This document shows positions 1 to 64,000 of a DNA stretch of 64,000 nt, piece by piece; within the stretch, counting starts at the first letter, position 1, and the number at the start of each line of letters is the position of its first letter. Below the pieces are notes generated by a model. It worked only from the letters and a program-made list of their open reading frames with translations, ran no database searches and was not told where the DNA came from. The DNA lies in NCBI GenBank assembly GCA_050173015.1, contig JBFXLE010000005.1, positions 112,194 to 176,193 on the forward strand, in the 5' to 3' direction. The position numbers were made by a program, and so were the translations under genes. Source of the DNA: Calditrichaceae bacterium (GTDB lineage: Bacteria > Calditrichota > Calditrichia > Calditrichales > JBFXGD01).

Positions 1-1269
1 CAGAATGGCTTTTGCCTGAATCTCTGTCAATCCAAACCGGTCAATAAGCCTTATTTTTGCTTCCTCCGGATTTGGTGATGTTTTAATAAGCTCAATGATC
101 TCATCAATATTATCAATGGCAATTCTCAGACCTTCGAGAATATGCGCTCTTTTTTCAGCTTCTTCAAGATCATATCTTGTGCGACGTATAATTACTTCTA
201 CTCTGTGATCAATAAAATATTGAATCATTTCTTTTAGATTTAGGACCCGCGGACGTCCCTTAACCAAAGCAAGCATTATAATTCCGAATGTCGTCTGCAT
301 CTGGCTGTGTTTATATAGTAAATTAAGAATGGCATTAGGATCAATATCTTTTTTTAATTCTATAACGATCCTCATTCCATCCCGGTCAGATTCATCCCGA
401 AGATCTGAAATGCCTTCGATTCGCTTATCCTTTACAAGTTCAACAATTTTATTGATCAGGTTTAATTTATTCACCTGATAGGGAATTTCCTTGACTAAAA
501 TGGTTGATTTGCCGTTCGGGTGCGTTTCAATTTCGGTTCTGGCCCTGACAATTACTTTTCCTCTGCCGCTATTGTAAGCTTTTATTATTTCAGCTCCGCC
601 ATATATAAATCCACCTGTCGGAAAGTCCGGTCCCTTAATATGCTGCATCAAGTCGCTGATAGATATATCCGGATTGTCGATCACCGCTTTTGTCGCGTCC
701 ACAACTTCATTAAGATTGTGCGGTGGTATATTTGTGGCCATGCCGACGGCGATACCTGATGAGCCGTTTATCAGCAAATTTGGTAATTTTGCCGGAAGCA
801 CCACCGGTTCATCAAGCGTGTCGTCAAAATTTCTTGTATAATCGACCGTGTTCTTATTGATGTCCGTTAAAAGTTCTTCAGCTATTTCTCTCATTCTGAC
901 TTCAGTGTATCTCATCGCCGCCGCTGAATCACCATCAACCGAGCCAAAGTTTCCCTGGCCGTCAATTAATGGATAACGGAGTGAAAAATCCTGAACCATA
1001 CGTACAATAGTATCGTAAACCGCTGAATCACCATGAGGGTGATACTTACCTAATACCTCACCGACAACTCTGGCGCTTTTTTTATGTGCTCTATTGTGTA
1101 GATTGCCGAGTTCACGCATGCCATAAAGTACTCTGCGGTGCACAGGCTTAAGACCGTCACGCACGTCAGGTAAAGCTCTCGAAACAATTACGGACATGGA
1201 GTAGTCCAGATAGGACTCCTTCATCTCATCTTCTATTAGTTTTGGAAGTATTTTTTCATTTTCAGCCAT
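1..1269 (-). CDS. gyrA: DNA gyrase subunit A, N-terminal part (runs off window start)
   Basis: Not in the ORF track. The minus strand from ATG at 1269 reads [46 protein letters not shown]...GKYHPHGDS...AAMRYTE. It lies directly downstream of gyrB. An alternative in-frame ATG is at 1278. Confidence 0.97.
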
Positions 1270-1290
1270 ATGACTCATTATCCTTGAAAA

Positions 1291-3492
<2,202 letters not shown>

Positions 3493-3503
<11 letters not shown>

Positions 3504-4614
3504 TCACTATGGCCCCGTTTTGTAAATGTATGTAATTATTACTTTTAAGGCTTGTATCTTTAAATTTGGCCTTAAGGGTGGTAGTAATAAAAGTTTGCCC
3601 GATGGTATTCGTGAAATCCAGCAGACTGGCAATTCTGTTGTCATCAAGTTCGCCAAAAATATCATCCATTAAAAATACCGGATTTTCTTTTAAGTGTTGT
3701 TTTAAAAATTCACTTTCGACAAATTTTAACGCGATCAAAAACGTTTTATTTTCTCCCTGAGAACCATAGTATTTTAAAAAATTCCCATCTTTCATAAAAT
3801 TAAAATCATCCCTGTGCGGTCCGACTGAAGTACTTTTTCTCTCAATATCAGCATTCAGATTTTCTGATAAATTATCATGATACTGTTCTTTAAGTTCCGC
3901 TTGATCAGCATTAAGATTTTTACTGATGTTAGAAACGTAACTTCCTGAGATATTTTCATGTGTTTTTGAAATAAACCGGTAATACTCTGTTATTTTTTTA
4001 TTAATAAATTCGATAAATTTTTGCCGTGACAGAATAATCTCAACGCCATTTGCGATAAGCTGTTCATCCCAGGGGAACAGAGCCTTTTTATTTGATTTTC
4101 CTTCATTTATTAAAGTCAGAAGTTTATTGCGATGCTGAAGACTTTTTTTATATTTCTGCAGCGCGTGCAAATATACCGGACTTGTTTGTGACAGCAGTAT
4201 ATCAACAAATCGACGGCGGTTTGCAGGAACACCATACGTTAATTCCAAATCTTCAAGTGACAATAGAATTGTGGGAACAACACCAATTAATTCCGAGAAG
4301 TTTTGTAATTTGTTTTCATTCAAAAAAACGTTTTTACCGTCTTTTAATGAAAAAAACAGCCTTATATCAACTTCATTACTTGTATCGGTATTAAATCTAC
4401 CTTTCAGATCGAAATATTCTTTTGACTGCTGCAAAGCAATTTTTTCTGAATTTATTCTAAAACTTCTGGTAATCGCTAGAAAATATATGGCTTCAAGAAG
4501 CGATGTTTTACCCTGACCGTTTTCTCCGTAGATAATATTTATATTTTTATCAAATTCGATCTCTTCATTTGCAATATTACGAAAATTTTTAATTTCTATC
4601 TTTTTTATATGCAT
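3493..4614 (-). CDS. recF: DNA replication/repair protein RecF
   Basis: NFRN, Walker A GENGQGKTS, GPHRDD, SQGE and MDDIFGELD motifs; synteny. Confidence 0.96.
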
Positions 4615-4620
4615 TCTAAC

Positions 4621-5733
4621 TTAATTTAGCCTCACGGGCATAATAAGCATAAGAATTTCATCCATTTCATCGCCATTTACGGGATAAACCAAACCAGGAC
4701 CATCCGCATCTTTAACCATGATCTTAATTTCATCCGTATCGAGATGTCGTAAAATATCCATCAGATAATTGGCGTTATAAGCAATTTCAAGTGAATCACT
4801 GTTGTATTTGCATGGTATTGTCTCATTCGCTTCTCCGCCGAAATCAATATCCTGAGCAAATACAGCCATATTATCTTTATCAATATTTAAACGAACCTGA
4901 TAAGTAATAGGATTTGAAAACAGAGAAACGCGCTTCACCGAAGAAATAAAGCTTTCACGGTCTATAGATAATTCCTTTGAATATTCAGTAGGAATAACTC
5001 TTTCATAGTCCGGATACGGTTCTTTAATTATTCGTGAATAAATTTTTGTATCCGGCAACTCGAACAATACATGGTTTTCGCTGAATACAATCTGCTGGTT
5101 TCCGTCTTCAGGAAGATTCCGCGCCACAAAATTCAATGCCTTGGTCGGAATAATCAGATCCCTCGTAAAATCAAGAGATTCAAAATCTTTGTTAATATAT
5201 TTAACCAGACGATGTCCGTCAGTCGCCACCATACGATATTCGTTTTCAAAAATCTGACAATACACACCGGTTAACGCAGGTCTTAAATTATCAGTGGAAC
5301 AGGCGAAAAGTGTTTTTTCTATCATTCTCTTAAATTTTTTATTATTCAGACTAATTTTCTGTTCCGATTCCACAAGCGGCACGCTGGGATATTCATTTTT
5401 ATCCTGTCCGGATAATTTGTATTCACCCAGAGATGATTTTATTACTATCTTTAAATTTGAATCCACATTAAAATTAAGATCAATCTCCGGCATCTCACGT
5501 ATAATGTCCAATAACAATTTTCCCGGAACCGTAATTGATCCTTCTTCTTTTATGGTACACTTTGTCCAGGTGATTTGTGTGATTTCAAGATCAGTAGCAA
5601 TAATTTTCAACTCTTCATTTTCTGCAATTATCAGGACATTATAAAGAATATCAACTGTTGATTTTGCAGGGATTACATTAATAACTTTTTGTAAAGATTT
5701 AAAAAATGAGTTGCGTGAGACAGTAAAATTCAT
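4621..5733 (-). CDS. dnaN: DNA polymerase III beta sliding clamp
   Basis: ATDLE, RPALTGV, VATDGHRL, YPDYERVIP and C-terminal LIMPVRL. Confidence 0.97.
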   Translation of the reverse strand: MNFTVSRNSFFKSLQKVINVIPAKSTVDILYNVLIIAENEELKIIATDLEITQITWTKCTIKEEGSITVPGKLLLDIIREMPEIDLNFNVDSNLKIVIKSSLGEYKLSGQDKNEYPSVPLVESEQKISLNNKKFKRMIEKTLFACSTDNLRPALTGVYCQIFENEYRMVATDGHRLVKYINKDFESLDFTRDLIIPTKALNFVARNLPEDGNQQIVFSENHVLFELPDTKIYSRIIKEPYPDYERVIPTEYSKELSIDRESFISSVKRVSLFSNPITYQVRLNIDKDNMAVFAQDIDFGGEANETIPCKYNSDSLEIAYNANYLMDILRHLDTDEIKIMVKDADGPGLVYPVNGDEMDEILMLIMPVRLN

Positions 5734-5739
5734 TTTCCC

Positions 5740-6240
5740 TCCAAATTAGGCAATTTCAATCCTATCAAAATAACCAAAATTTATAACTATTTCAAGGATT
5801 TTTAAGTAATATAAAGAGATGGCCGACGTGAAATATTTATACTCTAATATTATTGTTTTTATTTAAAATAAATTGAAGATATAGTAATAGATAATGTGAA
5901 TTTGTGGATAAATATCAAAAAGCCGCGTTAGATATGGAAATAAGCGTCATATTAGAGTGTGGATTAAATATAAAATTATTGTGGAATAAAACATTTTTCA
6001 TATTGATGGTGGTGTGGGTAAATATAGACATGTTTATAAAGATTGTTTTTTAAAGAAGTATTCCACAAAATTATCCACAATAAGTTTTATGGCTTAAGTA
6101 TAATAAATTCAATTTGATGTGATGTTAAAAATAAAAAGATATTCACAATTTTTATAAATTTAAGAAAAAAAATATTTTTGTTTATTAATTTGCCTTGCAA
6201 TATAGTATATAGCTATATTAAAATTTGTGAATATTTTGAG
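5740..6240. other. Chromosomal replication origin oriC
   Basis: AT-rich intergenic region between dnaN and rpmH. Perfect DnaA boxes: TGTGGATAA 5903-5911 and TTATCCACA 6071-6079. Near matches at 5958, 5980, 6013 and 6059. TAG/TAA trio-like run at ~5875-5893. Confidence 0.85.
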
Positions 6241-6255
6241 ACAATTGGAGGATAA

Positions 6256-6414
6256 ATGAAGCGTACATTTCAACCGAGTAATCGTAAAAGAAAAAACAAA
6301 CATGGGTTCAGGGAACGCATGAGCAGTAAAAACGGACGCGCCGTTTTAGCCAGTAGAAGAGCAAAAGGCCGTAAGCGTTTAACTGTTAGTGATGAATATA
6401 ACCAGACAGCATAA
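6256..6414 (+). CDS. rpmH: 50S ribosomal protein L34
   Basis: Not in the ORF track. Reads [52 protein letters not shown], with GGAGG RBS upstream. Confidence 0.97.
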
Positions 6415-6727
6415 AATAACCACTATATCCGGTAGAGACGAAATAAAATTTATTCTAGATAATGGTAAAAAAATTTACACTCGTCTTGGATTAATTTTTC
6501 TCTACAAGGAAGTAGATGAGTCAGAATTTCAAAAAGCAGCCATCCTTCTCAAAAAAAATATAGGATCGGCAGTAAAAAGAAATTATGTTAAAAGAATTAT
6601 TCGTCATTTTTTGAGAGACCATATCACCCTGTTTAAAAATTACAACAGGGTGATATTTCTTTATACATATCGAGGAGATATTGATTATAATTCTCTGAAA
6701 GAAATTTATGTACGCGCCCTGAGTTAG
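6389..6727 (+). CDS. rnpA: Ribonuclease P protein component
   Basis: [21 protein letters not shown]-type motif; follows and overlaps rpmH. Confidence 0.88.
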
Positions 6728-6728
6728 T

Positions 6729-6944
6729 ATGAAAAAAATACTTTTGCTTTTAATTCGCGGGTATCAAAAAATCATTTCCCCGCTTTTTTCACCTTCGTGC
6801 AGGTTTTATCCCACTTGTTCAGAATATGCCTATCAGTCAATAGACAGACATGGTTTTTTTAAAGGACTCTGGTATTCAATAATTAGAATTAGTAAGTGTC
6901 ATCCGTTTCATCCCGGCGGATTTGATCCTGTGAAAGAAAAATAG
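6729..6944 (+). CDS. yidD: Membrane protein insertion efficiency factor YidD
   Basis: [29 protein letters not shown]. Confidence 0.95.
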
Positions 6945-6961
6945 AAGGAATACATTTTATT

Positions 6962-8755
6962 ATGGATAGAAAATCAATTATAGCAATGGTCCTGATCGCG
7001 ATCATCATCGTAACCGTTCCCTATTATCAGAAACTTATTGTAGGTGATCAGCCTGTTGATGAAAAGAAAGAAATTTATCAGACTCAAAAACAGGATTCGG
7101 TTACATCAGTGCCCGTGGCGCAGGATGAAAAAATTGCGGAAAGAGAGACGCCGCCGGTTGAAACAAAGAAGGAACCGGGTGCCATATCTTATACCGATCT
7201 GACGATTGATCAGGATTCCGCTGAAAAAAAGATCGAGATCAATACCGACAAAATAAGAGTCATATTATCAAACCGCGGCGGCGGAAGTCTTGAAAAATTT
7301 GTTTTAAAAAAATACGCCAAGTTTGATACCACACTCGTTAATATGATTGACAATGAAATTCATAATGATTTATATCTCAGTTTTCAATCATTAAATGGTT
7401 CATATATTGATGTAAAGGATTTGATTTTTTTTAGCAGTTCAGAGATAACAAAAAAAGATCTCCGGGAAGGAGAGTCTTTTAAAATCACTTACTCGCTGAA
7501 AATAAATAATTCTGAACTGACAAAAACATACATATTCTATGATGATGTCTATCATTTCGATGTAAAAATAAACTTTATCAATCCTGATGAACTTCTTTTG
7601 AACAGACAGTATGAATTTGGTTGGAAGAATGGATTGCCATCTACAGAATCCTATGAATCAGATGATTACAGTTATAATCAGGTTTACGCGTATATGGCTG
7701 AAGACCTTGAAAGTTATGATGTAACAGAAGCAGGTGAAAAAGAGAGAGTGACATTAACCGGAACTGCTGACTGGCTGGCTATTCGAACAAAATATTTTGT
7801 CACAAGCGTTTCAAATATTAACGCCGATGTTTCAAATGGAATATATTTTTCGGGTATTGGAATTCAAAAAGAAGATTTTGTTCAGCGGTTATATAACACC
7901 GGTTTTTTTATTCAGTATAAAAATGAAACAGGCGGGGATTCAATGCGGGTTTACATGGGCCCCCTGGATGATCATGAACTGAGTAAATATGATAATAATT
8001 TAGAAATAATGATAATGAATAATGGCTGGTATGAAAGAATGTTCAGATGGATCAGTCTTTTAATACTGCCAATCCTTACGTTTTTATATTCTTTTATTCC
8101 GAATTACGGTATAGTAATCATTATTTTTTCTATCCTTGTAAAGTTCGCTTTGCATCCGCTCACCAAAAAAAGTTATCAATCCATGAAAGAGATGCAAAAA
8201 ATTCAGCCGATTATGGCCGAGTTAAAGGAAAAATACAAAAGCGATCCTCAGCGGATGAACAAGGAGACAATGAAGCTTTACAAAGAACATGGCGTAAATC
8301 CATTGGGCGGTTGTCTTCCTACATTGCTACAGATGCCGCTGTTAATCGCTTTATTCATTGTATTCCGTTCTACAATTCAGCTAAGAGGCGCCATGTTTAT
8401 TCCGGGCTGGATTGAGGATCTTTCAAGGACAGATACTTTATTTCATTTACCCTTTTCGCTGCCGATGTACGGCAATGAATTTAACCTGTTGCCTATTCTT
8501 ATGGCAGTCACCATGATCTTTCAATCAAAGATGACCATGACTGATCCGAAACAAAAGGCGATGGTTTATATAATGCCGGTATTTATGTTATTAATCTTTA
8601 ATCGTTTCCCGGCAGGATTAAATCTCTATTACACCATGTTTAATCTGCTGACGATTATACAGCAAAAATTTATCAGTAAGGGAACAAGTCCGGCGAAGGC
8701 TCCCGTCAAAGTTTCTGTAAAAGAGAAAAAAGCAAACAAGAGCAAGAGGAGATAA
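6962..8755 (+). CDS. yidC: Membrane protein insertase YidC
   Basis: N-terminal TM helix, periplasmic domain, GVNPLGGCLP.LLQMP, WIEDLS, AGLNLYY. Confidence 0.96.
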   Translation: MDRKSIIAMVLIAIIIVTVPYYQKLIVGDQPVDEKKEIYQTQKQDSVTSVPVAQDEKIAERETPPVETKKEPGAISYTDLTIDQDSAEKKIEINTDKIRVILSNRGGGSLEKFVLKKYAKFDTTLVNMIDNEIHNDLYLSFQSLNGSYIDVKDLIFFSSSEITKKDLREGESFKITYSLKINNSELTKTYIFYDDVYHFDVKINFINPDELLLNRQYEFGWKNGLPSTESYESDDYSYNQVYAYMAEDLESYDVTEAGEKERVTLTGTADWLAIRTKYFVTSVSNINADVSNGIYFSGIGIQKEDFVQRLYNTGFFIQYKNETGGDSMRVYMGPLDDHELSKYDNNLEIMIMNNGWYERMFRWISLLILPILTFLYSFIPNYGIVIIIFSILVKFALHPLTKKSYQSMKEMQKIQPIMAELKEKYKSDPQRMNKETMKLYKEHGVNPLGGCLPTLLQMPLLIALFIVFRSTIQLRGAMFIPGWIEDLSRTDTLFHLPFSLPMYGNEFNLLPILMAVTMIFQSKMTMTDPKQKAMVYIMPVFMLLIFNRFPAGLNLYYTMFNLLTIIQQKFISKGTSPAKAPVKVSVKEKKANKSKRR

Positions 8756-8781
8756 AAGACGCCTCCGCAGAGAGGTGTCTT
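8756..8781 (+). terminator. Stem-loop after yidC
   Basis: AAGACGCCTC-cgcaga-GAGGTGTCTT inverted repeat without a strong U-tract. Confidence 0.4.
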
Positions 8782-8784
8782 CGT

Positions 8785-10173
8785 ATGATAAGAGAAGAAC
8801 AAAATGACACCATTATTTCGCTGATCAGCTCATCCGCCGGAGGAAGCGTGGCGATTTTAAGGATCAGCGGAAATAACGCGGTGAGCATAACGGATAAATA
8901 TTTTCCCGGCCACGACTTGATAAATTCACCCGGGGGAAGGTTTTATGTTGGTAATTTTCTTGCCGGGTCAAAAGAAATAATTGATCAGGTTGTTGTTTTA
9001 GTATATAAAAAACCCCACTCCTATACCGGCGAAGATGTGGTTGAAATAAATTGCCACGCGAATCCATTTATCATCCGGGAAATAATTGAAGAGTATCTTG
9101 CTGACAATTGCAGAATGGCGGCTCCGGGAGAGTTTTCAAAAAGGGCTTTTCTGAACGGGAAAATGGATCTGGTTCAGGCCGAAGCTGTAGCCGATCTGAT
9201 AAACGCTAAATCAAACGCGATTATTAAAAACTCTCTGCTTCAGCTTAGTGGCCAGCTATCGGGGATCATCCTTAAAATAAAAGATGATTTAATCAGAATT
9301 GCTTCATTGCTTGAGCTGGATCTCGATTTCAGCGAAGAAGGTCTTGAAATCGTTACATCCGAACAAATACTTGAGATTGTCATCAATGCGGAAAGTAAAA
9401 TTGATACCCTCCTTGCAAGTTATAAAGTTGGCCATGTTCTGACAAAAGGAATCGATGTTCTTATAATAGGTAAACCAAACGTCGGAAAATCCAGCTTGAT
9501 GAACGCTTTTCTTAACAAGGACCGGGTTATTGTTTCCAGTATTCCCGGCACTACACGCGACATCATACATGAAGATATTGTCATTAACAATACACTTGTT
9601 CGATTTATTGATACCGCCGGCATCAGAATTACGGATGATTTTGTGGAGGCTGAAGGGGTTGCGAGAACCAACAAATTTATGGACCTGGCGGATGTGATTA
9701 TTCTACTGGTGGATGCATCAGTAGATCTGACGGAAGATGATCTGCGATTAATTGATTCTGTGTCTGTAAAATATCCATCAAAACTGATTATCGCCGCAAA
9801 CAAAATTGACAAAGGAATCGATACAAGCTGCGAAGAATATTTAAATCGATTTGAAGGAAACATACAGTACATTTCAGCTAAACTGTACCAGAATATTGAT
9901 GTTTTAAAAAACAGTATCACTGAAAAAGTTTTTCTCCTTGAAAATCAAATCAGTGAAGAAGTTTTAATCACAAATGAACGGCAGTTTGAGTCGCTAAGAA
10001 AATGCAGGGCTGCCTTAAAGAACACAAATGATGGATTGATGAAGAGTGTAGGTAATGAATTTATTGCAGTGGATATGCGCGCTGCCGTTGAGCATCTCTC
10101 CGAAATAACCGGTGAAATTTCCACGAATGATATTTTAAACAACATCTTTTCTCATTTTTGTATCGGCAAATAA
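8785..10173 (+). CDS. mnmE: tRNA modification GTPase MnmE
   Basis: SYTGEDVVEI, GKPNVGKSS, GTTRD, DTAG, NKID and C-terminal FCIGK. Confidence 0.96.
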   Translation: MIREEQNDTIISLISSSAGGSVAILRISGNNAVSITDKYFPGHDLINSPGGRFYVGNFLAGSKEIIDQVVVLVYKKPHSYTGEDVVEINCHANPFIIREIIEEYLADNCRMAAPGEFSKRAFLNGKMDLVQAEAVADLINAKSNAIIKNSLLQLSGQLSGIILKIKDDLIRIASLLELDLDFSEEGLEIVTSEQILEIVINAESKIDTLLASYKVGHVLTKGIDVLIIGKPNVGKSSLMNAFLNKDRVIVSSIPGTTRDIIHEDIVINNTLVRFIDTAGIRITDDFVEAEGVARTNKFMDLADVIILLVDASVDLTEDDLRLIDSVSVKYPSKLIIAANKIDKGIDTSCEEYLNRFEGNIQYISAKLYQNIDVLKNSITEKVFLLENQISEEVLITNERQFESLRKCRAALKNTNDGLMKSVGNEFIAVDMRAAVEHLSEITGEISTNDILNNIFSHFCIGK

Positions 10174-10174
10174 A

Positions 10175-10190
10175 CGTTCCACGTGAAACA
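10175..10190. promoter_or_regulatory. parS centromere-like site (near consensus)
   Basis: CGTTCCACGTGAAACA versus consensus TGTTTCACGTGAAACA; between mnmE and mnmG near oriC. Confidence 0.8.
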
Positions 10191-10207
10191 ATTAAAACAG
10201 GTAATAC

Positions 10208-12079
10208 ATGAAACAGTTTGATGTCGCGGTAATCGGAGGCGGCCACGCGGGAATTGAGGCGGCCATCGTCTCGGCCAGGCTTGGATTAAAGACCGCGTTG
10301 ATAACTCTGGATAAAAACAAAATCGGACTAATGTCCTGTAATCCGGCGATCGGCGGACTGGCAAAGGGTCAGTTGGTTCGTGAGATTGACGCGCTGGGCG
10401 GGGTGATGGGAAAAATTACGGACGAGTCGGGCATACACTTTAAGATGCTCAACACATCAAAAGGACCCGCGGTTCAGTCACCCAGAGCTCAGGCAGACCG
10501 GATTTACTATGCGAAAGTAGCGCAAAAATATATTGAAAACACTGAAAACCTGACAGTAATTCAGGATATGGCAACGGGCATAAATGTCAGGGGCGATAAA
10601 GTTGATTCGGTAACATTGAAAAAAAACGGAATCCTTCCGGTTCACGCGGCGGTATTGACCGCCGGCACTTTTTTGAATGGAATTATCCATATCGGGTTGA
10701 ACCAGCTGGCGGCAGGGAGGTCGGGGGAGCTACCCGCAGTTGGTATAACGGAGTCGTTAAAATTACTTGGTTTTGAATCGGGTCGGTTAAAAACAGGAAC
10801 ACCACCGAGAATACATCGTGACAGTATCGATTATTCCAAAATCGAAGTTCAGCTTCCGGATGAATTTCCACAGCCGTTTTCGTTTTCAACCGAAGGTATT
10901 TCCCGAAAACAGATTAACTGTCACATCACATACACCAATCCATCCACCCATGATGAGCTGCGCCGGGGATTTGATTTTTCACCCATGTTTGGCGGCAGAA
11001 TTCAGGGCGTTGGTCCGCGGTACTGCCCATCGATAGAAGATAAAATTAATCGATTTGCTGATCGGGAACGGCATCAGCTCTTTCTGGAGCCGGAAGGATA
11101 CGAAAATGATGAAGTGTATTTAAACGGATTCTCTACCAGTCTCCCGGCGGATGTACAAGAAAAAGCCATCCGCACAATCCGGGGACTTGAAAACGCAAAA
11201 ATTATAAGACTGGGGTACGCCGTTGAATACGATTTTTTTTCACCCAATCAGTTACAGTTTACCCTGGAAACAAAAATGATAGGAAGCCTCTATTTTGCCG
11301 GACAGATCAACGGAACATCCGGCTATGAAGAGGCGGCTGCTCAGGGATTTGTCGCGGGAATTAACGCGGCATTAAAATTAAAGGGCCTGGAGCCGTTTGT
11401 GTTAAAACGGTCTGACGCGTATGTGGGCGTCCTGGTCGATGATTTGATTAATAAAATTCATGAAGAGCCTTATAGAATGTTTACATCGCGCGCGGAATTC
11501 AGATTAATGTTGAGACATGATAATGCAGATCTGAGACTGATGGAAAAGGGAAGAGCGTTTGGCTTGATCGATGACGGGACGTATGAAAGATATCAAAAAC
11601 GACAAACTCAAATCGAGTATCTTCGCGATAAAGAGCTAAATAAAAAAATTATGCCGGAGACATTTAATTTATCATTTAAAAACATCAGTTCATCCATTTC
11701 TCAGGGAATCGCTGTAAAGGACATTGTAAAGAGACCGGAGATTACGCTGAGTGAAATTTTAAATTTAGTTTCTGAGAAAAATTATGACCAGTCATCAATT
11801 AAAGAAGTTGAGTTTGGCGTTAAGTATGACGGCTATATTGATCGCCAGAACATGTTAATGGAGAAATTTAAAAAGATAGAGGACAAGAAAATCGCGGAAG
11901 ATATAAATTATGATTTAATCAAGTCACTTTCTACGGAAGCCCGCGAAAAATTGAATAAAATCCGACCGGTTAGTCTGGGGCAGGCATCACGAATATCCGG
12001 GGTCAGTCCCGCCGATCTATCCGTTCTGGTGATATATATTGAAAAATTTAGCATGAGCGGTGTTTCACGTGAAACATAA
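10208..12079 (+). CDS. mnmG: tRNA uridine 5-carboxymethylaminomethyl modification enzyme MnmG (GidA)
   Basis: GGGHAG, MSCNPAIGG, GPRYCPSIEDK, AGQINGTSGYEEAAAQG. Confidence 0.97.
   Translation: MKQFDVAVIGGGHAGIEAAIVSARLGLKTALITLDKNKIGLMSCNPAIGGLAKGQLVREIDALGGVMGKITDESGIHFKMLNTSKGPAVQSPRAQADRIYYAKVAQKYIENTENLTVIQDMATGINVRGDKVDSVTLKKNGILPVHAAVLTAGTFLNGIIHIGLNQLAAGRSGELPAVGITESLKLLGFESGRLKTGTPPRIHRDSIDYSKIEVQLPDEFPQPFSFSTEGISRKQINCHITYTNPSTHDELRRGFDFSPMFGGRIQGVGPRYCPSIEDKINRFADRERHQLFLEPEGYENDEVYLNGFSTSLPADVQEKAIRTIRGLENAKIIRLGYAVEYDFFSPNQLQFTLETKMIGSLYFAGQINGTSGYEEAAAQGFVAGINAALKLKGLEPFVLKRSDAYVGVLVDDLINKIHEEPYRMFTSRAEFRLMLRHDNADLRLMEKGRAFGLIDDGTYERYQKRQTQIEYLRDKELNKKIMPETFNLSFKNISSSISQGIAVKDIVKRPEITLSEILNLVSEKNYDQSSIKEVEFGVKYDGYIDRQNMLMEKFKKIEDKKIAEDINYDLIKSLSTEAREKLNKIRPVSLGQASRISGVSPADLSVLVIYIEKFSMSGVSRET
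12061..12076. promoter_or_regulatory. parS site (perfect palindrome) inside the mnmG 3' end
   Basis: TGTTTCACGTGAAACA, exact consensus; encodes the terminal VSRET of MnmG. Confidence 0.9.
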
Positions 12080-12080
12080 T

Positions 12081-12737
12081 ATGATGCTCCCGGATTTGAT
12101 TTCATTTCTAAATGCGCAGGGGATTGTTCTTGATGAGCGGCAGATGTCCCAACTGCGCTTGTATTATGATGAGCTGGCGGGCTGGAGCAGGAAGATGAAT
12201 CTGGTTTCAACCGGAGATATTCCGCACATCGTTGAACGGCATTTTCTACCCTCTTTTGCCTATGTCAATCAATTGGCCGGAGATAATATTGGCGCCGGAT
12301 CCCGGATATTGGATCTGGGCACCGGTTCCGGTTTGCCCGGAATCATACTTTCAATATTTTTTAATGAGCACAGAATCACGTTGCTGGATTCGTCCAGAAA
12401 AAAAATACTATTTTTAAAAAGTCTGATTAAAAAAATGGAGCTGTCTGCGGATGTTATACTTGGCCGGGCGGAGAGCGCAAGCGAATTGTTCGATGTTGTT
12501 GTAGCCAGGGCAGTAGCAGATATACCGACCTTGATTGATCTCTCTTTGCCGCTTTTGAATCGACCGGGATTTCTTTACACGATGAAAGGAGATGACTACC
12601 GGCAGGAGATAAAGGAGTCCTTGCCGGAAAACGTTTTTCTTACTGAAGTAGAAATTCCTGAAAGCTGGATACGGTTCTCGCCTTACCTTCAGAATAAACT
12701 TTTTATAAAGATTGAGTTCACTGATGTCAAAAGATAA
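12081..12737 (+). CDS. rsmG: 16S rRNA m7G527 methyltransferase RsmG (GidB)
   Basis: MNLVS, ERHF, LDLGTGSGLPG, VARAVA. Start moved to ATG 12081 because the track's MFHVKH is translated parS. Confidence 0.92.
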   Translation: MMLPDLISFLNAQGIVLDERQMSQLRLYYDELAGWSRKMNLVSTGDIPHIVERHFLPSFAYVNQLAGDNIGAGSRILDLGTGSGLPGIILSIFFNEHRITLLDSSRKKILFLKSLIKKMELSADVILGRAESASELFDVVVARAVADIPTLIDLSLPLLNRPGFLYTMKGDDYRQEIKESLPENVFLTEVEIPESWIRFSPYLQNKLFIKIEFTDVKR

Positions 12738-13656
12738 AGTCTTTGAGGATTTGTCGGATCTGATAACAGAAGAGCGAAATCCGCGATCTGTAAATATTGA
12801 TTTGATGAGCACCGATGAAATCATACGATTGATTAATGATAAAGACAAAGCGGTGGCGGAAGCGGTGAGAATGGAATTACCGAATATTTCCCGCGCGGTC
12901 GATTTAATTGTAAATGCCTTCCGGACGAAAGGCCGTTTAATTTATGTTGGAGCCGGGACATCGGGAAGACTTGGGATGTATGACGCCGCTGAGTGCCCTC
13001 CAACATTCGGCGTAGATCCTGAAATGGTGACGGCGGTTATCGCCGGAGGTAATGACGCGCTGGTGATGTCGATTGAAGGAGCGGAAGATGATGAAAAGGC
13101 GGGGCGGGAAGATTTAAGACGCGTGCTGCGATCGGATAAAGATGTGGTTTGTGGAATCGCCGCGAGTGCCAGAACGCCTTATGTGAAAGGTGCTCTTGAT
13201 GAAGCCGCGGCTGCAGGCGCAAAAAGAATTTTCATCGTTTGTAATCCCATAAATAAAATGAAATTCGATTTTGATGTTGTCATTGGTCCGGTTACCGGTC
13301 CGGAAGTGATTACGGGATCCACAAGAATGAAAGCAGGGTTGGCTCAAAAGATGATTTTAAATATGCTTACAACGGCATCGATGATAAAAATGGGTAAGGT
13401 CTACGAAAATCTGATGGTGGACTTAAAACTGAATTCAAAAAAACTTACAGAACGAGCCAAAAAACTGATCATGACCGCGGCAGACGTTGATTATGAAAAA
13501 GCCGCTGAACTGCTTATCGCCTCAGGCGGGAATGTAAAAACAGCTATATTTATGGCCAAAACAGGGTGTTCGTTCGATGATGCCAGCAATTTTCTGTCCC
13601 AAGGTGAAGGTTTTCTTAGAAAGGTAATCCGGGAGTGGGAATCATCGCAAGCTTAA
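12724..13656 (+). CDS. murQ: N-acetylmuramic acid 6-phosphate etherase
   Basis: TEERNPRS, GAGTSGRLG, DAAECPPTFG, GPEVITGSTRMKAG. Confidence 0.94.
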   Translation: MSKDKVFEDLSDLITEERNPRSVNIDLMSTDEIIRLINDKDKAVAEAVRMELPNISRAVDLIVNAFRTKGRLIYVGAGTSGRLGMYDAAECPPTFGVDPEMVTAVIAGGNDALVMSIEGAEDDEKAGREDLRRVLRSDKDVVCGIAASARTPYVKGALDEAAAAGAKRIFIVCNPINKMKFDFDVVIGPVTGPEVITGSTRMKAGLAQKMILNMLTTASMIKMGKVYENLMVDLKLNSKKLTERAKKLIMTAADVDYEKAAELLIASGGNVKTAIFMAKTGCSFDDASNFLSQGEGFLRKVIREWESSQA

Positions 13657-14831
13657 ATCGCGCTTTGAATAGCCGGGTCATGAATAGACTCAAAGCTCAG
13701 ATACTTTTCATACACCGGCTTGGTTAGGTTCATTTCCGGAAAACGATGATATAAACTCTCCGCGAACATGAAATCGAGATGATTGGTACTGGCCGGTGTG
13801 AAGTCCATTACTTTTTTCCAGATTTCTTTATCTTCCATGCAAAAATAAACGAATACCTCCGGAGAGTAATTTCTAATTCGGCTATAAATTGATCTGAACA
13901 TTTGGAGACGAATCGGTTTAAAATAACGTGTCTTCTGGTCTTTGCCCGTTATCTGTTCACCTCGGATGATTGATGTTCCCGGGAACCGGTCTCTGATTGT
14001 CTCTTTGAGCGACGGAGGAAATCGCAATCCTCCTATGCTGATCCAGGCGATATTGGCTGGATTTATGGAATTGAAAAGCTGCTCAATAACATTCCCATAA
14101 CCTGATTCCCACTCTTCATAAAAAATAACCGGATCAAAATGAAATCCCAGCTTGAAGCCCATTTTCTCCGCCAAAGCAGCCGATTCAAATCTTTCTTCAA
14201 GGCTGGCGGTTTTAAATTCTATATCCTTTATAACCTGATCAGGGTTTAATGACCATGATAGTACTAAGTTATTCGTTTTATTCCGGAAAGATTCCAAATG
14301 ACGCACATGATTTGTTTTTGATTTAAGTTCAAAAAAAATATTAGGTTTGGTGCTGAAATACGGAATCAGCAAAGAAGAAATTCCCGTATATTCCTCCAGA
14401 GCAAGGCTGTCGGCCAGTTCACCGGTTCCAATTCGAATAATACGTTCGGGAAACTTAGCCGTAAAGACATCGAATTCCTCTAATATCTTATGATAATTCG
14501 CATAAACGGTAAGAACAGAGCTGCTCATGTAGCTCTGTAGAATACAGTAGGCGCAATCAAGTGGACATCCGGTTGTTTCATTGATAACCTGGTAATTGCA
14601 GCAAATATAATCATGAGAAGTCCCGGGGCAGGGCTTACAAAAATTGCCTTTATAGGTTGTTATGTAAAGCAGTCGCTTGCCCTCGGTAATGGAAGATGAT
14701 TCAAGTTGCTCCGGCGGCGCGTCAGAAATAGTAACAGGTGTATCCGGAAGCTTTGAGATAATATTCTTCGCAAAGGCGCTATCGAGAACGTCGCGATTAA
14801 TATATATGTGTGAGATTAATACCGGTCTCAT
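13653..14831 (-). CDS. Spore photoproduct lyase-like radical SAM protein
   Basis: CPGT...CCNY, CxxxCxxC (GCPLDCAYC), RIGTGELADSLALE, SWSLNP, GFHFDP, YFCME. Confidence 0.8.
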   Translation of the reverse strand: MRPVLISHIYINRDVLDSAFAKNIISKLPDTPVTISDAPPEQLESSSITEGKRLLYITTYKGNFCKPCPGTSHDYICCNYQVINETTGCPLDCAYCILQSYMSSSVLTVYANYHKILEEFDVFTAKFPERIIRIGTGELADSLALEEYTGISSLLIPYFSTKPNIFFELKSKTNHVRHLESFRNKTNNLVLSWSLNPDQVIKDIEFKTASLEERFESAALAEKMGFKLGFHFDPVIFYEEWESGYGNVIEQLFNSINPANIAWISIGGLRFPPSLKETIRDRFPGTSIIRGEQITGKDQKTRYFKPIRLQMFRSIYSRIRNYSPEVFVYFCMEDKEIWKKVMDFTPASTNHLDFMFAESLYHRFPEMNLTKPVYEKYLSFESIHDPAIQSAI

Positions 14832-15790
14832 AAGATATCGAGAAGCTCCTTCATTAACTTATGATTTTTATCTGTGTCAAGCTGGCTGAGAGATGTTCTA
14901 AAATCATTCACATGTTTAATATTTATAATTAGTTGCACTCCCTCGGATTCAAAGGATTTATCAAATTTAATTTGAGCGCCGGACGGCAAATCTATTTCTT
15001 TGATTTTTTGTAGTGTCTTATCCCTGTGCTGAGATATAGTCGGATAGCGCAAGGAATAGAGGGCGTTTTTCAGGTGTTGGGTTTTTTGGCTTTTTGTTAA
15101 ACGGTCATTTGATAAAACCACCCGGACGGATTCATGGTTAAGAATCTTTTTGATGCCGGTGTTTTTATTCAGAGCGGACTCAAAAACCAGCTCGCTGATA
15201 TTGATCAATTCAACAAGACGTACAGATAACTGAAATCCAATATCAAAAATAGGAGATAATTCAGTTTCGGATTTATCCAAAAGCGGGCGCAGTTGTCTGT
15301 ATGTCGCGTTATATTTGTTTATATACCTTAAAAAAGGTTCGGGCCAGAGCAGTATGCGATTGATTTTAGCCATTTGTGATTTGTCATGCGGAAGATTTAG
15401 TCGTTTCCGCCATGTGTCGAGTTCTGGCGGCGGAACAGAATTTTTAACCAAAAAATGATAAAGAGCGATTTTTTGATATATGTTTGGTTCTGAATCATAG
15501 ATCAGCGAAAAAAGTCTGATTTTTGCGATATCGGAAGGATCTAGAGAAGAATCCAAAATAGTAACGGGAACAGACTTAAGAGAGAGCTCAGCGGCGATAT
15601 CCAGTCTTTTGTAACCGTCGACAACATAAATTCTGCCCTTATTGTAAAAACAAATTAAAGGACTTAGTATTCCGAATTGTTCTATCGAAGAACGAAGATG
15701 GACTGATTCCGGTGTTAGGTTAATATTAAAATCGGCCTCAATATAAATTTCATCCGGATTCAAATTTTTTGTTATATTTAAGTCTTTCAT
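14828..15790 (-). CDS. ParB/Sulfiredoxin N-terminal domain protein
   Basis: L.SSI.QFGILSPL...VVDGYKRL.....L..VPV resembles the ParB-N box; 4-nt overlap with the radical SAM gene. Confidence 0.7.
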   Translation of the reverse strand: MKDLNITKNLNPDEIYIEADFNINLTPESVHLRSSIEQFGILSPLICFYNKGRIYVVDGYKRLDIAAELSLKSVPVTILDSSLDPSDIAKIRLFSLIYDSEPNIYQKIALYHFLVKNSVPPPELDTWRKRLNLPHDKSQMAKINRILLWPEPFLRYINKYNATYRQLRPLLDKSETELSPIFDIGFQLSVRLVELINISELVFESALNKNTGIKKILNHESVRVVLSNDRLTKSQKTQHLKNALYSLRYPTISQHRDKTLQKIKEIDLPSGAQIKFDKSFESEGVQLIINIKHVNDFRTSLSQLDTDKNHKLMKELLDIL

Positions 15791-15961
15791 TTGCTCTACA
15801 TTCTGAATATTGGCAACATTAGTTTTATCGTTTCAGTCTTTATTCAATACACTCCGCAAAGATATTATTAAATTCACAATTATAAAAATTAAATAGAATA
15901 AAACAAATAATTTTTGTATGTTTATTTATAGGTAGAAGTATAATTCCTGAAGGAGTTTTAT

Positions 15962-16309
15962 ATGAGACGATATATCAAATCCAGCTGGATTCAAACCAAT
16001 GCTGAATCTCTTGATCCAAAGCTCACTCAGCAGGTATTTAAGTCACAGAATATCATGGTGGTGCGCTATGTTTATGAACCGGGTCTGGAATTTCCGGAAC
16101 ATTCTCATCCTCAGGAACAGGTAACCATCGTAAGCAGTGGTGAACTTCTTTTTGATATTGACGGAGAAAAGGTTAAAGTTAAGAAAGATGAAATCTGCGC
16201 AATTTCCCCCAATGTTCCACATAGCACAAAGGTGATAAGCGAAGAAGGAGCGCAGACCGTCAGCATCTTTACGCCAATTAAAGATAGAGTCATCATCGAA
16301 CGAGAATAA
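15962..16309 (+). CDS. Cupin-domain protein
   Basis: PEHSHPQEQ...G.L.F...ISPNVPHS cupin motifs. Confidence 0.85.
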   Translation: MRRYIKSSWIQTNAESLDPKLTQQVFKSQNIMVVRYVYEPGLEFPEHSHPQEQVTIVSSGELLFDIDGEKVKVKKDEICAISPNVPHSTKVISEEGAQTVSIFTPIKDRVIIERE

Positions 16310-16385
16310 CTATTTCCACTTTATTCTATTAAATCTAAACCCTGGTTGAAACAGTATATGATAAATATTTAATTATAAAGGGTTT

Positions 16386-17564
16386 ATGACAACTTTACTA
16401 AGTCTTGTTCTGCTCATATTTGTCGCGTATATCGGATCAATCTTTTATCAACGTCTGCGGATTAACGCGCTCTGGATGAAGAGTTTTGCTTATTCTGGAA
16501 GTGTGTATCTGCTGCTCGGGTATTTGATTGGACCATCATCGCTAAAAATTGTGACCATGGATATCCTGGATCAATTGAAAGTACTTTTCGCACTTGTTTT
16601 GGGTTGGGCAGGGTTCTTAATAGGATTACAGGTTAATATCAGGGCTTTAAAAAGATTCCAAATATCATATTATAAATTTGCAACATTAAATTTTATCATT
16701 GCTTTATTATTGACATATTTCGCGCTTCTTTATTCCTTTGAACAAATTTTTCACATCACCGATAAAAATGAGATATTTATACTTTCACTTGCTACCGCGG
16801 TGACATCTCCGATTATCATTGGTGTGGTATCCAGGGAAAGAAAACTGTCTGGTAGATTATCGCATTTGCTTCAGTTTAGCGCTGGCTATGATAATATTCT
16901 TGGAATCATAATCGTGGGCATATTCGCGGCGGTTGTTTGTGATACAACGCTTATTGGGGGTTTTCATCCGGGGGTGTTGCTGATCCTTGTATCGGCGGCC
17001 ATTGGACTGATAGCCGCGTATCTTTATCAGTTACTGTCAAAAGAATTGAAGACAGAAGAAGAGAATTTCCTGCTTCTGCTTGGGTTGATGATATTTATTG
17101 TAGGGATTGCCCTATACCTAAGCCAGAGCCTGCTTTTTATATCATTCGTATTCGGCGCGGGACTTGCGAACCGAAAAATGGATACCAAAAAGTTGTTTTT
17201 AAATATTGAAAAAATAGAGAAACCACTATATATCCTGCTATTAATATATGTAGGCGCCAAATTGGATTTAACGGATCCCGTGTATATAGCATTATTAACA
17301 ATATTTCTGGCTGTAAATGTTTTAACAAAATTGTTATCTGGAGTTATGGCGAATTATACGCTGAATAAACACTCAAGATTAAAAAAATCGATCGGACTGG
17401 CAAATTTGGGCATGGGAGGTTTGTCGCTGGCCCTGATTCTTGATTTTCATTTGATAAATTCATCTGAATATACGCCGATACTTTTATTTGTGTTAACAAT
17501 TTCAATTATTCTAAACGATTTGTTTTCAATGATTTATCTGGATAAAATAACGGTAAAGAATTAA
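16386..17564 (+). CDS. Cation:proton antiporter-like membrane protein
   Basis: About 12 hydrophobic segments; GYLIGP, GWAGFLIGL, TSP and YDN motifs. Confidence 0.65.
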   Translation: MTTLLSLVLLIFVAYIGSIFYQRLRINALWMKSFAYSGSVYLLLGYLIGPSSLKIVTMDILDQLKVLFALVLGWAGFLIGLQVNIRALKRFQISYYKFATLNFIIALLLTYFALLYSFEQIFHITDKNEIFILSLATAVTSPIIIGVVSRERKLSGRLSHLLQFSAGYDNILGIIIVGIFAAVVCDTTLIGGFHPGVLLILVSAAIGLIAAYLYQLLSKELKTEEENFLLLLGLMIFIVGIALYLSQSLLFISFVFGAGLANRKMDTKKLFLNIEKIEKPLYILLLIYVGAKLDLTDPVYIALLTIFLAVNVLTKLLSGVMANYTLNKHSRLKKSIGLANLGMGGLSLALILDFHLINSSEYTPILLFVLTISIILNDLFSMIYLDKITVKN

Positions 17565-17578
17565 ACTAAAAGGACAGA

Positions 17579-18868
17579 ATGGCCAGAATTATCATCACAA
17601 TTTCTTTACTGGTACTGTTTTCTTTTATCAAATATGTTGTCAACTATGACGGAGATTTGTCCGCGGAAACGACGATGTTGACAGGTATTATGTTACTGTC
17701 TTCATACCTTTTAGCTATTTCATTAAAGGATATAAAGCTACCTAAATTATCCGGTTATATGCTGATGGGGATCGTTCTGGGACCCATCGGATTAAATTTT
17801 CTCACCCATGATATTCTGGATAATTTAAAATTCCTCGAAAATCTGGCGCTATCATTTATTGCAATAACAGCAGGAGGCGAATTTAAGCGGGAACGTGTGA
17901 GAAAGATCCTAAAGTCTGTTATTTATTTAATCGTAGGGCAGTCAGTATTCGTTTTTGTGGGATTATTTATTTTAATAATATTTCTTGCTGAATATATACC
18001 TTACCTTGCACGGCTGGATTCGGGCCTGTTAATCGGATTCGCGATTATGTTCGCAGGGACGGCAACCGCAAAATCACCCGCGATAACCATTGGTATAATT
18101 ACAGAGCTTAAGTCAAAGGGAAAAATGACGGATATGGTTCTGGCGGTGACAGTAATTAAATCAATCTTGCTGATTTTGCTGTTTCCGTTTATGATATCCG
18201 CCGCAAAGATATTTATAATAGAGGGAACCGTTATAAATATCGGAATGCTTTCTGAACTTTCCGTTCAATTTATGAGTTCGATCGGGCTGGGGACAATCCT
18301 GGGCGTTTTGACAATTATTTATATAAAATATATTAATAAGGAAGTCAGCTTGTTTTTGTTGGGTATAGCGATAATCATTATGGAAATAAGCGCTCTCTTT
18401 AATGTGGAAATTCTGCTGGCGTCGCTTGTAACAGGCATAATAGTGGAAAATTTTTCCAAACATGGAGATTCGCTGATTCAGGGAATTGAAGGAAGCTCTC
18501 TGCCGCTATACATCATATTTTTCTGTTTCGCGGGCGCGGATTTACATTTGGGGACGTTAAAGCAGGCGTTATTATTGACAACATTGCTTGTTCTGGGGCG
18601 ATTAGTATTCATCTATGCGGGAAATTACGTAGGCGCTCTTCTTGCCGGTGAAAACAGGAACATTAAAAATCTTTCATGGATGGGATTTGTTGGGCAGGCG
18701 GGTATTGCTGTGGGATTGGCAACGATAATTGAGAATACCTTCCCGGGTGTGGTAGGACAACAATTAAAGACGATCCTGATCGCGACGGTAGTCATCAATG
18801 AATTGATAGGCCCGATTTTCTTTAAATATATTTTGATTAAGTCTGGTGAAACACAAAAAAAGGGGTAG
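17579..18868 (+). CDS. Cation:proton antiporter (CPA2-like)
   Basis: LPKLSGY..GIVLGP, IAITAGGE, SPAITI, QAGIAVGLA, INELIGP. Confidence 0.75.
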   Translation: MARIIITISLLVLFSFIKYVVNYDGDLSAETTMLTGIMLLSSYLLAISLKDIKLPKLSGYMLMGIVLGPIGLNFLTHDILDNLKFLENLALSFIAITAGGEFKRERVRKILKSVIYLIVGQSVFVFVGLFILIIFLAEYIPYLARLDSGLLIGFAIMFAGTATAKSPAITIGIITELKSKGKMTDMVLAVTVIKSILLILLFPFMISAAKIFIIEGTVINIGMLSELSVQFMSSIGLGTILGVLTIIYIKYINKEVSLFLLGIAIIIMEISALFNVEILLASLVTGIIVENFSKHGDSLIQGIEGSSLPLYIIFFCFAGADLHLGTLKQALLLTTLLVLGRLVFIYAGNYVGALLAGENRNIKNLSWMGFVGQAGIAVGLATIIENTFPGVVGQQLKTILIATVVINELIGPIFFKYILIKSGETQKKG

Positions 18869-19631
18869 TAGTTTGGCGGAAACAGAAAAAAAAATTATGC
18901 CTGGGTGTGAGCCCATATTTCAGAAAGGAAATAAAACCGGTGTATTGCTGCTGCACGGCTTTACGGGGAGTCCGTTTGAAATGAAGCCCTTAGCGGATTC
19001 TCTTATTCAGGATGGGTATACGGTAAGCGTGCCTCTGTTGTGCGGCCATGGCACAAATCATGACGATTTGTTAAAATGTAAATGGGATGACTGGTTTAAT
19101 AACGTAAAAGAAGCATTGTTTGAGATGCGTAAAAACTGTAAAAAAGTAATAGTTTGCGGATTGTCAACGGGGGGGAGCCTTGCCTTGCATTTGGCGGCGC
19201 ATTATCAGATTGAAGGGATCGTGGCTCTTGCCCCGGGACTTGTTTTGAAGGAGAAAAAATCAATACTTCTCCCATTTGTCGCACCGTTTAAAAAATACCG
19301 TAGCAATAACAGCGGGCCGGATATAAGTGATTCTGAAATGAAAAAAAAGATACCTGTTTATACAAAGACCCCATTAAAAGCAGCTCTGGAAATCGTAAGA
19401 CTTTACGAGCATCTTCGTATGGATCTTCCAGAAATTTATTCTCCCCTAATGCTTGCGCACTCCAGGAATGATCATGTGGTGGATTTTAAAAGTTCCGAAC
19501 TGATTTATGAGAACGTTTCATCAAAAAACAAAAGATTTTTAAAACTGGAGAAATCATATCATATAATCACATTGGACATTGAGCAAAAAATTTTATTTCG
19601 GGAAATAAAGAAATTTATAAATGAAGTTTAA
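18846..19631 (+). CDS. Alpha/beta hydrolase (carboxylesterase, Est30-like)
   Basis: LLHGFTGSP, GLSTGG nucleophile elbow, DHVV, SYH; start uncertain. Confidence 0.88.
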   Translation: MKHKKRGSSLAETEKKIMPGCEPIFQKGNKTGVLLLHGFTGSPFEMKPLADSLIQDGYTVSVPLLCGHGTNHDDLLKCKWDDWFNNVKEALFEMRKNCKKVIVCGLSTGGSLALHLAAHYQIEGIVALAPGLVLKEKKSILLPFVAPFKKYRSNNSGPDISDSEMKKKIPVYTKTPLKAALEIVRLYEHLRMDLPEIYSPLMLAHSRNDHVVDFKSSELIYENVSSKNKRFLKLEKSYHIITLDIEQKILFREIKKFINEV

Positions 19632-19715
19632 ACTGCGGATGCCCGGACATAGCAAATCTTGATTAACAGTTTAAAATTAATTAAATTATAAACTTAATAA
19701 AAAAAATATACCAAT

Positions 19716-20699
19716 ATGTCAGAACTGCGAAAAGATCCGATTTTAGGCCGGTGGGTAATTATTTCAAAAGAAAGAGGTAAGCGTCCGATTGATTTTGAGA
19801 TAATCGCCGCCTCTTCCAAATCCGAATATTGCCCTTTCTGCCCCGGAAACGAAGAAAGCACACCGCCGGAAATTTATCAATTCTCCGGTGAGAATCATGG
19901 CTGGGATCTAAGAGTAATACCAAATAAATTTCCGGTATTACATGTTGAAGGGAATCTGGATCGCAAGGGAGAAGGAATTTATGATCTTCTGAACGGCATC
20001 GGCGCCCATGAGGTGATTATTGAAACGAATGATCATGACGTACAGATGGAAAATTATAACCAGCCACATCTTGAAAATATCCTCAAGACTTATCGCTCGA
20101 GAATACTTGATTTAAAAAATGATCAGCGTCTTAAGTATGCGATTGTATTCAAGAATCATGGCGCGGATGCCGGTGCATCATTGGAGCACGCGCATTCCCA
20201 ACTGGTTGCGCTTCCGATAGTACCCCAGATCATAAGCGAAGAACTTGCCGGGTCGAAGAAATATTTTGATTTTAAGGAACGGTGTATTTTTTGTGATATC
20301 ATTGATCAGGAGCTTGAACAGCAAAAAAGAATCGTTCTTGATAGTGAGCATTTTATAGCGATAGAGCCTTATGCAGCCAGGTTCCCGTTCGAAACTTGGA
20401 TACTCCCAAAAAAACATGAGTCCAATTTTGAGATGCTGGAGAACAACCGAATACCCAACCTGGCAAATTTGTTGTTGAACACATTAAAAAAACTAAAAAT
20501 CGCATTAAATAATGCATCATATAACCTGGTTATTCACAGTGCTCCTTTTGCAAATGAATTTATGTCTTATTATCACTGGCATATCGAAATTATACCTAAG
20601 ATTTCTCAGGTAGCGGGTTTTGAATGGGGGACCGGATTCTATATTAATCCGACATCACCCGAAGAAGCTGCAGAGTTTTTACAAAATATAACATTTTAA
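19716..20699 (+). CDS. galT: Galactose-1-phosphate uridylyltransferase family protein
   Basis: MSELRKDP, CPFCPGNE, NKFP, GASLEHAHSQ, GFEWGTG. Confidence 0.88.
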   Translation: MSELRKDPILGRWVIISKERGKRPIDFEIIAASSKSEYCPFCPGNEESTPPEIYQFSGENHGWDLRVIPNKFPVLHVEGNLDRKGEGIYDLLNGIGAHEVIIETNDHDVQMENYNQPHLENILKTYRSRILDLKNDQRLKYAIVFKNHGADAGASLEHAHSQLVALPIVPQIISEELAGSKKYFDFKERCIFCDIIDQELEQQKRIVLDSEHFIAIEPYAARFPFETWILPKKHESNFEMLENNRIPNLANLLLNTLKKLKIALNNASYNLVIHSAPFANEFMSYYHWHIEIIPKISQVAGFEWGTGFYINPTSPEEAAEFLQNITF

Positions 20700-20721
20700 A
20701 GCTAAAGATGATGAGGTTATC

Positions 20722-22200
20722 ATGAAACAGTTCAAAATTTTATATCTGGCATCAGAAGTGGCACCTTTTGCAAAAGCAGGCGGCTTAGCGGATGTAACCG
20801 GTGCCTTGCCGAAAGCACTAAAAGGATTGAACCAGGAAATTCGAATCATGATGCCGAAATATAAATTCATAAATGAAAGAAAGTTTGTGCTCCGGGAGGT
20901 TATCCGATTAAAAGAAATACCGGTTACTATTAACGGCCGCACAGAGATAGCGAATGTGAAGTCCGCTTTTCTGCCCGATAGTAAGGTTCAGATATATTTT
21001 ATTGAAATTGCCGATTTCTTCTCTCGTCCGGGAATCTATGGAGATCCCAATACGGGCGAACCGTATGAGGATAATGCCGAAAGATTCGCTTTTTTCTCAA
21101 AAGCGGCGATGGAAACATTAAAAATACTATCCTGGCAGCCTGACGCGATACATTGTAATGACTGGCAGACTGCGTGCGTCCCGGTGTATCTCAAAACGCT
21201 CTATCAGGGAGATCCCTTTTTCAAAGGTGTAAAAACAGTATATACTATTCATAATCTGACTTCGCAGGGGGCGTTTGATACAAAAAAGGCCAAGCCGATA
21301 GAATTTGATGAGAGCCAGGTTAAGGAAGGTGGAATGTTTTACAAGGACGGCATGCTGAATCTCACCAAAGGCGCGATTTACTTTTCAGATTTTATTACCA
21401 CCGTTTCAGGAAATTACGCGTCTGAGATTGTCAGCGATGCTAAATTCGGATTTGGATTCGGAAAGCTGTTAGATGAGATGGGTGAGAAATTTGAAGGTAT
21501 TCTTAACGGAGTAGATTACACGGTCTGGACGCCGGACACGGATAAACTGATTCCGAATCAATATTCCGGTGAAGATATGTCGGGCAAGGAAGAGAACAAA
21601 GAAGCGCTTATACTTAGGCTGGGCGTAAAAATCAAACCCGATGTTCCCGTGATCAGTTTGATTTCCAGGATTTCAGAGCAAAAAGGATTAGATCTGGTCG
21701 TGGGTGCTTTGGATGAGTTGTTAAAATTGAATTTACATCTAAGTATCATTGGTGACGGAGAACCGGAGCTCACTGAAAAAATAGCTGCCTATCATAAGAA
21801 ATTTCCGGATAAAATTAGTATTAATGTCAATTTTGATGAAAAAATGATACATCTGGCTCTTGCCGGGTCGGATCTGTATATAATGCCATCAAAATATGAA
21901 CCGTGTGGTTTGAATCAGATATACAGTATGAAATACGGCACCATTCCAATCGTGTCAGCCGTCGGTGGGCTTTATGATACCGTGGATGATATAGATATGA
22001 AATCGGGTGAAGGCACCGGACTCATACTTGAAACTCTTTCATCAAAGAGTATTGTAGATGCCGTCAAAAAGGCGCTTACTTTATACGGAAACAAGGAATT
22101 GTGGAGCGAATTGCAGAAGCGGATTATGAATGAAGATTTTTCATGGGAAGTTTCCGCAAATCGATATGTCGATATATATGACAGAGTCATAAATGATTAA
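20722..22200 (+). CDS. glgA: Glycogen synthase
   Basis: EVAPFAKAGGLADV, HCNDWQT, TIHNL, GILNGVD, PSKYEPCGLNQ. Confidence 0.93.
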   Translation: MKQFKILYLASEVAPFAKAGGLADVTGALPKALKGLNQEIRIMMPKYKFINERKFVLREVIRLKEIPVTINGRTEIANVKSAFLPDSKVQIYFIEIADFFSRPGIYGDPNTGEPYEDNAERFAFFSKAAMETLKILSWQPDAIHCNDWQTACVPVYLKTLYQGDPFFKGVKTVYTIHNLTSQGAFDTKKAKPIEFDESQVKEGGMFYKDGMLNLTKGAIYFSDFITTVSGNYASEIVSDAKFGFGFGKLLDEMGEKFEGILNGVDYTVWTPDTDKLIPNQYSGEDMSGKEENKEALILRLGVKIKPDVPVISLISRISEQKGLDLVVGALDELLKLNLHLSIIGDGEPELTEKIAAYHKKFPDKISINVNFDEKMIHLALAGSDLYIMPSKYEPCGLNQIYSMKYGTIPIVSAVGGLYDTVDDIDMKSGEGTGLILETLSSKSIVDAVKKALTLYGNKELWSELQKRIMNEDFSWEVSANRYVDIYDRVIND

Positions 22201-22255
22201 ACTTCGGAGGTTTAATATCCGGGAACGGCGGATTTAATACAACGGGAACACCGGT

Positions 22256-22825
22256 ATGAACAGAGCAGTATTTCTCGACAGGGATGGAACCATAAATGAG
22301 GAAATGGGTTATATAAACCACGTCAAAAGGTTCCGGATATTTGATTTTGTTCCTGAGGCAATTAAGATTTTTAATTTACTTGGATTTAAGGTAATAGTAG
22401 TTACAAATCAGTCAGGGCTTGGTCGGGGTTATTTTGATGAGCGCTTATTGGATGAAGTTCACAAAACACTTCTAACAACGGTATCGGAGCAGGACGGAAA
22501 AATAGATAAAATCTACTATTGCCCGCATCATCCAACGGACGCGATAGATAAATACAGAATGGATTGTAATTGCCGTAAACCAAAGACAGGAATGATTGAT
22601 CAGGCCCGGGAAGAATTTAACATCGATATGAACAATTCGTTCATGATCGGAGACCGGTTTAAGGATGTGGAATTTGGTAAAAAAGCAGGATTGCAGACGG
22701 TTATGGTGTTAACAGGTTATGGATTGGGAGAATATACTTATCAAAGAAAAGACTGGTCATTCCTTCCCGACCATTTTGCGGATAATCTGCTTGAAGCGGC
22801 AAAGATAATTACAAAACTGGTCTGA
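22256..22825 (+). CDS. gmhB: D-glycero-D-manno-heptose-1,7-bisphosphate phosphatase (HAD)
   Basis: FLDRDGTIN, VTNQSG, CPHHP, CRKPKTGM, MIGD. Confidence 0.88.
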   Translation: MNRAVFLDRDGTINEEMGYINHVKRFRIFDFVPEAIKIFNLLGFKVIVVTNQSGLGRGYFDERLLDEVHKTLLTTVSEQDGKIDKIYYCPHHPTDAIDKYRMDCNCRKPKTGMIDQAREEFNIDMNNSFMIGDRFKDVEFGKKAGLQTVMVLTGYGLGEYTYQRKDWSFLPDHFADNLLEAAKIITKLV

Positions 22826-22908
22826 GAAACAAAACGGTTTATTTCAGATTGACATAAAAAATGTGAATTTATAAATTAGCAAACTCAAAATTATCACTCA
22901 GGGACGGT

Positions 22909-24114
22909 ATGAAATCTAAGCTTATATTAATTTCAATTGTGTTTTTGGCATCATTATGGGGATGCTCAGATCTGGAAGATACACCTTCCAGCGCTGAATT
23001 TAATCTTGATGATCGCTATGGTTCGTTTGTAATAGATACGATTTACGCGGTAAAAGATACTTTTATCGTTGGTGATTATTTCGATACAGATCTTTCCGAG
23101 AAACTGTCAGTTGGCAAGATTGATGGGATTGAAGCCAGTTTCCTCATTAAAGTTCTAAGTTTTCCCGACAGCGCGCTTCACCTGGATTCTGCGTTTATAT
23201 TGCTAAATGGGGCCGGTACTTTTTCAAGAGACATTCAGAATATTGATCTCAAAATTTATGAAACCGGAAAAGAATGGGAACAAGATGTCAATAAAGATGA
23301 GACGTGGCATCATTTTCAGCCGGCAACGGATCCAATAATAAATTATTCCCTGGATGTGGATGATACTACGGAGCATAAAATTTCTATTGATCCGGAAGTG
23401 GTTTTGAGATGGCGCGATGAGCAAGAATTAAACACCGGGCTATATTTTAAAGCGGCTGAAAATACGGATGGTGTAATTAAGGAATTCGGATCATTTAATT
23501 CCAGCACACTATTTCCAAAAATTGTGTATGTAATGAGTACGGACACATCTACAATTCGGGATACTATTAATGTTGGTCTGGATGCTACTATTTTTGATTA
23601 TCCAGATGACGGTAGCGGCGCGTTCGATCTCAGCAAGAACGAAGATAAATTGTTTGTATCAAGCGGGATTTCAGCGCATTCGTTTTTTAAGTTTGATTTT
23701 TCTGTAATACCAAAGACCGCCTTGATTGACCAGGCCATTTTATCGGTTGAGATAGATGATGATAATGATCTTGAAAATCCGGGCCATTCCGCAACGTTTT
23801 ATATTAGATCAATTACTGAAGCGAGCGAGGATCTAAGTACCTATGAAATGGATTCTCTGTTCATCACATATGCAGATTTGAATTTCCTGCATTCTGAAGA
23901 TGACGGAATGCTGGTGACCTCCGAAACAAGCAGATCAAGTTTTGGAAAAAATCTAATTCAGCTAAGCGTAGATGGATCTGTAACGAATGAGTGGTTATAT
24001 CTGCAATATGTTTCAGAAAGAACAGATTTTTCGGTTAAAAAGTTTCGCGGCTTAGAATCGTATGTTAATCATCCGCCAAGGATCATCGTCAAGTATTTTA
24101 GAGTAGAACAATAA
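22909..24114 (+). CDS. Putative lipoprotein
   Basis: Signal peptide with lipobox LWGC; acidic, beta-rich mature part. Confidence 0.65.
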   Translation: MKSKLILISIVFLASLWGCSDLEDTPSSAEFNLDDRYGSFVIDTIYAVKDTFIVGDYFDTDLSEKLSVGKIDGIEASFLIKVLSFPDSALHLDSAFILLNGAGTFSRDIQNIDLKIYETGKEWEQDVNKDETWHHFQPATDPIINYSLDVDDTTEHKISIDPEVVLRWRDEQELNTGLYFKAAENTDGVIKEFGSFNSSTLFPKIVYVMSTDTSTIRDTINVGLDATIFDYPDDGSGAFDLSKNEDKLFVSSGISAHSFFKFDFSVIPKTALIDQAILSVEIDDDNDLENPGHSATFYIRSITEASEDLSTYEMDSLFITYADLNFLHSEDDGMLVTSETSRSSFGKNLIQLSVDGSVTNEWLYLQYVSERTDFSVKKFRGLESYVNHPPRIIVKYFRVEQ

Positions 24115-24139
24115 TCTTAAAAATGAATTGGACCTGTGA

Positions 24140-25345
24140 ATGAAACGAAATATTGTGATTTTTCTTTTACTTCTTGTAAATATATCTTTCGCCGGTGAAT
24201 CGATGTTCGGAGTGGTCGATAATGGCGTTGGTTTCTTAAAAACAATCAGTTCGGCAGCGGGACAGGGAAGATCCTATGAGATGGCCGTGAATGATTCTGT
24301 GCAGTTAAACTATAGAAATTATGCAAACTGGACGAGTATCCCAAATACATCATTTACAATTAAGTTTGGATATGACGCGATTTTTTCGGATGACCTGACG
24401 AATGATTATTACGGGGATTCCGGAAATTTTCAGGGCGGGTATCTCGCCATACCGATCTTGCAGAGAAAATTAATTTTAGGCGGTGGTATTCAGCCGATCA
24501 CGAACGTGGAACAGCGTATCGTTGATGAGACCAGTTATGATTCAGGTAGCACTACGGTTATTAAAGAAAATTTATTTATGGATGGTGGGCTCGACAGAGC
24601 GCTGCTTAATCTTTCATACAGATTTAATTTGCTAAGTGTCAGTCTCGGGTGGGAATATACATTTGGCAATATAACCGAGAATCTGGTTCTCGATATAGAA
24701 GATAATACCACATCCCAACTGTATTTAAATTATGACAATTTATACTCGGGACATGGTATGGTGATCAATGCGTTTACAGATAAAATTAAGGATGTGAATC
24801 TGGGAGTCACCATACGTCCGGCAGTGGACCTTGATCTTGAAAGAAAGGGCGATTCCAATTCGGAAGTAGTCGATAAAACCCAAAAGAGCACGGTGACTCT
24901 TCCTGCGGAATATAATCTGGGTATGGAATACCAGATTAGCAATCGCCTGGCGGCCGGCATGGATGTGATGTATCAGGATTGGAAGAACGGTTATAAAATC
25001 GATGGAAATAAAGTTGAAAACTATGAAAAATATTATAAAATTGGTGTAGGAATAGAAAGAAAATCAAGCGAGAAAAGATTCATCAATTTAGGCCAGCAGA
25101 TTGATTATAGAATGGGCCTATATCTGAGTCAATTAAATATCACAAGAAATGAAGAACCCGTAAAGGAATATGGACTTTCTCTGGGGTTTTCATTGCCGAT
25201 TCAGAGGTTCCGGTCCAAAATTGATTTTTCCGGTATCGTTGGCAAACGCGGAAGTCTTTCTACCAATGGCCTGGAAGAGACATTCGTTTCATTCGGTATA
25301 TCGGTAAGCGCCAGTGAGAAATGGTTTGTGAAGCTTGACAAGTGA
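24140..25345 (+). CDS. Putative outer-membrane beta-barrel protein (FadL-like)
   Basis: Signal peptide, alternating amphipathic strands, C-terminal EKWF. Confidence 0.6.
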   Translation: MKRNIVIFLLLLVNISFAGESMFGVVDNGVGFLKTISSAAGQGRSYEMAVNDSVQLNYRNYANWTSIPNTSFTIKFGYDAIFSDDLTNDYYGDSGNFQGGYLAIPILQRKLILGGGIQPITNVEQRIVDETSYDSGSTTVIKENLFMDGGLDRALLNLSYRFNLLSVSLGWEYTFGNITENLVLDIEDNTTSQLYLNYDNLYSGHGMVINAFTDKIKDVNLGVTIRPAVDLDLERKGDSNSEVVDKTQKSTVTLPAEYNLGMEYQISNRLAAGMDVMYQDWKNGYKIDGNKVENYEKYYKIGVGIERKSSEKRFINLGQQIDYRMGLYLSQLNITRNEEPVKEYGLSLGFSLPIQRFRSKIDFSGIVGKRGSLSTNGLEETFVSFGISVSASEKWFVKLDK

Positions 25346-25355
25346 TGCGTGAATA

Positions 25356-26648
25356 ATGGAGGATTCAGAAATGATTAAAATGAAATGGTTGTTAATCATC
25401 ACGGTTTTAATGACTATGGCAGCATTTAATTCACCGCTGCAGGCTCAGGTAGATGAAATACTGGAGCTGGATTCAACAGAACAGACAGAACAAAATAATT
25501 GTGTGCCCGAAAATTTAAATACACCTTATGATAAATTTGCAGAGACTGAATTTGAAACCAGTGTTCCAATGCTGTATAACTTCGGAACAGAGCATTTTAA
25601 AAACAAAAATTATAAGGAAGCTCTGCCTTATTTATGGAAAGTGTTTTTGCATGATGAAGGCAAAAGAGCGCGCTTATCTATCAGTAAAATAGCGCAAATA
25701 TATTTTGAAGAACAAAAAGTGGATAGTGTATTAATTTCCTGTTTCAGGGGTTTGGAACGTTTTCCGGAATTGATCCTTCTGCATTATTATGCCGGTTATA
25801 TTCAGGATAAGCTTGGTAAATTCCGCTGCGCGATTCCTCATTATGAAAAACTGGTGGAGAGTGATTCCACAAATAAAGCATATCTGAAAACGATTGCTTT
25901 CCTCTATTATAAGGATGAGGATGAAAGGGCGATAGAAATGCAGGAAAGATTGGTCGCTCTTGATCCGGCTAACTCGGAGGAGGCAAATTCTCTGGCCCAA
26001 TACAATGTATATTTCCATGGAGCCGGAGCCGGGCTGGACGCCTACAAACAGGCTTATGAGAATGATCCGGAAAATGTGGATGTTGCCTTAAGTTACGGAA
26101 AGTCTGCTCTGGAATCAGGCAAATATAACGAATCGCTTGAACCGTTGAGCAAAGCAATCGCAAAAAATCCGGGCACAAAAGCCCTGACTCTGAGAGCGTC
26201 GGCTTATGAAAACCTGAGCAGATTTAATGATGCGATTTCTGACTATAAAAAAGTTTTGGAAAATGAACCAAACAACGCGGATGTCATGTTAAACATTTCC
26301 TTGAATTACCGTTCATTGAATAGCTATAGTAACGCAAACTATTGGATAAGTAAAGCTCTGAGCGCGAAACCCGGTTATGGTTTTGCTTATATCATCAGAG
26401 GGGAGCTTTATGAAGCGGCTGTTTCATATTGCCAGGGTCAGAGAGGCGGCAAAGTAAAATATGAAGATAAACTGGTATATGAAAAAGCGAATTCCGAATA
26501 TGATAAAGCGAAGAATGATCCTATCTTCCGTTCAAAAGCGACGGTCAAACAAAATAATTTAAAACCGTTTTTACCGACAACTGAAGATAAATTTATGCAC
26601 AAGAACGATAAGATAAAAGACGACTGCTTCAGTTGGATCGCTAATTAG
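25356..26648 (+). CDS. Exported TPR-repeat protein
   Basis: Signal peptide and repeated A...Y.K....P.N TPR patterns. Confidence 0.75.
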   Translation: MEDSEMIKMKWLLIITVLMTMAAFNSPLQAQVDEILELDSTEQTEQNNCVPENLNTPYDKFAETEFETSVPMLYNFGTEHFKNKNYKEALPYLWKVFLHDEGKRARLSISKIAQIYFEEQKVDSVLISCFRGLERFPELILLHYYAGYIQDKLGKFRCAIPHYEKLVESDSTNKAYLKTIAFLYYKDEDERAIEMQERLVALDPANSEEANSLAQYNVYFHGAGAGLDAYKQAYENDPENVDVALSYGKSALESGKYNESLEPLSKAIAKNPGTKALTLRASAYENLSRFNDAISDYKKVLENEPNNADVMLNISLNYRSLNSYSNANYWISKALSAKPGYGFAYIIRGELYEAAVSYCQGQRGGKVKYEDKLVYEKANSEYDKAKNDPIFRSKATVKQNNLKPFLPTTEDKFMHKNDKIKDDCFSWIAN

Positions 26649-26657
26649 GAGTATGAT

Positions 26658-27098
26658 TTGAAGATAGCAATTGGTTCTGATCACGCAGGGTATTTGCTGA
26701 AAGAAACGATTAAAAAATTTCTTGGCGAAAAGGAAATCGAATTTACTGATTATGGTACATTTAAAATGGATTCAGTCGATTATCCTGAATATAGTTATAA
26801 GGTCGGTCAGTCGGTAGCGTCCGGTGATTGTGACCTGGGCATTCTTATATGCGGAACCGGAATCGGAATGTGTATTACGGCAAATAAAATTAAAGGAATC
26901 CGTGCTGCTCTGGCCTATAATGTTGAAACAGCTCAGCTAAGCCGTTTGCATAATGACTCGAATGTATTGTGCTTAGGCGGAAGGATGTTAAAAGAAGAAG
27001 ACGCTCTTGAAATAGTCGACGCCTGGTTTAATACAACTTTTGAAGGGGGACGCCACCAATCCAGGCTTAACCTGATTTCTCAATTAACAGGATTGTAA
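26658..27098 (+). CDS. rpiB: Ribose-5-phosphate isomerase B
   Basis: IGSDHAG, CGTGIGM, HNDSNVL, FEGGRH. Confidence 0.95.
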
Positions 27099-27108
27099 GG
27101 GAGTTGTT

Positions 27109-28404
27109 ATGTTAGAAGAACTGAAAAAATCTGATCCCGAAGTATATGAATCCATCGTTAAAGAACTTGATCGGCAAAATAATACTCTTGAACTGATCGC
27201 TTCAGAAAATTTTGTATCACAGGCTGTTTTGGAAGCAAATGGCTCGGTATTGACTAATAAATATGCCGAAGGATATCCCGGGAAAAGATATTACGGAGGC
27301 TGTGAATTTGTTGATATCGCGGAAGATCTGGCAAGAGACCGGGCAAAAACGCTCTTTAATTGTGAATATGTAAACGTCCAACCGCACTCAGGTTCACAAG
27401 CGAATATGGCGGTTTATTTTACATATCTTGAACACGGCGATAAAATCCTTGGAATGGATCTCGCTCACGGCGGGCATTTAACACACGGATCACCCGTAAA
27501 TTTTTCAGGAAAGATCTATAATTTTGTCTCATACGGAGTAAATAAAGAGACCGGTTATATTGATATGTCTGTGGTAGCAAAACAAGCCCGCGAGCATAAA
27601 CCGAAGATGATTGTTGTGGGCGCCAGCGCCTATTCAAGACATTATGAATTTGCTAAATTTAAAGAAATCGCTGATGAAATCGGCGCCATATTATTTGCAG
27701 ATGTCGCTCATCCTTCGGGATTGATCGCCGCGGGGCTGCATCCCAGCCCGATACCCCATTGTGATGTGGTAACGACGACCACACATAAGACATTGCGCGG
27801 CCCGAGGGGCGGAATGATTATGGCGGGGAAAGATACTGAAAATAAAATGGGTATTATCGCCCCAAAATCAGGCCGCGTGAAAATGATGTCGGAAATCATC
27901 GATAGTAACGTGATGCCCGGAATTCAGGGCGGTCCTCTTATGCATGTGATAGCCGCAAAAGCTGTTGCATTTGGAGAAGCCTTAAAACCGGAATTTAAAA
28001 CATATGCCGCTCAAATTATTAAAAATGCAAAAACACTTGCCGATAGCCTGATAGAAAAAGGGTACGATATTGTTTCAGGTGGCACGGATAATCATGTTTT
28101 TCTGGTGGATTTAACAAATAAAAACATCACCGGAAAAGCCGCCGAAAACGCATTGCATGCCGCGGGAATTACGGTGAATAAAAACATGGTGCCGTTTGAT
28201 ACGAGAAGTCCTTTTGTAACCAGTGGAATTCGTCTTGGGACGGCAGCCCTTACCACGAAGGGTATGATTGAAAAAGAAATGAAATTGATTGCCGGATATA
28301 TAGATAAAGTATTAACCAATATTGACGATGAGCAGGTGTACAGAGAAATAAATGGTAATATAAAAGAACTGAATCGCCATTTTCAGTTATATAAGCTTGA
28401 TTAA
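27109..28404 (+). CDS. glyA: Serine hydroxymethyltransferase
   Basis: [35 protein letters not shown]. Confidence 0.98.
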
Positions 28405-28453
28405 GCATAAAATTAAACACATCTTTTTGGATTGAGCATAAAGTAGACGGATT

Positions 28454-29182
28454 ATGAAAGAAGTTGAAATGCACTTCCTGGATCATCTGGAAGAACTTCG
28501 GTGGCGAATATTGAAAGCGCTCGCATTCGTATTTGTACTGACTATAATCTGTTTTGCGTTTTCTGATCAGATCTTAAATCTGCTGCTGATTCCAACCGAG
28601 AATTTAACTTACAAAATTAATCTGCAAGTCCTTAAAGTGCAGACCATTTTTGTAATTAAACTGGAATTGGCTCTGATCGCAGGGATTATCCTAAGTCTGC
28701 CGGTCATATTTTATCAAATCTGGGCATTTATCGCGCCGGGTCTTCTGGATCGTGAAAGAAAATATATCATACCCGTCATAACTTTTGCGACACTTAGCTT
28801 TCTTGCTGGCAGCGCGTTTGCCTATTATATTATTGTACCCTATTCACTGGAATTTTTTCTTAGTCTTGCCCCGCCCTCAATTACAAACAATATTGCCATA
28901 GATTTTTATTTTGGATATGTCATCAGAATCATCCTCGTTTTTGGTGTAGTATTTGAGTTACCGGTTGTTAGTTTGTTGCTGACAAAAATAGGGCTGATCA
29001 CGCCGTCGATGCTAAGAAAATACAGAAGCTACGCAATTGTAGTTATCTTTATTGCCGCCGCAATCTTAACACCTCCCGATCCTACCACACAAATACTGCT
29101 GGCGGTACCTCTTGTTATACTCTATGAAATTACCATCCTTGTCAGTTATTTCTTTGTCCGGAAGGACAAAAAATCCGCATAA
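28454..29182 (+). CDS. tatC: Twin-arginine translocase subunit TatC
   Basis: HLEELRWR, WAFIAPGL, FELP, ILTPPD, LYE. Confidence 0.95.
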   Translation: MKEVEMHFLDHLEELRWRILKALAFVFVLTIICFAFSDQILNLLLIPTENLTYKINLQVLKVQTIFVIKLELALIAGIILSLPVIFYQIWAFIAPGLLDRERKYIIPVITFATLSFLAGSAFAYYIIVPYSLEFFLSLAPPSITNNIAIDFYFGYVIRIILVFGVVFELPVVSLLLTKIGLITPSMLRKYRSYAIVVIFIAAAILTPPDPTTQILLAVPLVILYEITILVSYFFVRKDKKSA

Positions 29183-29240
29183 TGGTTCGACAGATAATGT
29201 TGATTAACTTGATATTAATGTTTACATTAATTTCTTTTTT

Positions 29241-30254
29241 ATGATTATGGAAAATAGTTTAATCAAGGATAAAAGAGATAAATTGAATTTAAGCGCGATA
29301 AAGAAACCTTTTAAAAAAGAATTAGATGAATACGATATCACTTTTAATAAAATAATGTCATCTGATGTCAAACTGATTGATTCCGTTGTAAAGTATATTG
29401 TCCGTCATAAAGGTAAAAATCTTCGTCCTCTGCTCGTATTAATGTCCGCTAAATTAGTGGGAACGACCAATGAAAATACATACATAGTCGCGTCAATTGT
29501 TGAAATGCTGCATTCCGCCTCATTAATACATGATGATGTAGTCGATGATTCAGATATGCGAAGAAGTTTTCCGTCAATAAACGCCATATGGAAAAATAAA
29601 ATTGCTGTTCTCATCGGTGACTATTTATTGTCAAAATGTTTAATAGGCGCGACGATGTCCGGTAAGCTGGAAGTCATGAATATTTTAGCTCACGCGTCGA
29701 AGAGGCTTAGTAAGGGAGAATTGCTGCAGATTGAAAAGTCGCTGAAAATGAATATTACGGAAGAAGACTACTTTAAAATGATTTCTGATAAAACCGCCGC
29801 GCTCATAAGCGCCGCGGCGGAGCTAGGCGCTCTAACGACATCATCCAACGAAAAAGACCACGAAAATCTCAGAAATTTTGGTGAATATCTCGGCATAGCG
29901 TTTCAGATCAAAGATGATTTACTGGACTATTACGGTCATCAAAGTATTCTTGGAAAGCCGGTCGGTAATGATTTCAAAGATAAAAAAATTACTTTGCCAT
30001 TAATCTACGCGTTTCAGAATTCTAAAGACGGGGAAATTAAAAAGATAAAAAAGGCCCTGAAGAAAGGCGTTAATAAAGCCGATGTAAAGAAAATTATCGG
30101 ATTCGCGGAAAAGAACGGCGGAATCGATTATGCCAAGCAAAAACAAAATGAATACGCCCAGAAGGCCAAAGATTGTCTGGAAGAATATCCGGATTCGGAT
30201 TTAAAATCGGCAATGTGGCATTTCGTGGATTATGTTATTGAGAGAAAAATGTAA
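29241..30254 (+). CDS. Polyprenyl diphosphate synthase (IspB-like)
   Basis: GKNLRP, LIHDDVVD, KTA, FQIKDDLLD. Confidence 0.92.
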   Translation: MIMENSLIKDKRDKLNLSAIKKPFKKELDEYDITFNKIMSSDVKLIDSVVKYIVRHKGKNLRPLLVLMSAKLVGTTNENTYIVASIVEMLHSASLIHDDVVDDSDMRRSFPSINAIWKNKIAVLIGDYLLSKCLIGATMSGKLEVMNILAHASKRLSKGELLQIEKSLKMNITEEDYFKMISDKTAALISAAAELGALTTSSNEKDHENLRNFGEYLGIAFQIKDDLLDYYGHQSILGKPVGNDFKDKKITLPLIYAFQNSKDGEIKKIKKALKKGVNKADVKKIIGFAEKNGGIDYAKQKQNEYAQKAKDCLEEYPDSDLKSAMWHFVDYVIERKM

Positions 30255-30259
30255 GAAAG

Positions 30260-31291
30260 ATGAGTGACAATTCTCCAAAAATATTAATAATTCGGCTAAG
30301 CTCCATCGGTGATGTACTACTAACCACTCCATTTATAAGACAAGCCCGTATCAAATTCCCAACGGCTCAAATAGATTTCGTTGTTAAAAAGGAATTCGCG
30401 GACCTGATAAAACATAATCCCCACATCAACCATGTGCATATATTTGACAAGCATAATAAAAACAAGGGATTAAAACATCTTTTACAGCAAATTAAAGCGG
30501 TCAATTACAACTATATATTTGATCTGCATAATAATTTCCGGTCAAAATATTTGTTGAAAGCCGGAAGCAATGCCGCACAATCGCATATTAAAAAAGACAA
30601 ATTGAAACGAGCGCTTCTTGTTTACGCCAAAATAAATCTCTATAGTGAAATTAAACCAATCCCCCTCAGGTATTTGGATGTCGGAAAGCTGGCAGGCATA
30701 GAAAACGATTTCCAGGGACTTGAAATTTTCTGGAAAAACGCGGTTGAGGAGAAAATTGACCGAATCCTGAAAGAGAGGGGTGTCAAGAGTGATTATATCG
30801 TATTTGCCCCGGGAGCCGGATTTTTTACAAAACAATGGCCGATAGAATATTTTAAGGATCTCACGAGGTTGTTTTTAGAAAAACGTGAAGAAAATATCAT
30901 CATACTCGGCGGGAAAAATGAAATCGGTAAATTCGATTCACTTGAAATATCCGGGAAAGTGATTAATTTAACCGGAAAATTAAGTTTGTTGGAATCGGCA
31001 GCGGTTTTATCGCGCGCAAGAGCAGTTGTGTCAAATGATTCCGGATTGATGCATATGGCATCCGCTGTAAAGACGCCTGTCGTGGCGATCTTTGGGTCGA
31101 CGGTCAAAGAGCTGGGATTCTTCCCTTACAGAAGCAATTCGATCATAATTGAAAATCGGGATTTGAAATGCCGTCCATGTTCACACATCGGAAGGAAAAA
31201 ATGCCCTCGGGGTCATTTTAAGTGTATGCTTGAGATAGAACCCGATCTGGTATTTAAGAATGCGGAAGCCATATTGACGGGGAAGTTATAA
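30260..31291 (+). CDS. GT9 lipopolysaccharide heptosyltransferase
   Basis: IRLSSIGDV, NDSGLMHMA, IFGST, CRPC. Confidence 0.88.
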   Translation: MSDNSPKILIIRLSSIGDVLLTTPFIRQARIKFPTAQIDFVVKKEFADLIKHNPHINHVHIFDKHNKNKGLKHLLQQIKAVNYNYIFDLHNNFRSKYLLKAGSNAAQSHIKKDKLKRALLVYAKINLYSEIKPIPLRYLDVGKLAGIENDFQGLEIFWKNAVEEKIDRILKERGVKSDYIVFAPGAGFFTKQWPIEYFKDLTRLFLEKREENIIILGGKNEIGKFDSLEISGKVINLTGKLSLLESAAVLSRARAVVSNDSGLMHMASAVKTPVVAIFGSTVKELGFFPYRSNSIIIENRDLKCRPCSHIGRKKCPRGHFKCMLEIEPDLVFKNAEAILTGKL

Positions 31292-32569
31292 ATGATGAAA
31301 TGGGTAACCGGTTCAATATATACATACTTCGTTTTTCCGTGCATTCTATTAATCGCAAAGACGGTAAGCTTGTTCAACAAAGAAATAAGAAAAGCTCTGA
31401 ATCTGAGATATCGTGTTTTTGACGAACTGAAGCGGATAAAAGATACGATACCCCGGGAAAATAAAATCGTCCTGCTGCACGCCGCGTCGATGGGTGAATT
31501 TGAACACATAAAACCACTCATAACAAAACTTAAATCAACATATAACACTTCAATAATTGTGACGTTTTTTTCGCCATCCGCCTATGAAAACGTCAAGCAG
31601 TATCCCGGTGTTGAATTGTTTATTTATCTGCCATTGGACAAAAGGTCAAACTGGCAAAAATTTTATGATATTTTAAAACCGGATTTGATCATTATTTCAA
31701 AACATGATGTATGGCCCAATCAAATATGGATGGCTAAGAAATACGGAATTCCAATATTTCTCGTCAATGCTTCCTTATCCGGGGATTCAAGCAGGACAAA
31801 ATTCTGGATACGTTCTTTTCTTAAATATGTGTATCGCTCCTTTGATCATATTTTTGCCATAAGCACCCAGGACATGGAAAGATTTGCCAAATACTTCCCG
31901 CGTTGCCGCGTATCTAAGATGGGAGATACAAAATTTGATCAGGTATTGATCAGAAAAGATGAGGCAGCCGCTAAACAATTTATTCCGGAAAACTGGACCA
32001 AAAACAGTTTGGTCATTCTCCTGGGAAGCATCTGGCCGGAAGATTCTGAACATATTCTGCCCGCTGTCGGTTCTATATTAGAAAAAAAATCCAATGTAAA
32101 GGTTATTGTGGTCCCGCATCAGCCATCCACTCAATATATTGAGTCATTAAGTGTGCGCCTGCAGAAGTTTAACCCGGTACTCTTTACAGATCGAAGCCGT
32201 CTTGCGGAATCCCGTTTGCTGATAGTTGATGTGGTCGGTGTGTTGGCTGATCTTTACAAATACGCGAATATCGCCTATGTCGGCGGCAGTTTTAAACAGG
32301 GAATCCATAATGTGATGGAACCGGCCATATATAAGATTCCCGTCCTTTACGGTCCGATTCACACTAATTCATTCGAAGCCATAAATTTACTTAAAGCCGG
32401 CGGCAGTATTCTTCTGAATAATGAAAATGATGGCCTGGCGATTATGGAAGATTTGGCGGGGAATGAAAATAATCGTATCGAAATTGGCGAAAAGGCATAT
32501 CGGTTTGCTGTTGAAAATCTTGGCGCTACGGACAGAATTGTTAAAGAATGGGGAAGATATCTAAGTTGA
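31292..32569 (+). CDS. waaA: 3-deoxy-D-manno-octulosonate (Kdo) transferase
   Basis: HAASMGE, YLPLD, GDTKFD, YVGGSF, HNVMEPA. Confidence 0.9.
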   Translation: MMKWVTGSIYTYFVFPCILLIAKTVSLFNKEIRKALNLRYRVFDELKRIKDTIPRENKIVLLHAASMGEFEHIKPLITKLKSTYNTSIIVTFFSPSAYENVKQYPGVELFIYLPLDKRSNWQKFYDILKPDLIIISKHDVWPNQIWMAKKYGIPIFLVNASLSGDSSRTKFWIRSFLKYVYRSFDHIFAISTQDMERFAKYFPRCRVSKMGDTKFDQVLIRKDEAAAKQFIPENWTKNSLVILLGSIWPEDSEHILPAVGSILEKKSNVKVIVVPHQPSTQYIESLSVRLQKFNPVLFTDRSRLAESRLLIVDVVGVLADLYKYANIAYVGGSFKQGIHNVMEPAIYKIPVLYGPIHTNSFEAINLLKAGGSILLNNENDGLAIMEDLAGNENNRIEIGEKAYRFAVENLGATDRIVKEWGRYLS

Positions 32570-32603
32570 GCGTCACAGAAAAAATCTGACTGTTGAATAA
32601 ATT

Positions 32604-32638
32604 AAAAAAGCCCGCGATTTGATGACGGGCTTTTTTTT
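32604..32638. terminator. Bidirectional intrinsic terminator
   Basis: AAAAAAGCCCG...CGGGCTTTTTTTT between convergent waaA and aminotransferase genes. Confidence 0.8.
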
Positions 32639-32656
32639 ATACCTAAAATAGTTGGC

Positions 32657-33856
32657 TCAGGATACTCTTCCGGGGTATGCTTTTAATCCTTCAGACAGAA
32701 TAAACATGGCGCGCTTTATATCTGTAACATTCAATACATAGGCAATCCGGACTTCATTTTTCCCAAGACCGGGAGTAGAGTAAAAACCATTGGCCGGCGC
32801 GATCATAACGGTTTCGTTGTCAATATCAAAATCGGTCAGCATCCAGCGGGCAAAATTATCGGCGTCATCAACCGGTAATTTTACTACCAGATAGAACGCC
32901 CCCTTAGGCATTGGCGCGATCACACCGGGCATTGCTCTAAGCGCGTTTACCATCGTGTCCCGGCGTTCTTTGTACTCGGAGATCACGGCTTCAAAATATT
33001 CATTTGGCGTGTCTATTCCTGACTCCGCTCCTATCTGCTCAATTGTCGGAGGGCATAACCGGGCCATTCCGAATTTCAGCGCGGCTTCAATGATCCGATT
33101 GTTTTTTGTAACAATCATGCCGATACGCGCTCCGCAGGCCGAGTATCTTTTTGATACACTGTCAAGCATGATCGCCCGGTCTTCAATATCCGGTAAATGC
33201 ATGACCGATGTATGAGTCTCACCGTCATAGAGAAATTCCCGGTAAACTTCATCAGAAAGTAAAAAAAGATCATGTTTCTTTACGATTTCTTTTAATGCCA
33301 TCAGTTCCTTTTCAGAATAAACATACCCTGTCGGATTGTTTGGATTACAGATTAAAATAGCCCTCGTTTTATCAGTAATCTTTTCCGCGATGGATTGAAT
33401 AGATGGTAGCTGGAAATCATTTTCAATACTGGATGTGATGGGAACAATCCGTACACCGGCTTCAACCGCGAAGCCATTGTAATTTGTATAAAAGGGTTCC
33501 GGAACAATAATTTCGTCGCCGGGATCCGCGATGGCCATCAGTGTGAAAATAATGGCTTCACTTCCTCCGGTTGTTATCAGAATATCATCCATAGTGACAT
33601 TGATATTAAATTTGCGATAGTACTTTGTCATTTTTGTTCTGAGTGACGTCAGGCCTGCCGAAGGCCCGTAGGATAAGACAGGCATATTCAAATTTTTTAT
33701 CGGGTTCATAAATGAATCAGGCGTTTTAATGTCCGGCTGACCGATATTCAAATAATAAACATGTTTACCCTTTGCCACAGCCTGATCCGCGAACGGAACA
33801 AGTTTACGGATGGGGGAAGAAGGCATCAAATTACCGCGACTAGATAAGAATTTCAT
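32657..33856 (-). CDS. PLP-dependent class I/II aminotransferase (aspartate aminotransferase-like)
   Basis: NIGQPD, TTGGSEA, NPNNPTG, SDEVY, SVSKRYSACGARIG. The gene is on the minus strand (CAT at 33854-33856) although the track labels it +. Confidence 0.92.
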   Translation of the reverse strand: MKFLSSRGNLMPSSPIRKLVPFADQAVAKGKHVYYLNIGQPDIKTPDSFMNPIKNLNMPVLSYGPSAGLTSLRTKMTKYYRKFNINVTMDDILITTGGSEAIIFTLMAIADPGDEIIVPEPFYTNYNGFAVEAGVRIVPITSSIENDFQLPSIQSIAEKITDKTRAILICNPNNPTGYVYSEKELMALKEIVKKHDLFLLSDEVYREFLYDGETHTSVMHLPDIEDRAIMLDSVSKRYSACGARIGMIVTKNNRIIEAALKFGMARLCPPTIEQIGAESGIDTPNEYFEAVISEYKERRDTMVNALRAMPGVIAPMPKGAFYLVVKLPVDDADNFARWMLTDFDIDNETVMIAPANGFYSTPGLGKNEVRIAYVLNVTDIKRAMFILSEGLKAYPGRVS

Positions 33857-34249
33857 TTTATATTTATCCCTAAATTTATATTTTGTCTATAATATAATAT
33901 AGATAAAAAATATATCTATTGTTAAATAAAAAAAAGGATTAATCGACCTGAAAATAGCTAAAAAAAATAAAGAGAAGTTGTGAAAATAGGATTAAATGTC
34001 TAAATTGTGTGACTTCCTAAAATTAGGAAAAACAATAATATTTAACTTGAACGGTAAGAAATAAGAATATTAAATCATTGAATTAAATTTTATATTAATT
34101 CTAAAATAAATATAGGCTTACGAGATTTGTATATATAACCGGTATCAATGGCATATAATTTGTAATAATACAGAATCAATGCAAATTTCTATAGTTCTGA
34201 AAACAAGGTTAAAATATAAACCTTCACCGCACAACAGAAGGAGTCGCGC

Positions 34250-37200
34250 ATGAAACGAAAAAAGGTCACAATAGATGGAAACGAAGCAGCTGCTTATGTG
34301 GCCCATAAAGTAAATGAAGTCATAGCCATTTATCCGATAACACCATCTTCAAATATGGGTGAGTGGGCTGATGAATATACCGCAAAAGGCCAGAAAAACA
34401 TATGGGGAACCATTCCGAGCGTCACAGAGATGCAGAGTGAAGGCGGTGCCTCCGGCGCGGTACACGGAGCATTGCAGACCGGCGCGTTAACAACCACATT
34501 CACGGCGTCACAGGGATTGCTACTCATGATCCCGAATATGTATAAAATCGCGGGTGAATTAACATCTACAGTCTTTCATGTCTCGGCGCGATCCATTGCC
34601 GCCCAGGCTTTATCTATCTTTGGTGATCATAGTGACGTGATGGCAACCCGCCAGACCGGATTCGCATTATTGGCGTCAAATTCGGTTCAGGAAGTTATGG
34701 ACTTCGCGCTGATCACACAGGCTGCCACACTTGAGGCGAGAGTTCCCTTTATTCACTTTTTTGATGGTTTCAGAACATCTCACGAAGTTATGAAAATAGA
34801 GCAGCTTACGATTGATGATATGAAAGAGATGATCGACGATGATCTGGTCATCGCTCACAGAAAAAGAGGTCTGACCCCTGATAAACCTGTGGTCCGTGGA
34901 ACCGCGCAGAATCCGGATGTATTTTTCCAGGCCAGGGAAACAGTGAATCCCTATTACGAAAAAACTCCGAATATTGTCCAGGACGCGATGGATAAATTTG
35001 CGAAGATAACGGGTCGCCAATATAAATTGTTTGAATATGTCGGTCATCCGGAAGCTGAACGCGTAATTGTAGTAATGGGTTCGGGCGCGGAAGCCGTTCA
35101 GGAAGCGGTTGAATTTTTAATGGCTGCCGGGGAAAAAGTTGGTATGATAAAAGTTCGTCTATACCGCCCCTTCTCCAAAAAACATCTAATGGAAGCTCTG
35201 CCAAAGACAACCAAAGCAATGGCTGTTTTAGACAGAACAAAAGAGCCGGGTTCCGCGGGTGAACCATTGTACCAGGATGTCATGACTTCAATGATGGAAG
35301 GCATGACGGAAGGAATTCTGCCCACTGAACGTTTCCCGAAATTTATCGGTGGCCGTTACGGTCTTTCATCCAAAGAATTTACGCCGGCCATGATTATGGG
35401 TATTTATGACGAATTAAAGAAAGATAAGCCCAAAAATCATTTCACGATCGGTATAAAAGATGATTTATCAAACACCAGTCTCGAATATGATCCGAGTTTG
35501 TCCACAGAATCCAAAGAAGTTATCCGTGGAATGTTTTACGGATTGGGAGCTGACGGGACGGTTGGAGCGAATAAGAATTCAATAAAGATTATTGGTGAAG
35601 AAACGGATAATTACGCTCAGGGTTATTTTGTATATGATTCAAAAAAATCCGGTTCGGTGACCATTTCTCATCTTCGTTTCGGGAAAAAACCGATTCATTC
35701 AACCTATCTGATCTCAAAAGCCAATTTTATCGCTTGTCATCAATTCACATTTGTTGAAAAATTTGATATTCTTGGAAACGCGATGGAAGGCGCGACATTC
35801 TTGTTGAACAGTCCATACGAAAAGGATGAAGTATGGAATAAACTGCCCAAGATTGTTCAAAAACAGATGATTGATAAGAAACTCAAGTTTTATGTGATTG
35901 ACGCTTATGATGTGGCAAAAGATACCGGTATGGGCCAGCGTATCAATACGATTATGCAGACCTGCTTCTTTGCCATTTCCGGTGTCCTGCCAAAAGACGA
36001 AGCGATTGAAAAAATTAAAAACACCATCAAAAAAACATACGGCCGCAAAGGCGAAGATATTGTAAAGATGAATTATAACGCGGTTGATCAGACACTGGCC
36101 AATTTGCATGAAATAAAAATTCCGGCTCAGGTAAGCAGTCTGATAGATCTGCCGCCGGTCGTATCGGAAAAAGCGCCTGATTTTGTTAAAGATGTGACCG
36201 CGATGATGATGGCCGGTAAAGGTGATGACCTGCCGGTGAGCGCGATGCCCGATGATGGCACGTATCCTACGGGAACAACAAAGTGGGAAAAACGAAATAT
36301 CGCTCTCGAAATTCCTGTCTGGGATGAAGAGATATGTATTCAATGCGGTAAATGCGCCATGGTATGTCCGCATGCGGTTATAAGAATAAAAGCATATGAT
36401 GAAAAACATCTGGAAGGCGCTCCATCTACATTTAAACATATGGTTGCCAAGGGAAAAGAATGGCCGGAGAAAACCATGTACACGATTCAGGTTGCTCCGG
36501 AAGATTGTACCGGATGTGAGTTGTGTGTGGAAGTCTGCCCGGCGAAAAGCAAAGAAGTGGTTGGGCATAAAGCGCTGGATATGGCGCCTCAGCTGCCCCT
36601 CAAGGAAGCGGAAAAAGAAAACTGGGATTACTTCCTTAATATTCCTGAATTTGATCGATCGATGATTAAACAGGATACGGTAAAAGGCTCACAGTTCCTC
36701 CAGCCTCTTTTTGAATTCTCCGGAGCGTGCGCCGGATGCGGTGAAACACCTTATATCAAGCTGGTTACCCAGCTCTTTGGTGACAGGATGGTGATTGCCA
36801 ATGCTACAGGTTGTTCATCCATTTACGGCGGTAATTTGCCGACCACCCCATATACATCAAATGAAGAAGGCCGGGGACCGGCATGGTCAAATTCATTATT
36901 CGAAGATAACGCTGAATTTGGTCTTGGTTACAGGCTTACCATTGATAAACAAACCGAACAGGCGTTTGAATTGCTGACTAAATTAAAGGATCAGCTTGAT
37001 TCCGTGTTGGTTGATGAAATTATCAACGCAAATCAGGCAGAAGAGACCGAAATTTTTGAGCAAAGAAAACGTGTTGAAAAACTCAATGAGCAGTTGTTGA
37101 AGATAAATTCAAAAGAGTCAAAACTGCTTCTGAGTTTGAGTAATTATCTGGTGAAGAAGAGCGTATGGATTATAGGCGGTGACGGCTGGGCTTATGATAT

Positions 37201-37837
37201 CGGTTACGGCGGTCTGGATCATGTTCTTGCCTCCGGTAAAAATGTGAATATTCTTGTCCTGGATACGGAGGTTTATTCCAATACCGGTGGTCAGATGTCC
37301 AAAGCGACACCGATGGGCGCCGTGGCAAAATTCGCGGCCGGCGGTAAGCCCGCTCCAAAGAAAGATCTTGGAATGCTGGCCATGTCATACGGCAATGTTT
37401 ACGTGGCGAAGATCGCTATGGGCGCGAGTGATACGCAAACCGTCAAGGCGATCATTGAAGCGGAAAAATATGACGGCCCGTCCCTGATTATTGCCTACAG
37501 CCACTGTATCGCCCATGGATATAATATGCGTTACGGAATGCAGCAGCAAAAACTCGCGGTCGATTCCGGTCACTGGCATTTGTACCGCTACAATCCGGAT
37601 ATGGCAAAAGAGGGAGTCAATCCGTTAAAACTCGATTCCAAAGAGCCAAAAGTCGCGCTGGAAGATTACATTTACAATGAAACCCGTTACAAAATGCTGA
37701 CCAAGATGAATCCGAAAGCAGCAAAGGAACTTCTTGCTCAGGCCCAGGAAGATGTCAAGGAACGGTATAAGTTGTACGCCAATATGGCAAATATGGATTA
37801 TTCTGCCGACAAAGAAGATGAGAATAATGAAAAATAA
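34250..37837 (+). CDS. nifJ: Pyruvate:ferredoxin/flavodoxin oxidoreductase
   Basis: YPITPSS, QSEGGA, two CxxCxxCxxxCP ferredoxin motifs, [20 protein letters not shown]. Confidence 0.97.
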
Positions 37838-37849
37838 TTAAGTTAAATG

Positions 37850-37884
37850 ATGCAGGAGGCATATCTTCAGCCTCCTGCATTTTT
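37850..37884 (+). terminator. Stem-loop/terminator after nifJ
   Basis: ATGCAGGAGGC-atatcttca-GCCTCCTGCAT followed by TTTT. Confidence 0.65.
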
Positions 37885-37908
37885 AAATTATGGGGGAAAG
37901 GAGCCGAT

Positions 37909-38901
37909 ATGGATCTTTCAACAAAGTATCTAGGCTTAAATTTAAAAAATCCGATTGTACCTTCCGCGTCACCGCTATCGAATAATATTGACACAGTAAA
38001 AAAACTTGAAGACGCCGGCGCTGCCGCGGTGGTAATGTACTCATTGTTTGAAGAACAGATCACACATGAGAGTAACGAGCTTGACACCTTCTTAACCTAT
38101 GGTTCTGAAAGTTTTTCCGAAGCATTGAGTTATTTTCCTCAGCCCGAGGAGTTTAACAACCTTGACGCGGAAGAATATCTCGAACAGGTTGCCCGTCTGA
38201 AAAGCGCGGTTGATATCCCCATCATCGGGAGTTTAAACGGCGTTTCGTCCGGCGGATGGATGAAGTACGCGAAAAAAATTGAAGAAGCAGGCGCCGACGC
38301 GCTGGAATTAAATGTGTATTACATCCCGACAGATCCAAATATGACGTCGCAGCAGGTTGAAGATATTTATCTTGATAATCTTAAAACGGTGAAAAATTCC
38401 GTCAAGATACCGGTCGCGATCAAATTAAGTCCATATTTCAGCGCCTTTGCCAACATGGCATCAAGACTGGATAAGGCCGGAGCCGACGGCCTGGTACTGT
38501 TTAACCGCTTCTATCAACCGGATATAGATCTTGAAGAACTGGAGGTTGTTCCAAATCTAATCTTCAGCACATCACATGAAATGCGTCTGCCTTTGAGATG
38601 GCTGGCCATTTTGCATGGTAAAATAAAAGCCAGCCTGGCCGCGACTACAGGGATTCATGACGCGAAGGATGTTCTCAAGATGGTCATGGCCGGCGCGGAT
38701 GTGACCATGATGGCGTCAATTCTCTTAAAGGATGGAGTCGGGGAAATTTCCAAGATTCTTGCCGACCTTGAGAGATGGATGGAGGAACATGAATATAACT
38801 CCATTTCGCAGATGAAGGGATCAATGAGCTACAAGAATGTGGCGGAACCGGCGGCCTACGAACGGGCCAACTATATGAAAACACTTCAGAGTATCAAATA
38901 A
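37909..38901 (+). CDS. Dihydroorotate dehydrogenase-like flavoprotein (nifJ-associated type)
   Basis: [41 protein letters not shown]. Confidence 0.85.
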
Positions 38902-38904
38902 TCC

Positions 38905-38932
38905 AAGCCCCGCCTGTCGGGGCTTTTTTTTT
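38905..38932 (+). terminator. Intrinsic terminator
   Basis: AAGCCCCG-cctgt-CGGGGCTT followed by a T-run. Confidence 0.85.
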
Positions 38933-39027
38933 CTGATACTAAAAAATATGCATATGCGTTATTTTCGCACTATATTCTTACTCATCAAACCGCTATTTTT
39001 AATGCCATCTATTTCCTGGAGAGAAAA

Positions 39028-40002
39028 ATGTCTGTTGAAAATTCTAAACTAGGTCTGGTTCTGGGAAGCGGCGCTTCAAGAGGTTTGGCTCATATCGGCG
39101 TCATAAAAGTACTTGAAAAATATGATGTTAAAATCGGCAGCGTCACCGGTACAAGCATCGGCGCGTTGATTGGCGGACTGTACGCGTCGGGAATGACCGG
39201 AAAACAGATGGAGGAAATTGCCTGCAATACGGACTGGCGTACCGTGGCGAAAGTTTTTTTACCGACGCTATTTAGAAATACTTCTTTTGCGGGAAAATAT
39301 CTTAAGGAATTTATCACGGCTCTGGTGGGAGATACGGATTTTAAGGATTTGAATATTCCGTTTGCCTGTGTCACAACCGATTTGTTAAGCGGGAATGAGA
39401 TTATCATCGATAAGGGTTCGCTTTCGGAGGCGATTCTTGCCAGCGTCTCTCTGCCGGGTTTATTCAAGCCGGTTCAAACCAACGGCCGGCTTCTGGTGGA
39501 TGGCGGATTGGTAAATCCCCTGCCGGTGAATCTGGCAAAATATCTTGGTTCGGACAAAACGATTTCGGTAAACGTGACACCACCCATGGACCGGCCAATG
39601 AAGAAACTAAAAGTCAAATCAAATCAAAGATCATCTTTTTTTAAATTCGCGGGGAATTCAAAAATATTGTCTGATCGGTTGTCATTGTATTTTAAGATCG
39701 CGGAGAATTTTAAAGAGGAAAAATTTTTGTTCTTTGATCCGGGCCGGCCAAAAAAAGGGATGAAAGTACCCTCCTTGATGGAGACGGCAACCCAGGCGGT
39801 GGTGATCATGCAAAATCAAATCATCCGGTTAAACCTCGCTGAATCTCCGACCAATATTCTGATTGAACCGGATGTCTCACAATTCCAGCTTTTGGATTTT
39901 TCAGACGCCAAAAAGATCATCAAACAAGGCGAAATTGAGACAGAAAAGCATATCAGAAAAATTATTAAAATCATTGAAAAAGTGGATAAACTTAGGATCT
40001 AA
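39028..40002 (+). CDS. Patatin-like phospholipase
   Basis: GSGASRGLAHIG, GTSIG and DGG motifs. Confidence 0.9.
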   Translation: MSVENSKLGLVLGSGASRGLAHIGVIKVLEKYDVKIGSVTGTSIGALIGGLYASGMTGKQMEEIACNTDWRTVAKVFLPTLFRNTSFAGKYLKEFITALVGDTDFKDLNIPFACVTTDLLSGNEIIIDKGSLSEAILASVSLPGLFKPVQTNGRLLVDGGLVNPLPVNLAKYLGSDKTISVNVTPPMDRPMKKLKVKSNQRSSFFKFAGNSKILSDRLSLYFKIAENFKEEKFLFFDPGRPKKGMKVPSLMETATQAVVIMQNQIIRLNLAESPTNILIEPDVSQFQLLDFSDAKKIIKQGEIETEKHIRKIIKIIEKVDKLRI

Positions 40003-40332
40003 ATCAAGAGATTGCCCCTCTTCCGTCTAATTTTAACATCCGTATAACATTTATTTCTTTTGTCTAAAAAGTAGCGGTTTTTACGCGTCTGTTATCTTTT
40101 TGCGTCAATCGTGGAAATGTAGATACCATTATTTCTGTTTTATTAAGATATCAGCACATTATATTGACACAATCTAATACCGGATTACAAAGACAAGCAA
40201 TGGATTGGGGCGTGTCGTACCATACCCGTTTTCTTTTAACTGGACGCGTGAAATGTTTTGGCAGTAATATTTAGGATATTGGAAAAAAGTTAAACTTAAC
40301 CAAAACGGTAAATTAATATCTTCGGTAACAAA

Positions 40333-40776
40333 ATGGTAACCGTTAGAAAAGCAGAAAAATCAGATCGCGACGATTATTTAAAAATGCGAAAGCTTCTTTG
40401 GCCGGAGTGTTCCACCGACCGGCATGAGCATGAGATTGATTTGATTTTATCTTCATCGGGAGTTGTTCTTTTAGCAGAGCTGTCTCAATCAGGTGTAGTC
40501 GGTTTTGCCGAGGTATCAATTCGAAAAGACCATGTGGAAGGGACAACAAAATCACCCGTTCCCTATCTTGAAGGTTGGTATGTTTATCCTAAACACCAGG
40601 GAATGGGCATTGGAAAAGCTTTGATAAATGCAGCGGAAGATTTTGCAATAAAAATGGGATTTAATGAATTGGCAAGCGATACGGATCTGACTAATGCGAC
40701 CGCTATCGCGATTCATAAAAGAATTGGATTCACGGAAGTCGGAAGAACGGTACATTTTGTCAAAAGGATCCGGTAA
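40333..40776 (+). CDS. GNAT acetyltransferase, aminoglycoside 6'-N-acetyltransferase type I-like
   Basis: MR..LWP, GFAEVSIR.DHVEG, YLEGWYV, ELASD, H...GF.E. Confidence 0.8.
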   Translation: MVTVRKAEKSDRDDYLKMRKLLWPECSTDRHEHEIDLILSSSGVVLLAELSQSGVVGFAEVSIRKDHVEGTTKSPVPYLEGWYVYPKHQGMGIGKALINAAEDFAIKMGFNELASDTDLTNATAIAIHKRIGFTEVGRTVHFVKRIR

Positions 40777-40813
40777 GGAAAGTCCGGTATCAGGGGCGCC
40801 GGGCTTTCCGCCG

Positions 40814-40964
40814 CGTAATGCGTTAAAAAACAAACAAAACTCTTATACCTTATTTTTGTTTTCTTCAACCTTAGTAGTACAAAGACAACAAAAACACAAA
40901 ACCTCATTATTTTATTTGATTTACAAATCAGACTAACAATCTGCCATGCATTTGGTATTTAGTT
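40814..40964 (+). repeat. Diverged ~150-bp direct repeat, copy 1
   Basis: Colinear with 51408-51559; shared blocks include CCTTATTTTTGTT, AACCTTAGTAG and TTTACAAATCAGACTA. Confidence 0.85.
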
Positions 40965-41023
40965 TTTTAGAATAGCAACCATTAATTCCGGAACGGCAGG
41001 GGGATGTTTTTGCGGAAACATGG

Positions 41024-41116
41024 TAAGTTAGCCCTGTAACTTGAGAAGTTACGCCGGAAAGTTCTGAAGTTACGCCGGAAAGTTCTGAAGTTATTATCGA
41101 AACTTGGGAAGTTACA
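41024..41116. repeat. 21-bp tandem repeat (~4.5 units)
   Basis: (G/T)AAGTTA recurs at 41024, 41045, 41066, 41087 and 41108; two exact GAAGTTACGCCGGAAAGTTCT units. Confidence 0.85.
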
Positions 41117-41449
41117 GACAGTTGCTCCCATAACCTTTTTTTATAGGCTTCAGAAGATTTTAATTTGAAGCATGAGGATCATGGAAAATAACGACCTGGA
41201 GCCGGCTCAAAATACCGATGGCGAGAGATGAATATCCTCTTCATTCTCAGTTATGTATGATTATAATCCGGTTCTTGAATTTTTAAATATTTCTGTTTAT
41301 AATAATAACGTTTTTAGTTTTATCTTTTGCTTTTTCTTCAATCTTTGAAAACGATTACAATAGGGAGTTTGGCATATATTAATGACGACGTATGTTTTGG
41401 ATTTCGACTCATGCCGGTTTTAAGATATCAAACAAAGAATAATGGGGGA

Positions 41450-41599
41450 ATTACACTTGAACAGGATACAGATTTAAGGTGTTTTCAAGAGTTGCTGGGC
41501 CATAATAGTTCCAAAACTACTGAGATATATACGCACGTTTCAAAAAAGGCTATTGATAGAATCAGGAATCCGATTGATGATTTTTTTGAACAAGATTAA
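41450..41599 (+). pseudogene. C-terminal remnant of a tyrosine recombinase/integrase
   Basis: LEQDTDLRCFQELLGHNSSKTTEIYTHVS retains box II His and the catalytic Tyr. The upstream HxxR motif and N-terminal domains are missing. Confidence 0.85.
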
Positions 41600-41779
41600 T
41601 ATAATTGTAAAAGAAATATATAAACAATAGTGCTTATACCGCCAATTTAGGCGGATAAGAACGATAGAATATATACGCACGTTAGCAGCAACCATTAAAG
41701 AAAATCGAGTAATGAAAGATTTTTAAAAATTAATTGTAACATATGACTATTGTAATTCGTCAAACAAAAAAATATAATT

Positions 41780-42526
41780 ATGAGACAAATATTTATTTAT
41801 TTAATTTTGGCAGGCACAATTTCGTGTAATAATCCGAAACAAGATCAAAATTCTGAAAGTATTAATTCGCAATTGGAAATAAACGATACTATTTCAATTA
41901 GATTAATTTTACCAAGTTCTTTAGAAAATAGAAGACAAGAATTCCTTGACTATGTTAATTCCGCAAGAAAGAATATCAGAGATTTTTCTGAAAAATATGA
42001 GTGGAAGGATATAACAAAAGATGAATTCATGGATAGTGTTATTATCTTTGACAATAAAAACTATTTTAATAAAACGTTATTAAAACTTGCAGGAGCTGAC
42101 ACATCAATAAATTTGCCTGATACATATTGCGCTGCATTGGAAAAAAGAACCTTAGTTTCTGTTTCGCCTGAATTTTATTCAAAAGTATATCCCGAAGGAA
42201 TAGAAGAAAATTCTTTTGAAAAATTGCTTACACATGAAATCGCACATCAATTGCATGTGAGAATATTAAAAGGGGACGAAGAAGCCATGGGACCTATTTG
42301 GTTTTATGAAGGTTTCGCAATGTATGTGGCAAATCAATTTTCAGGATCAAATATTGTTCTTAGTAAAGAGGAAATGATTAAAATAATGGGAAACCCAGAC
42401 AGAGGCAGTTATATTAAATATAATTATATTTTTAGGTATTTTGTAAGTAAGATTTCGTTAAAAGAATTAATTTTTAAAGCAAAGAATGAAAATTTCAATG
42501 AAGAATTAATCAAATCGCTTCAATGA
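41780..42526 (+). CDS. Cassette 1: lipoprotein with gluzincin metallopeptidase motif
   Basis: Lipobox TISC; THEIAH...WFYEGFA. Confidence 0.75.
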   Translation: MRQIFIYLILAGTISCNNPKQDQNSESINSQLEINDTISIRLILPSSLENRRQEFLDYVNSARKNIRDFSEKYEWKDITKDEFMDSVIIFDNKNYFNKTLLKLAGADTSINLPDTYCAALEKRTLVSVSPEFYSKVYPEGIEENSFEKLLTHEIAHQLHVRILKGDEEAMGPIWFYEGFAMYVANQFSGSNIVLSKEEMIKIMGNPDRGSYIKYNYIFRYFVSKISLKELIFKAKNENFNEELIKSLQ

Positions 42527-42574
42527 CAATAAACAAGTCAAGCGAAATTAATGACTGAAAACAAAATGGCATGC

Positions 42575-42705
42575 TGCTAACATCGTGTATAAAACATTGG
42601 GGTATAGGTGGTTATATGAAGTTCCTGCCCCGCATCAAACTTTGGTGTTGGGGGATAGTTCCGTAGCCCGCAATCCCCAACGTTTCATACACGTAACCGT
42701 TAGGC
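42575..42705 (+). repeat. attC-like site 1
   Basis: TGCTAAC...GTTAGGC; arms CGTGTATAAAACATTGGGG / CCCCAACGTTTCATACACG. Confidence 0.88.
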
Positions 42706-42751
42706 AAAATTTAAAATTGACTACCAGATAATAAATTTGACCGTGAAATAG

Positions 42752-44017
42752 ATGAAAAATAAAAGTCAAAAGAATAAACTAAATATAGTTTATAATATAG
42801 ACGCTAGAAGAATTCTGGATAAAATACCTGAAGAAGTAAAAGTTGCAACGACAATTACATCTCCACCTTATTTTGAAATGAAAGATTATGATTCTGACAA
42901 TCAGATTGGTTACGGACAAACTTATGATGAATATTTAGAAGACCTTAAATCAATTTTTGCGGGTGTTTTTCAAGTTACAAAGGACGATGGAACTTTATGG
43001 ATTGTTATTGATACATTCAAAAGAAATAATCAAGTAGTTCCATTACCTTTTGATTTATCTAATAAATTAAAAGAAATTGGTTGGTTGCTCCAAGATATAA
43101 TAATTTGGAAAAAAGATAAAACTGTGCCTTGGTCATCTAATGGTTTTATGCAACGTAAATTTGAGTACATTCTATTCTTTTCAAAATCTGAAAATTATAA
43201 AACCAATAAAGATAATGTTAGAGTTTACGATACTACTCAGCTAAAAAAATGGTGGGTTAAATACCCTGAAAGATATAATCCCAGAGGAAAAGCACTTGAA
43301 GAAGTTTGGGAATTTCCAATACCAACTCAAGGCTCTTGGGGTGACCAATATATACGACATTTTTGTCCTCTACCGCAGAGTATGGTAGCTACCATGATTC
43401 AAATTAGTTCAGATGAAAATGATATTGTCCTGGATCCTTTTGCAGGAAGTGGTACTGTATTGACCCAATCTGCCTATATGAAAAGAAATTATCTAGGATT
43501 TGAACTTAATGAGAGCTACATAAGAATGTTTGAAAATTATCTTAAAAAAACATTCAAAAAGAATAGGAAAGAATACGAGGCATCTGGGCAAATTATTGAA
43601 CAGGACTTATTTGAAAAAAGAATTCTTGATTTAAGATCTTTAAAATACGCCAGAGTATTGATTAATAACTTTGAAAAGGCAACAAATATCAGCGATTTTA
43701 AAATATTTGTAAATCCGAAAGGAAGTAGTACAGCTAAAAACAAATTAATAAGAGTTGAATATCAAATTATTGGAGAAATTGACAACCGTGTATTTAAAGA
43801 TTTAATCAACCAATTAATCCTTAAACCACCTTTATCCAAATATGGAATTGAACCCTCTTTTATCTTCAAAGAATCGAAAAAGTATAATTTAAAAAAGCAT
43901 TACGGATATTCGAAAACGAATACTTATTCATTTATTAAAAATCCAAACTTTGATTCTTCAATGATCAGAGTAATAAGTGATATATGTGTTGATCTTAACG
44001 AAAATGATTACTTATAG
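42752..44017 (+). CDS. Cassette 2a: beta-class amino DNA methyltransferase (SPPY, likely N4-C) with C-terminal extension
   Basis: TSPPY precedes DPFAGSGT; IIW.K, HFCPLP; ~150 extra C-terminal residues. Confidence 0.88.
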   Translation: MKNKSQKNKLNIVYNIDARRILDKIPEEVKVATTITSPPYFEMKDYDSDNQIGYGQTYDEYLEDLKSIFAGVFQVTKDDGTLWIVIDTFKRNNQVVPLPFDLSNKLKEIGWLLQDIIIWKKDKTVPWSSNGFMQRKFEYILFFSKSENYKTNKDNVRVYDTTQLKKWWVKYPERYNPRGKALEEVWEFPIPTQGSWGDQYIRHFCPLPQSMVATMIQISSDENDIVLDPFAGSGTVLTQSAYMKRNYLGFELNESYIRMFENYLKKTFKKNRKEYEASGQIIEQDLFEKRILDLRSLKYARVLINNFEKATNISDFKIFVNPKGSSTAKNKLIRVEYQIIGEIDNRVFKDLINQLILKPPLSKYGIEPSFIFKESKKYNLKKHYGYSKTNTYSFIKNPNFDSSMIRVISDICVDLNENDYL

Positions 44018-44025
44018 TTATTGGT

Positions 44026-45810
44026 ATGGCGAAAATAAAAAGCAAAAAAAGAACCACTAGAAAAAAGTTGTCTCCACAAGAGAAAGCTATTTTAAAGGAA
44101 AAACGAGATCAGCGAAACGAAATATCAACGATTTTAAAAAATATTGGTTTTTATAGACTGCCATTTATTGATGGCAAGCATTTTGAATATGAACAAAAAA
44201 AGACTGAAATGGATGATGTTTTTATCAATCAAAACATCATTTTAATTACTGAATACACTGTAGGAGATCCAAAAGATCATTTGTTTTCCAAAAAAATATT
44301 TTACGATAAGATTAACCAAGATAAACGAAAATTTATTGACTTCCTTCTTTCAGAAGATAAGCTAAAGAGTTTTCAAAATTATTATTCAAATAATATACAA
44401 GGTAATTATTCGAAGAATGAATTGCATCTTCAAATTTTATATTGTTCTAAAAAGTCAATTTCTGACGATCATAAAAATTTAGTTGACCATGTGATTTTTT
44501 TTGATTATCACATTGTTCAATACTTTAAAAGTCTAACAAAAGTTATTAAGCAATCGAGTAAATATGAATTTCTTGATTTTATAAAAATACCTTTTGAAGA
44601 GTTTGGATCAAATATTAAAAACTCATCAGTTTCATCTTCTAATAAATTTTCGGGACATATTTTGCCAGAAGAAAAAAGTTCATTTGATGAGGGTTATAAA
44701 ATTGTTTCATTTTATATCGATGCAGAATCTTTGTTAAAAAGATCTTATGTTTTGAGACAATCTGGTTGGCGCGATCTTGAAAATGTTGGTCATTATCAGA
44801 GAATGTTTGAAGCGAAAAAAATATCAAGTATGCGAAGATATTTAACCGAAAAAAATAGAGTTTTTATAAACAATATTATTTCAACAATCTCAATCGATAA
44901 AATCAAACTGTATGATAGGAAAGGTAAATTGCTATCGATTAGTGAAAATGGTCAATTTATTGGTGATAATGCAACAGAAGTCACACCTGCATTAATTGAA
45001 ATAAATGATGAATGCAATATTATTGGTTTAATAGATGGTCAACATCGAACTTATGCTTATCATGAGGGTGATGACCAATTTGAAGAGACTATTTCAAAAC
45101 TCCGGAAAATTCAAAACCTACTTGTAACCGGTATTTTATTTCCAAAAACTGAGAACAAGCAAACAAGATTAAAATTTGAAGCAAATCTGTTTTTAGAAAT
45201 AAATTCAAATCAAACCAATGTTAAATCTCAACTAAAACAAGAAATTGAATTAATGATTAGTCCATTTTCTACAGTTGCAATTGGAAAGAGAATATTACTA
45301 GGTTTGAATAAAAGTGGACCATTGGGAAATTTAATTGAGCAGTACTGGTATGAAAAAGGGAAAATTAAAACTGCTTCTATTGTTAGTTTTGGATTAAAAC
45401 CTTTAATAAAAATTGAAGATGTAAAGGCTAAGGACAGTATATATTCTATTTGGAAAAATCCTGACAAGCAAAAATTAAAAATAAAAGACAATAAAGAATT
45501 TGATTTGTTGGATGAATACGTGAATTTCTCGGTTGAAAAGATTAGAGATATATTCATTGCCCTAAAAATGACATTGGCATCAGATCAGTGGGAAACATAT
45601 AGACCAAGTAATCCTAGAGGAACTTTAACTGTTACATTTATTAATGGCATTTTGAATGTTTTAAGATTACTAATTGAAAATAATAAGGTGTCGACAATTG
45701 ATGATTATAAAATAAAGCTGAATGGTATTGATAAATTTGATTTTAAGAAATTTAAATCAAGTCAATATAGAAAAATGGGTGAAGAGATTTACAATAAATA
45801 TTTTCGTTAA
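44026..45810 (+). CDS. Cassette 2b: DGQHR-domain protein
   Basis: YQR, FINNII, LIDGQHR and LFLEINSNQT.V motifs; additional ~200-aa N-terminal domain. Confidence 0.85.
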   Translation: MAKIKSKKRTTRKKLSPQEKAILKEKRDQRNEISTILKNIGFYRLPFIDGKHFEYEQKKTEMDDVFINQNIILITEYTVGDPKDHLFSKKIFYDKINQDKRKFIDFLLSEDKLKSFQNYYSNNIQGNYSKNELHLQILYCSKKSISDDHKNLVDHVIFFDYHIVQYFKSLTKVIKQSSKYEFLDFIKIPFEEFGSNIKNSSVSSSNKFSGHILPEEKSSFDEGYKIVSFYIDAESLLKRSYVLRQSGWRDLENVGHYQRMFEAKKISSMRRYLTEKNRVFINNIISTISIDKIKLYDRKGKLLSISENGQFIGDNATEVTPALIEINDECNIIGLIDGQHRTYAYHEGDDQFEETISKLRKIQNLLVTGILFPKTENKQTRLKFEANLFLEINSNQTNVKSQLKQEIELMISPFSTVAIGKRILLGLNKSGPLGNLIEQYWYEKGKIKTASIVSFGLKPLIKIEDVKAKDSIYSIWKNPDKQKLKIKDNKEFDLLDEYVNFSVEKIRDIFIALKMTLASDQWETYRPSNPRGTLTVTFINGILNVLRLLIENNKVSTIDDYKIKLNGIDKFDFKKFKSSQYRKMGEEIYNKYFR

Positions 45811-45820
45811 AAAAAACTTT

Positions 45821-45950
45821 GCCTAACAATGTATAAAAATAATAGACGAGACAGTAGTAAATTCAAGGCTTGTCGCTCGCTTCAACTTCATCTCGGTTTG
45901 ACAGGAAAGTAGTACGCAGTCGGCCACTATTCTTATACTAACCATTAGCA
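45821..45950 (+). repeat. attC-like site 2 (core GTT mutated to ATT)
   Basis: GCCTAAC-aatGTATAAAAATAAT...ACTATTCTTATAC-taacc-ATTAGCA. Confidence 0.8.
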
Positions 45951-46026
45951 GCAAAGTTGACAAATCCATCTACTAAAACTATAATCTAACTTGATTAATG
46001 AATAAATATGAAAAATATAGAAATCA

Positions 46027-47472
46027 ATGAATAAAAGAAAAACACGATATTCTTACATCTATTTGTTATTTGCATTTATTTCACTTTTCTTTTTTAATGG
46101 TAAATGGATTTTACCAATTGCCGCATTTTTAGCACCAATATTTGTAATTCGTTTTTTACGGTTTCAAAAACCATTTAAAGGATTTCTGATAATTGTTCTT
46201 GTTGGTTGGGTGTCAAACATATTCGTCTGGAAGGGAATGATGCCCATGTCAGGATTTTTCTACTACCTGGTTTCTTTTATGATGAGCTTATTTACTTCGC
46301 TGACATTTTTGTTAGATCGAATTTACACTCAAAAATTTAAGGGAATCATTTCGACACTCATATTTCCTTCTGTTTATGTGACAATGGATTACATTACCAT
46401 ATTAACTAATCCTTCAGGTTCATACGGAACTTTGGTTCACACTCAGTCATCTTTACCCTTATTACAGCTTGTCTCCATAACTGGCATTTTTGGGGTAATA
46501 TTTTTAATTACGTGGACTGCATCAATTATAAATTGGCTTTGGGACAATCATTTTGAGAAAAATAAAGTTTATTCATCGTTTTGGGGATTTGGTATTCCTT
46601 TTCTCGCGGTAATTTTATGGGGGCAAATAAGATTGTCTTCAACAATTGATTCACAAACGGTAAGAATAGCTTCAATTAATAGCACTAAAACAGAGTATCA
46701 TCATCGTATGACAACGAATTTTGACTCTTTAGTTGAAAAGGCAAACCAGGGATTTTTAGAAAATTGTGAAATAGCGGCTTCATCAGGTGCCAAAATAATA
46801 TTTGGACGAGAAACAATCATCAGTTTGTCCGTTGATACTGAAACTAACTTCATCGAAAAAGCTAAAACAATTGCAATACGTGACAGTATTTACATTGGAA
46901 TTCCCATCAATTTAATACCTAAGGAAAACTCCAATGAAAATCCTGAAAACAAAATAACCTGGATTTCTCCAACAGGAAAAATACTATTTACATATCATAA
47001 GGCAAAGCCAACTTATCCGGGTGAATGTGATGATGGAAATGGAATTATAAAATATTTTGATTCGCCTTACGGAAGAATTGGTTCAGCCATTTGTTTCGAT
47101 ATGGATTTTCCCTCCTTGATTAGTCAAACCGGTAAAATGGATATTGACATTATGTTAGTGCCGGGTAGCGACTGGGAAGATATTTCGCCTTATCATACCT
47201 ACGTGGCATCCATAAGAGGCATTGAAAATGGTTTTAACATGGTTAGGTCAACATTCAAAGGATTTTCTGCTTCCTTTAATTATAAGGGGCAACTTTTATC
47301 GTCCAATGACTTTTTTAAGACCAACGAAGTAATTTTATATTCTGATGTGCCTATTAAAGGACAAAAAACGATATATTCATTTTTAGGAAATTATTTTGCG
47401 TGGCTCTGTATTATATTCTTTCTCTCAATGAGTTTTGTTTTCTTTAAAAATAAATGGATTAATAAGAAGTAG
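46027..47472 (+). CDS. Cassette 3: membrane-anchored nitrilase/CN-hydrolase (Lnt-like)
   Basis: Multi-TM N-terminus, LLQLVSITGI; triad contexts FGRE, YHKAKP and ICFDMDF. Confidence 0.8.
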   Translation: MNKRKTRYSYIYLLFAFISLFFFNGKWILPIAAFLAPIFVIRFLRFQKPFKGFLIIVLVGWVSNIFVWKGMMPMSGFFYYLVSFMMSLFTSLTFLLDRIYTQKFKGIISTLIFPSVYVTMDYITILTNPSGSYGTLVHTQSSLPLLQLVSITGIFGVIFLITWTASIINWLWDNHFEKNKVYSSFWGFGIPFLAVILWGQIRLSSTIDSQTVRIASINSTKTEYHHRMTTNFDSLVEKANQGFLENCEIAASSGAKIIFGRETIISLSVDTETNFIEKAKTIAIRDSIYIGIPINLIPKENSNENPENKITWISPTGKILFTYHKAKPTYPGECDDGNGIIKYFDSPYGRIGSAICFDMDFPSLISQTGKMDIDIMLVPGSDWEDISPYHTYVASIRGIENGFNMVRSTFKGFSASFNYKGQLLSSNDFFKTNEVILYSDVPIKGQKTIYSFLGNYFAWLCIIFFLSMSFVFFKNKWINKK

Positions 47473-47487
47473 GAATAAAAACCCAGC

Positions 47488-47618
47488 TGCTAACAATGTA
47501 TAAAAAAATAGGCGGTTTAGTAATAAATTCAAGGGCTGTAGCCCGATTCAACTTTCGTTGTATCTTGAAAGTGAAGTGCATTAAAATCCCGCACTACGCA
47601 TAGCCGAAACCGTTAACC
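47488..47618 (+). repeat. attC-like site 3 (apparently chimeric)
   Basis: TGCTAAC...GTTAACC; left part resembles site 2, right arm resembles site 4. Confidence 0.78.
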
Positions 47619-47640
47619 TTTAATAAATACCCGAAATCAA

Positions 47641-48456
47641 TTGAAAAAAATATTTACATCAATAGTCATACAGGACAAAGAAGAAAAGAAAGAGTATCGA
47701 TGGCAGGTTTCGATAACGGTACTCATTCTGTTTATTTTCGGTTCAGTCATAAATATACCATTTAGCAGAGAAGTCAAAAAATTAAACATAGAAGCCGGCA
47801 AGACAGGCATAAACCTGAATGAATCAATTTTTACTGACTTAACTACCATCGGGATTAGCAGTCTGATATTAGGTGCTATATTAGTTTTTATCGGTTTATG
47901 GGTTTCTTCAAGAGCCAACCTGGGAGCGCCGCTAATTGCAAGATTCTTTTCTAAAAAACCAATTAACATAATAAAGAGAGAAGCCATCCTGTCAAGTATT
48001 CTTTTAGCGGCAATGGTGGCTTTAATTCTATTGGGTTTATTTGAAATTCAAAAAGAGTTCTATCCGGTTGCGAATAAACTTTCACGCCCATCCAAACCTT
48101 TTTATGCTCTTGTGTCATTCTCTGCCGGAATTACTGAAGAGATAATGTTTAGATTAGGATTAATGTCGTTCATAATAACGGTGATTCAATTTTTAAAAAA
48201 AGTTGAAAATCCATCGAATAAAATTGTCTGGACAGGCATATTAATTTCCGCGATATTTTTTGGGCTTATCCACCTTCCCTTATCGAAAAATTTTGTAGAG
48301 TTAACACCTTTTACAATTAGCGTGACAATGATTGGAAATTTAATAACAGGGTCAACATTTGGCTGGATATTTTGGAAACGAGGATTATTAGTCGCGATTT
48401 TATCACATGTTGTGTTTGATTTAGTTTTTCATGTAATAGGAACACCATACGCATAA
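47641..48456 (+). CDS. Cassette 4: CPBP (CAAX/Abi) intramembrane metalloprotease
   Basis: TEEIMFRLG, FGLIH, AILSH..FD motifs; TTG start. Confidence 0.85.
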   Translation: MKKIFTSIVIQDKEEKKEYRWQVSITVLILFIFGSVINIPFSREVKKLNIEAGKTGINLNESIFTDLTTIGISSLILGAILVFIGLWVSSRANLGAPLIARFFSKKPINIIKREAILSSILLAAMVALILLGLFEIQKEFYPVANKLSRPSKPFYALVSFSAGITEEIMFRLGLMSFIITVIQFLKKVENPSNKIVWTGILISAIFFGLIHLPLSKNFVELTPFTISVTMIGNLITGSTFGWIFWKRGLLVAILSHVVFDLVFHVIGTPYA

Positions 48457-48465
48457 AATAACAAT

Positions 48466-48597
48466 GGCTAACATTGGCTATAATTCATTGGGGTTTTGTG
48501 CCACACCATAATAAAAGTATATATCAAACGACTGATTTCTCAGCGGAATAATCCTCGGGATGATTCCACAACGAAATCATAGCCGATGCCGTTACCC
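48466..48597 (+). repeat. attC-like site 4
   Basis: GGCTAAC-atTGGCTATAATTCATTG...CAACGAAATCATAGCCGA-tgcc-GTTACCC. Confidence 0.82.
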
Positions 48598-48756
48598 GCA
48601 AGCAAATGTCAAGCGGAGCTCATAAATAATCGTGCATTTGTAAGCTTTTACGTTGGTATGACTTGTTGCGTATGACCAATCGCGCGTATTAATAAACCAG
48701 TCAGGCGGTCTTCTTTAAATCAAACGATCAATTTCCTGTTTTAAACCAAATCCGCG

Positions 48757-48884
48757 CGCTAACAATCCATAAAAATCATCGCTAAACTTCTGCAATTTTA
48801 GAAATTTCTTTTTCTCTTTAATCGTTATGTCTTTTAGTTATGTTTCTGCTTTATTCCTAACGCCTTTGATGCTCAATGTTAGCA
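48757..48884 (+). repeat. attC-like site 5 (degenerate)
   Basis: CGCTAAC...GTTAGCA, 128 bp; arms only weakly complementary. Confidence 0.6.
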
Positions 48885-48935
48885 GGAAGGCTGGAAGCCA
48901 CGAAAGAAACGATAAACTTTAGATCTATAACTTAA

Positions 48936-51125
<2,190 letters not shown>

Positions 51126-51132
51126 ACCCGGC

Positions 51133-51265
51133 TGCTAACACCATATATAAATAATGGCGGGGCTTGCAGCGTATTAAAGCGTTCTGCCCCGCCATTAACT
51201 TTTGTGGCAATTTGACGGGATTCAGCCCCGAAGTCCGCCACTACACATATGCGTAACCGTTAAAT
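51133..51265 (+). repeat. attC-like site 6
   Basis: TGCTAAC-acCATATATAAATAATGGCGG...CCGCCACTACACATATG-cgtaacc-GTTAAAT. Confidence 0.85.
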
Positions 51266-51407
51266 TGATTATCAATATTGCGTATATCAAGGACATTTAC
51301 CCGGAAAAAATACGCGGTTCCGCTCTTTTAATTGCATCAATTCGTTCTGGTTTATAGGTTTTCATTGAGTCCTACGCCGATTTGCTCACCTCCGGTTAAA
51401 CCCAATC

Positions 51408-51559
51408 CGTAATGCGCCGAATTACTTAGCAAAACTCTTAGACCTTATTTTTGTTATCTTTAACCTTAGTAGAATAAACGCGACAAAAATACAAAACCTT
51501 ATTATCTTATCCGCTTTACAAATCAGACTAGCAATCTTTCATACATTTTGTATCCAGCT
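51408..51559 (+). repeat. Diverged ~150-bp direct repeat, copy 2
   Basis: Colinear with 40814-40964. Confidence 0.85.
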
Positions 51560-51700
51560 CGTCGTTCTCTCCCTGAACAAACCCAAATCGTCCGGGGAAT
51601 AGAAACCCGCCTATCGATTGGCGACAAAATAGAGCAAAGCATAAATTGAGCATAGTAAACGGGAAAAAGATTACGAGCCTGACCAAAAATATATAAACAG

Positions 51701-52765
51701 ATAATAATATCATCCCTTTGGGGTTAGATATAATCAATGTACCATTTAGCTACAATAATTTCAGCCCTTCGGTATTAAATAAACCAAATCAAATCCCGAA
51801 AGAATAAAAATATCTATTTGAATGGCTTGAAGAATGATGCCACCCCTCCGGGGTTTGGTATAATCGATAAACCATATATCTATAATAATATCAGCCCTTC
51901 GGGCTTATAAAACCAAACCAAATCCCGATGGGATGACGTGATTATAGGTGAAATAACCAACAAACTAAAATCCCAAAGGGGTGACATGATTATAGGATGA
52001 GATATTCACAAAATATAAACCCCGAAGGGGTGAGATTATTATAAAGGGGAGATTATTGTAGAGATGAGATAACCACAAAATCCAAAATCCCGAAGGGATG
52101 ATATGATTATAGATGTGACAAGATTGAAAAAAACAAACCACAAAATCCAAACCCCGAAGGGGTGTCATTATTATAGAGATAATGTGATTATAGGATCAAA
52201 TAATCACAAAATCCAAAACCCCGAAGGGGTGACATGATTATAGGATGAGATATTCACAAAATATAAACCCCGAAGGGGTGAAATTATTATAGAGATGAGA
52301 TAACCACAAGATCAAAAACCCCGAAGGGGTGACATGATTATAGATGTGACAAGATTGAAAAAAACAAACCACAAAATCCAAACCCCGAAGGGGTGACATT
52401 ATTATAGAGATAATGTGATTATAGGATCAAATAATCACAAGATCCAAAATCCCGAAGGGATGATATGATTATAGATGTGACATGATTGAAAAAAACAAAC
52501 CACAAAATCCAAACCCCGAAGGGGTGCCATAATTATAGAGATAATGTGATTATAGGATCAAATAATCACAAAATCCAAAATCCCGAAGGGATGACATGAT
52601 TATAGATGTGACATGAATGTAAAAAACAAACCACAAAATCCAAACCCCGAAGGGGTGACATGATTATAGATGTGAAATGGTTATAAATGTGAGATGATTA
52701 TAAAGAACGAACAACAATATCCCGAAGGGTTGACATTATTATAGAAGTAACATTATTATAGGGTT
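51701..52765. repeat. Left REP-like palindrome array (4 reverse + 14 forward copies)
   Basis: Unit AAA(C/T)CCCGAAGGG(G/A)TGACAT(G/T)ATTATAG with a period mostly of 48-68 bp. Confidence 0.95.
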
Positions 52766-52812
52766 GACGTGGTTATGGGTGATGTGTTTTATAAAAATCC
52801 AGGGAGGACGAT

Positions 52813-53277
52813 ATGTCCGGAACGTATTCACAAATCTACATACATATTGTTTTCGCCGTAAAAGGCCGTGGAAATATCATATCCAAAACATGGCAAAACG
52901 AATTGCATAAATATCTAGCAGGTATCATTACCAACAAAGATCAAAAATCAATTATTGTAAACGGGGTGTCAGACCATGTTCATGTGTTTGTTGGCTTAAA
53001 GCCTTCAATGCCTGTTTCAGATTTGGTTCGAGATATAAAAAACAACTCAACCAATTTTATAAATAAAAAAAATTTTGTGAGCGAAAAATTTGCATGGCAA
53101 GAAGGTTACGGCGCTTTTTCATATGGTCATACACAAATTGAACAGGTATATAATTACATATTAAATCAGGAAGAACATCATCACAAAAAAACATTCAAAG
53201 AAGAATACATGGAATTTCTTCGAAAAAACGAAATAGAGCATAATGAAAAATATCTATTTGAATGGCTTGAAGAATGA
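52813..53277 (+). CDS. tnpA: IS200/IS605-family HUH Y1 transposase (REP-associated type)
   Basis: YIHIVFAVKGR, DHVHV (HUH), WQEGYGAFS, YILNQEEHH (Y1); GGAGG RBS; no tnpB. Confidence 0.95.
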   Translation: MSGTYSQIYIHIVFAVKGRGNIISKTWQNELHKYLAGIITNKDQKSIIVNGVSDHVHVFVGLKPSMPVSDLVRDIKNNSTNFINKKNFVSEKFAWQEGYGAFSYGHTQIEQVYNYILNQEEHHHKKTFKEEYMEFLRKNEIEHNEKYLFEWLEE

Positions 53278-54080
53278 TGCCACCCCTTTGGGGTTTGAGA
53301 AAGACTATAATCCATCTAGCTATAATAATATCAGCCCTTCGGGCTTAAAAAAAACCAAACCAAAATCCCGAAGGGGTGACATGATTATAGGATGAGATAT
53401 TCACAAAATATAAACCCCGAAGGGGTGAGATTATTATAGAGATAATGTGATTATAGGATCAAATAATCACAAGATCCAAAATCCCGAAGGGATGATATGA
53501 TTATAGATGTGACATGATTGAAAAAAACAAACCACAAAATCCAAACCCCGAAGGGGTGCCATAATTATAGAGATAATGTGATTATAGGATCAAATAATCA
53601 CAAAATCCAAAATCCCGAAGGGATGACATAATTATAGATGTAAGACGATTATAAAGAACAAACAACGAAGACCAAAATCCCGAAGGGATGATATGATTAT
53701 AGATGTGACAAGATTGAAAAAAACAAACCACAAAATCCAAACCCCGAAGGGGTGTCATTATTATAGAGATGAGATAACCACAAGATCAAAAACCCCGAAG
53801 GGGTGACATGATTATAGATGTGACAAGATTGAAAAAAACAAACCACAAAATCCAAACCCCGAAGGGGTGACATTATTATAGAGATAATGTGATTATAGGA
53901 TCAAATAATCACAAGATCCAAAATCCCGAAGGGATGATATGATTATAGATGTGACAAGATTGAAAAAAACAAACCACAAAATCCAAACCCCGAAGGGGTG
54001 CCATTATTATAGAGATAATGTGATTATAGGATCAAATAATCACAAGATCCAAAATCCCGAAGGGATGACATTATTATAGA
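53273..54080. repeat. Right REP-like palindrome array (2 reverse + 12 forward copies)
   Basis: Same unit and spacer classes as the left array. Confidence 0.95.
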
Positions 54081-54081
54081 T

Positions 54082-54153
54082 GAAGAAAAATATTTGAAAT
54101 CAGTACGTGGTGATAATTACATTGATAATAAAAAAAAGCAAACCGATATATGA
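54082..54153 (+). pseudogene. Possible 3' remnant of an isoprenylcysteine carboxyl methyltransferase-family gene
   Basis: EEKYLKSVRGDNYIDNKKK resembles the EE..L....G..Y..Y C-terminal motif; starts abruptly at the array end. Confidence 0.4.
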
Positions 54154-54270
54154 CAACAAATTAAACGCGAACGCGTAACAGCGTTTGCGCCGGCTGATAA
54201 TTACGAAACCCGCAATCTTAAACCATTTATACACGTAAACATTTACCAATCAAAAAAGACCGGGAAGAAC

Positions 54271-54936
54271 ATGACACTAAAAGAAACACTTGAACAGCTT
54301 AAATCGCTAAGCGATGAAAAGACAAGAGCCTACAATATTAAGAATGGTGTAGGCGAAAATCAGTATGGTGTAAAACTCGGCGACCTCCGAAAGGTGGCCA
54401 AAAAGATAAAGACAAACCATGGCCTGGCCATTGAATTATGGGAAACAGAGAACTTCGACGCGCAAATGCTGGCAATGCTCCTCATCAAACCAGATGAACT
54501 TAAAGCCGGTGAATTGGATGCGATGGTGCGCTCTGTGAAATATACCCGGGTGGCGGACTGGCTGAACTCCTATGTGGTGAAACTCCACCCTGACAACGAA
54601 ACACTACGCCGGAAATGGATGAAGGACGCCAACCCCATGGCAGCCCGCGCAGGCTGGAACCTGACTTCCCAGCGTGTAGTAAAGAATCCTGAAATGGTAG
54701 ATATACCGGCATTACTTGACCGTATTGAAAGCGAATTGGCTGCAGCCGCTCCGGAAGCGCAGTGGACCATGAACTTCTGTCTTGCCGAGATAGGCATCAA
54801 CCATTCCGGGTACCGGCAGAGGGCCATTGATATTGGAGAAAAGTTGGGTGTGTATCGCGACTATCCCGTTTCAAAAGGTTGTACATCACCATTCGCCCCA
54901 ATTTGGATAAAAGAAATAGTTAGCAGACAAGAGTAA
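54271..54936 (+). CDS. DNA alkylation repair protein (AlkD-like HEAT repeat)
   Basis: GVKLGDLRKVAKKIK.NH.LA.ELW, QWTMNFCLA.IGI, KGCTSPFAPIWI. Confidence 0.8.
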   Translation: MTLKETLEQLKSLSDEKTRAYNIKNGVGENQYGVKLGDLRKVAKKIKTNHGLAIELWETENFDAQMLAMLLIKPDELKAGELDAMVRSVKYTRVADWLNSYVVKLHPDNETLRRKWMKDANPMAARAGWNLTSQRVVKNPEMVDIPALLDRIESELAAAAPEAQWTMNFCLAEIGINHSGYRQRAIDIGEKLGVYRDYPVSKGCTSPFAPIWIKEIVSRQE

Positions 54937-54945
54937 AAAAACCTG

Positions 54946-55078
54946 GCCCGACAACGGCTCAGAAAACATACGGATTGATGACATAGATGGAAGCATTTTC
55001 GATCTAACAAAAACCATGTACACGACTGAAAAATACGTGATCTTCAACCCGCGCGTTGCTAAACCGGGACCGTTATGC
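54946..55078 (+). repeat. attC-like site 7 (degenerate left core)
   Basis: GCCCGAC-aaCGGCTCAGAAAACATACGGATTGA...TCAACCCGCGCGTTGCTAAACCG-ggacc-GTTATGC, 133 bp. Confidence 0.65.
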
Positions 55079-55113
55079 TGAAAAAACGGAATAGTGCATT
55101 CACATTCCAAAAG

Positions 55114-57360
55114 TTAAATACTAAATAGGTATTGAAATTTCATAAAAAATTGTCGTGAGGTCTGCTCCCACCCGGCTTCGGTATAATCACGATAGTTATG
55201 CGATGAGCCCATATAAAATATGGTAAAGGGATTTAATTTATAACTCAATAACGGTTCTACAGAGAACCTGCTGTTGAAGTCGTTGTATTGAAAGACCAAT
55301 CGTAAAAACAACTCGCGCGTGAACTGCAAATTATTTCTCAGTCTGAAGATATACCCGCTAAATACTTTTTCATCATTGTCAAGCCGGTACATATCTGAGA
55401 AACGGACGGCGGGTTCAATAATCCATCTTTGAGCCGGTTTAATGGTACCCCAAAATTCAAAATTGGTACCTCTTCCTTTTACGGGATCATCATCAAAACG
55501 GTTGGCAATCATCCGCCCGGTTTGAAGCCAAAATCCGAGATGCAGCGGATCTGAAAAATCGGTATCAAATTCCATTTCAAAGCGGTTAATATCGGAAAAT
55601 AGCTTATCCTTGAATCGCTCGCTGTTGAATAAATAGGCGACACTAAAAAAGGTCTGTTTTTTAAAACGAAAAGAAAGTGATGGATTTATCCACTCGTCTT
55701 TTATGATACCATCATAATTCCAGACTCTTCCTGTACTGACACTTGGATTGATCCGGTTCAGATATTTGTTGTCAAAATAGAAGGTATATCCGTTCCACAC
55801 GGAGGCCTGTCTGCGGTTACTGCTGGTAACAAAACCGTTATCTGCCCTAAATGTGGGTGATGTTTGCCTGAAATCAATATCAAAATTCCAGTGACGGGCA
55901 TCTCTTTCAAAACTAGCGTAAACCGCGTTTCCGTTATATTCTTCTCCGTCAAAGGATGCGGAATAATTCCCGTCATCAAACCGGATACCATTCAATTCGC
56001 TTGTTCTGGATGTATCGTTTGGTTCAGCGGTTCTGCTGGTCACCGCCTGAACTTCAAGCCGGTAATTGTCAAGGAGTCGGAGGGATCCGTCAATTCCAAT
56101 GGTGGTGCCGGATCCGCCACCGTCATAGCGCCGGTCCGTAATAATGGTTCCGAGATATGAATCTTCCAGGAAAGTTTGTTTAAATCTTAAGATATTGGAT
56201 ACACTGCGCTCCATCGGTACGAAGGAGCTCCGTTCCTCAAAAGGGAGAATCAGTGGTGTTGTTTCGTCGACGGCTGTGAGGAAGGCGAGTGTGGAACGCC
56301 GCCAGCGCCCGATAACTTTGCCCGCGGCAACCGGATCATTTATTGAGCGGGTGTAAACCACGTCAACCCATGTGGAGAATAAATCACTTCCCTCCAGGAA
56401 AAAAGGTCTTTTTTCGGAGAAACTCAACGCAAACGGCTGATTAATATCAATTTTGTCGGCATCGGATTCAACCTGGCTGAAATCGGGATTGTAGCTCCCT
56501 TCAACGGTAAGGCTTGGAGTGATGGTCCATTTAATTCCCAGGGACGCGTCACCATTAATGTCATGATTTTTGAAGTCGGAATCAGGATCAGATGGATCCT
56601 CAAGCGTAGCGGTCTGATTTGTAATCAAAGAAGGCAATAATTCAACTGATCTGCCGGATTCCACGTTTTTTATATTTTTCAAACTCCCGTATTGGCAAAG
56701 AAAGCAAGGATTATCCCGGTCAATTGCCGCCCACGAGTATGTGTTTCGGCTTTCCCGGGGATGTGTTCTCCAGAAATTGACGCGCCAGACCTGTTCATCG
56801 CGATCAGGGAAACGCAGGCTGGTAAACGGAATAGCCATTTCGACCTGATAGCCGGTTTCGGTAATTTTACCGTTGCTGGAAAATATGAGATCAAATCCGT
56901 CATCCTCGCCTGCGCTGCTTGAATAACGTGTATCACCCTGAACACCCAGAGGATTAGAAAATATAAAATATGCCCAGCTTGCATCGCCATAAGTATCTAT
57001 GAGCAACCCGATATAATCATCCGACCAAATCTGATCCCGATCCCTGAGAGAAGCTCTTATTTTCCGCGGATCATCTTCGCAGAGAAACGCCACGTAAAGG
57101 TTGGTGTCATCGTATGTCATAAGAACTTCGGTTTTTACGGGAGGTTTTGTCTGATCGCCCGGTTCAGTCTCACTAAAATTATTAGCGCGGATGGCATGCG
57201 ACCAGCCGTCATCCGATAAATCCCCATCAATTATGATATTTCCCTGCAGGCGGGTCAGTGATAATTCAGGCGCGATATTCGGCCTAAAGGTCTCAGGTTT
57301 TTGTATGTCTCCGGCAAAAATAAATATTGGAATCAAACAAAGGAAAACAATATACTTCAT
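55114..57360 (-). CDS. CBM9-like + DUF5916-type exported/outer-membrane protein
   Basis: Signal peptide, IDGDLSD..W, YDDTNLYVAF, EMAIPF.SLRF, NPDFSQVESD, EKRPFFLEG, C-terminal KFQYLF. Confidence 0.75.
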   Translation of the reverse strand: MKYIVFLCLIPIFIFAGDIQKPETFRPNIAPELSLTRLQGNIIIDGDLSDDGWSHAIRANNFSETEPGDQTKPPVKTEVLMTYDDTNLYVAFLCEDDPRKIRASLRDRDQIWSDDYIGLLIDTYGDASWAYFIFSNPLGVQGDTRYSSSAGEDDGFDLIFSSNGKITETGYQVEMAIPFTSLRFPDRDEQVWRVNFWRTHPRESRNTYSWAAIDRDNPCFLCQYGSLKNIKNVESGRSVELLPSLITNQTATLEDPSDPDSDFKNHDINGDASLGIKWTITPSLTVEGSYNPDFSQVESDADKIDINQPFALSFSEKRPFFLEGSDLFSTWVDVVYTRSINDPVAAGKVIGRWRRSTLAFLTAVDETTPLILPFEERSSFVPMERSVSNILRFKQTFLEDSYLGTIITDRRYDGGGSGTTIGIDGSLRLLDNYRLEVQAVTSRTAEPNDTSRTSELNGIRFDDGNYSASFDGEEYNGNAVYASFERDARHWNFDIDFRQTSPTFRADNGFVTSSNRRQASVWNGYTFYFDNKYLNRINPSVSTGRVWNYDGIIKDEWINPSLSFRFKKQTFFSVAYLFNSERFKDKLFSDINRFEMEFDTDFSDPLHLGFWLQTGRMIANRFDDDPVKGRGTNFEFWGTIKPAQRWIIEPAVRFSDMYRLDNDEKVFSGYIFRLRNNLQFTRELFLRLVFQYNDFNSRFSVEPLLSYKLNPFTIFYMGSSHNYRDYTEAGWEQTSRQFFMKFQYLFSI

Positions 57361-57599
57361 CGGATATACTTTTCTTGTTAAATCATTAAAAATTGAAGGT
57401 GATTTCTTTTCTTTCTACGGTAATAACCCATTTTTGTTGCCAAATATTTAACAAAATTAAAGCTGATATATTTTTGAATACCATAAATAGTGAATTTCAA
57501 ATTGGTTGATATTTCCTGCGGGTTAGATTAACTTACTTGCTATGGTAATAGTTACAAATTTAGCTGTTTGATATAATTATTAAAACTCTCACAAGAAAG

Positions 57600-59117
57600 G
57601 TGACATTCATGAGATGGCAATTACCACGATCGACTCAAAATTGGATCACTCTCATTGGCGCCACAATAGCTATAATCAGTTTGTTTATGATTATATTTCT
57701 TTTTGTTGTATCCACTTTTTGGGTTTCGAACCATACCTATCTTGGGTTGGTTATATATATAATGCTTCCGGCTGTCATGATTATGGGGCTGTTGTTAATC
57801 CCTCTGGGAATGTTTGTTCAGATGAACCGGGAGAAGAAGCATAAAACGGTAATCAGACCGCCCTGGCCGCGCATAGATTTAAATGATTCGGTGCATCGAA
57901 ACGCGTTTTTTATTTTCACCGTCGGGACAACAATTCTTCTGTTTTTGTCCGCGATCGGAAGTTATGAAGCATTTCATTTTACCGAGTCTGTTTCGTTTTG
58001 CGGAGAGACCTGTCATTCCGTGATGCATCCGGAGTTTGTCGCGTATCAAAATTCCCCCCATGCCAGGGTGTCGTGCGTGGAGTGCCATGTGGGTTCGGGG
58101 GCAGACTGGTATGTGAGGTCCAAGATGTCCGGAACCTACCAGGTTTATGCCGTTCTCGCGGATGTATATCCGAAACCCATTCCAACCCCCATTGAAAATT
58201 TGCGACCGGCGAGAGAGACGTGTGAGCAATGCCACTGGCCGCAAAAGTTTTACTCCTTTAAAATCCGCCACGAAACCCATTATCTCTCAGATGAAAATAA
58301 TACGCAGTGGGATATTGATCTGGTGATGAAAATCGGGGCCAAAAAATCGGCGCTCGGGCTTCAGGAAGGGATCCACTGGCATATAAATCCTGATATAAAA
58401 ATTGAATATATCGCATCGGATAAGACAAGGGAAAAGCTGCCGTGGGTGCGCTATACCAACCGGAAAACAGGCGAAACAATTATATATAACGATCAGGATG
58501 AACCTCTTGATGAAGATCAGATAATGAATGGTGAAATGAGGACAATGGAGTGTATCGATTGCCATAACAGACCGTCGCATAATTACAGACCGCCGACCCT
58601 GTTTATCAACGAGGCCATGACTGCCGGGGCGATTCCAAAAGAACTGCCAAACATCAAGTCCGTGGCCATCGATCTGTGTGCCGAAGAATATTCAACAATG
58701 GATTCCGCGATGATGAGTATTGAAAAAGAAATCCATGAATATTACCGGGAAAATTACCCGGATATATACGAAAGTAAAACAGAACTGATCGGAATGGCGG
58801 TTACGGGTCTGCAGGAATCATTTTCAAAGAATATATTCCCGGAAATGAAGGTGAAATGGAGCGCCTACCCGAATCATATCGGGCATCTTGAATTCAACGG
58901 CTGTTTCCGCTGCCACAATGATACGCATACCAGCGAAAAGGGAGATATTATCAGGAAAGACTGCAACCTGTGTCATGTCATTAACGCCCAGGGGACTGCT
59001 GAAAATATGGAAATCGGGCGAGTGGGGGACGCGCTTGAATTCAAGCATCCGGAAGATATTGATGAAGCCTGGAAGGAAATGCTGTGCATCGATTGTCATA
59101 CAGGTTTAAATCCATAG
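57600..59117 (+). CDS. Membrane-anchored multiheme cytochrome c with NapC/NirT-like N-terminus (ImcH-like)
   Basis: Three TM helices; six CxxCH motifs plus one CxxxCH (CGETCH). Confidence 0.85.
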   Translation: MTFMRWQLPRSTQNWITLIGATIAIISLFMIIFLFVVSTFWVSNHTYLGLVIYIMLPAVMIMGLLLIPLGMFVQMNREKKHKTVIRPPWPRIDLNDSVHRNAFFIFTVGTTILLFLSAIGSYEAFHFTESVSFCGETCHSVMHPEFVAYQNSPHARVSCVECHVGSGADWYVRSKMSGTYQVYAVLADVYPKPIPTPIENLRPARETCEQCHWPQKFYSFKIRHETHYLSDENNTQWDIDLVMKIGAKKSALGLQEGIHWHINPDIKIEYIASDKTREKLPWVRYTNRKTGETIIYNDQDEPLDEDQIMNGEMRTMECIDCHNRPSHNYRPPTLFINEAMTAGAIPKELPNIKSVAIDLCAEEYSTMDSAMMSIEKEIHEYYRENYPDIYESKTELIGMAVTGLQESFSKNIFPEMKVKWSAYPNHIGHLEFNGCFRCHNDTHTSEKGDIIRKDCNLCHVINAQGTAENMEIGRVGDALEFKHPEDIDEAWKEMLCIDCHTGLNP

Positions 59118-59147
59118 TAAAAATGACTCACATTGGCGTGAAATCGA

Positions 59148-59180
59148 CAAAAATAGCAGCTTCGGCTGCTATTTTTGTTT
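59148..59180 (+). terminator. Intrinsic terminator
   Basis: CAAAAATAGCAGC-TTCG-GCTGCTATTTTTG. Confidence 0.85.
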
Positions 59181-59218
59181 GAGCTGTCAATAATGAAATA
59201 ATGTTCTAATTAGAAACA

Positions 59219-60190
59219 ATGCGTAAAATCAAACGTAAATACTTCGAAAGACAAAAAGGAGTTCCATTGTTTGCATTAGAAACACAAGGTCTGACAAAAT
59301 ACTATTCCGGCGGAAAAGTAAAAGCGCTGGAAGAATTTTCCCTGCAGGTGGAAAAAGGTAAAATATTCAGTTTACTGGGACCCAACGGGGCCGGTAAAAC
59401 CACATTGATCAAACTACTGCTTGGAATCGCATTCCCAACCCGCGGGACCGCGCAAATACTCGGCAAATCAATCAGAAATCACGAGATTCACAATGATATA
59501 GGTTATCTGGCGGAAAACCATCATTTCCCGAATTTTCTCTCCGCAAATCAGATTTTATATTATTATGGTAAAATGTCGGGCGTGCCGGCTGCCGATTCGA
59601 AAAACCGAATTCCGGAATTACTGGAAATTGTAAAGCTTTCAGAATGGGGAAACACTAAAATTAAAAATTTTTCAAAGGGAATGCTGCAACGTCTCGGTAT
59701 CGCGCAGGCGTTGATCAATGATCCGCAGATCCTGTTTCTTGATGAACCAACCGACGGTATTGATCCGGTTGGGCGCAGAGAAGTGCGTGATTTGCTTTCT
59801 TCGCTGAGAAACGAGGGTAAAACAATCTTTCTTAATTCGCACCTGCTCTCCGAGGTTGAACGGGTTTCCGACGAGATCGCCATCCTGAAAAATGGGCGGC
59901 TGCTCCAAAAGGGACGGGTTCAGGATTTTATCAACATCAAAGAACAATATCAAATAAAACTCACAGACGGCGCGGAACGAATTGATTCCGTCTGCGGGCG
60001 TTTAAACATCTCCTTAAGCTCCCAAAACGGTTATCATATTGTCCATGTGGTTGATGATATACAGCTGAACAATCTGCTGGATCAATTGCGAAAAGGCGAT
60101 AATCTGATAAAGGAAGTGATACCAAGAAAAATATCGCTTGAAGAGTTCTTTATAGATGTGGTTGAAGATAAACCGGAGACGAGTAAATGA
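59219..60190 (+). CDS. ABC transporter ATP-binding protein
   Basis: GPNGAGKTT, FSKGMLQR, LFLDEPT, NSH. Confidence 0.93.
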   Translation: MRKIKRKYFERQKGVPLFALETQGLTKYYSGGKVKALEEFSLQVEKGKIFSLLGPNGAGKTTLIKLLLGIAFPTRGTAQILGKSIRNHEIHNDIGYLAENHHFPNFLSANQILYYYGKMSGVPAADSKNRIPELLEIVKLSEWGNTKIKNFSKGMLQRLGIAQALINDPQILFLDEPTDGIDPVGRREVRDLLSSLRNEGKTIFLNSHLLSEVERVSDEIAILKNGRLLQKGRVQDFINIKEQYQIKLTDGAERIDSVCGRLNISLSSQNGYHIVHVVDDIQLNNLLDQLRKGDNLIKEVIPRKISLEEFFIDVVEDKPETSK

Positions 60191-61008
60191 AGACATTGGC
60201 GATCATTCAACTGACATTCAGGGAATCTCTTGCAAAAAAAACATTCATTGCATTCTTTGGTATATCGACACTCGTTTGTTTGCTGTTTATTTTCGCGCTC
60301 AATCTCGATATTGTTGACGGAGCACAGTCGTATATTTCTCTATTCGGGAAAGAAATTGAACAAGCCGTTCCTGTTCAGAAGATTATTCTGGGAATTGAGG
60401 GCGGCCTTGCGGTATTGCTATTTACGGGGGGATTGTTTTTATCCCTTTTCGCCACAAGCAATCTGATTCCTTCGATGCTCGAGCCGGGCAGTATTGACTT
60501 ATTAATTTCCAAACCCGTTAGCCGGAGCAATATTCTTGCGGGCCGGTTTGCCGGAGGCGTGGCGATCGTGGCATTTAATGTGTTTTATCTTGTCGTATTC
60601 TCATGGTTAATTCTTTCGATCAAAACATCCGTTTGGAATTGGGGATTCTTGTTGGCCGGTGTAATGATCGTTATTACTTTCATCATTTTATTTACGCTTA
60701 TGACTTTTCTCGGAATAGTGACGCGAAGCGGTCCGTTCTCATTAATGATTACTTATGCGATTCTTTTCTTCAGTCCCTTGTTATTACAACGGGATCAAAT
60801 ATACGCGTTATTATCGAATAAGATATATGGCTATATCCTTGACGGGTTGTATCATTTCTTCCCAAAAGCCGCGGAGCTTGGTGAAATTACGGAACGGCTG
60901 GTAAGAGGTGTCGATGTTGCGAGCTGGGTGCCTCTGTGGACGTCGCTTTTGTTTGGAGCTTTTATGATGATCACAACCGCAATCATTTTTGAAAAGAAAA
61001 ATTTTTAG
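60187..61008 (+). CDS. ABC-2 type permease
   Basis: Six TM helices, GSIDLLISKPVSR, C-terminal FEKKNF; overlaps the ATPase stop. Confidence 0.85.
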   Translation: MKTLAIIQLTFRESLAKKTFIAFFGISTLVCLLFIFALNLDIVDGAQSYISLFGKEIEQAVPVQKIILGIEGGLAVLLFTGGLFLSLFATSNLIPSMLEPGSIDLLISKPVSRSNILAGRFAGGVAIVAFNVFYLVVFSWLILSIKTSVWNWGFLLAGVMIVITFIILFTLMTFLGIVTRSGPFSLMITYAILFFSPLLLQRDQIYALLSNKIYGYILDGLYHFFPKAAELGEITERLVRGVDVASWVPLWTSLLFGAFMMITTAIIFEKKNF

Positions 61009-61017
61009 GAGGTTGTA

Positions 61018-62010
61018 ATGAAAAAGCGACTATTGTTAATATTTATCCTCGCGGGTATAGCGTTTTCCGTGTGGAGCTGCGATGTGGAAAGATCGGAACC
61101 GATCAACTCGAAAATGGCTGAACAACTGGCTATGCTGCCTCAAAATGCTGATGGTCTTATGTATATCAATGCTGAAAAGATTATTAAAAGTAAATTTTTT
61201 AATTTAATGATGGATAGCGCGGGATATTGCCTGGAAGACAACAAGGACTTCAAGGAAATGGAGGATCTGACAGGATTTAATATAAGAACAGACGCCAGGG
61301 AAGCATATTTTACGTATTCAGCCACAAAGGACACGCTGGGCGATAAATTTCTTGCAGTGGTTACCGGTCGCTATAATGAATCCAAGATAATGGAGTTTAT
61401 CCATCAAAATAAGAATGGGGCAGATATTCTCTACGAAGAGTTCGAAGGAATAAAAATATATTATTTCTCCGGCAAAGATATCCAATTCTGCTTTCCGGAT
61501 CAGGAGACATTTGTTTTCGGGCATAAAAAAACAATCAGATCGTGGATAGAAAAATTAAAAGCCGGCGCGTATAAAAAACCGGGTGGCAAATGGTTTGATG
61601 TGGTTAAAGACATAAAATATAAAAACGGCATATATTTTACAATGGATCCAAAGGGAGTGGTCGATCAAATGATGTCGGAAATGAAACGATTTGATGATTC
61701 ACAAAAGTTTGAGGCGTTTAAGTCCGTGGAAAATATAAGTTTCTCAATGGATATGGATGATAAACTCAGATTTGACGGGTGGGGAAACTTCGGAAATAAG
61801 GAAACTGCCGAATTGTTTTTTGATTCGGCAAAAGGATTACTTGCAACCCTAAAATTATCGGTTAGCGGTGACCGTGACGCCGTAGATGTGGTTAATAAAG
61901 TGAAGATCGCGCAGAAAAAAGAAAGTGTTCAGGTGAAGTTTGAAATCACGGGAGAAGACGCGCGAAAGCTGATTTCCCGCGGCCAATTCCCAAAATTCGC
62001 CATAAAGTAA
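61018..62010 (+). CDS. Putative lipoprotein
   Basis: Lipobox VWSC; GGAGG RBS; in an operon with the ABC genes. Confidence 0.65.
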   Translation: MKKRLLLIFILAGIAFSVWSCDVERSEPINSKMAEQLAMLPQNADGLMYINAEKIIKSKFFNLMMDSAGYCLEDNKDFKEMEDLTGFNIRTDAREAYFTYSATKDTLGDKFLAVVTGRYNESKIMEFIHQNKNGADILYEEFEGIKIYYFSGKDIQFCFPDQETFVFGHKKTIRSWIEKLKAGAYKKPGGKWFDVVKDIKYKNGIYFTMDPKGVVDQMMSEMKRFDDSQKFEAFKSVENISFSMDMDDKLRFDGWGNFGNKETAELFFDSAKGLLATLKLSVSGDRDAVDVVNKVKIAQKKESVQVKFEITGEDARKLISRGQFPKFAIK

Positions 62011-62018
62011 ACTCCAAT

Positions 62019-62061
62019 ACAATCCCGGCGATTTTTTCATAATTCCGGGATTGTTTTTTTT
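62019..62061 (+). terminator. Intrinsic terminator
   Basis: ACAATCCCGG...CCGGGATTGT followed by a T-run. Confidence 0.7.
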
Positions 62062-62231
62062 ATCACCTATCCCAATAGCCATTTTTTTATCACTTCCACA
62101 GTTTTACACAAAAAATTCATAAAACTATAAAGTTGTCGAAGATCATAGATATTTCGATCCTGCCCGGGTATTTTAATCAAAGGTAAGGTTTGGTTTGCAT
62201 ATTTTTCGGTTTCATTTATGGAGGATTTATC

Positions 62232-63647
62232 ATGAGAACAAGGCTAATCATATTGTTATCGGCCGGAATTTTTATTTTTGGATGTGAGAATGACTCAACT
62301 TCTCCAAAGGCAACTCTGGAGATTGATGCTGTTGTCGAACAGTCCGCGTCGGTGGGTTGGGAAGTAAACAGAATGGCGGGCAGCAGTAATGAAATTGCAT
62401 CTCTGACCGGTGAAAGTGATTATGCCGGTGATACGGAGATTGGAAATTTCAACAGCGCGGCAAAGATGAAGACTCAGGCTGTAAATATGAAAATTGAAGC
62501 AGCGGAATATCTCCCCAACCGGATGAGTCTGAGTAAGACCACCGGCGATTCTCTATACTATTTCGAGGAATCAATCAATGAAATGACCGGCTTTGGGGTG
62601 CGTAAGGCTCTTTATTATAATTCTGAAACGGGTATCGCAAGATTTTATGAAACGATTTTTCAATTTCCAAACTGGATGAATCTGGAGTATGATTCAAGTG
62701 AAATCCAAATAAACACCAATTATACATTGGAAGATGATTCGGATGATTATCTCGAGAGTCTATATAAAATTCAAAATTTCAAAGATACCTTCTTTATAGA
62801 TTATATTGAATCCGCATTGACGGTTACCGACCACGAGGGGAATGACATCAAGGCATTTACGGCGTCTATGGATGCCTATTATAATGAAGGGATGAATCTT
62901 TCTCATCTTCGCCAGTCAATGGTAATAAATATTGATCAATCGGGCACTTTGCGGGAAGATTTTGAATTTCGCGATGGTAAAACCGCCTATAACAGCGTCA
63001 CTTTTTACGCAAATCATACCGGTGAATTTTCAAAATTGCTGAGAAACGGGACATTGATTTCCGGAACGTTTGACAGTGTGGAAGATGACCTTAGCGGGTT
63101 CTATAGTGAAATGATCAATTTTCCCGAAGGTTCATATATTGATCAAATTAATCGCTCAGCGGGGATAGAAATCACCTTACCTGATTCCATTCTGAATATC
63201 ACGCTGAGGGAAGCGATCTATTTTGAATCCGGCAACATCGACTCATCGAGCGCGGATATAACAGTCCAAAATATCGACGGAGTTAAAATCACGGTCATAG
63301 ATCTAACAAAATCCAATTCTGCTAACGGCACGATCACCATCGTGGAGCAAGATACGGAAAGCTCACTCAGCGGAAACTGGACAACCAGGGATAATTATTA
63401 TATTGTCTTTGAAGCCGAATCATATTTTGACGGCAGTTCTCATCTATACTATGAAGTATATCTAAATGAGGAAGCTTACAATAACGGTGATACGGCGCTT
63501 ATTACCGGAGATTATAATTTCTCACCGGATCAAACCGGTCAGGGAACGCTCACCTATGGCGGGAAAACATACCTGATATCATTTAGCGACGCCGCCCGGG
63601 CAGAGATTAGTTCCGGCGGTGAATCGGCGAGTATTAGTTTATTCTAA
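62232..63647 (+). CDS. Acidic beta-rich putative lipoprotein
   Basis: GGAGG RBS before ATG 62232; lipobox IFGC. Confidence 0.7.
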   Translation: MRTRLIILLSAGIFIFGCENDSTSPKATLEIDAVVEQSASVGWEVNRMAGSSNEIASLTGESDYAGDTEIGNFNSAAKMKTQAVNMKIEAAEYLPNRMSLSKTTGDSLYYFEESINEMTGFGVRKALYYNSETGIARFYETIFQFPNWMNLEYDSSEIQINTNYTLEDDSDDYLESLYKIQNFKDTFFIDYIESALTVTDHEGNDIKAFTASMDAYYNEGMNLSHLRQSMVINIDQSGTLREDFEFRDGKTAYNSVTFYANHTGEFSKLLRNGTLISGTFDSVEDDLSGFYSEMINFPEGSYIDQINRSAGIEITLPDSILNITLREAIYFESGNIDSSSADITVQNIDGVKITVIDLTKSNSANGTITIVEQDTESSLSGNWTTRDNYYIVFEAESYFDGSSHLYYEVYLNEEAYNNGDTALITGDYNFSPDQTGQGTLTYGGKTYLISFSDAARAEISSGGESASISLF

Positions 63648-63660
63648 TAAAAAAAACATG

Positions 63661-63688
63661 GGCGGATGCAATAGTATCCGCCTTTTTT
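63661..63688 (+). terminator. Intrinsic terminator
   Basis: GGCGGATGC-aata-GTATCCGCC-TTTTTT. Confidence 0.8.
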
Positions 63689-63916
63689 GTGTTAGCTATA
63701 ATCTTAAATTCTATTTGGCAAAGAAACATCATACAGTAATAATATTTTTCATATAAAACAAAGCCGGGATGAATGCGTATATTATTCAGGAGCTGTAATT
63801 GAAATAATGATCGAATAATATAAAAATATATATTTGTCCAAAGCAGGATAACTCATCATCCAGACGCGGTTTTTAGTTCTCAGTTTAATAAATTCTGGAG
63901 TAACCGGATGAAGTGG

Positions 63917-64000
63917 ATGCTAAGAAACATTGTTATTTTTTTGATGTTGGCGACTACCATTAGCTGTGTCAATCGGATTCACCGATACGAGGGTAATCAG
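63917..64000 (+). CDS. Start of a possible lipoprotein (runs off window end)
   Basis: MLRNIVIFLMLATTISC signal peptide/lipobox. Confidence 0.4.
   Translation, partial: MLRNIVIFLMLATTISCVNRIHRYEGNQ

Follow-up and report, generated by a model that had tools for sequence, protein, structure and literature searches.

The window analysed here, a 64,000-nucleotide stretch of a Calditrichaceae genome, contains a genuine, though disabled, array of mobile gene cassettes. It is probably the fossil of an integron-like gene-capture platform built from a short tyrosine recombinase, an attI-like site and a co-oriented array. When intact, such a platform would comprise a tyrosine recombinase gene of ~280 codons, an attI-like site 30 to 130 nt past its stop codon and a co-oriented array in which each cassette ends in a hairpin site of ~135 nt (~200 nt in some). 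As in integrons, a circular cassette would recombine at the G|TT of its own hairpin site with the attI-like site, so that each new cassette would enter beside the recombinase gene and bring its own site along. In the window, repeat-rich DNA has reduced the gene to its last 46 codons, and a REP/RAYT block has destroyed the far end of the array.

Anatomy of the array and its far end

Six attC-type hairpin sites, all on the plus strand between 42572 and 51268, split ~9.6 kb into co-oriented cassettes (Table 1). The recombinase remnant that the initial annotation had placed ahead of them is present on the same strand and retains only the last His and the catalytic Tyr motif. All seven nucleotides after the GTT of the attI-like site are complementary to the end of cassette 1, and the site is 85 to 92% conserved in four other remnant-plus-site units of the same genome. 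The gene pair of cassette 2 is restriction-modification or defence-like. No family match was found for the cassette 1 ORF; judged by eye, its product has a lipoprotein-like N-terminus and an HExxH motif.

The array had originally been drawn as far as 55078, but the stretch 51269-55078 consists of repeats, a REP/RAYT block, half a site and one variable gene, and is not array. The block is located within the former array, and the left half of the site at 54196-54245 is lost to it. Neither of two further proposed sites is significant with the covariance model described below: 54943-55081 (6.2 bits, E 4.3) and 54112-54248, where the half site is visible by similarity only.

Table 1. Positions (in the window) of the recombinase remnant, sites, cassettes and neighbouring repeats
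Feature	Position	Strand	Details
Repeat-rich stretch	40777-41455		In place of the 5' four fifths of the recombinase gene; repeats dispersed over the genome's other contigs
Recombinase remnant	41456-41599	+	Tyrosine recombinase; last 46 codons (41456-41593), stop codon at 41597-41599
attI-like site	41600-41690	+	GTT at 41681-41683, 82 nt past the remnant's stop codon
Cassette 1 (1018 nt)	41682-42699	+	ORF 41780-42526, 248 aa
Site a1	42572-42708	+	attC-type; 112 bits with model R1
Cassette 2 (3245 nt)	42700-45944	+	Type II N6/N4 DNA methyltransferase, 42752-44017; DGQHR/DpdB-like protein, 44026-45810
Site a2	45818-45953	+	98 bits; R' core ATT, not GTT
Cassette 3 (1668 nt)	45945-47612	+	Lnt-like carbon-nitrogen hydrolase, ORF 46027-47472
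Site a3	47485-47621	+	86 bits
Cassette 4 (979 nt)	47613-48591	+	Rce1/CAAX-type membrane protease, ORF 47641-48456
Site a4	48463-48600	+	69 bits
ORF-less 287-nt unit	48592-48887	+	Ends in weak site a5; ends non-complementary (2/7)
Site a5	48754-48887	+	57 bits; weak, poorly paired
Cassette 6 (2381 nt)	48879-51259	+	Catalase-peroxidase KatG, ORF 48948-51125; TIGR00198, 1263 bits
Site a6	51130-51268	+	97 bits; last significant site
Dispersed repeat	51430-51553		Second copy of the 124-nt repeat at 40835-40958
REP-type repeat arrays	51676-54110	not assigned	Units of ~64-67 nt with CCCCGAAGGGG hairpin, flanking the RAYT gene
IS200-like Y1 transposase (RAYT) gene	52813-53277		Between the REP arrays
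Right half of attC-type site	54196-54245	+	48 nt; resembles a1's right half (75%); core ATT
DNA alkylation repair gene	54271-54936	+	Followed by variable-island tail up to 55025

Site structure and crossover signature

A custom covariance model of the kind proposed in the initial annotation (R1) was built from 26 sites seeded from four genomes, six of them from this window, which therefore fit it by construction. Over positions 36000-60000 R1 matches those six sites, all on the plus strand at 57 to 112 bits, and with filters off it finds nothing significant beyond them. The outer length from AAC to GTT is 120 to 125 nt in the window (134 to 139 nt including the 7-nt boxes), with spacers of 3 nt on the left and 4 to 6 nt on the right, near the ~128-133 bp and the 3 versus ~5 nt given at first. 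Across the 26 sites 87.4% of cells are paired, as against 26 to 37% with the partner columns slid, and compensatory changes occur in 15 of 16 L-stem pairs; AAC/GTT cores are present in 116 of 128 full-length R1 matches. An Rfam search of the window returned no match. An nhmmer profile made from the sequence of the six window sites alone recovered the second array of the genome and nothing at the intI loci of relatives, and the covariance model was used instead; two hairpin finders (AAC...GTT plus stem scoring) were also dropped, one as too strict (one site) and the other as noise-like (52 hits versus 26 to 40 in shuffled sequence).

Most sites of this type have no bulged bases; two A·C mismatches are conserved in their place. 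In an alignment that is fitted to the supplied model structure (A4), the first mismatch has A in 107/107 sites, facing C in 106/107, and the second has A in 98/107, facing C in 94/107. Each arm has 18 model positions, and in most sites the two arms match in length: column 250 is the only insert column that is commonly filled, and 88/107 sites have no extra base there. The bottom strand folds better in 85/107 sites, with a mean difference of 1.58 kcal/mol. The A·C mismatches of the top strand become G·T on the bottom strand, and may in this way mark the strand for use.

The crossover signature follows the rule originally proposed for this array, that the GTT start of each cassette is complementary to the cassette's own end and not to the other half of the same site; the three motif pairs quoted in its favour are all in place. 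With the attI-like site counted as the first GTT, the 7 nt that follow each GTT are complementary to the 7 nt ahead of the next AAC at 7, 7, 6, 5, 2 and 5 of 7 positions, while within the same site the figures are 3, 3, 3, 3 and 4 of 7. The one failure among six units is the pair a4 to a5, which bounds the ORF-less 287-nt unit. Over 88 consecutive site pairs, drawn from this window, related loci and the genome's other array, the two ends of a cassette are complementary at 5.66 of 7 positions on average and at 6 or more in 64/88, compared with a mean of 2.85 and 5/88 within the same site, and a mean of 2.36 with 1.7% reaching 6 for random pairs. Covarying non-consensus pairs (e.g. AGGCAAA) rule out an artefact of consensus. 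In 35 of 38 loci, an attI-type GTT, mostly 29 to 130 nt past the stop codon, matches the end of the first detected cassette.

The recombinase family and its arrays in related bacteria

Full-length homologues, which the initial annotation had wanted examined for the IntI-specific insertion, were found in relatives. One of them, P0002 (280 aa), matches the remnant at 93% identity over residues 234-279; with the IntI C-termini of relatives the remnant's identity is only 40 to 52%. The remnant's family is conserved, at 278 to 282 aa, and members from records naming different phyla are 76 to 85% identical. Because 33 query residues occupy the place of 76 in the structure of IntI4 (2a3v), the short family is without the insertion; since the remnant retains just the last 46 residues, this test rests on its 93%-identical relatives. 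Three full-length members match the XerA-type family NF040815 at 227 to 245 bits, above its cut-off of 220, whereas with the integron integrase family TIGR02249 the same three reach 204 to 223 bits in two stretches, below its cut-off of 265. The best sequence and solved-structure matches are to XerA (4a8e, 5hxy). A tree, whose bootstrap had not settled, set the short family apart from classical IntI without placing it nearer to IntI or to Xer. On sequence grounds the remnant is not derived from a classical IntI. A platform of this kind would combine a recombinase most like archaeal XerA with sites that differ in step with the enzyme, and catalysis would fall to the short-family recombinase itself.

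R1 gave 130 matches, all on the plus strand, in a set made up of the window, two loci from the second array of its genome and 80 related loci, the last being the best 80 of at least 581 confirmed among at least 600 matching stretches. In the best 80, where ~580 kb upstream and 281 kb downstream of the gene were searched, 117 of 117 sites are downstream of the family gene and co-oriented with it, a count that overstates independence because sites and loci are related to one another. Among the loci of this set with at least 1 kb downstream, 36/42 have a site and 6/42 gave no R1 site. An array 3' of a co-oriented recombinase is the rule for the whole element family. The initial annotation had proposed an integron class with its array 3' of the integrase: the layout stands, but the family is not IntI and co-orientation by itself is already known, the missing insertion being the more unusual point. 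Many Bacteroidota and related bacteria have similar arrays headed by the short family; sites that are weaker or of another type are under-sampled, because R1 was seeded from four genomes and only the best 80 loci were kept, and one locus (L113) has its own ~60-nt repeats, which R1 misses. A distant 298-aa subfamily in relatives has one weak site each in two of the four loci searched, upstream and divergent.

Two related loci with an open family gene carry cassette copies in first position at attI, 100% identical in L075 and 99.8% identical in L041, bounded at both ends by the conserved CGTT/GTT core. An AAC-side crossover, in which a cassette would travel with its upstream site, had been suggested by the divergence of two sequencing runs (X2 and X9) exactly at 45824; it was rejected because it is the downstream site that these duplicates contain, and GTT that bounds them.

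Relation to known systems and fate of the array

In canonical attC sites, extrahelical L-box bases set the choice of strand and are read by the IntI insertion, and canonical intI is divergent from its array, which lies at its 5' side, with Pc in or near intI. The IntI additional domain is present in Treponema IntIs as well. Xer enzymes are single-copy housekeeping recombinases that resolve chromosome dimers, acting at one short dif site. The platform described here shares with sedentary chromosomal integrons (e.g. the Vibrio cholerae superintegron) an attI-type site adjoining the recombinase gene, co-oriented cassettes that look promoterless and end, each of them, in an imperfect palindrome with AAC...GTT cores, the G|TT crossover signature, array-specific long sites (120 to 135 nt), first-position duplicates and strain-variable content. 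It differs in its XerA-scoring recombinase without the IntI insertion, in an array 3' of the gene and co-oriented with it, and in mostly bulge-free sites with two conserved A·C mismatches. Among the features that define IntI integrons (the IntegronFinder / Messier & Roy criterion), attC-like palindromes with paired R''/R' and L''/L' boxes, G|TT cassette boundaries and entry at attI beside the gene (3', not 5') are present, the additional domain near patch III and a divergent intI are not, and bulged L-box bases are mostly absent. The family is similar to archaeal XerA and to XerC/D in size and domain layout, with XerA and NF040815 as its best matches; unlike them, it heads cassette arrays with long hairpin sites and is multi-copy or decayed in some genomes.

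As in the 'reverse' integrons of Treponema denticola, whose integrase gene is co-oriented with the cassette array (available text of PMC4909258), and in archaeal integrons, whose attI sites are immediately downstream of intI (available text of bioRxiv 10.1101/2022.02.06.479319), attI lies past the 3' end of a co-oriented recombinase gene; archaeal IntIs differ in carrying the additional domain, according to the same preprint text. The window also resembles the CALIN elements (Cury et al. 2016, PMC4889954), which comprise at least two attC sites recognised by the covariance model of IntegronFinder with no IntI nearby; it is an attC cluster with no recognisable IntI that would be filed as such or missed, but here a specific non-IntI recombinase family heads the arrays. 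A literature search, which covered the available text of PMC4889954, found no description of such a system.

Comparison among strains, proposed at the outset, showed that the content of the array is not invariant. A genome of the same genus keeps both flanks and has none of 40229-53600; position 55026 is where synteny with it picks up again, and likewise where a deletion variant in run X1 rejoins the window. Runs X2 and X9 contain the flanks and cassettes 3 to 6 and have depth 0 over 41804-45607, so that the first two cassettes differ, and one X2 contig has 1497 different letters replacing 41540-45823 (parts of the window that lack contig cover in X2, X3 and X9 needed a bridging contig to be counted). 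The X2 and X9 breakpoints, at 41438/41539 (left) and 45824 (right), are not the G|TT positions of a simple attI x attC exchange, which tells against the platform reading, and strain differences can also come from homologous recombination. Contigs cannot reveal rare circles.

The initial annotation regarded the array as dependent on a recombinase acting in trans. That it is still mobile, with sites served by a Xer-type or mobile-element enzyme from elsewhere, is unlikely. Integrons add new cassettes nearest attI, and X2 and X9 have the same join of repeat DNA to remnant (contigs 41066-41539 and 40308-41438) yet differ in the two attI-nearest cassettes, so turnover seemingly continued after the truncation; the loss may also be recent, because the 46 codons are still 93% identical to intact genes. 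Against this, the genome (97.5% complete) has five decayed copies of the family, and neither an intact member nor an IntI was found in it, its best matches being two separate Xer-like genes at 32 to 34% identity. Furthermore, the X2 and X9 breakpoints are located within the remnant and at a2's left border instead of the attI GTT, and fit homologous recombination between the repeated remnant (five copies) and attC sequences (fifteen copies). The array is probably frozen, because the genome has no intact family copy and no IntI, and its six cassettes are most likely so because the gene is cut to its last 46 codons and the far end is destroyed by the REP/RAYT block.

Derivation from a classical 'reverse' integron with a true IntI, co-oriented as in Treponema, or from a CALIN served by a classical IntI, is very improbable, even though relatives often have a classical IntI (scores above the TIGR02249 cut-off in 30 of the 61 genomes searched, G000 included), co-oriented classical integrons exist (available text of PMC4909258) and at one classical intI locus (L034) an R1-type site occupies the usual divergent position. 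This is the only R1 site in 12 classical intI loci, versus 117 in the best 80 short-family loci; the remnant's identity to the short family (93%, against at most 52% to IntI C-termini) and the lack of any IntI found in its own genome likewise speak against it. Least credible of all is that the palindromes are intergenic structural repeats, such as terminators or REP-like elements, that separate genes by chance. The genome is rich in other repeats, including the REP arrays of this region, and in single-sequence folding only a1 (z = -2.3) and a6 (z = -2.1) are clearly better than shuffled sequence. But terminators and REP elements predict neither start-end complementarity that changes cassette by cassette nor exact cassette duplicates bounded by the GTT core, neither a strict downstream, co-oriented link to one recombinase family nor cassette-level strain differences.

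The IntI-specific domain is regarded as necessary for integron recombination, and tools define integrons by it (available text of PMC4889954 and bioRxiv 10.1101/2022.02.06.479319), and IntegronFinder 2.0 reported almost no integrons in Bacteroidetes (available text of PMC9024848). We lean slightly towards the broader view that Bacteroidota, Ignavibacteria-type bacteria and others possess a widespread, active integron-like capture system that arose, or has lasted, without the IntI insertion, and in which strand choice would reside in the two conserved A·C/G·T mismatches of a bulge-free hairpin and not in extrahelical bases; the window would be a dead member, and standard searches for integrons would class arrays of this sort as CALIN or overlook them. 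In itself the window is a modest practical result, its decayed copy being a record of array cargo and of array death. The short family offers a means to study the recognition of folded sites without the extra helix, and how the sites encode the choice of strand can now be tested directly. Environmental Bacteroidota may hold a large overlooked pool of cassettes, which here includes the methylase/DGQHR pair and a whole katG.

Hairpin sites and cassette boundaries

All open reading frames from 41780 to 51125 lie on the forward strand of the window and are split by ~135-nt palindromic sites that start ...TAAC and end GTTA.... A custom covariance model of these sites (R1), as the initial annotation had asked for, was built on a seed of 26 sites (six from the window, four from the genome's second array and 16 contributed by three related loci). 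Run with filters off over 36000-60000, it places six sites (a1 to a6; table), all on the forward strand and scoring 57-112 bits, and the next best match has an E value of 0.026. The six match by construction because all of them are in the seed; independent support for the sites is the structure itself together with matches in non-seed loci. If AAC pairs with GTT and the L stem comprises 16 pairs with two interruptions, as proposed, standard pairs fill 87.4% of cells in the 26-site alignment, compared with 63.7% for shuffled partners and 26-37% when the 3' partners are slid by 1-3 columns, and in 15 of the 16 L-stem pairs both partners vary. Site a5 pairs poorly.

Each cassette start had been proposed to be complementary to the end of its own cassette and not to the other half of the same site. 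The three motif pairs quoted for this are present. With the attI-like GTT counted as site one, the heptamer that follows each GTT agrees with the reverse complement of the heptamer preceding the next AAC at 7, 7, 6, 5, 2 and 5 of 7 positions in the window, as against 3, 3, 3, 3 and 4 of 7 for the left box of the same site. The a4 to a5 unit (287 nt, no open reading frame) fails this comparison. Among 88 consecutive site pairs, drawn from 128 full-length R1 matches in the window, the second array and related loci, cassette starts match their own ends at a mean of 5.66 of 7 positions (six or more in 64 of 88 pairs), versus 2.85 within the same site (six or more in 5 of 88) and 2.36 for random pairs (six or more in 1.7%). 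This complementarity is far beyond chance, and circular cassettes entering by crossover between G and TT classically leave such a footprint.

When 107 sites were aligned to R1, each arm comprised 18 model positions, and column 250, the sole commonly filled insert column, lacked an extra base in 88 sites; these counts are descriptive, as the alignment was fitted to the supplied structure and the sites are related. Two unpaired positions hardly vary, with A (107/107) opposite C (106/107) at the first and A (98/107) opposite C (94/107) at the second, and the spacers measure 3 nt on the left and 4-6 nt on the right. On the bottom strand the A·C mismatches turn into G·T, and for 85 of the 107 sites this strand has the higher predicted stability (mean difference 1.58 kcal/mol). 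The sites differ from attC as described for integrons in having two A·C mismatches and mostly no extra base, rather than bulged bases. Bulged attC bases are reported to be read by the IntI insertion, and in their place the two mismatches would mark the recombining strand.

The array proper stops at 51268. The initial annotation had carried it to 55078, and the right third of that range is instead taken up by a dispersed repeat, a REP/transposase block, half an attC-type site and a candidate site at 54943-55081 with no support from R1 (6.2 bits, E 4.3). The 124-nt repeat brackets the recombinase remnant and the array as two direct copies (85% identical), with weaker copies, some in tandem, on contigs C4, C10 and C13. 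REP-like units of ~64-67 nt, each with a CCCCGAAGGGG hairpin, form two arrays (22-25 units), one on either side of the Y1 transposase gene, the arrangement described for REP-associated transposases; contigs of sequencing run X1 hold several length variants of these arrays (e.g. joints 51919 to 53243 and 51995 to 53349). The variable island has its right border at 55026, because synteny with a same-genus genome (G001) resumes there and an X1 contig joins 52763 to 55026.

Complete katG, encoding a catalase-peroxidase of 725 aa, forms a 2.4-kb cassette between a5 and a6; at the DNA level the same-genus genome gave no match to this gene, and runs X2 and X9 contain it. Between the conserved left flank and the remnant sits a GNAT acetyltransferase gene scoring 137.1 bits against NF043067 (aminoglycoside 6'-N-acetyltransferase), just below the cut-off of 140. 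It falls in the region missing from the same-genus genome, yet is present in X2 and X9.

Features of the window array, its flanks and the second array on contig C9 (window positions unless a C9 locus is named)
Feature	Location	Strand	Remarks
GNAT acetyltransferase gene	40333-40776
124-nt dispersed repeat	40835-40958; 51430-51553		also on other contigs
Recombinase remnant	41456-41593		plus stop codon
attI-like GTT	41681
Site a1	42572-42708	+	R1
Site a2	45818-45953	+	R1
Site a3	47485-47621	+	R1
Site a4	48463-48600	+	R1
Site a5	48754-48887	+	R1
katG	48948-51125
Site a6	51130-51268	+	R1
REP/transposase block	51676-54110
IS200-like Y1 transposase gene	52813-53277		154 aa, Y1_Tnp E 3.4e-26
Right half of attC-type site	54196-54245		48 nt, 75% like a1
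DNA alkylation repair gene	54271-54936
C9 remnants (three) with attI-like sites, and leader copies	L009 2760-3130; L009 7243-7575; L010 3112-3445; L010 11048-11120

A short recombinase family with 3' arrays

Recombinase homology in the window is limited to the remnant, which aligns with the final 43 positions of the models for integron integrases and Xer. A protein search with it, limited to longer proteins, gave 2350 matches at E ≤ 0.001, the best being 76-93% identical over 75-80% of the query, mostly 278-282 aa long and with source names including Ignavibacteria, Deferribacteraceae, Desulfuromonas and Desulfothermus. The remnant shares 93% identity over 46 residues with P0002, a full-length family member of 280 aa, and only 40-52% with the C-termini of classical IntI of relatives. 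Three full-length members pass NF040815 (XerA type; 227-245 bits, cut-off 220) and fail TIGR02249 (integron integrase; 204-223 bits in two stretches, cut-off 265), and the closest solved structures are XerA (4a8e, 5hxy). In the alignment to IntI4 (2a3v), query positions 7-171 fall on chain positions 8-172, and 205-273 on 249-317; the segment between these two parts has 33 residues in the query and 76 in IntI4. The family therefore lacks the IntI-specific insertion that the initial annotation had proposed to look for in full-length homologues. In a rough tree a supported branch parts 12 classical IntI from the family and two Xer-like genes; the family and Xer are not separated in this tree.

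A family scan using one genome per species matched at least 600 stretches, of which at least 581 were confirmed, and the best 80 of these were kept, mostly from Bacteroidota with some Ignavibacteria-type genomes. Self-comparison of these best 80 of at least 581 loci revealed direct repeats of 125-200 nt 3' of the gene in most loci with room there. At E ≤ 0.01, R1 gave 130 matches in the window, two C9 loci and these 80, all on the forward strand, and all 117 sites at the best 80 loci lie 3' of the gene, with ~580 kb upstream and 281 kb downstream searched. Sites were found at 38 of the 80 and, where at least 1 kb of downstream sequence is present, at 36 of 42 loci, 23 of these having two or more. 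A co-oriented 3' array is thus the rule for this recombinase family. The proposed integron class with its array 3' of the recombinase stands as to layout, though not as to an enzyme with the IntI-specific insertion.

In 35 of 38 loci, the window included, a GTT lies past the stop codon but ahead of the first site, mostly at a distance of 29-130 nt from the stop (82 nt in the window), and the 7 nt that follow it match the first detected cassette's end at 6-7 of 7 positions. At two loci with family open reading frames of 259 (L075) and 282 (L041) residues, the first cassette at attI copies one further down (100% and 99.8% identical, respectively), bounded on either side by the conserved CGTT / GTT core and complete with its own downstream site. 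These first-position copies are the product expected of excision and re-insertion at attI; since they include the downstream site, the cassette travels with it, as is likewise the case in integrons.

A second site class of ~200 nt, with the same ends and a longer middle, occurs beside the ~137-nt class (L041, L048, L056, L066, L072, L082 and L103), and 29 of the 128 full-length R1 matches are 170-209 nt long. About ten relatives carry intact genes of a more distant 298-aa subfamily that shares 45-50% identity with P0002; of the four loci searched, two each hold one weak R1-type site (L126 14187-14252 and L127 361-495, in relatives G002 and G007), located upstream of and divergent from the gene, the opposite of the main family layout.

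Decay of the window array and variation among strains

Neither an IntI (top match 87.6 bits, cut-off 265) nor an intact family member was found in the window's own genome, where two Xer-like genes (32-34% identical) occur along with five recombinase remnants: one in the window, three on contig C9, each a decayed 3' end of the gene with stop codons plus the attI-like site, and one on C43. Its 15 R1 sites comprise six in the window and seven on C9, with a single site on each of C43 and C33. Two remnant-plus-attI units lie inside the C9 array, each directly after an attC GTT and with a 75-nt leader in common, which is also found after the last site of this array and then diverges. Platform-plus-array units may have undergone segmental duplication, or several arrays may have fused. 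Upstream of the window remnant, 40777-41455 is made of repeats seen on other contigs, which probably caused the truncation of the gene. The window array is a fossil, a decayed member of an integron-like system.

The same-genus genome (94% complete, 320 contigs) retains 36000-40228 (88%) and 55026-55900 (86%), both flanks stopping at contig ends, and none of the window cassettes was found in it at E ≤ 1e-10, with only weak matches to a paralogue and repeats. Contigs of X2 and X9, which come from studies other than the window's likely source, hold the flanks and cassettes 3-6 in pieces with about 1-6% other letters, and have a depth of 0 over 41804-45607. In an X2 contig, 41539 is followed by 1497 other letters and then by 45824, the position at which the match of an X9 contig likewise begins. 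The two attI-proximal cassettes consequently differ among close strains and the distal ones are common to them, contradicting the invariant order that the initial annotation had named as evidence against its reading. X2 and X9 share the truncated junction, so the change postdates the death of the gene or came by another route; their breakpoints are not at the attI GTT, and homologous recombination between repeated remnant and site sequences is therefore at least as likely as a recombinase acting in trans. X3 contigs hold an a1-type core (42574-42703) within other flanking sequences.

Classical IntI exceed the cut-off in 30 of 61 genomes (60 relatives and the window's own, which has none), and R1 finds one site in 12 classical intI loci, in the usual divergent position. 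According to the available portions of the respective sources, nothing but In0 elements had earlier been detected in Bacteroidetes, IntegronFinder version 2 adding one complete integron, in Salinibacter ruber (PMC9024848); Treponema has a reverse integron (PMC4909258); archaeal IntI have the additional domain, with attI immediately downstream of intI (bioRxiv 10.1101/2022.02.06.479319); and recombinases near attC without intI_Cterm 'are not IntI' (PMC4889954). Cassette arrays that have at their head a recombinase lacking the IntI domain are undescribed in the available portions of the literature searched (including PMC8618304, PMC3575428 and bioRxiv 10.1101/2024.07.02.601686), and members of the family could be among the entries of the supplementary tree and tables to PMC4889954. 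As far as searched, the whole system is undescribed: its recombinase and its sites both do without the features that define integrons.

What the first reader, a model, noticed from the sequence alone, without database searches (positions are those of the whole stretch)
51701..54080. Stand-alone HUH TnpA embedded in ~32 palindromic repeats with a modular spacer grammar
Seen: 26 forward and 6 reverse copies of a hairpin+tail unit (A[C/T]CCC-GAA-GGG[G/A]T-GACATGATTATAG) flank an intact tnpA that has no tnpB. Spacers fall into about four recurring classes, with periods of ~49, 51, 64 and 67 bp. The 64 and 67 classes alternate as a 131-bp higher-order unit, and spacers contain hairpin-less copies of the tail. 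Class order is shuffled between the two arrays. Known: RAYT/REP and BIME systems pair Y1 HUH enzymes with palindromes, typically with a GTAG/CGTC tetranucleotide that is not evident here. Inference: a distinct TnpA-driven array-building system, possibly producing repeat RNAs or ssDNA substrates.
Basis: partly seen in the sequence, partly recalled or inferred. Interest (0 to 1): 0.85.

Follow-up and report, generated by a model that had tools for sequence, protein, structure and literature searches.

The report
Hairpin-repeat arrays around a lone transposase
A small single-strand-DNA transposase-like gene sits between two long arrays of its own conserved mini-hairpin repeat, and the same gene-plus-hairpin pairing recurs across several bacterial phyla, giving a DNA partner to an enzyme subclass that was reported to have none.

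Summary
There are 26 forward and 6 reverse hairpin+tail units, spacing classes near 49, 51, 64 and 67 bp, a 131-bp higher-order unit, hairpin-less tails, and an intact 154-aa Y1 HUH gene with no tnpB.

The gene belongs to TnpA-Y1 subclass 1.2 of Quentin et al. 2018 (DHVH, WQ, Y---Q--HH). It is class 1 (IS200-like), single copy, and was reported there as having no REPs.

Comparison shows a conserved partner. 78 of 80 loci encoding 65-77% identical proteins, from several phyla, carry the same A-A-Y-CCC-GNA-GGG-R-T hairpin with a 14-nt tail ending RTAG. The usual layout is two forward units upstream and two reverse units downstream. Unit spacing is about 50 bp family-wide, and 24 of 80 loci hold runs of 4 or more. 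One Saprospiraceae locus has the same array-gene-array layout. The stem covaries (T-A, C-G, G-C). The 131-bp unit matches the family's two-hairpin end module.

This genome also holds 45 extragenic dispersed copies.

Best reading: a REPtron-like system built on a class-1 enzyme. That TnpA itself builds the arrays is inferred, not shown. There is no evidence for repeat RNAs.

The parts
51700..51774 (-). Oldest copy of the right-end module: two reverse units (tail 51700-51711 with hairpin 51712-51724; unit 51750-51774 with a decayed stem).
   Evidence: Read. 51750-51774 was found by the regex. 51742-51772 matches 53312-53342 at 90%.
51791..51802 (+). Truncated forward hairpin (aaatcccgaaag), cut off by the next part.
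   Evidence: Read.
51806..51840 (+). Remnant of the last ~32 nt of a tnpA coding sequence plus its stop: a relic of a second gene copy.
   Evidence: 51806-51948 matches 53246-53391 at 87.7% over 146 nt.
51838..51905 (-). Second copy of the right-end module: hairpin 51842-51854 and full reverse unit 51880-51905.
51922..52744 (+). Array 1: 14 forward units (mini-hairpin plus 13-14-nt tail ending TATAG), built from modules of 48-51, 64, 67, 68 and 75 bp.
52745..52795 (+). Three degenerate hairpin-less tails between array 1 and the ribosome-binding site.
   Evidence: Read.
52813..53277 (+). tnpA: 154-aa Y1 HUH enzyme of subclass 1.2 (D54-H55-V56-H57, W95-Q96, Y115-x3-Q119-x2-H122-H123).
   Evidence: AlphaFold model mean pLDDT 96.2. 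Best structural matches are ISDra2 and IS608 TnpA.
53265..53345 (-). Right-end module of the intact gene: the inner reverse hairpin (53282-53294) has a tail overlapping the stop codon; the outer reverse unit is 53320-53345.
   Evidence: The same layout is visible in most of the 80 homologous loci (not tallied).
53365..54079 (+). Array 2: 12 forward units. It shares two exact 200-bp blocks with array 1.

Best explanation
The locus is a REPtron-like element built on a class-1 (IS200-like) Y1 HUH enzyme of subclass 1.2.

The cognate DNA is a ~27-nt unit, 5'-A-A-Y-CCC-GNA-GGG-R-T-G-nn-A-nn-ATTATAG-3'. Its top strand can form a d(GNA)-triloop mini-hairpin closed by C:G, followed by a 14-nt tail ending in RTAG.

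The ancestral cassette, conserved across phyla, has two forward units about 50 nt apart (outer ATCCC..GGGAT, inner ACCCC..GGGGT), then tnpA, then the mirror image of two reverse units.

In this genome the two-hairpin left-end module has been multiplied head to tail into arrays of 14 and 12 units on either side of the gene. Relics of at least one earlier gene copy lie upstream. 45 further copies are scattered in extragenic mosaic repeats.

Proposed mechanism (inferred, not shown): a TnpA dimer binds the folded hairpins on single-stranded DNA and cleaves and rejoins at the end of the tail. Because every module ends in that same site, new modules are added next to old ones. Unequal recombination or slippage then amplifies multi-module blocks such as the 131-bp unit.
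For: Enzyme. Y1_Tnp and transpos_IS200 hits. In a 70-sequence alignment, H55 and H123 are invariant, and D54, H57, W95, Q96, Y115 and Q119 are conserved in 90% or more of sequences. These motifs fit subclass 1.2 as given in Table 1 and section 18 of PMC6006769. The fold is closest to ISDra2 and IS608 TnpA (E 4e-8 to 1e-6), ahead of TnpA-REP 4er8 at rank 30 (3.7e-5).

Homodimer model. Score 0.74, best of 3 controls 0.00. That mark was reached by 20 of 30 proteins solved as pairs of one chain and by 1 of 23 solved as single chains. The runs agree in at least 68% of contacts and the partner's pLDDT is at least 76. My own alignment was used, so the calibration counts hold only roughly. Dimers of IS608 and ISDra2 TnpA are solved, so this pass may reflect likeness to those structures.

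Partner DNA.
- 78 of 80 loci encoding 65-77% identical proteins have at least one unit within about 3 kb. Over all 91 loci examined, 84 have at least one and 61 have three or more.
- The commonest layout is two forward units, gene, two reverse units: 19 of 78 loci, with partial versions in many more.
- The fourth stem pair covaries: T-A 160, C-G 133, G-C 6, A-T 1, non-Watson-Crick 12, out of 312 units.
- The loop is GAA in 227 and GNA in 250 of 312.
- Conservation runs from the A before the stem to G at tail position 14 and then drops.
- d(GNA) loops closed by C:G are exceptionally stable in DNA (abstract of PMC3201870; passages of PMC13037366). The complementary strand has no such loop, which argues for a strand-specific, single-stranded substrate.

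Co-occurrence. Among 41 related genomes, units number 69 in G000, 28 in G001 (same genus) and 18 in G003 (ortholog at 67% identity), and 0-1 in the other 38. Reversed-pattern controls gave 0.

Arrays as a family trait.
- Same-strand spacing is 49-53 bp in 141 of 220 intervals, and 24 of 80 loci have runs of 4 or more.
- L062 has 14.3 copies upstream and 8.5 downstream, period 50, around its gene.
- G003 has a 9-unit array 145 kb from its gene.
- G001 has a homologous array at the orthologous site.
- Three arrays end exactly at ...TATAG.

Dispersal. 45 units lie outside the locus. None of the 45 sits in a stop-free frame of 150 codons or more, against 346 of 400 random positions.
Against: No biochemical evidence exists for this subclass, and the cleavage site is inferred only from where conservation and arrays end.

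The arrays show clear marks of ordinary recombination or duplication: 131-bp higher-order units, two exact 200-bp blocks shared between the arrays, and a duplicated gene end. These need no TnpA.

Module shuffling can arise by crossover within the shared 26-nt unit.

I found no covariation between the 5' flank and the tail that would indicate an IS608-style guide sequence (maximum mutual information 0.08 bit).

Flank layouts vary. Reverse-gene-reverse, reverse-gene-forward and other patterns occur, so the cassette structure is not rigid.

Several relatives with an ortholog have 0-1 matches to the strict pattern (G007, G026, G012, G031, G002). Dispersal and arrays are therefore lineage-specific.

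No ortholog was found in G001 with this query, although G001 has 28 units. G001 is 94% complete in 320 contigs and its array lies at a contig end.

On the minus strand the units also score as terminator-like (23 found against 3.1 expected) and partly as promoter-like (24 against 13.0).
Confidence: 0.6

Rival explanations
1. An autonomous IS200-like insertion sequence. The gene with its hairpin ends moves as one cassette. The arrays are passive satellite expansions made by slippage and unequal crossing-over, without TnpA acting on single units.
For: The family is class 1 by sequence and fold. Proteins 65-77% identical occur in Bacteroidota, Chloroflexota, Nitrospirota, Ignavibacteria and Lentisphaeria, and the distribution among relatives is patchy (9 of 40 at 50% identity or more), which suggests horizontal movement. 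The tandem relics of gene ends look like tandem copies of an element. Higher-order repeats and exact 200-bp blocks are typical of recombination.
Against: There is one copy per genome here, and the paralogs are only 32-36% identical, whereas IS copies are near-identical (Table 1 of PMC6006769). The ends are inverted in the commonest layout rather than in the same orientation as in IS608 (the IS608 layout is recalled). 45 units are dispersed without the gene, and G003 has an array 145 kb from its gene. No close homolog is on plasmids or phages: best plasmid hit 50.6% on a 602-kb replicon, phage hits 28% or less.
Confidence: 0.2
2. The units are mainly expression signals kept for the host or for the gene: small terminators or RNA stabilisers, and outward promoters, read on the minus strand. 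The arrays would be stacks that insulate tnpA and its neighbours. TnpA would be only historically linked.
For: 23 terminator-like sites against 3.1 expected, nearly all being the units read on the minus strand (ACCCCTTCGGGGT followed by a T-rich run). 24 promoter-like sites against 13.0 +/- 3.4 expected, including nine TTGATC-18-TATAAT on the minus strand. The most conserved tail positions read TATAAT on the complement. In the family, the inner reverse hairpin sits directly after the tnpA stop codon. In G001 the array follows the 3' end of the DUF5916 gene.
Against: The stems are only 5 bp. The -35-like part is not conserved in the family: the 5' flank is merely A-rich. The loop pattern G-N-A with a free middle base is a DNA mini-hairpin signature, not a known RNA motif. 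Most family members are in Bacteroidota, whose main promoters do not use TATAAT (recalled, not tested). This reading does not explain the tight link to one enzyme ortholog.
Confidence: 0.12
3. A CRISPR-like or other spacer-acquiring array, or an assembly artefact.
For: Superficially, 26-nt direct repeats are separated by 22-41-nt spacers. Only short contigs cover the arrays in public runs.
Against: The spacers fall into a few recurring classes and are themselves related. The flanking genes are not cas genes. Like arrays occur in a one-contig genome and on a 3.0-Mb contig of other organisms, and a diverged homologous array sits at the same site in a sister species.
Confidence: 0.03

Closest known systems
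TnpA-Y1 subclass 1.2 (Quentin et al. 2018, BMC Genomics, PMC6006769)
   Same: DH[IV]H, WQ and Y---Q--HH motifs, about 150 aa, a conserved C-terminal part, low copy number with about 36% identity between copies in one genome, and occurrence in Bacteroidetes (Table 1 and section 18, read). All are seen here.
   Different: [quoted passage not shown] Its automatic search required GTAG or GTGG 0-2 nt 5' of a 7-20-bp stem (section 38), which these 5-bp hairpins cannot meet. Here a conserved partner unit, a two-hairpin end module and arrays are found. The taxonomic range also extends to Chloroflexota, Nitrospirota, Ignavibacteria and Lentisphaeria. I could not open the paper's supplementary tables and figures.
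REPtrons: RAYT/TnpA-REP with REP and BIME sequences (class 2)
   Same: A single-copy Y1 gene bordered by inverted palindromic units, further copies dispersed in extragenic DNA and clustered, and enzyme and repeat appearing to co-evolve. The three paralogs in this genome are each flanked by other palindromes.
   Different: The enzyme is class 1 (Y---Q--HH, not Y---NP). The stem is 5 bp with a GNA triloop. The conserved tetranucleotide RTAG lies 14 nt 3' of the stem rather than at its 5' foot. The model supports a dimer, whereas E. coli TnpA-REP is drawn as a monomer (figure legend of PMC6006769).
IS200/IS605 transposases (IS608, ISDra2)
   Same: Best sequence and fold matches. Hairpin recognition on single-stranded DNA is the expected chemistry. 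A predicted dimer through the merged beta-sheet (interface residues 2-10, 62-72, 96-108).
   Different: Not present as multiple identical copies. The ends are mostly inverted. There is no tnpB. No guide-like covariation 5' of the hairpin was found.
Subclass 2.6 and class 3 Y1 genes with 'atypical secondary structures' (same paper)
   Same: Genes flanked by weak, non-GTAG hairpins that needed manual detection, with copies elsewhere in the genome.
   Different: Different enzyme classes (Y motifs YIH[QN]NP and YV..EQ, longer proteins). I did not see their hairpin sequences, which are in the supplements.

Membership tests
TnpA-Y1 subclass 1.2 | HUH motif DH[IV]H | tested here: met
   D54-H55-V56-H57. 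H55 is invariant; D54 and H57 are conserved in 90% or more of 70 sequences.
TnpA-Y1 subclass 1.2 | WQ motif and Y---Q--HH signature | tested here: met
   W95-Q96 and Y115-I-L-N-Q119-E-E-H122-H123. The motif is defined in PMC6006769.
TnpA-Y1 subclass 1.2 | About 148 aa, with a conserved C-terminal domain after the Y motif | tested here: met
   154 aa. E131 is invariant and L136 near-invariant. A helix at 128-138 is modelled with high confidence.
TnpA-Y1 subclass 1.2 | Low copy number, with copies in one genome only about 36% identical | tested here: met
   One gene at 100% identity and three paralogs at 33, 36 and 32%.
IS200/IS605 insertion sequence (subclass 1.1) | Several near-identical copies per genome | tested here: not met
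   Single copy. Relatives mostly hold one ortholog each.
IS200/IS605 insertion sequence (subclass 1.1) | Subterminal hairpins at both ends in the same orientation on one strand | tested here: not met
   Here forward-forward, gene, reverse-reverse. That layout is also the commonest in the family (19 of 78), although 4 of 78 are reverse-gene-reverse.
IS200/IS605 insertion sequence (subclass 1.1) | Guide tetranucleotide 5' of the hairpin that pairs with the cleavage site | tested here: inconclusive
   The 5' flank beyond position -1 is only A-rich. Maximum mutual information with tail positions is 0.08 bit over 443 distinct units. Related units are not independent.
RAYT/TnpA-REP (class 2) | Y motif Y---NP | tested here: not met
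   YILNQEEHH. The class 2 signature is given in section 20 of PMC6006769.
RAYT/TnpA-REP (class 2) | Gene bordered by cognate palindromes, with copies elsewhere in extragenic DNA | tested here: met
REP sequence | GT[AG]G 0-2 nt 5' of a stem of 7 or more paired bases | tested here: not met
   The stem is 5 bp. RTAG ends exactly 14 nt 3' of the stem in 175 of 445 GNA hairpins of the 80 loci. In this genome it reads GTAG in 33 of 45 dispersed units and ATAG in 26 of 27 at the locus.
BIME | Clustered REPs in alternating orientation | tested here: not met
   All 26 array units are on one strand. The alternating orientation of BIMEs is recalled.
CRISPR array | Unique spacers between identical repeats, with cas genes nearby | tested here: not met
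   The spacers recur in about four related classes. The three adjacent genes are not cas genes. The rest of the window was not scanned for cas genes.

The most novel reading that the evidence does not exclude
Subclass 1.2 Y1 HUH enzymes are dimeric single-strand-DNA recombinases. Their whole recognition and cleavage module is a ~27-nt d(GNA) mini-hairpin plus a tail ending in RTAG. Because each inserted ~50-nt module recreates the target at its own 3' end, the enzyme lays modules head to tail. It would thereby generate bacterial satellite arrays and seed modular intergenic mosaics, with several paralogous enzyme-hairpin pairs working side by side in one genome.
Probability: 0.25. Interest if true: 0.75.

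Novelty: new variant of a known kind. Interest (0 to 1): 0.6.

Why it matters
It was described as IS200-like but without IS behaviour and without a DNA partner.

A conserved 27-nt partner, a two-hairpin end module with a fixed period of about 50 nt, and recurrent arrays give a concrete substrate for biochemistry. They extend the REPtron idea from class 2 to class 1 enzymes.

The GNA mini-hairpin, far smaller than known REPs, would be the most compact recognition element known for this enzyme superfamily. It explains why earlier searches missed the partner.

If the enzyme builds the arrays, this would be a protein-driven route to tandem satellite DNA in bacteria.

These repeats also break short-read assemblies. 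Many contigs in this genome end in them, which matters for reconstructing genomes from metagenomes.

Tried and rejected
Rfam scan of 51000-54600 at E up to 1: only two chance-level matches far below gathering scores (mir-186 at 23.8 against 70; Acido-Lenti-1 at 17.6 against 37). No known RNA family.

Public runs: no RNA holder was listed. The four runs laid were contigs, broken into pieces of about 60-260 nt inside the arrays, and no record spans an array. Neither the module order nor expression could be checked. Several joints and loose ends are what repeats give in metagenome unitigs, and I drew nothing from them.

Empty-site versus filled-site comparison with sister genome G001 for dispersed units: swamped by repeats. 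One 2-kb intergenic query gave 132 matches, so unit boundaries could not be read this way. Three of the five regions fetched were not queried.

Guide-target covariation in the IS608 manner: none detected.

Plasmid and phage collections: no close homolog, so no vector was identified.

ViennaRNA DNA folding of single units: -3 to -4 kcal/mol, z about -1.7 to -1.9, nearly equal for both strands. Standard parameters do not capture the special stability of GNA loops, so this neither supports nor refutes strand asymmetry.

The CRISPR reading and the assembly-artefact reading were rejected; see the rival explanations.

Literature searches for a described partner of subclass 1.2 found only Quentin 2018 for 'subclass 1.2' in this sense. 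Subscription journals and the paper's supplements were not visible.

What I saw of each paper:
- PMC6006769: passages, section 18 and the Table 1 text.
- PMC8266576: abstract, outline, sections 28 and 29.
- PMC3733652: two passages.
- PMC3201870: abstract.
- PMC13037366: passages.
- Other papers: search listings only.

Full report
**What is there**

The region holds an intact 154-aa gene at 52813..53277 (+). It lies between two arrays of a 26-nt unit: a 5-bp hairpin A-Y-CCC-GAA-GGG-R-T followed by GACATGATTATAG. With up to 3 mismatches the unit occurs 26 times, always on the + strand, against none expected. 14 copies lie in 51922-52744 and 12 in 53365-54079.

Hairpin-to-hairpin distances are 48-51, 64 and 67 bp, with single cases of 65, 68 and 75. 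The 64- and 67-bp modules alternate as a 131-bp unit.

Cutting the arrays after each ...TATAG gives four module types:
- 49 bp.
- 51 bp.
- 64 bp, which begins with a decayed hairpin-less tail.
- 67 bp, which begins with an intact 17-nt hairpin-less tail.

Six reverse units exist. Two lie directly after the gene (53282-53294 and 53320-53345), and the tail of the first overlaps the stop codon. Four lie at 51700-51905.

The stretch 51806-51948 is an 87.7% copy of 53246-53391. That copy covers the last ~32 nt of the gene, its two reverse units and the first forward unit. The locus therefore carries relics of at least one earlier gene copy in tandem.

The two arrays share two exact 200-bp blocks.

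**The protein**

It matches Pfam Y1_Tnp (3.4e-26) and NCBIfam transpos_IS200 (5.4e-21). Its motifs are D54-H55-V56-H57, W95-Q96 and Y115-x3-Q119-x2-H122-H123. In an alignment of 70 relatives, H55, F93, H123 and E131 are invariant, and D54, H57, W95, Q96, Y115 and Q119 are conserved in 90% or more.

These are the signatures that Quentin et al. 2018 give for TnpA-Y1 subclass 1.2: DH[IV]H, WQ, YIKNQKEHH, 148 aa, about 1.7 copies per genome with 36% identity between copies, in Cyanobacteria and Bacteroidetes. [quoted passage not shown]

The AlphaFold model is confident (mean pLDDT 96.2). It is closest to ISDra2 and IS608 transposases (E 4e-8 to 1e-6), with E. coli TnpA-REP at rank 30 (3.7e-5). Sequence search of solved structures likewise found only IS200/IS605 transposases, weakly at about 1e-3.

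A two-copy model supports a homodimer. The score is 0.74 and the best of 3 controls is 0.00. That mark was reached by 20 of 30 proteins solved as pairs of one chain and by 1 of 23 solved as single chains. The runs agree in at least 68% of contacts and the partner's pLDDT is at least 76. My own alignment was used, so these counts hold only roughly. Dimers of IS608 and ISDra2 TnpA are solved, so this may show likeness rather than independent evidence.

The genome has this gene once, plus three paralogs at 33, 36 and 32% identity. Public sources name close relatives 'IS200/IS605 family transposase' or 'REP element-mobilizing transposase RayT'.

**The unit is the enzyme's conserved partner**

A scan of one genome per species found 297 encoding stretches. 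The best 80 (65-77% identity) come from Bacteroidota, Chloroflexota, Nitrospirota, Ignavibacteria, Lentisphaeria and others.

- 78 of these 80 loci carry at least one hairpin+tail unit (tail matching 10 or more of 14 positions) within about 3 kb. Over all 91 loci examined, including 11 from relatives of this genome, 84 have at least one and 61 have three or more.
- Printing the flanks shows a shared cassette. Upstream lies an outer ATCCC-GAA-GGGAT with a full tail, then about 25 nt, then an inner ACCCC-GAA-GGGGT a few bases before the ATG. After the stop codon lies the mirror image.
- By loop orientation, forward-forward/gene/reverse-reverse is the commonest class (19 of 78), with many partial versions. 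Other layouts occur, such as reverse-gene-reverse in 4 and reverse-gene-forward in 3.
- The fourth stem pair covaries: T-A 160, C-G 133, G-C 6, A-T 1, non-Watson-Crick 12, out of 312 units.
- The loop is GAA in 227 and G-N-A in 250 of 312.
- Over 443 distinct units, conservation runs from an A before the stem (97%) through tail positions 1, 2, 5 and 8-14, and drops after G14.
- Same-strand neighbouring units are 49-53 bp apart in 141 of 220 intervals.

The 131-bp unit of this window, a T-type hairpin followed by a C-type hairpin, matches the family's two-hairpin end module with an extra tail.

**Why single-stranded DNA**

A stem that covaries argues for a folded single strand. d(GNA) triloops closed by a C:G pair are exceptionally stable DNA mini-hairpins, and CC..GG stems are accepted (abstract of PMC3201870; passages of PMC13037366). 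The unit's top strand has exactly C-GNA-G. The bottom strand has TNC.

Standard folding parameters do not capture this and give both strands about -3 to -4 kcal/mol. Together with the HUH-Y1 chemistry, this makes the top-strand hairpin the likely substrate. That is inference.

**Distribution**

In this genome a regex for the unit finds 72 copies: 27 at the locus and 45 elsewhere. None of the 45 lies in a stop-free frame of 150 codons or more, against 346 of 400 random positions.

The dispersed copies sit inside composite, modular intergenic repeats, together with other hairpins such as GACCCCGTCGGGGTC and simple GTTAAGAG runs. These are often in tandem and often at contig ends. Their tails end in GTAG in 33 of 45 cases, whereas those at the locus end in ATAG in 26 of 27.

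Among 41 related genomes a stricter pattern gives 69 copies here, 28 in same-genus G001, 18 in G003 (which has a 67% ortholog), and 0-1 in the other 38. Reversed-pattern controls gave 0.

G001 has a diverged array (68% identity) at the same site next to the DUF5916 gene, at a contig end. No ortholog was found in G001 with this query. G001 is 94% complete in 320 contigs.

G003, a one-contig genome, has a pure 9-unit array of period 53/54 located 145 kb from its gene.

**Arrays recur in the family**

24 of 80 loci have runs of 4 or more same-strand units within the flanks held. L062, on a 3.0-Mb Saprospiraceae contig, has 14.3 copies of period 50 directly upstream. It has two reverse hairpins after the gene and then 8.5 copies of period 50, the same layout as here. 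Hairpin-less tail duplications also recur, for example in L052, L093 and L095.

The arrays in G001 and G003 and array 1 here end exactly at ...TATAG.

**Mechanism**

Shown:
- an intact class-1 Y1 HUH enzyme;
- a conserved, structured, strand-asymmetric partner unit;
- a conserved two-hairpin end module;
- recurrent head-to-tail arrays with a family-wide period of about 50 bp;
- lineage-specific dispersal.

Inferred: TnpA, probably as a dimer holding two hairpins, binds the folded top strand and cuts and rejoins at the tail end. Because every module ends with that site, modules are added next to one another.

Also acting: ordinary recombination or slippage, which the higher-order units, the exact 200-bp blocks and the duplicated gene end demonstrate.

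I cannot tell how much of the arrays each process made. No IS608-like guide covariation was detected.

**Other readings**

On the minus strand the units score as small terminators (23 found against 3.1 expected). Nine TTGATC-18-TATAAT promoter-like sites occur, with 24 sites in all against 13.0 +/- 3.4 expected. A secondary role in transcription, as known for REPs, is possible. The -35-like part is not conserved in the family.

No Rfam family matches. No RNA data were available.

A CRISPR-like reading fails because the spacers recur.

**Comparison and novelty**

The system works like a REPtron: a single-copy Y1 gene between inverted cognate palindromes, with dispersed and clustered extragenic copies. 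It is not a class 2 RAYT/REP member. The Y motif is Y---Q--HH, the stem is 5 bp, RTAG lies 14 nt 3' of the stem, clusters are head to tail, and the model supports a dimer.

It is a member of subclass 1.2, for which the describing paper reports no REPs. That paper's search required GTAG or GTGG at the 5' foot of a 7-20-bp stem, so these units would have been missed.

Three literature searches found no later description. Supplements and subscription journals were not visible.

I rate it a new variant of a known kind, of real interest to people working on HUH enzymes and bacterial repeats.

Noticed in passing
G000:C4:46019-46432 (+), G000:C10:10663-11064 (-), G000:C22:62127-62528 (+) (loci L010-L012): The three other subclass 1.2 paralogs (32-36% identity, all with Y---Q--HH) are each flanked by tandem sets of quite different palindromes. 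The C4 and C22 genes have CCCACGATT..ATCGTGGG, ACCCATGACT..AGTCATGGGT and AAACCGAT..ATCGGTTT. The C10 gene has long inverted AACCTTATTTTG...CCTTAGTAG elements. The C4 copy has an in-frame TAA. The C10 copy reads EHVY where the HUH motif should be. This suggests one cognate palindrome set per paralog.
   Followed up: partly
window 51430-51520: Just upstream of the locus lies a stretch resembling the C10-type repeat (gaccttatttttgttatctttaaccttagtag ... aaaaccttattatctta).
   Followed up: no
G000: many contigs, e.g. C4:196200-198300, C34:24400-27000, C10:1-1300, C15:48700-49600: The genome, and its sister G001, carries a heavy load of modular intergenic mosaic repeats in tandem with periods of about 200-970 bp. 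They combine the unit with a GACCCCGTCGGGGTC hairpin (72 two-strand regex hits, about 36 sites), GTTAAGAG and GTAGGAAG simple runs and other hairpins. Many contigs end in them. One 2-kb query gave 132 matches in G001. In these mosaics the left arm of the unit can also pair with a distal TCGGGATT, giving a REPIN-like larger fold.
   Followed up: partly
proteins P0121, P0123, P0130, P0136 and others: Proteins of about 290 aa made of two tandem subclass 1.2 domains occur in the representative library. Three of the four I read carry HUH and Y---Q--(Y/H)H in both halves; in P0136 the first half is degenerate. These would be natural covalent dimers.
   Followed up: partly
G003:C1:754791-755244 (L108): A pure 9-unit array with alternating 53- and 54-bp variants lies in an intergenic region 145 kb from that genome's tnpA. 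Arrays can therefore exist away from the gene.
   Followed up: partly
window 52283-52597 versus 53430-53629 and 53757-53956: The two longest exact matches between the arrays are both exactly 200 bp and overlap in array 1. This may be recent conversion or duplication, or a trace of how the repeats were assembled.
   Followed up: no
window 52793-53044 in run X1: The best-holding metagenome run has two versions of parts of tnpA: contigs with 0 differences and contigs with 6-8 differences. This suggests a second close strain or allele in that sample.
   Followed up: no
window 54271-54936: The DNA_alkylation-family gene between array 2 and the DUF5916 gene gave no match in G001 with the DNA query; there the array directly abuts the DUF5916 ortholog.
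   Followed up: no
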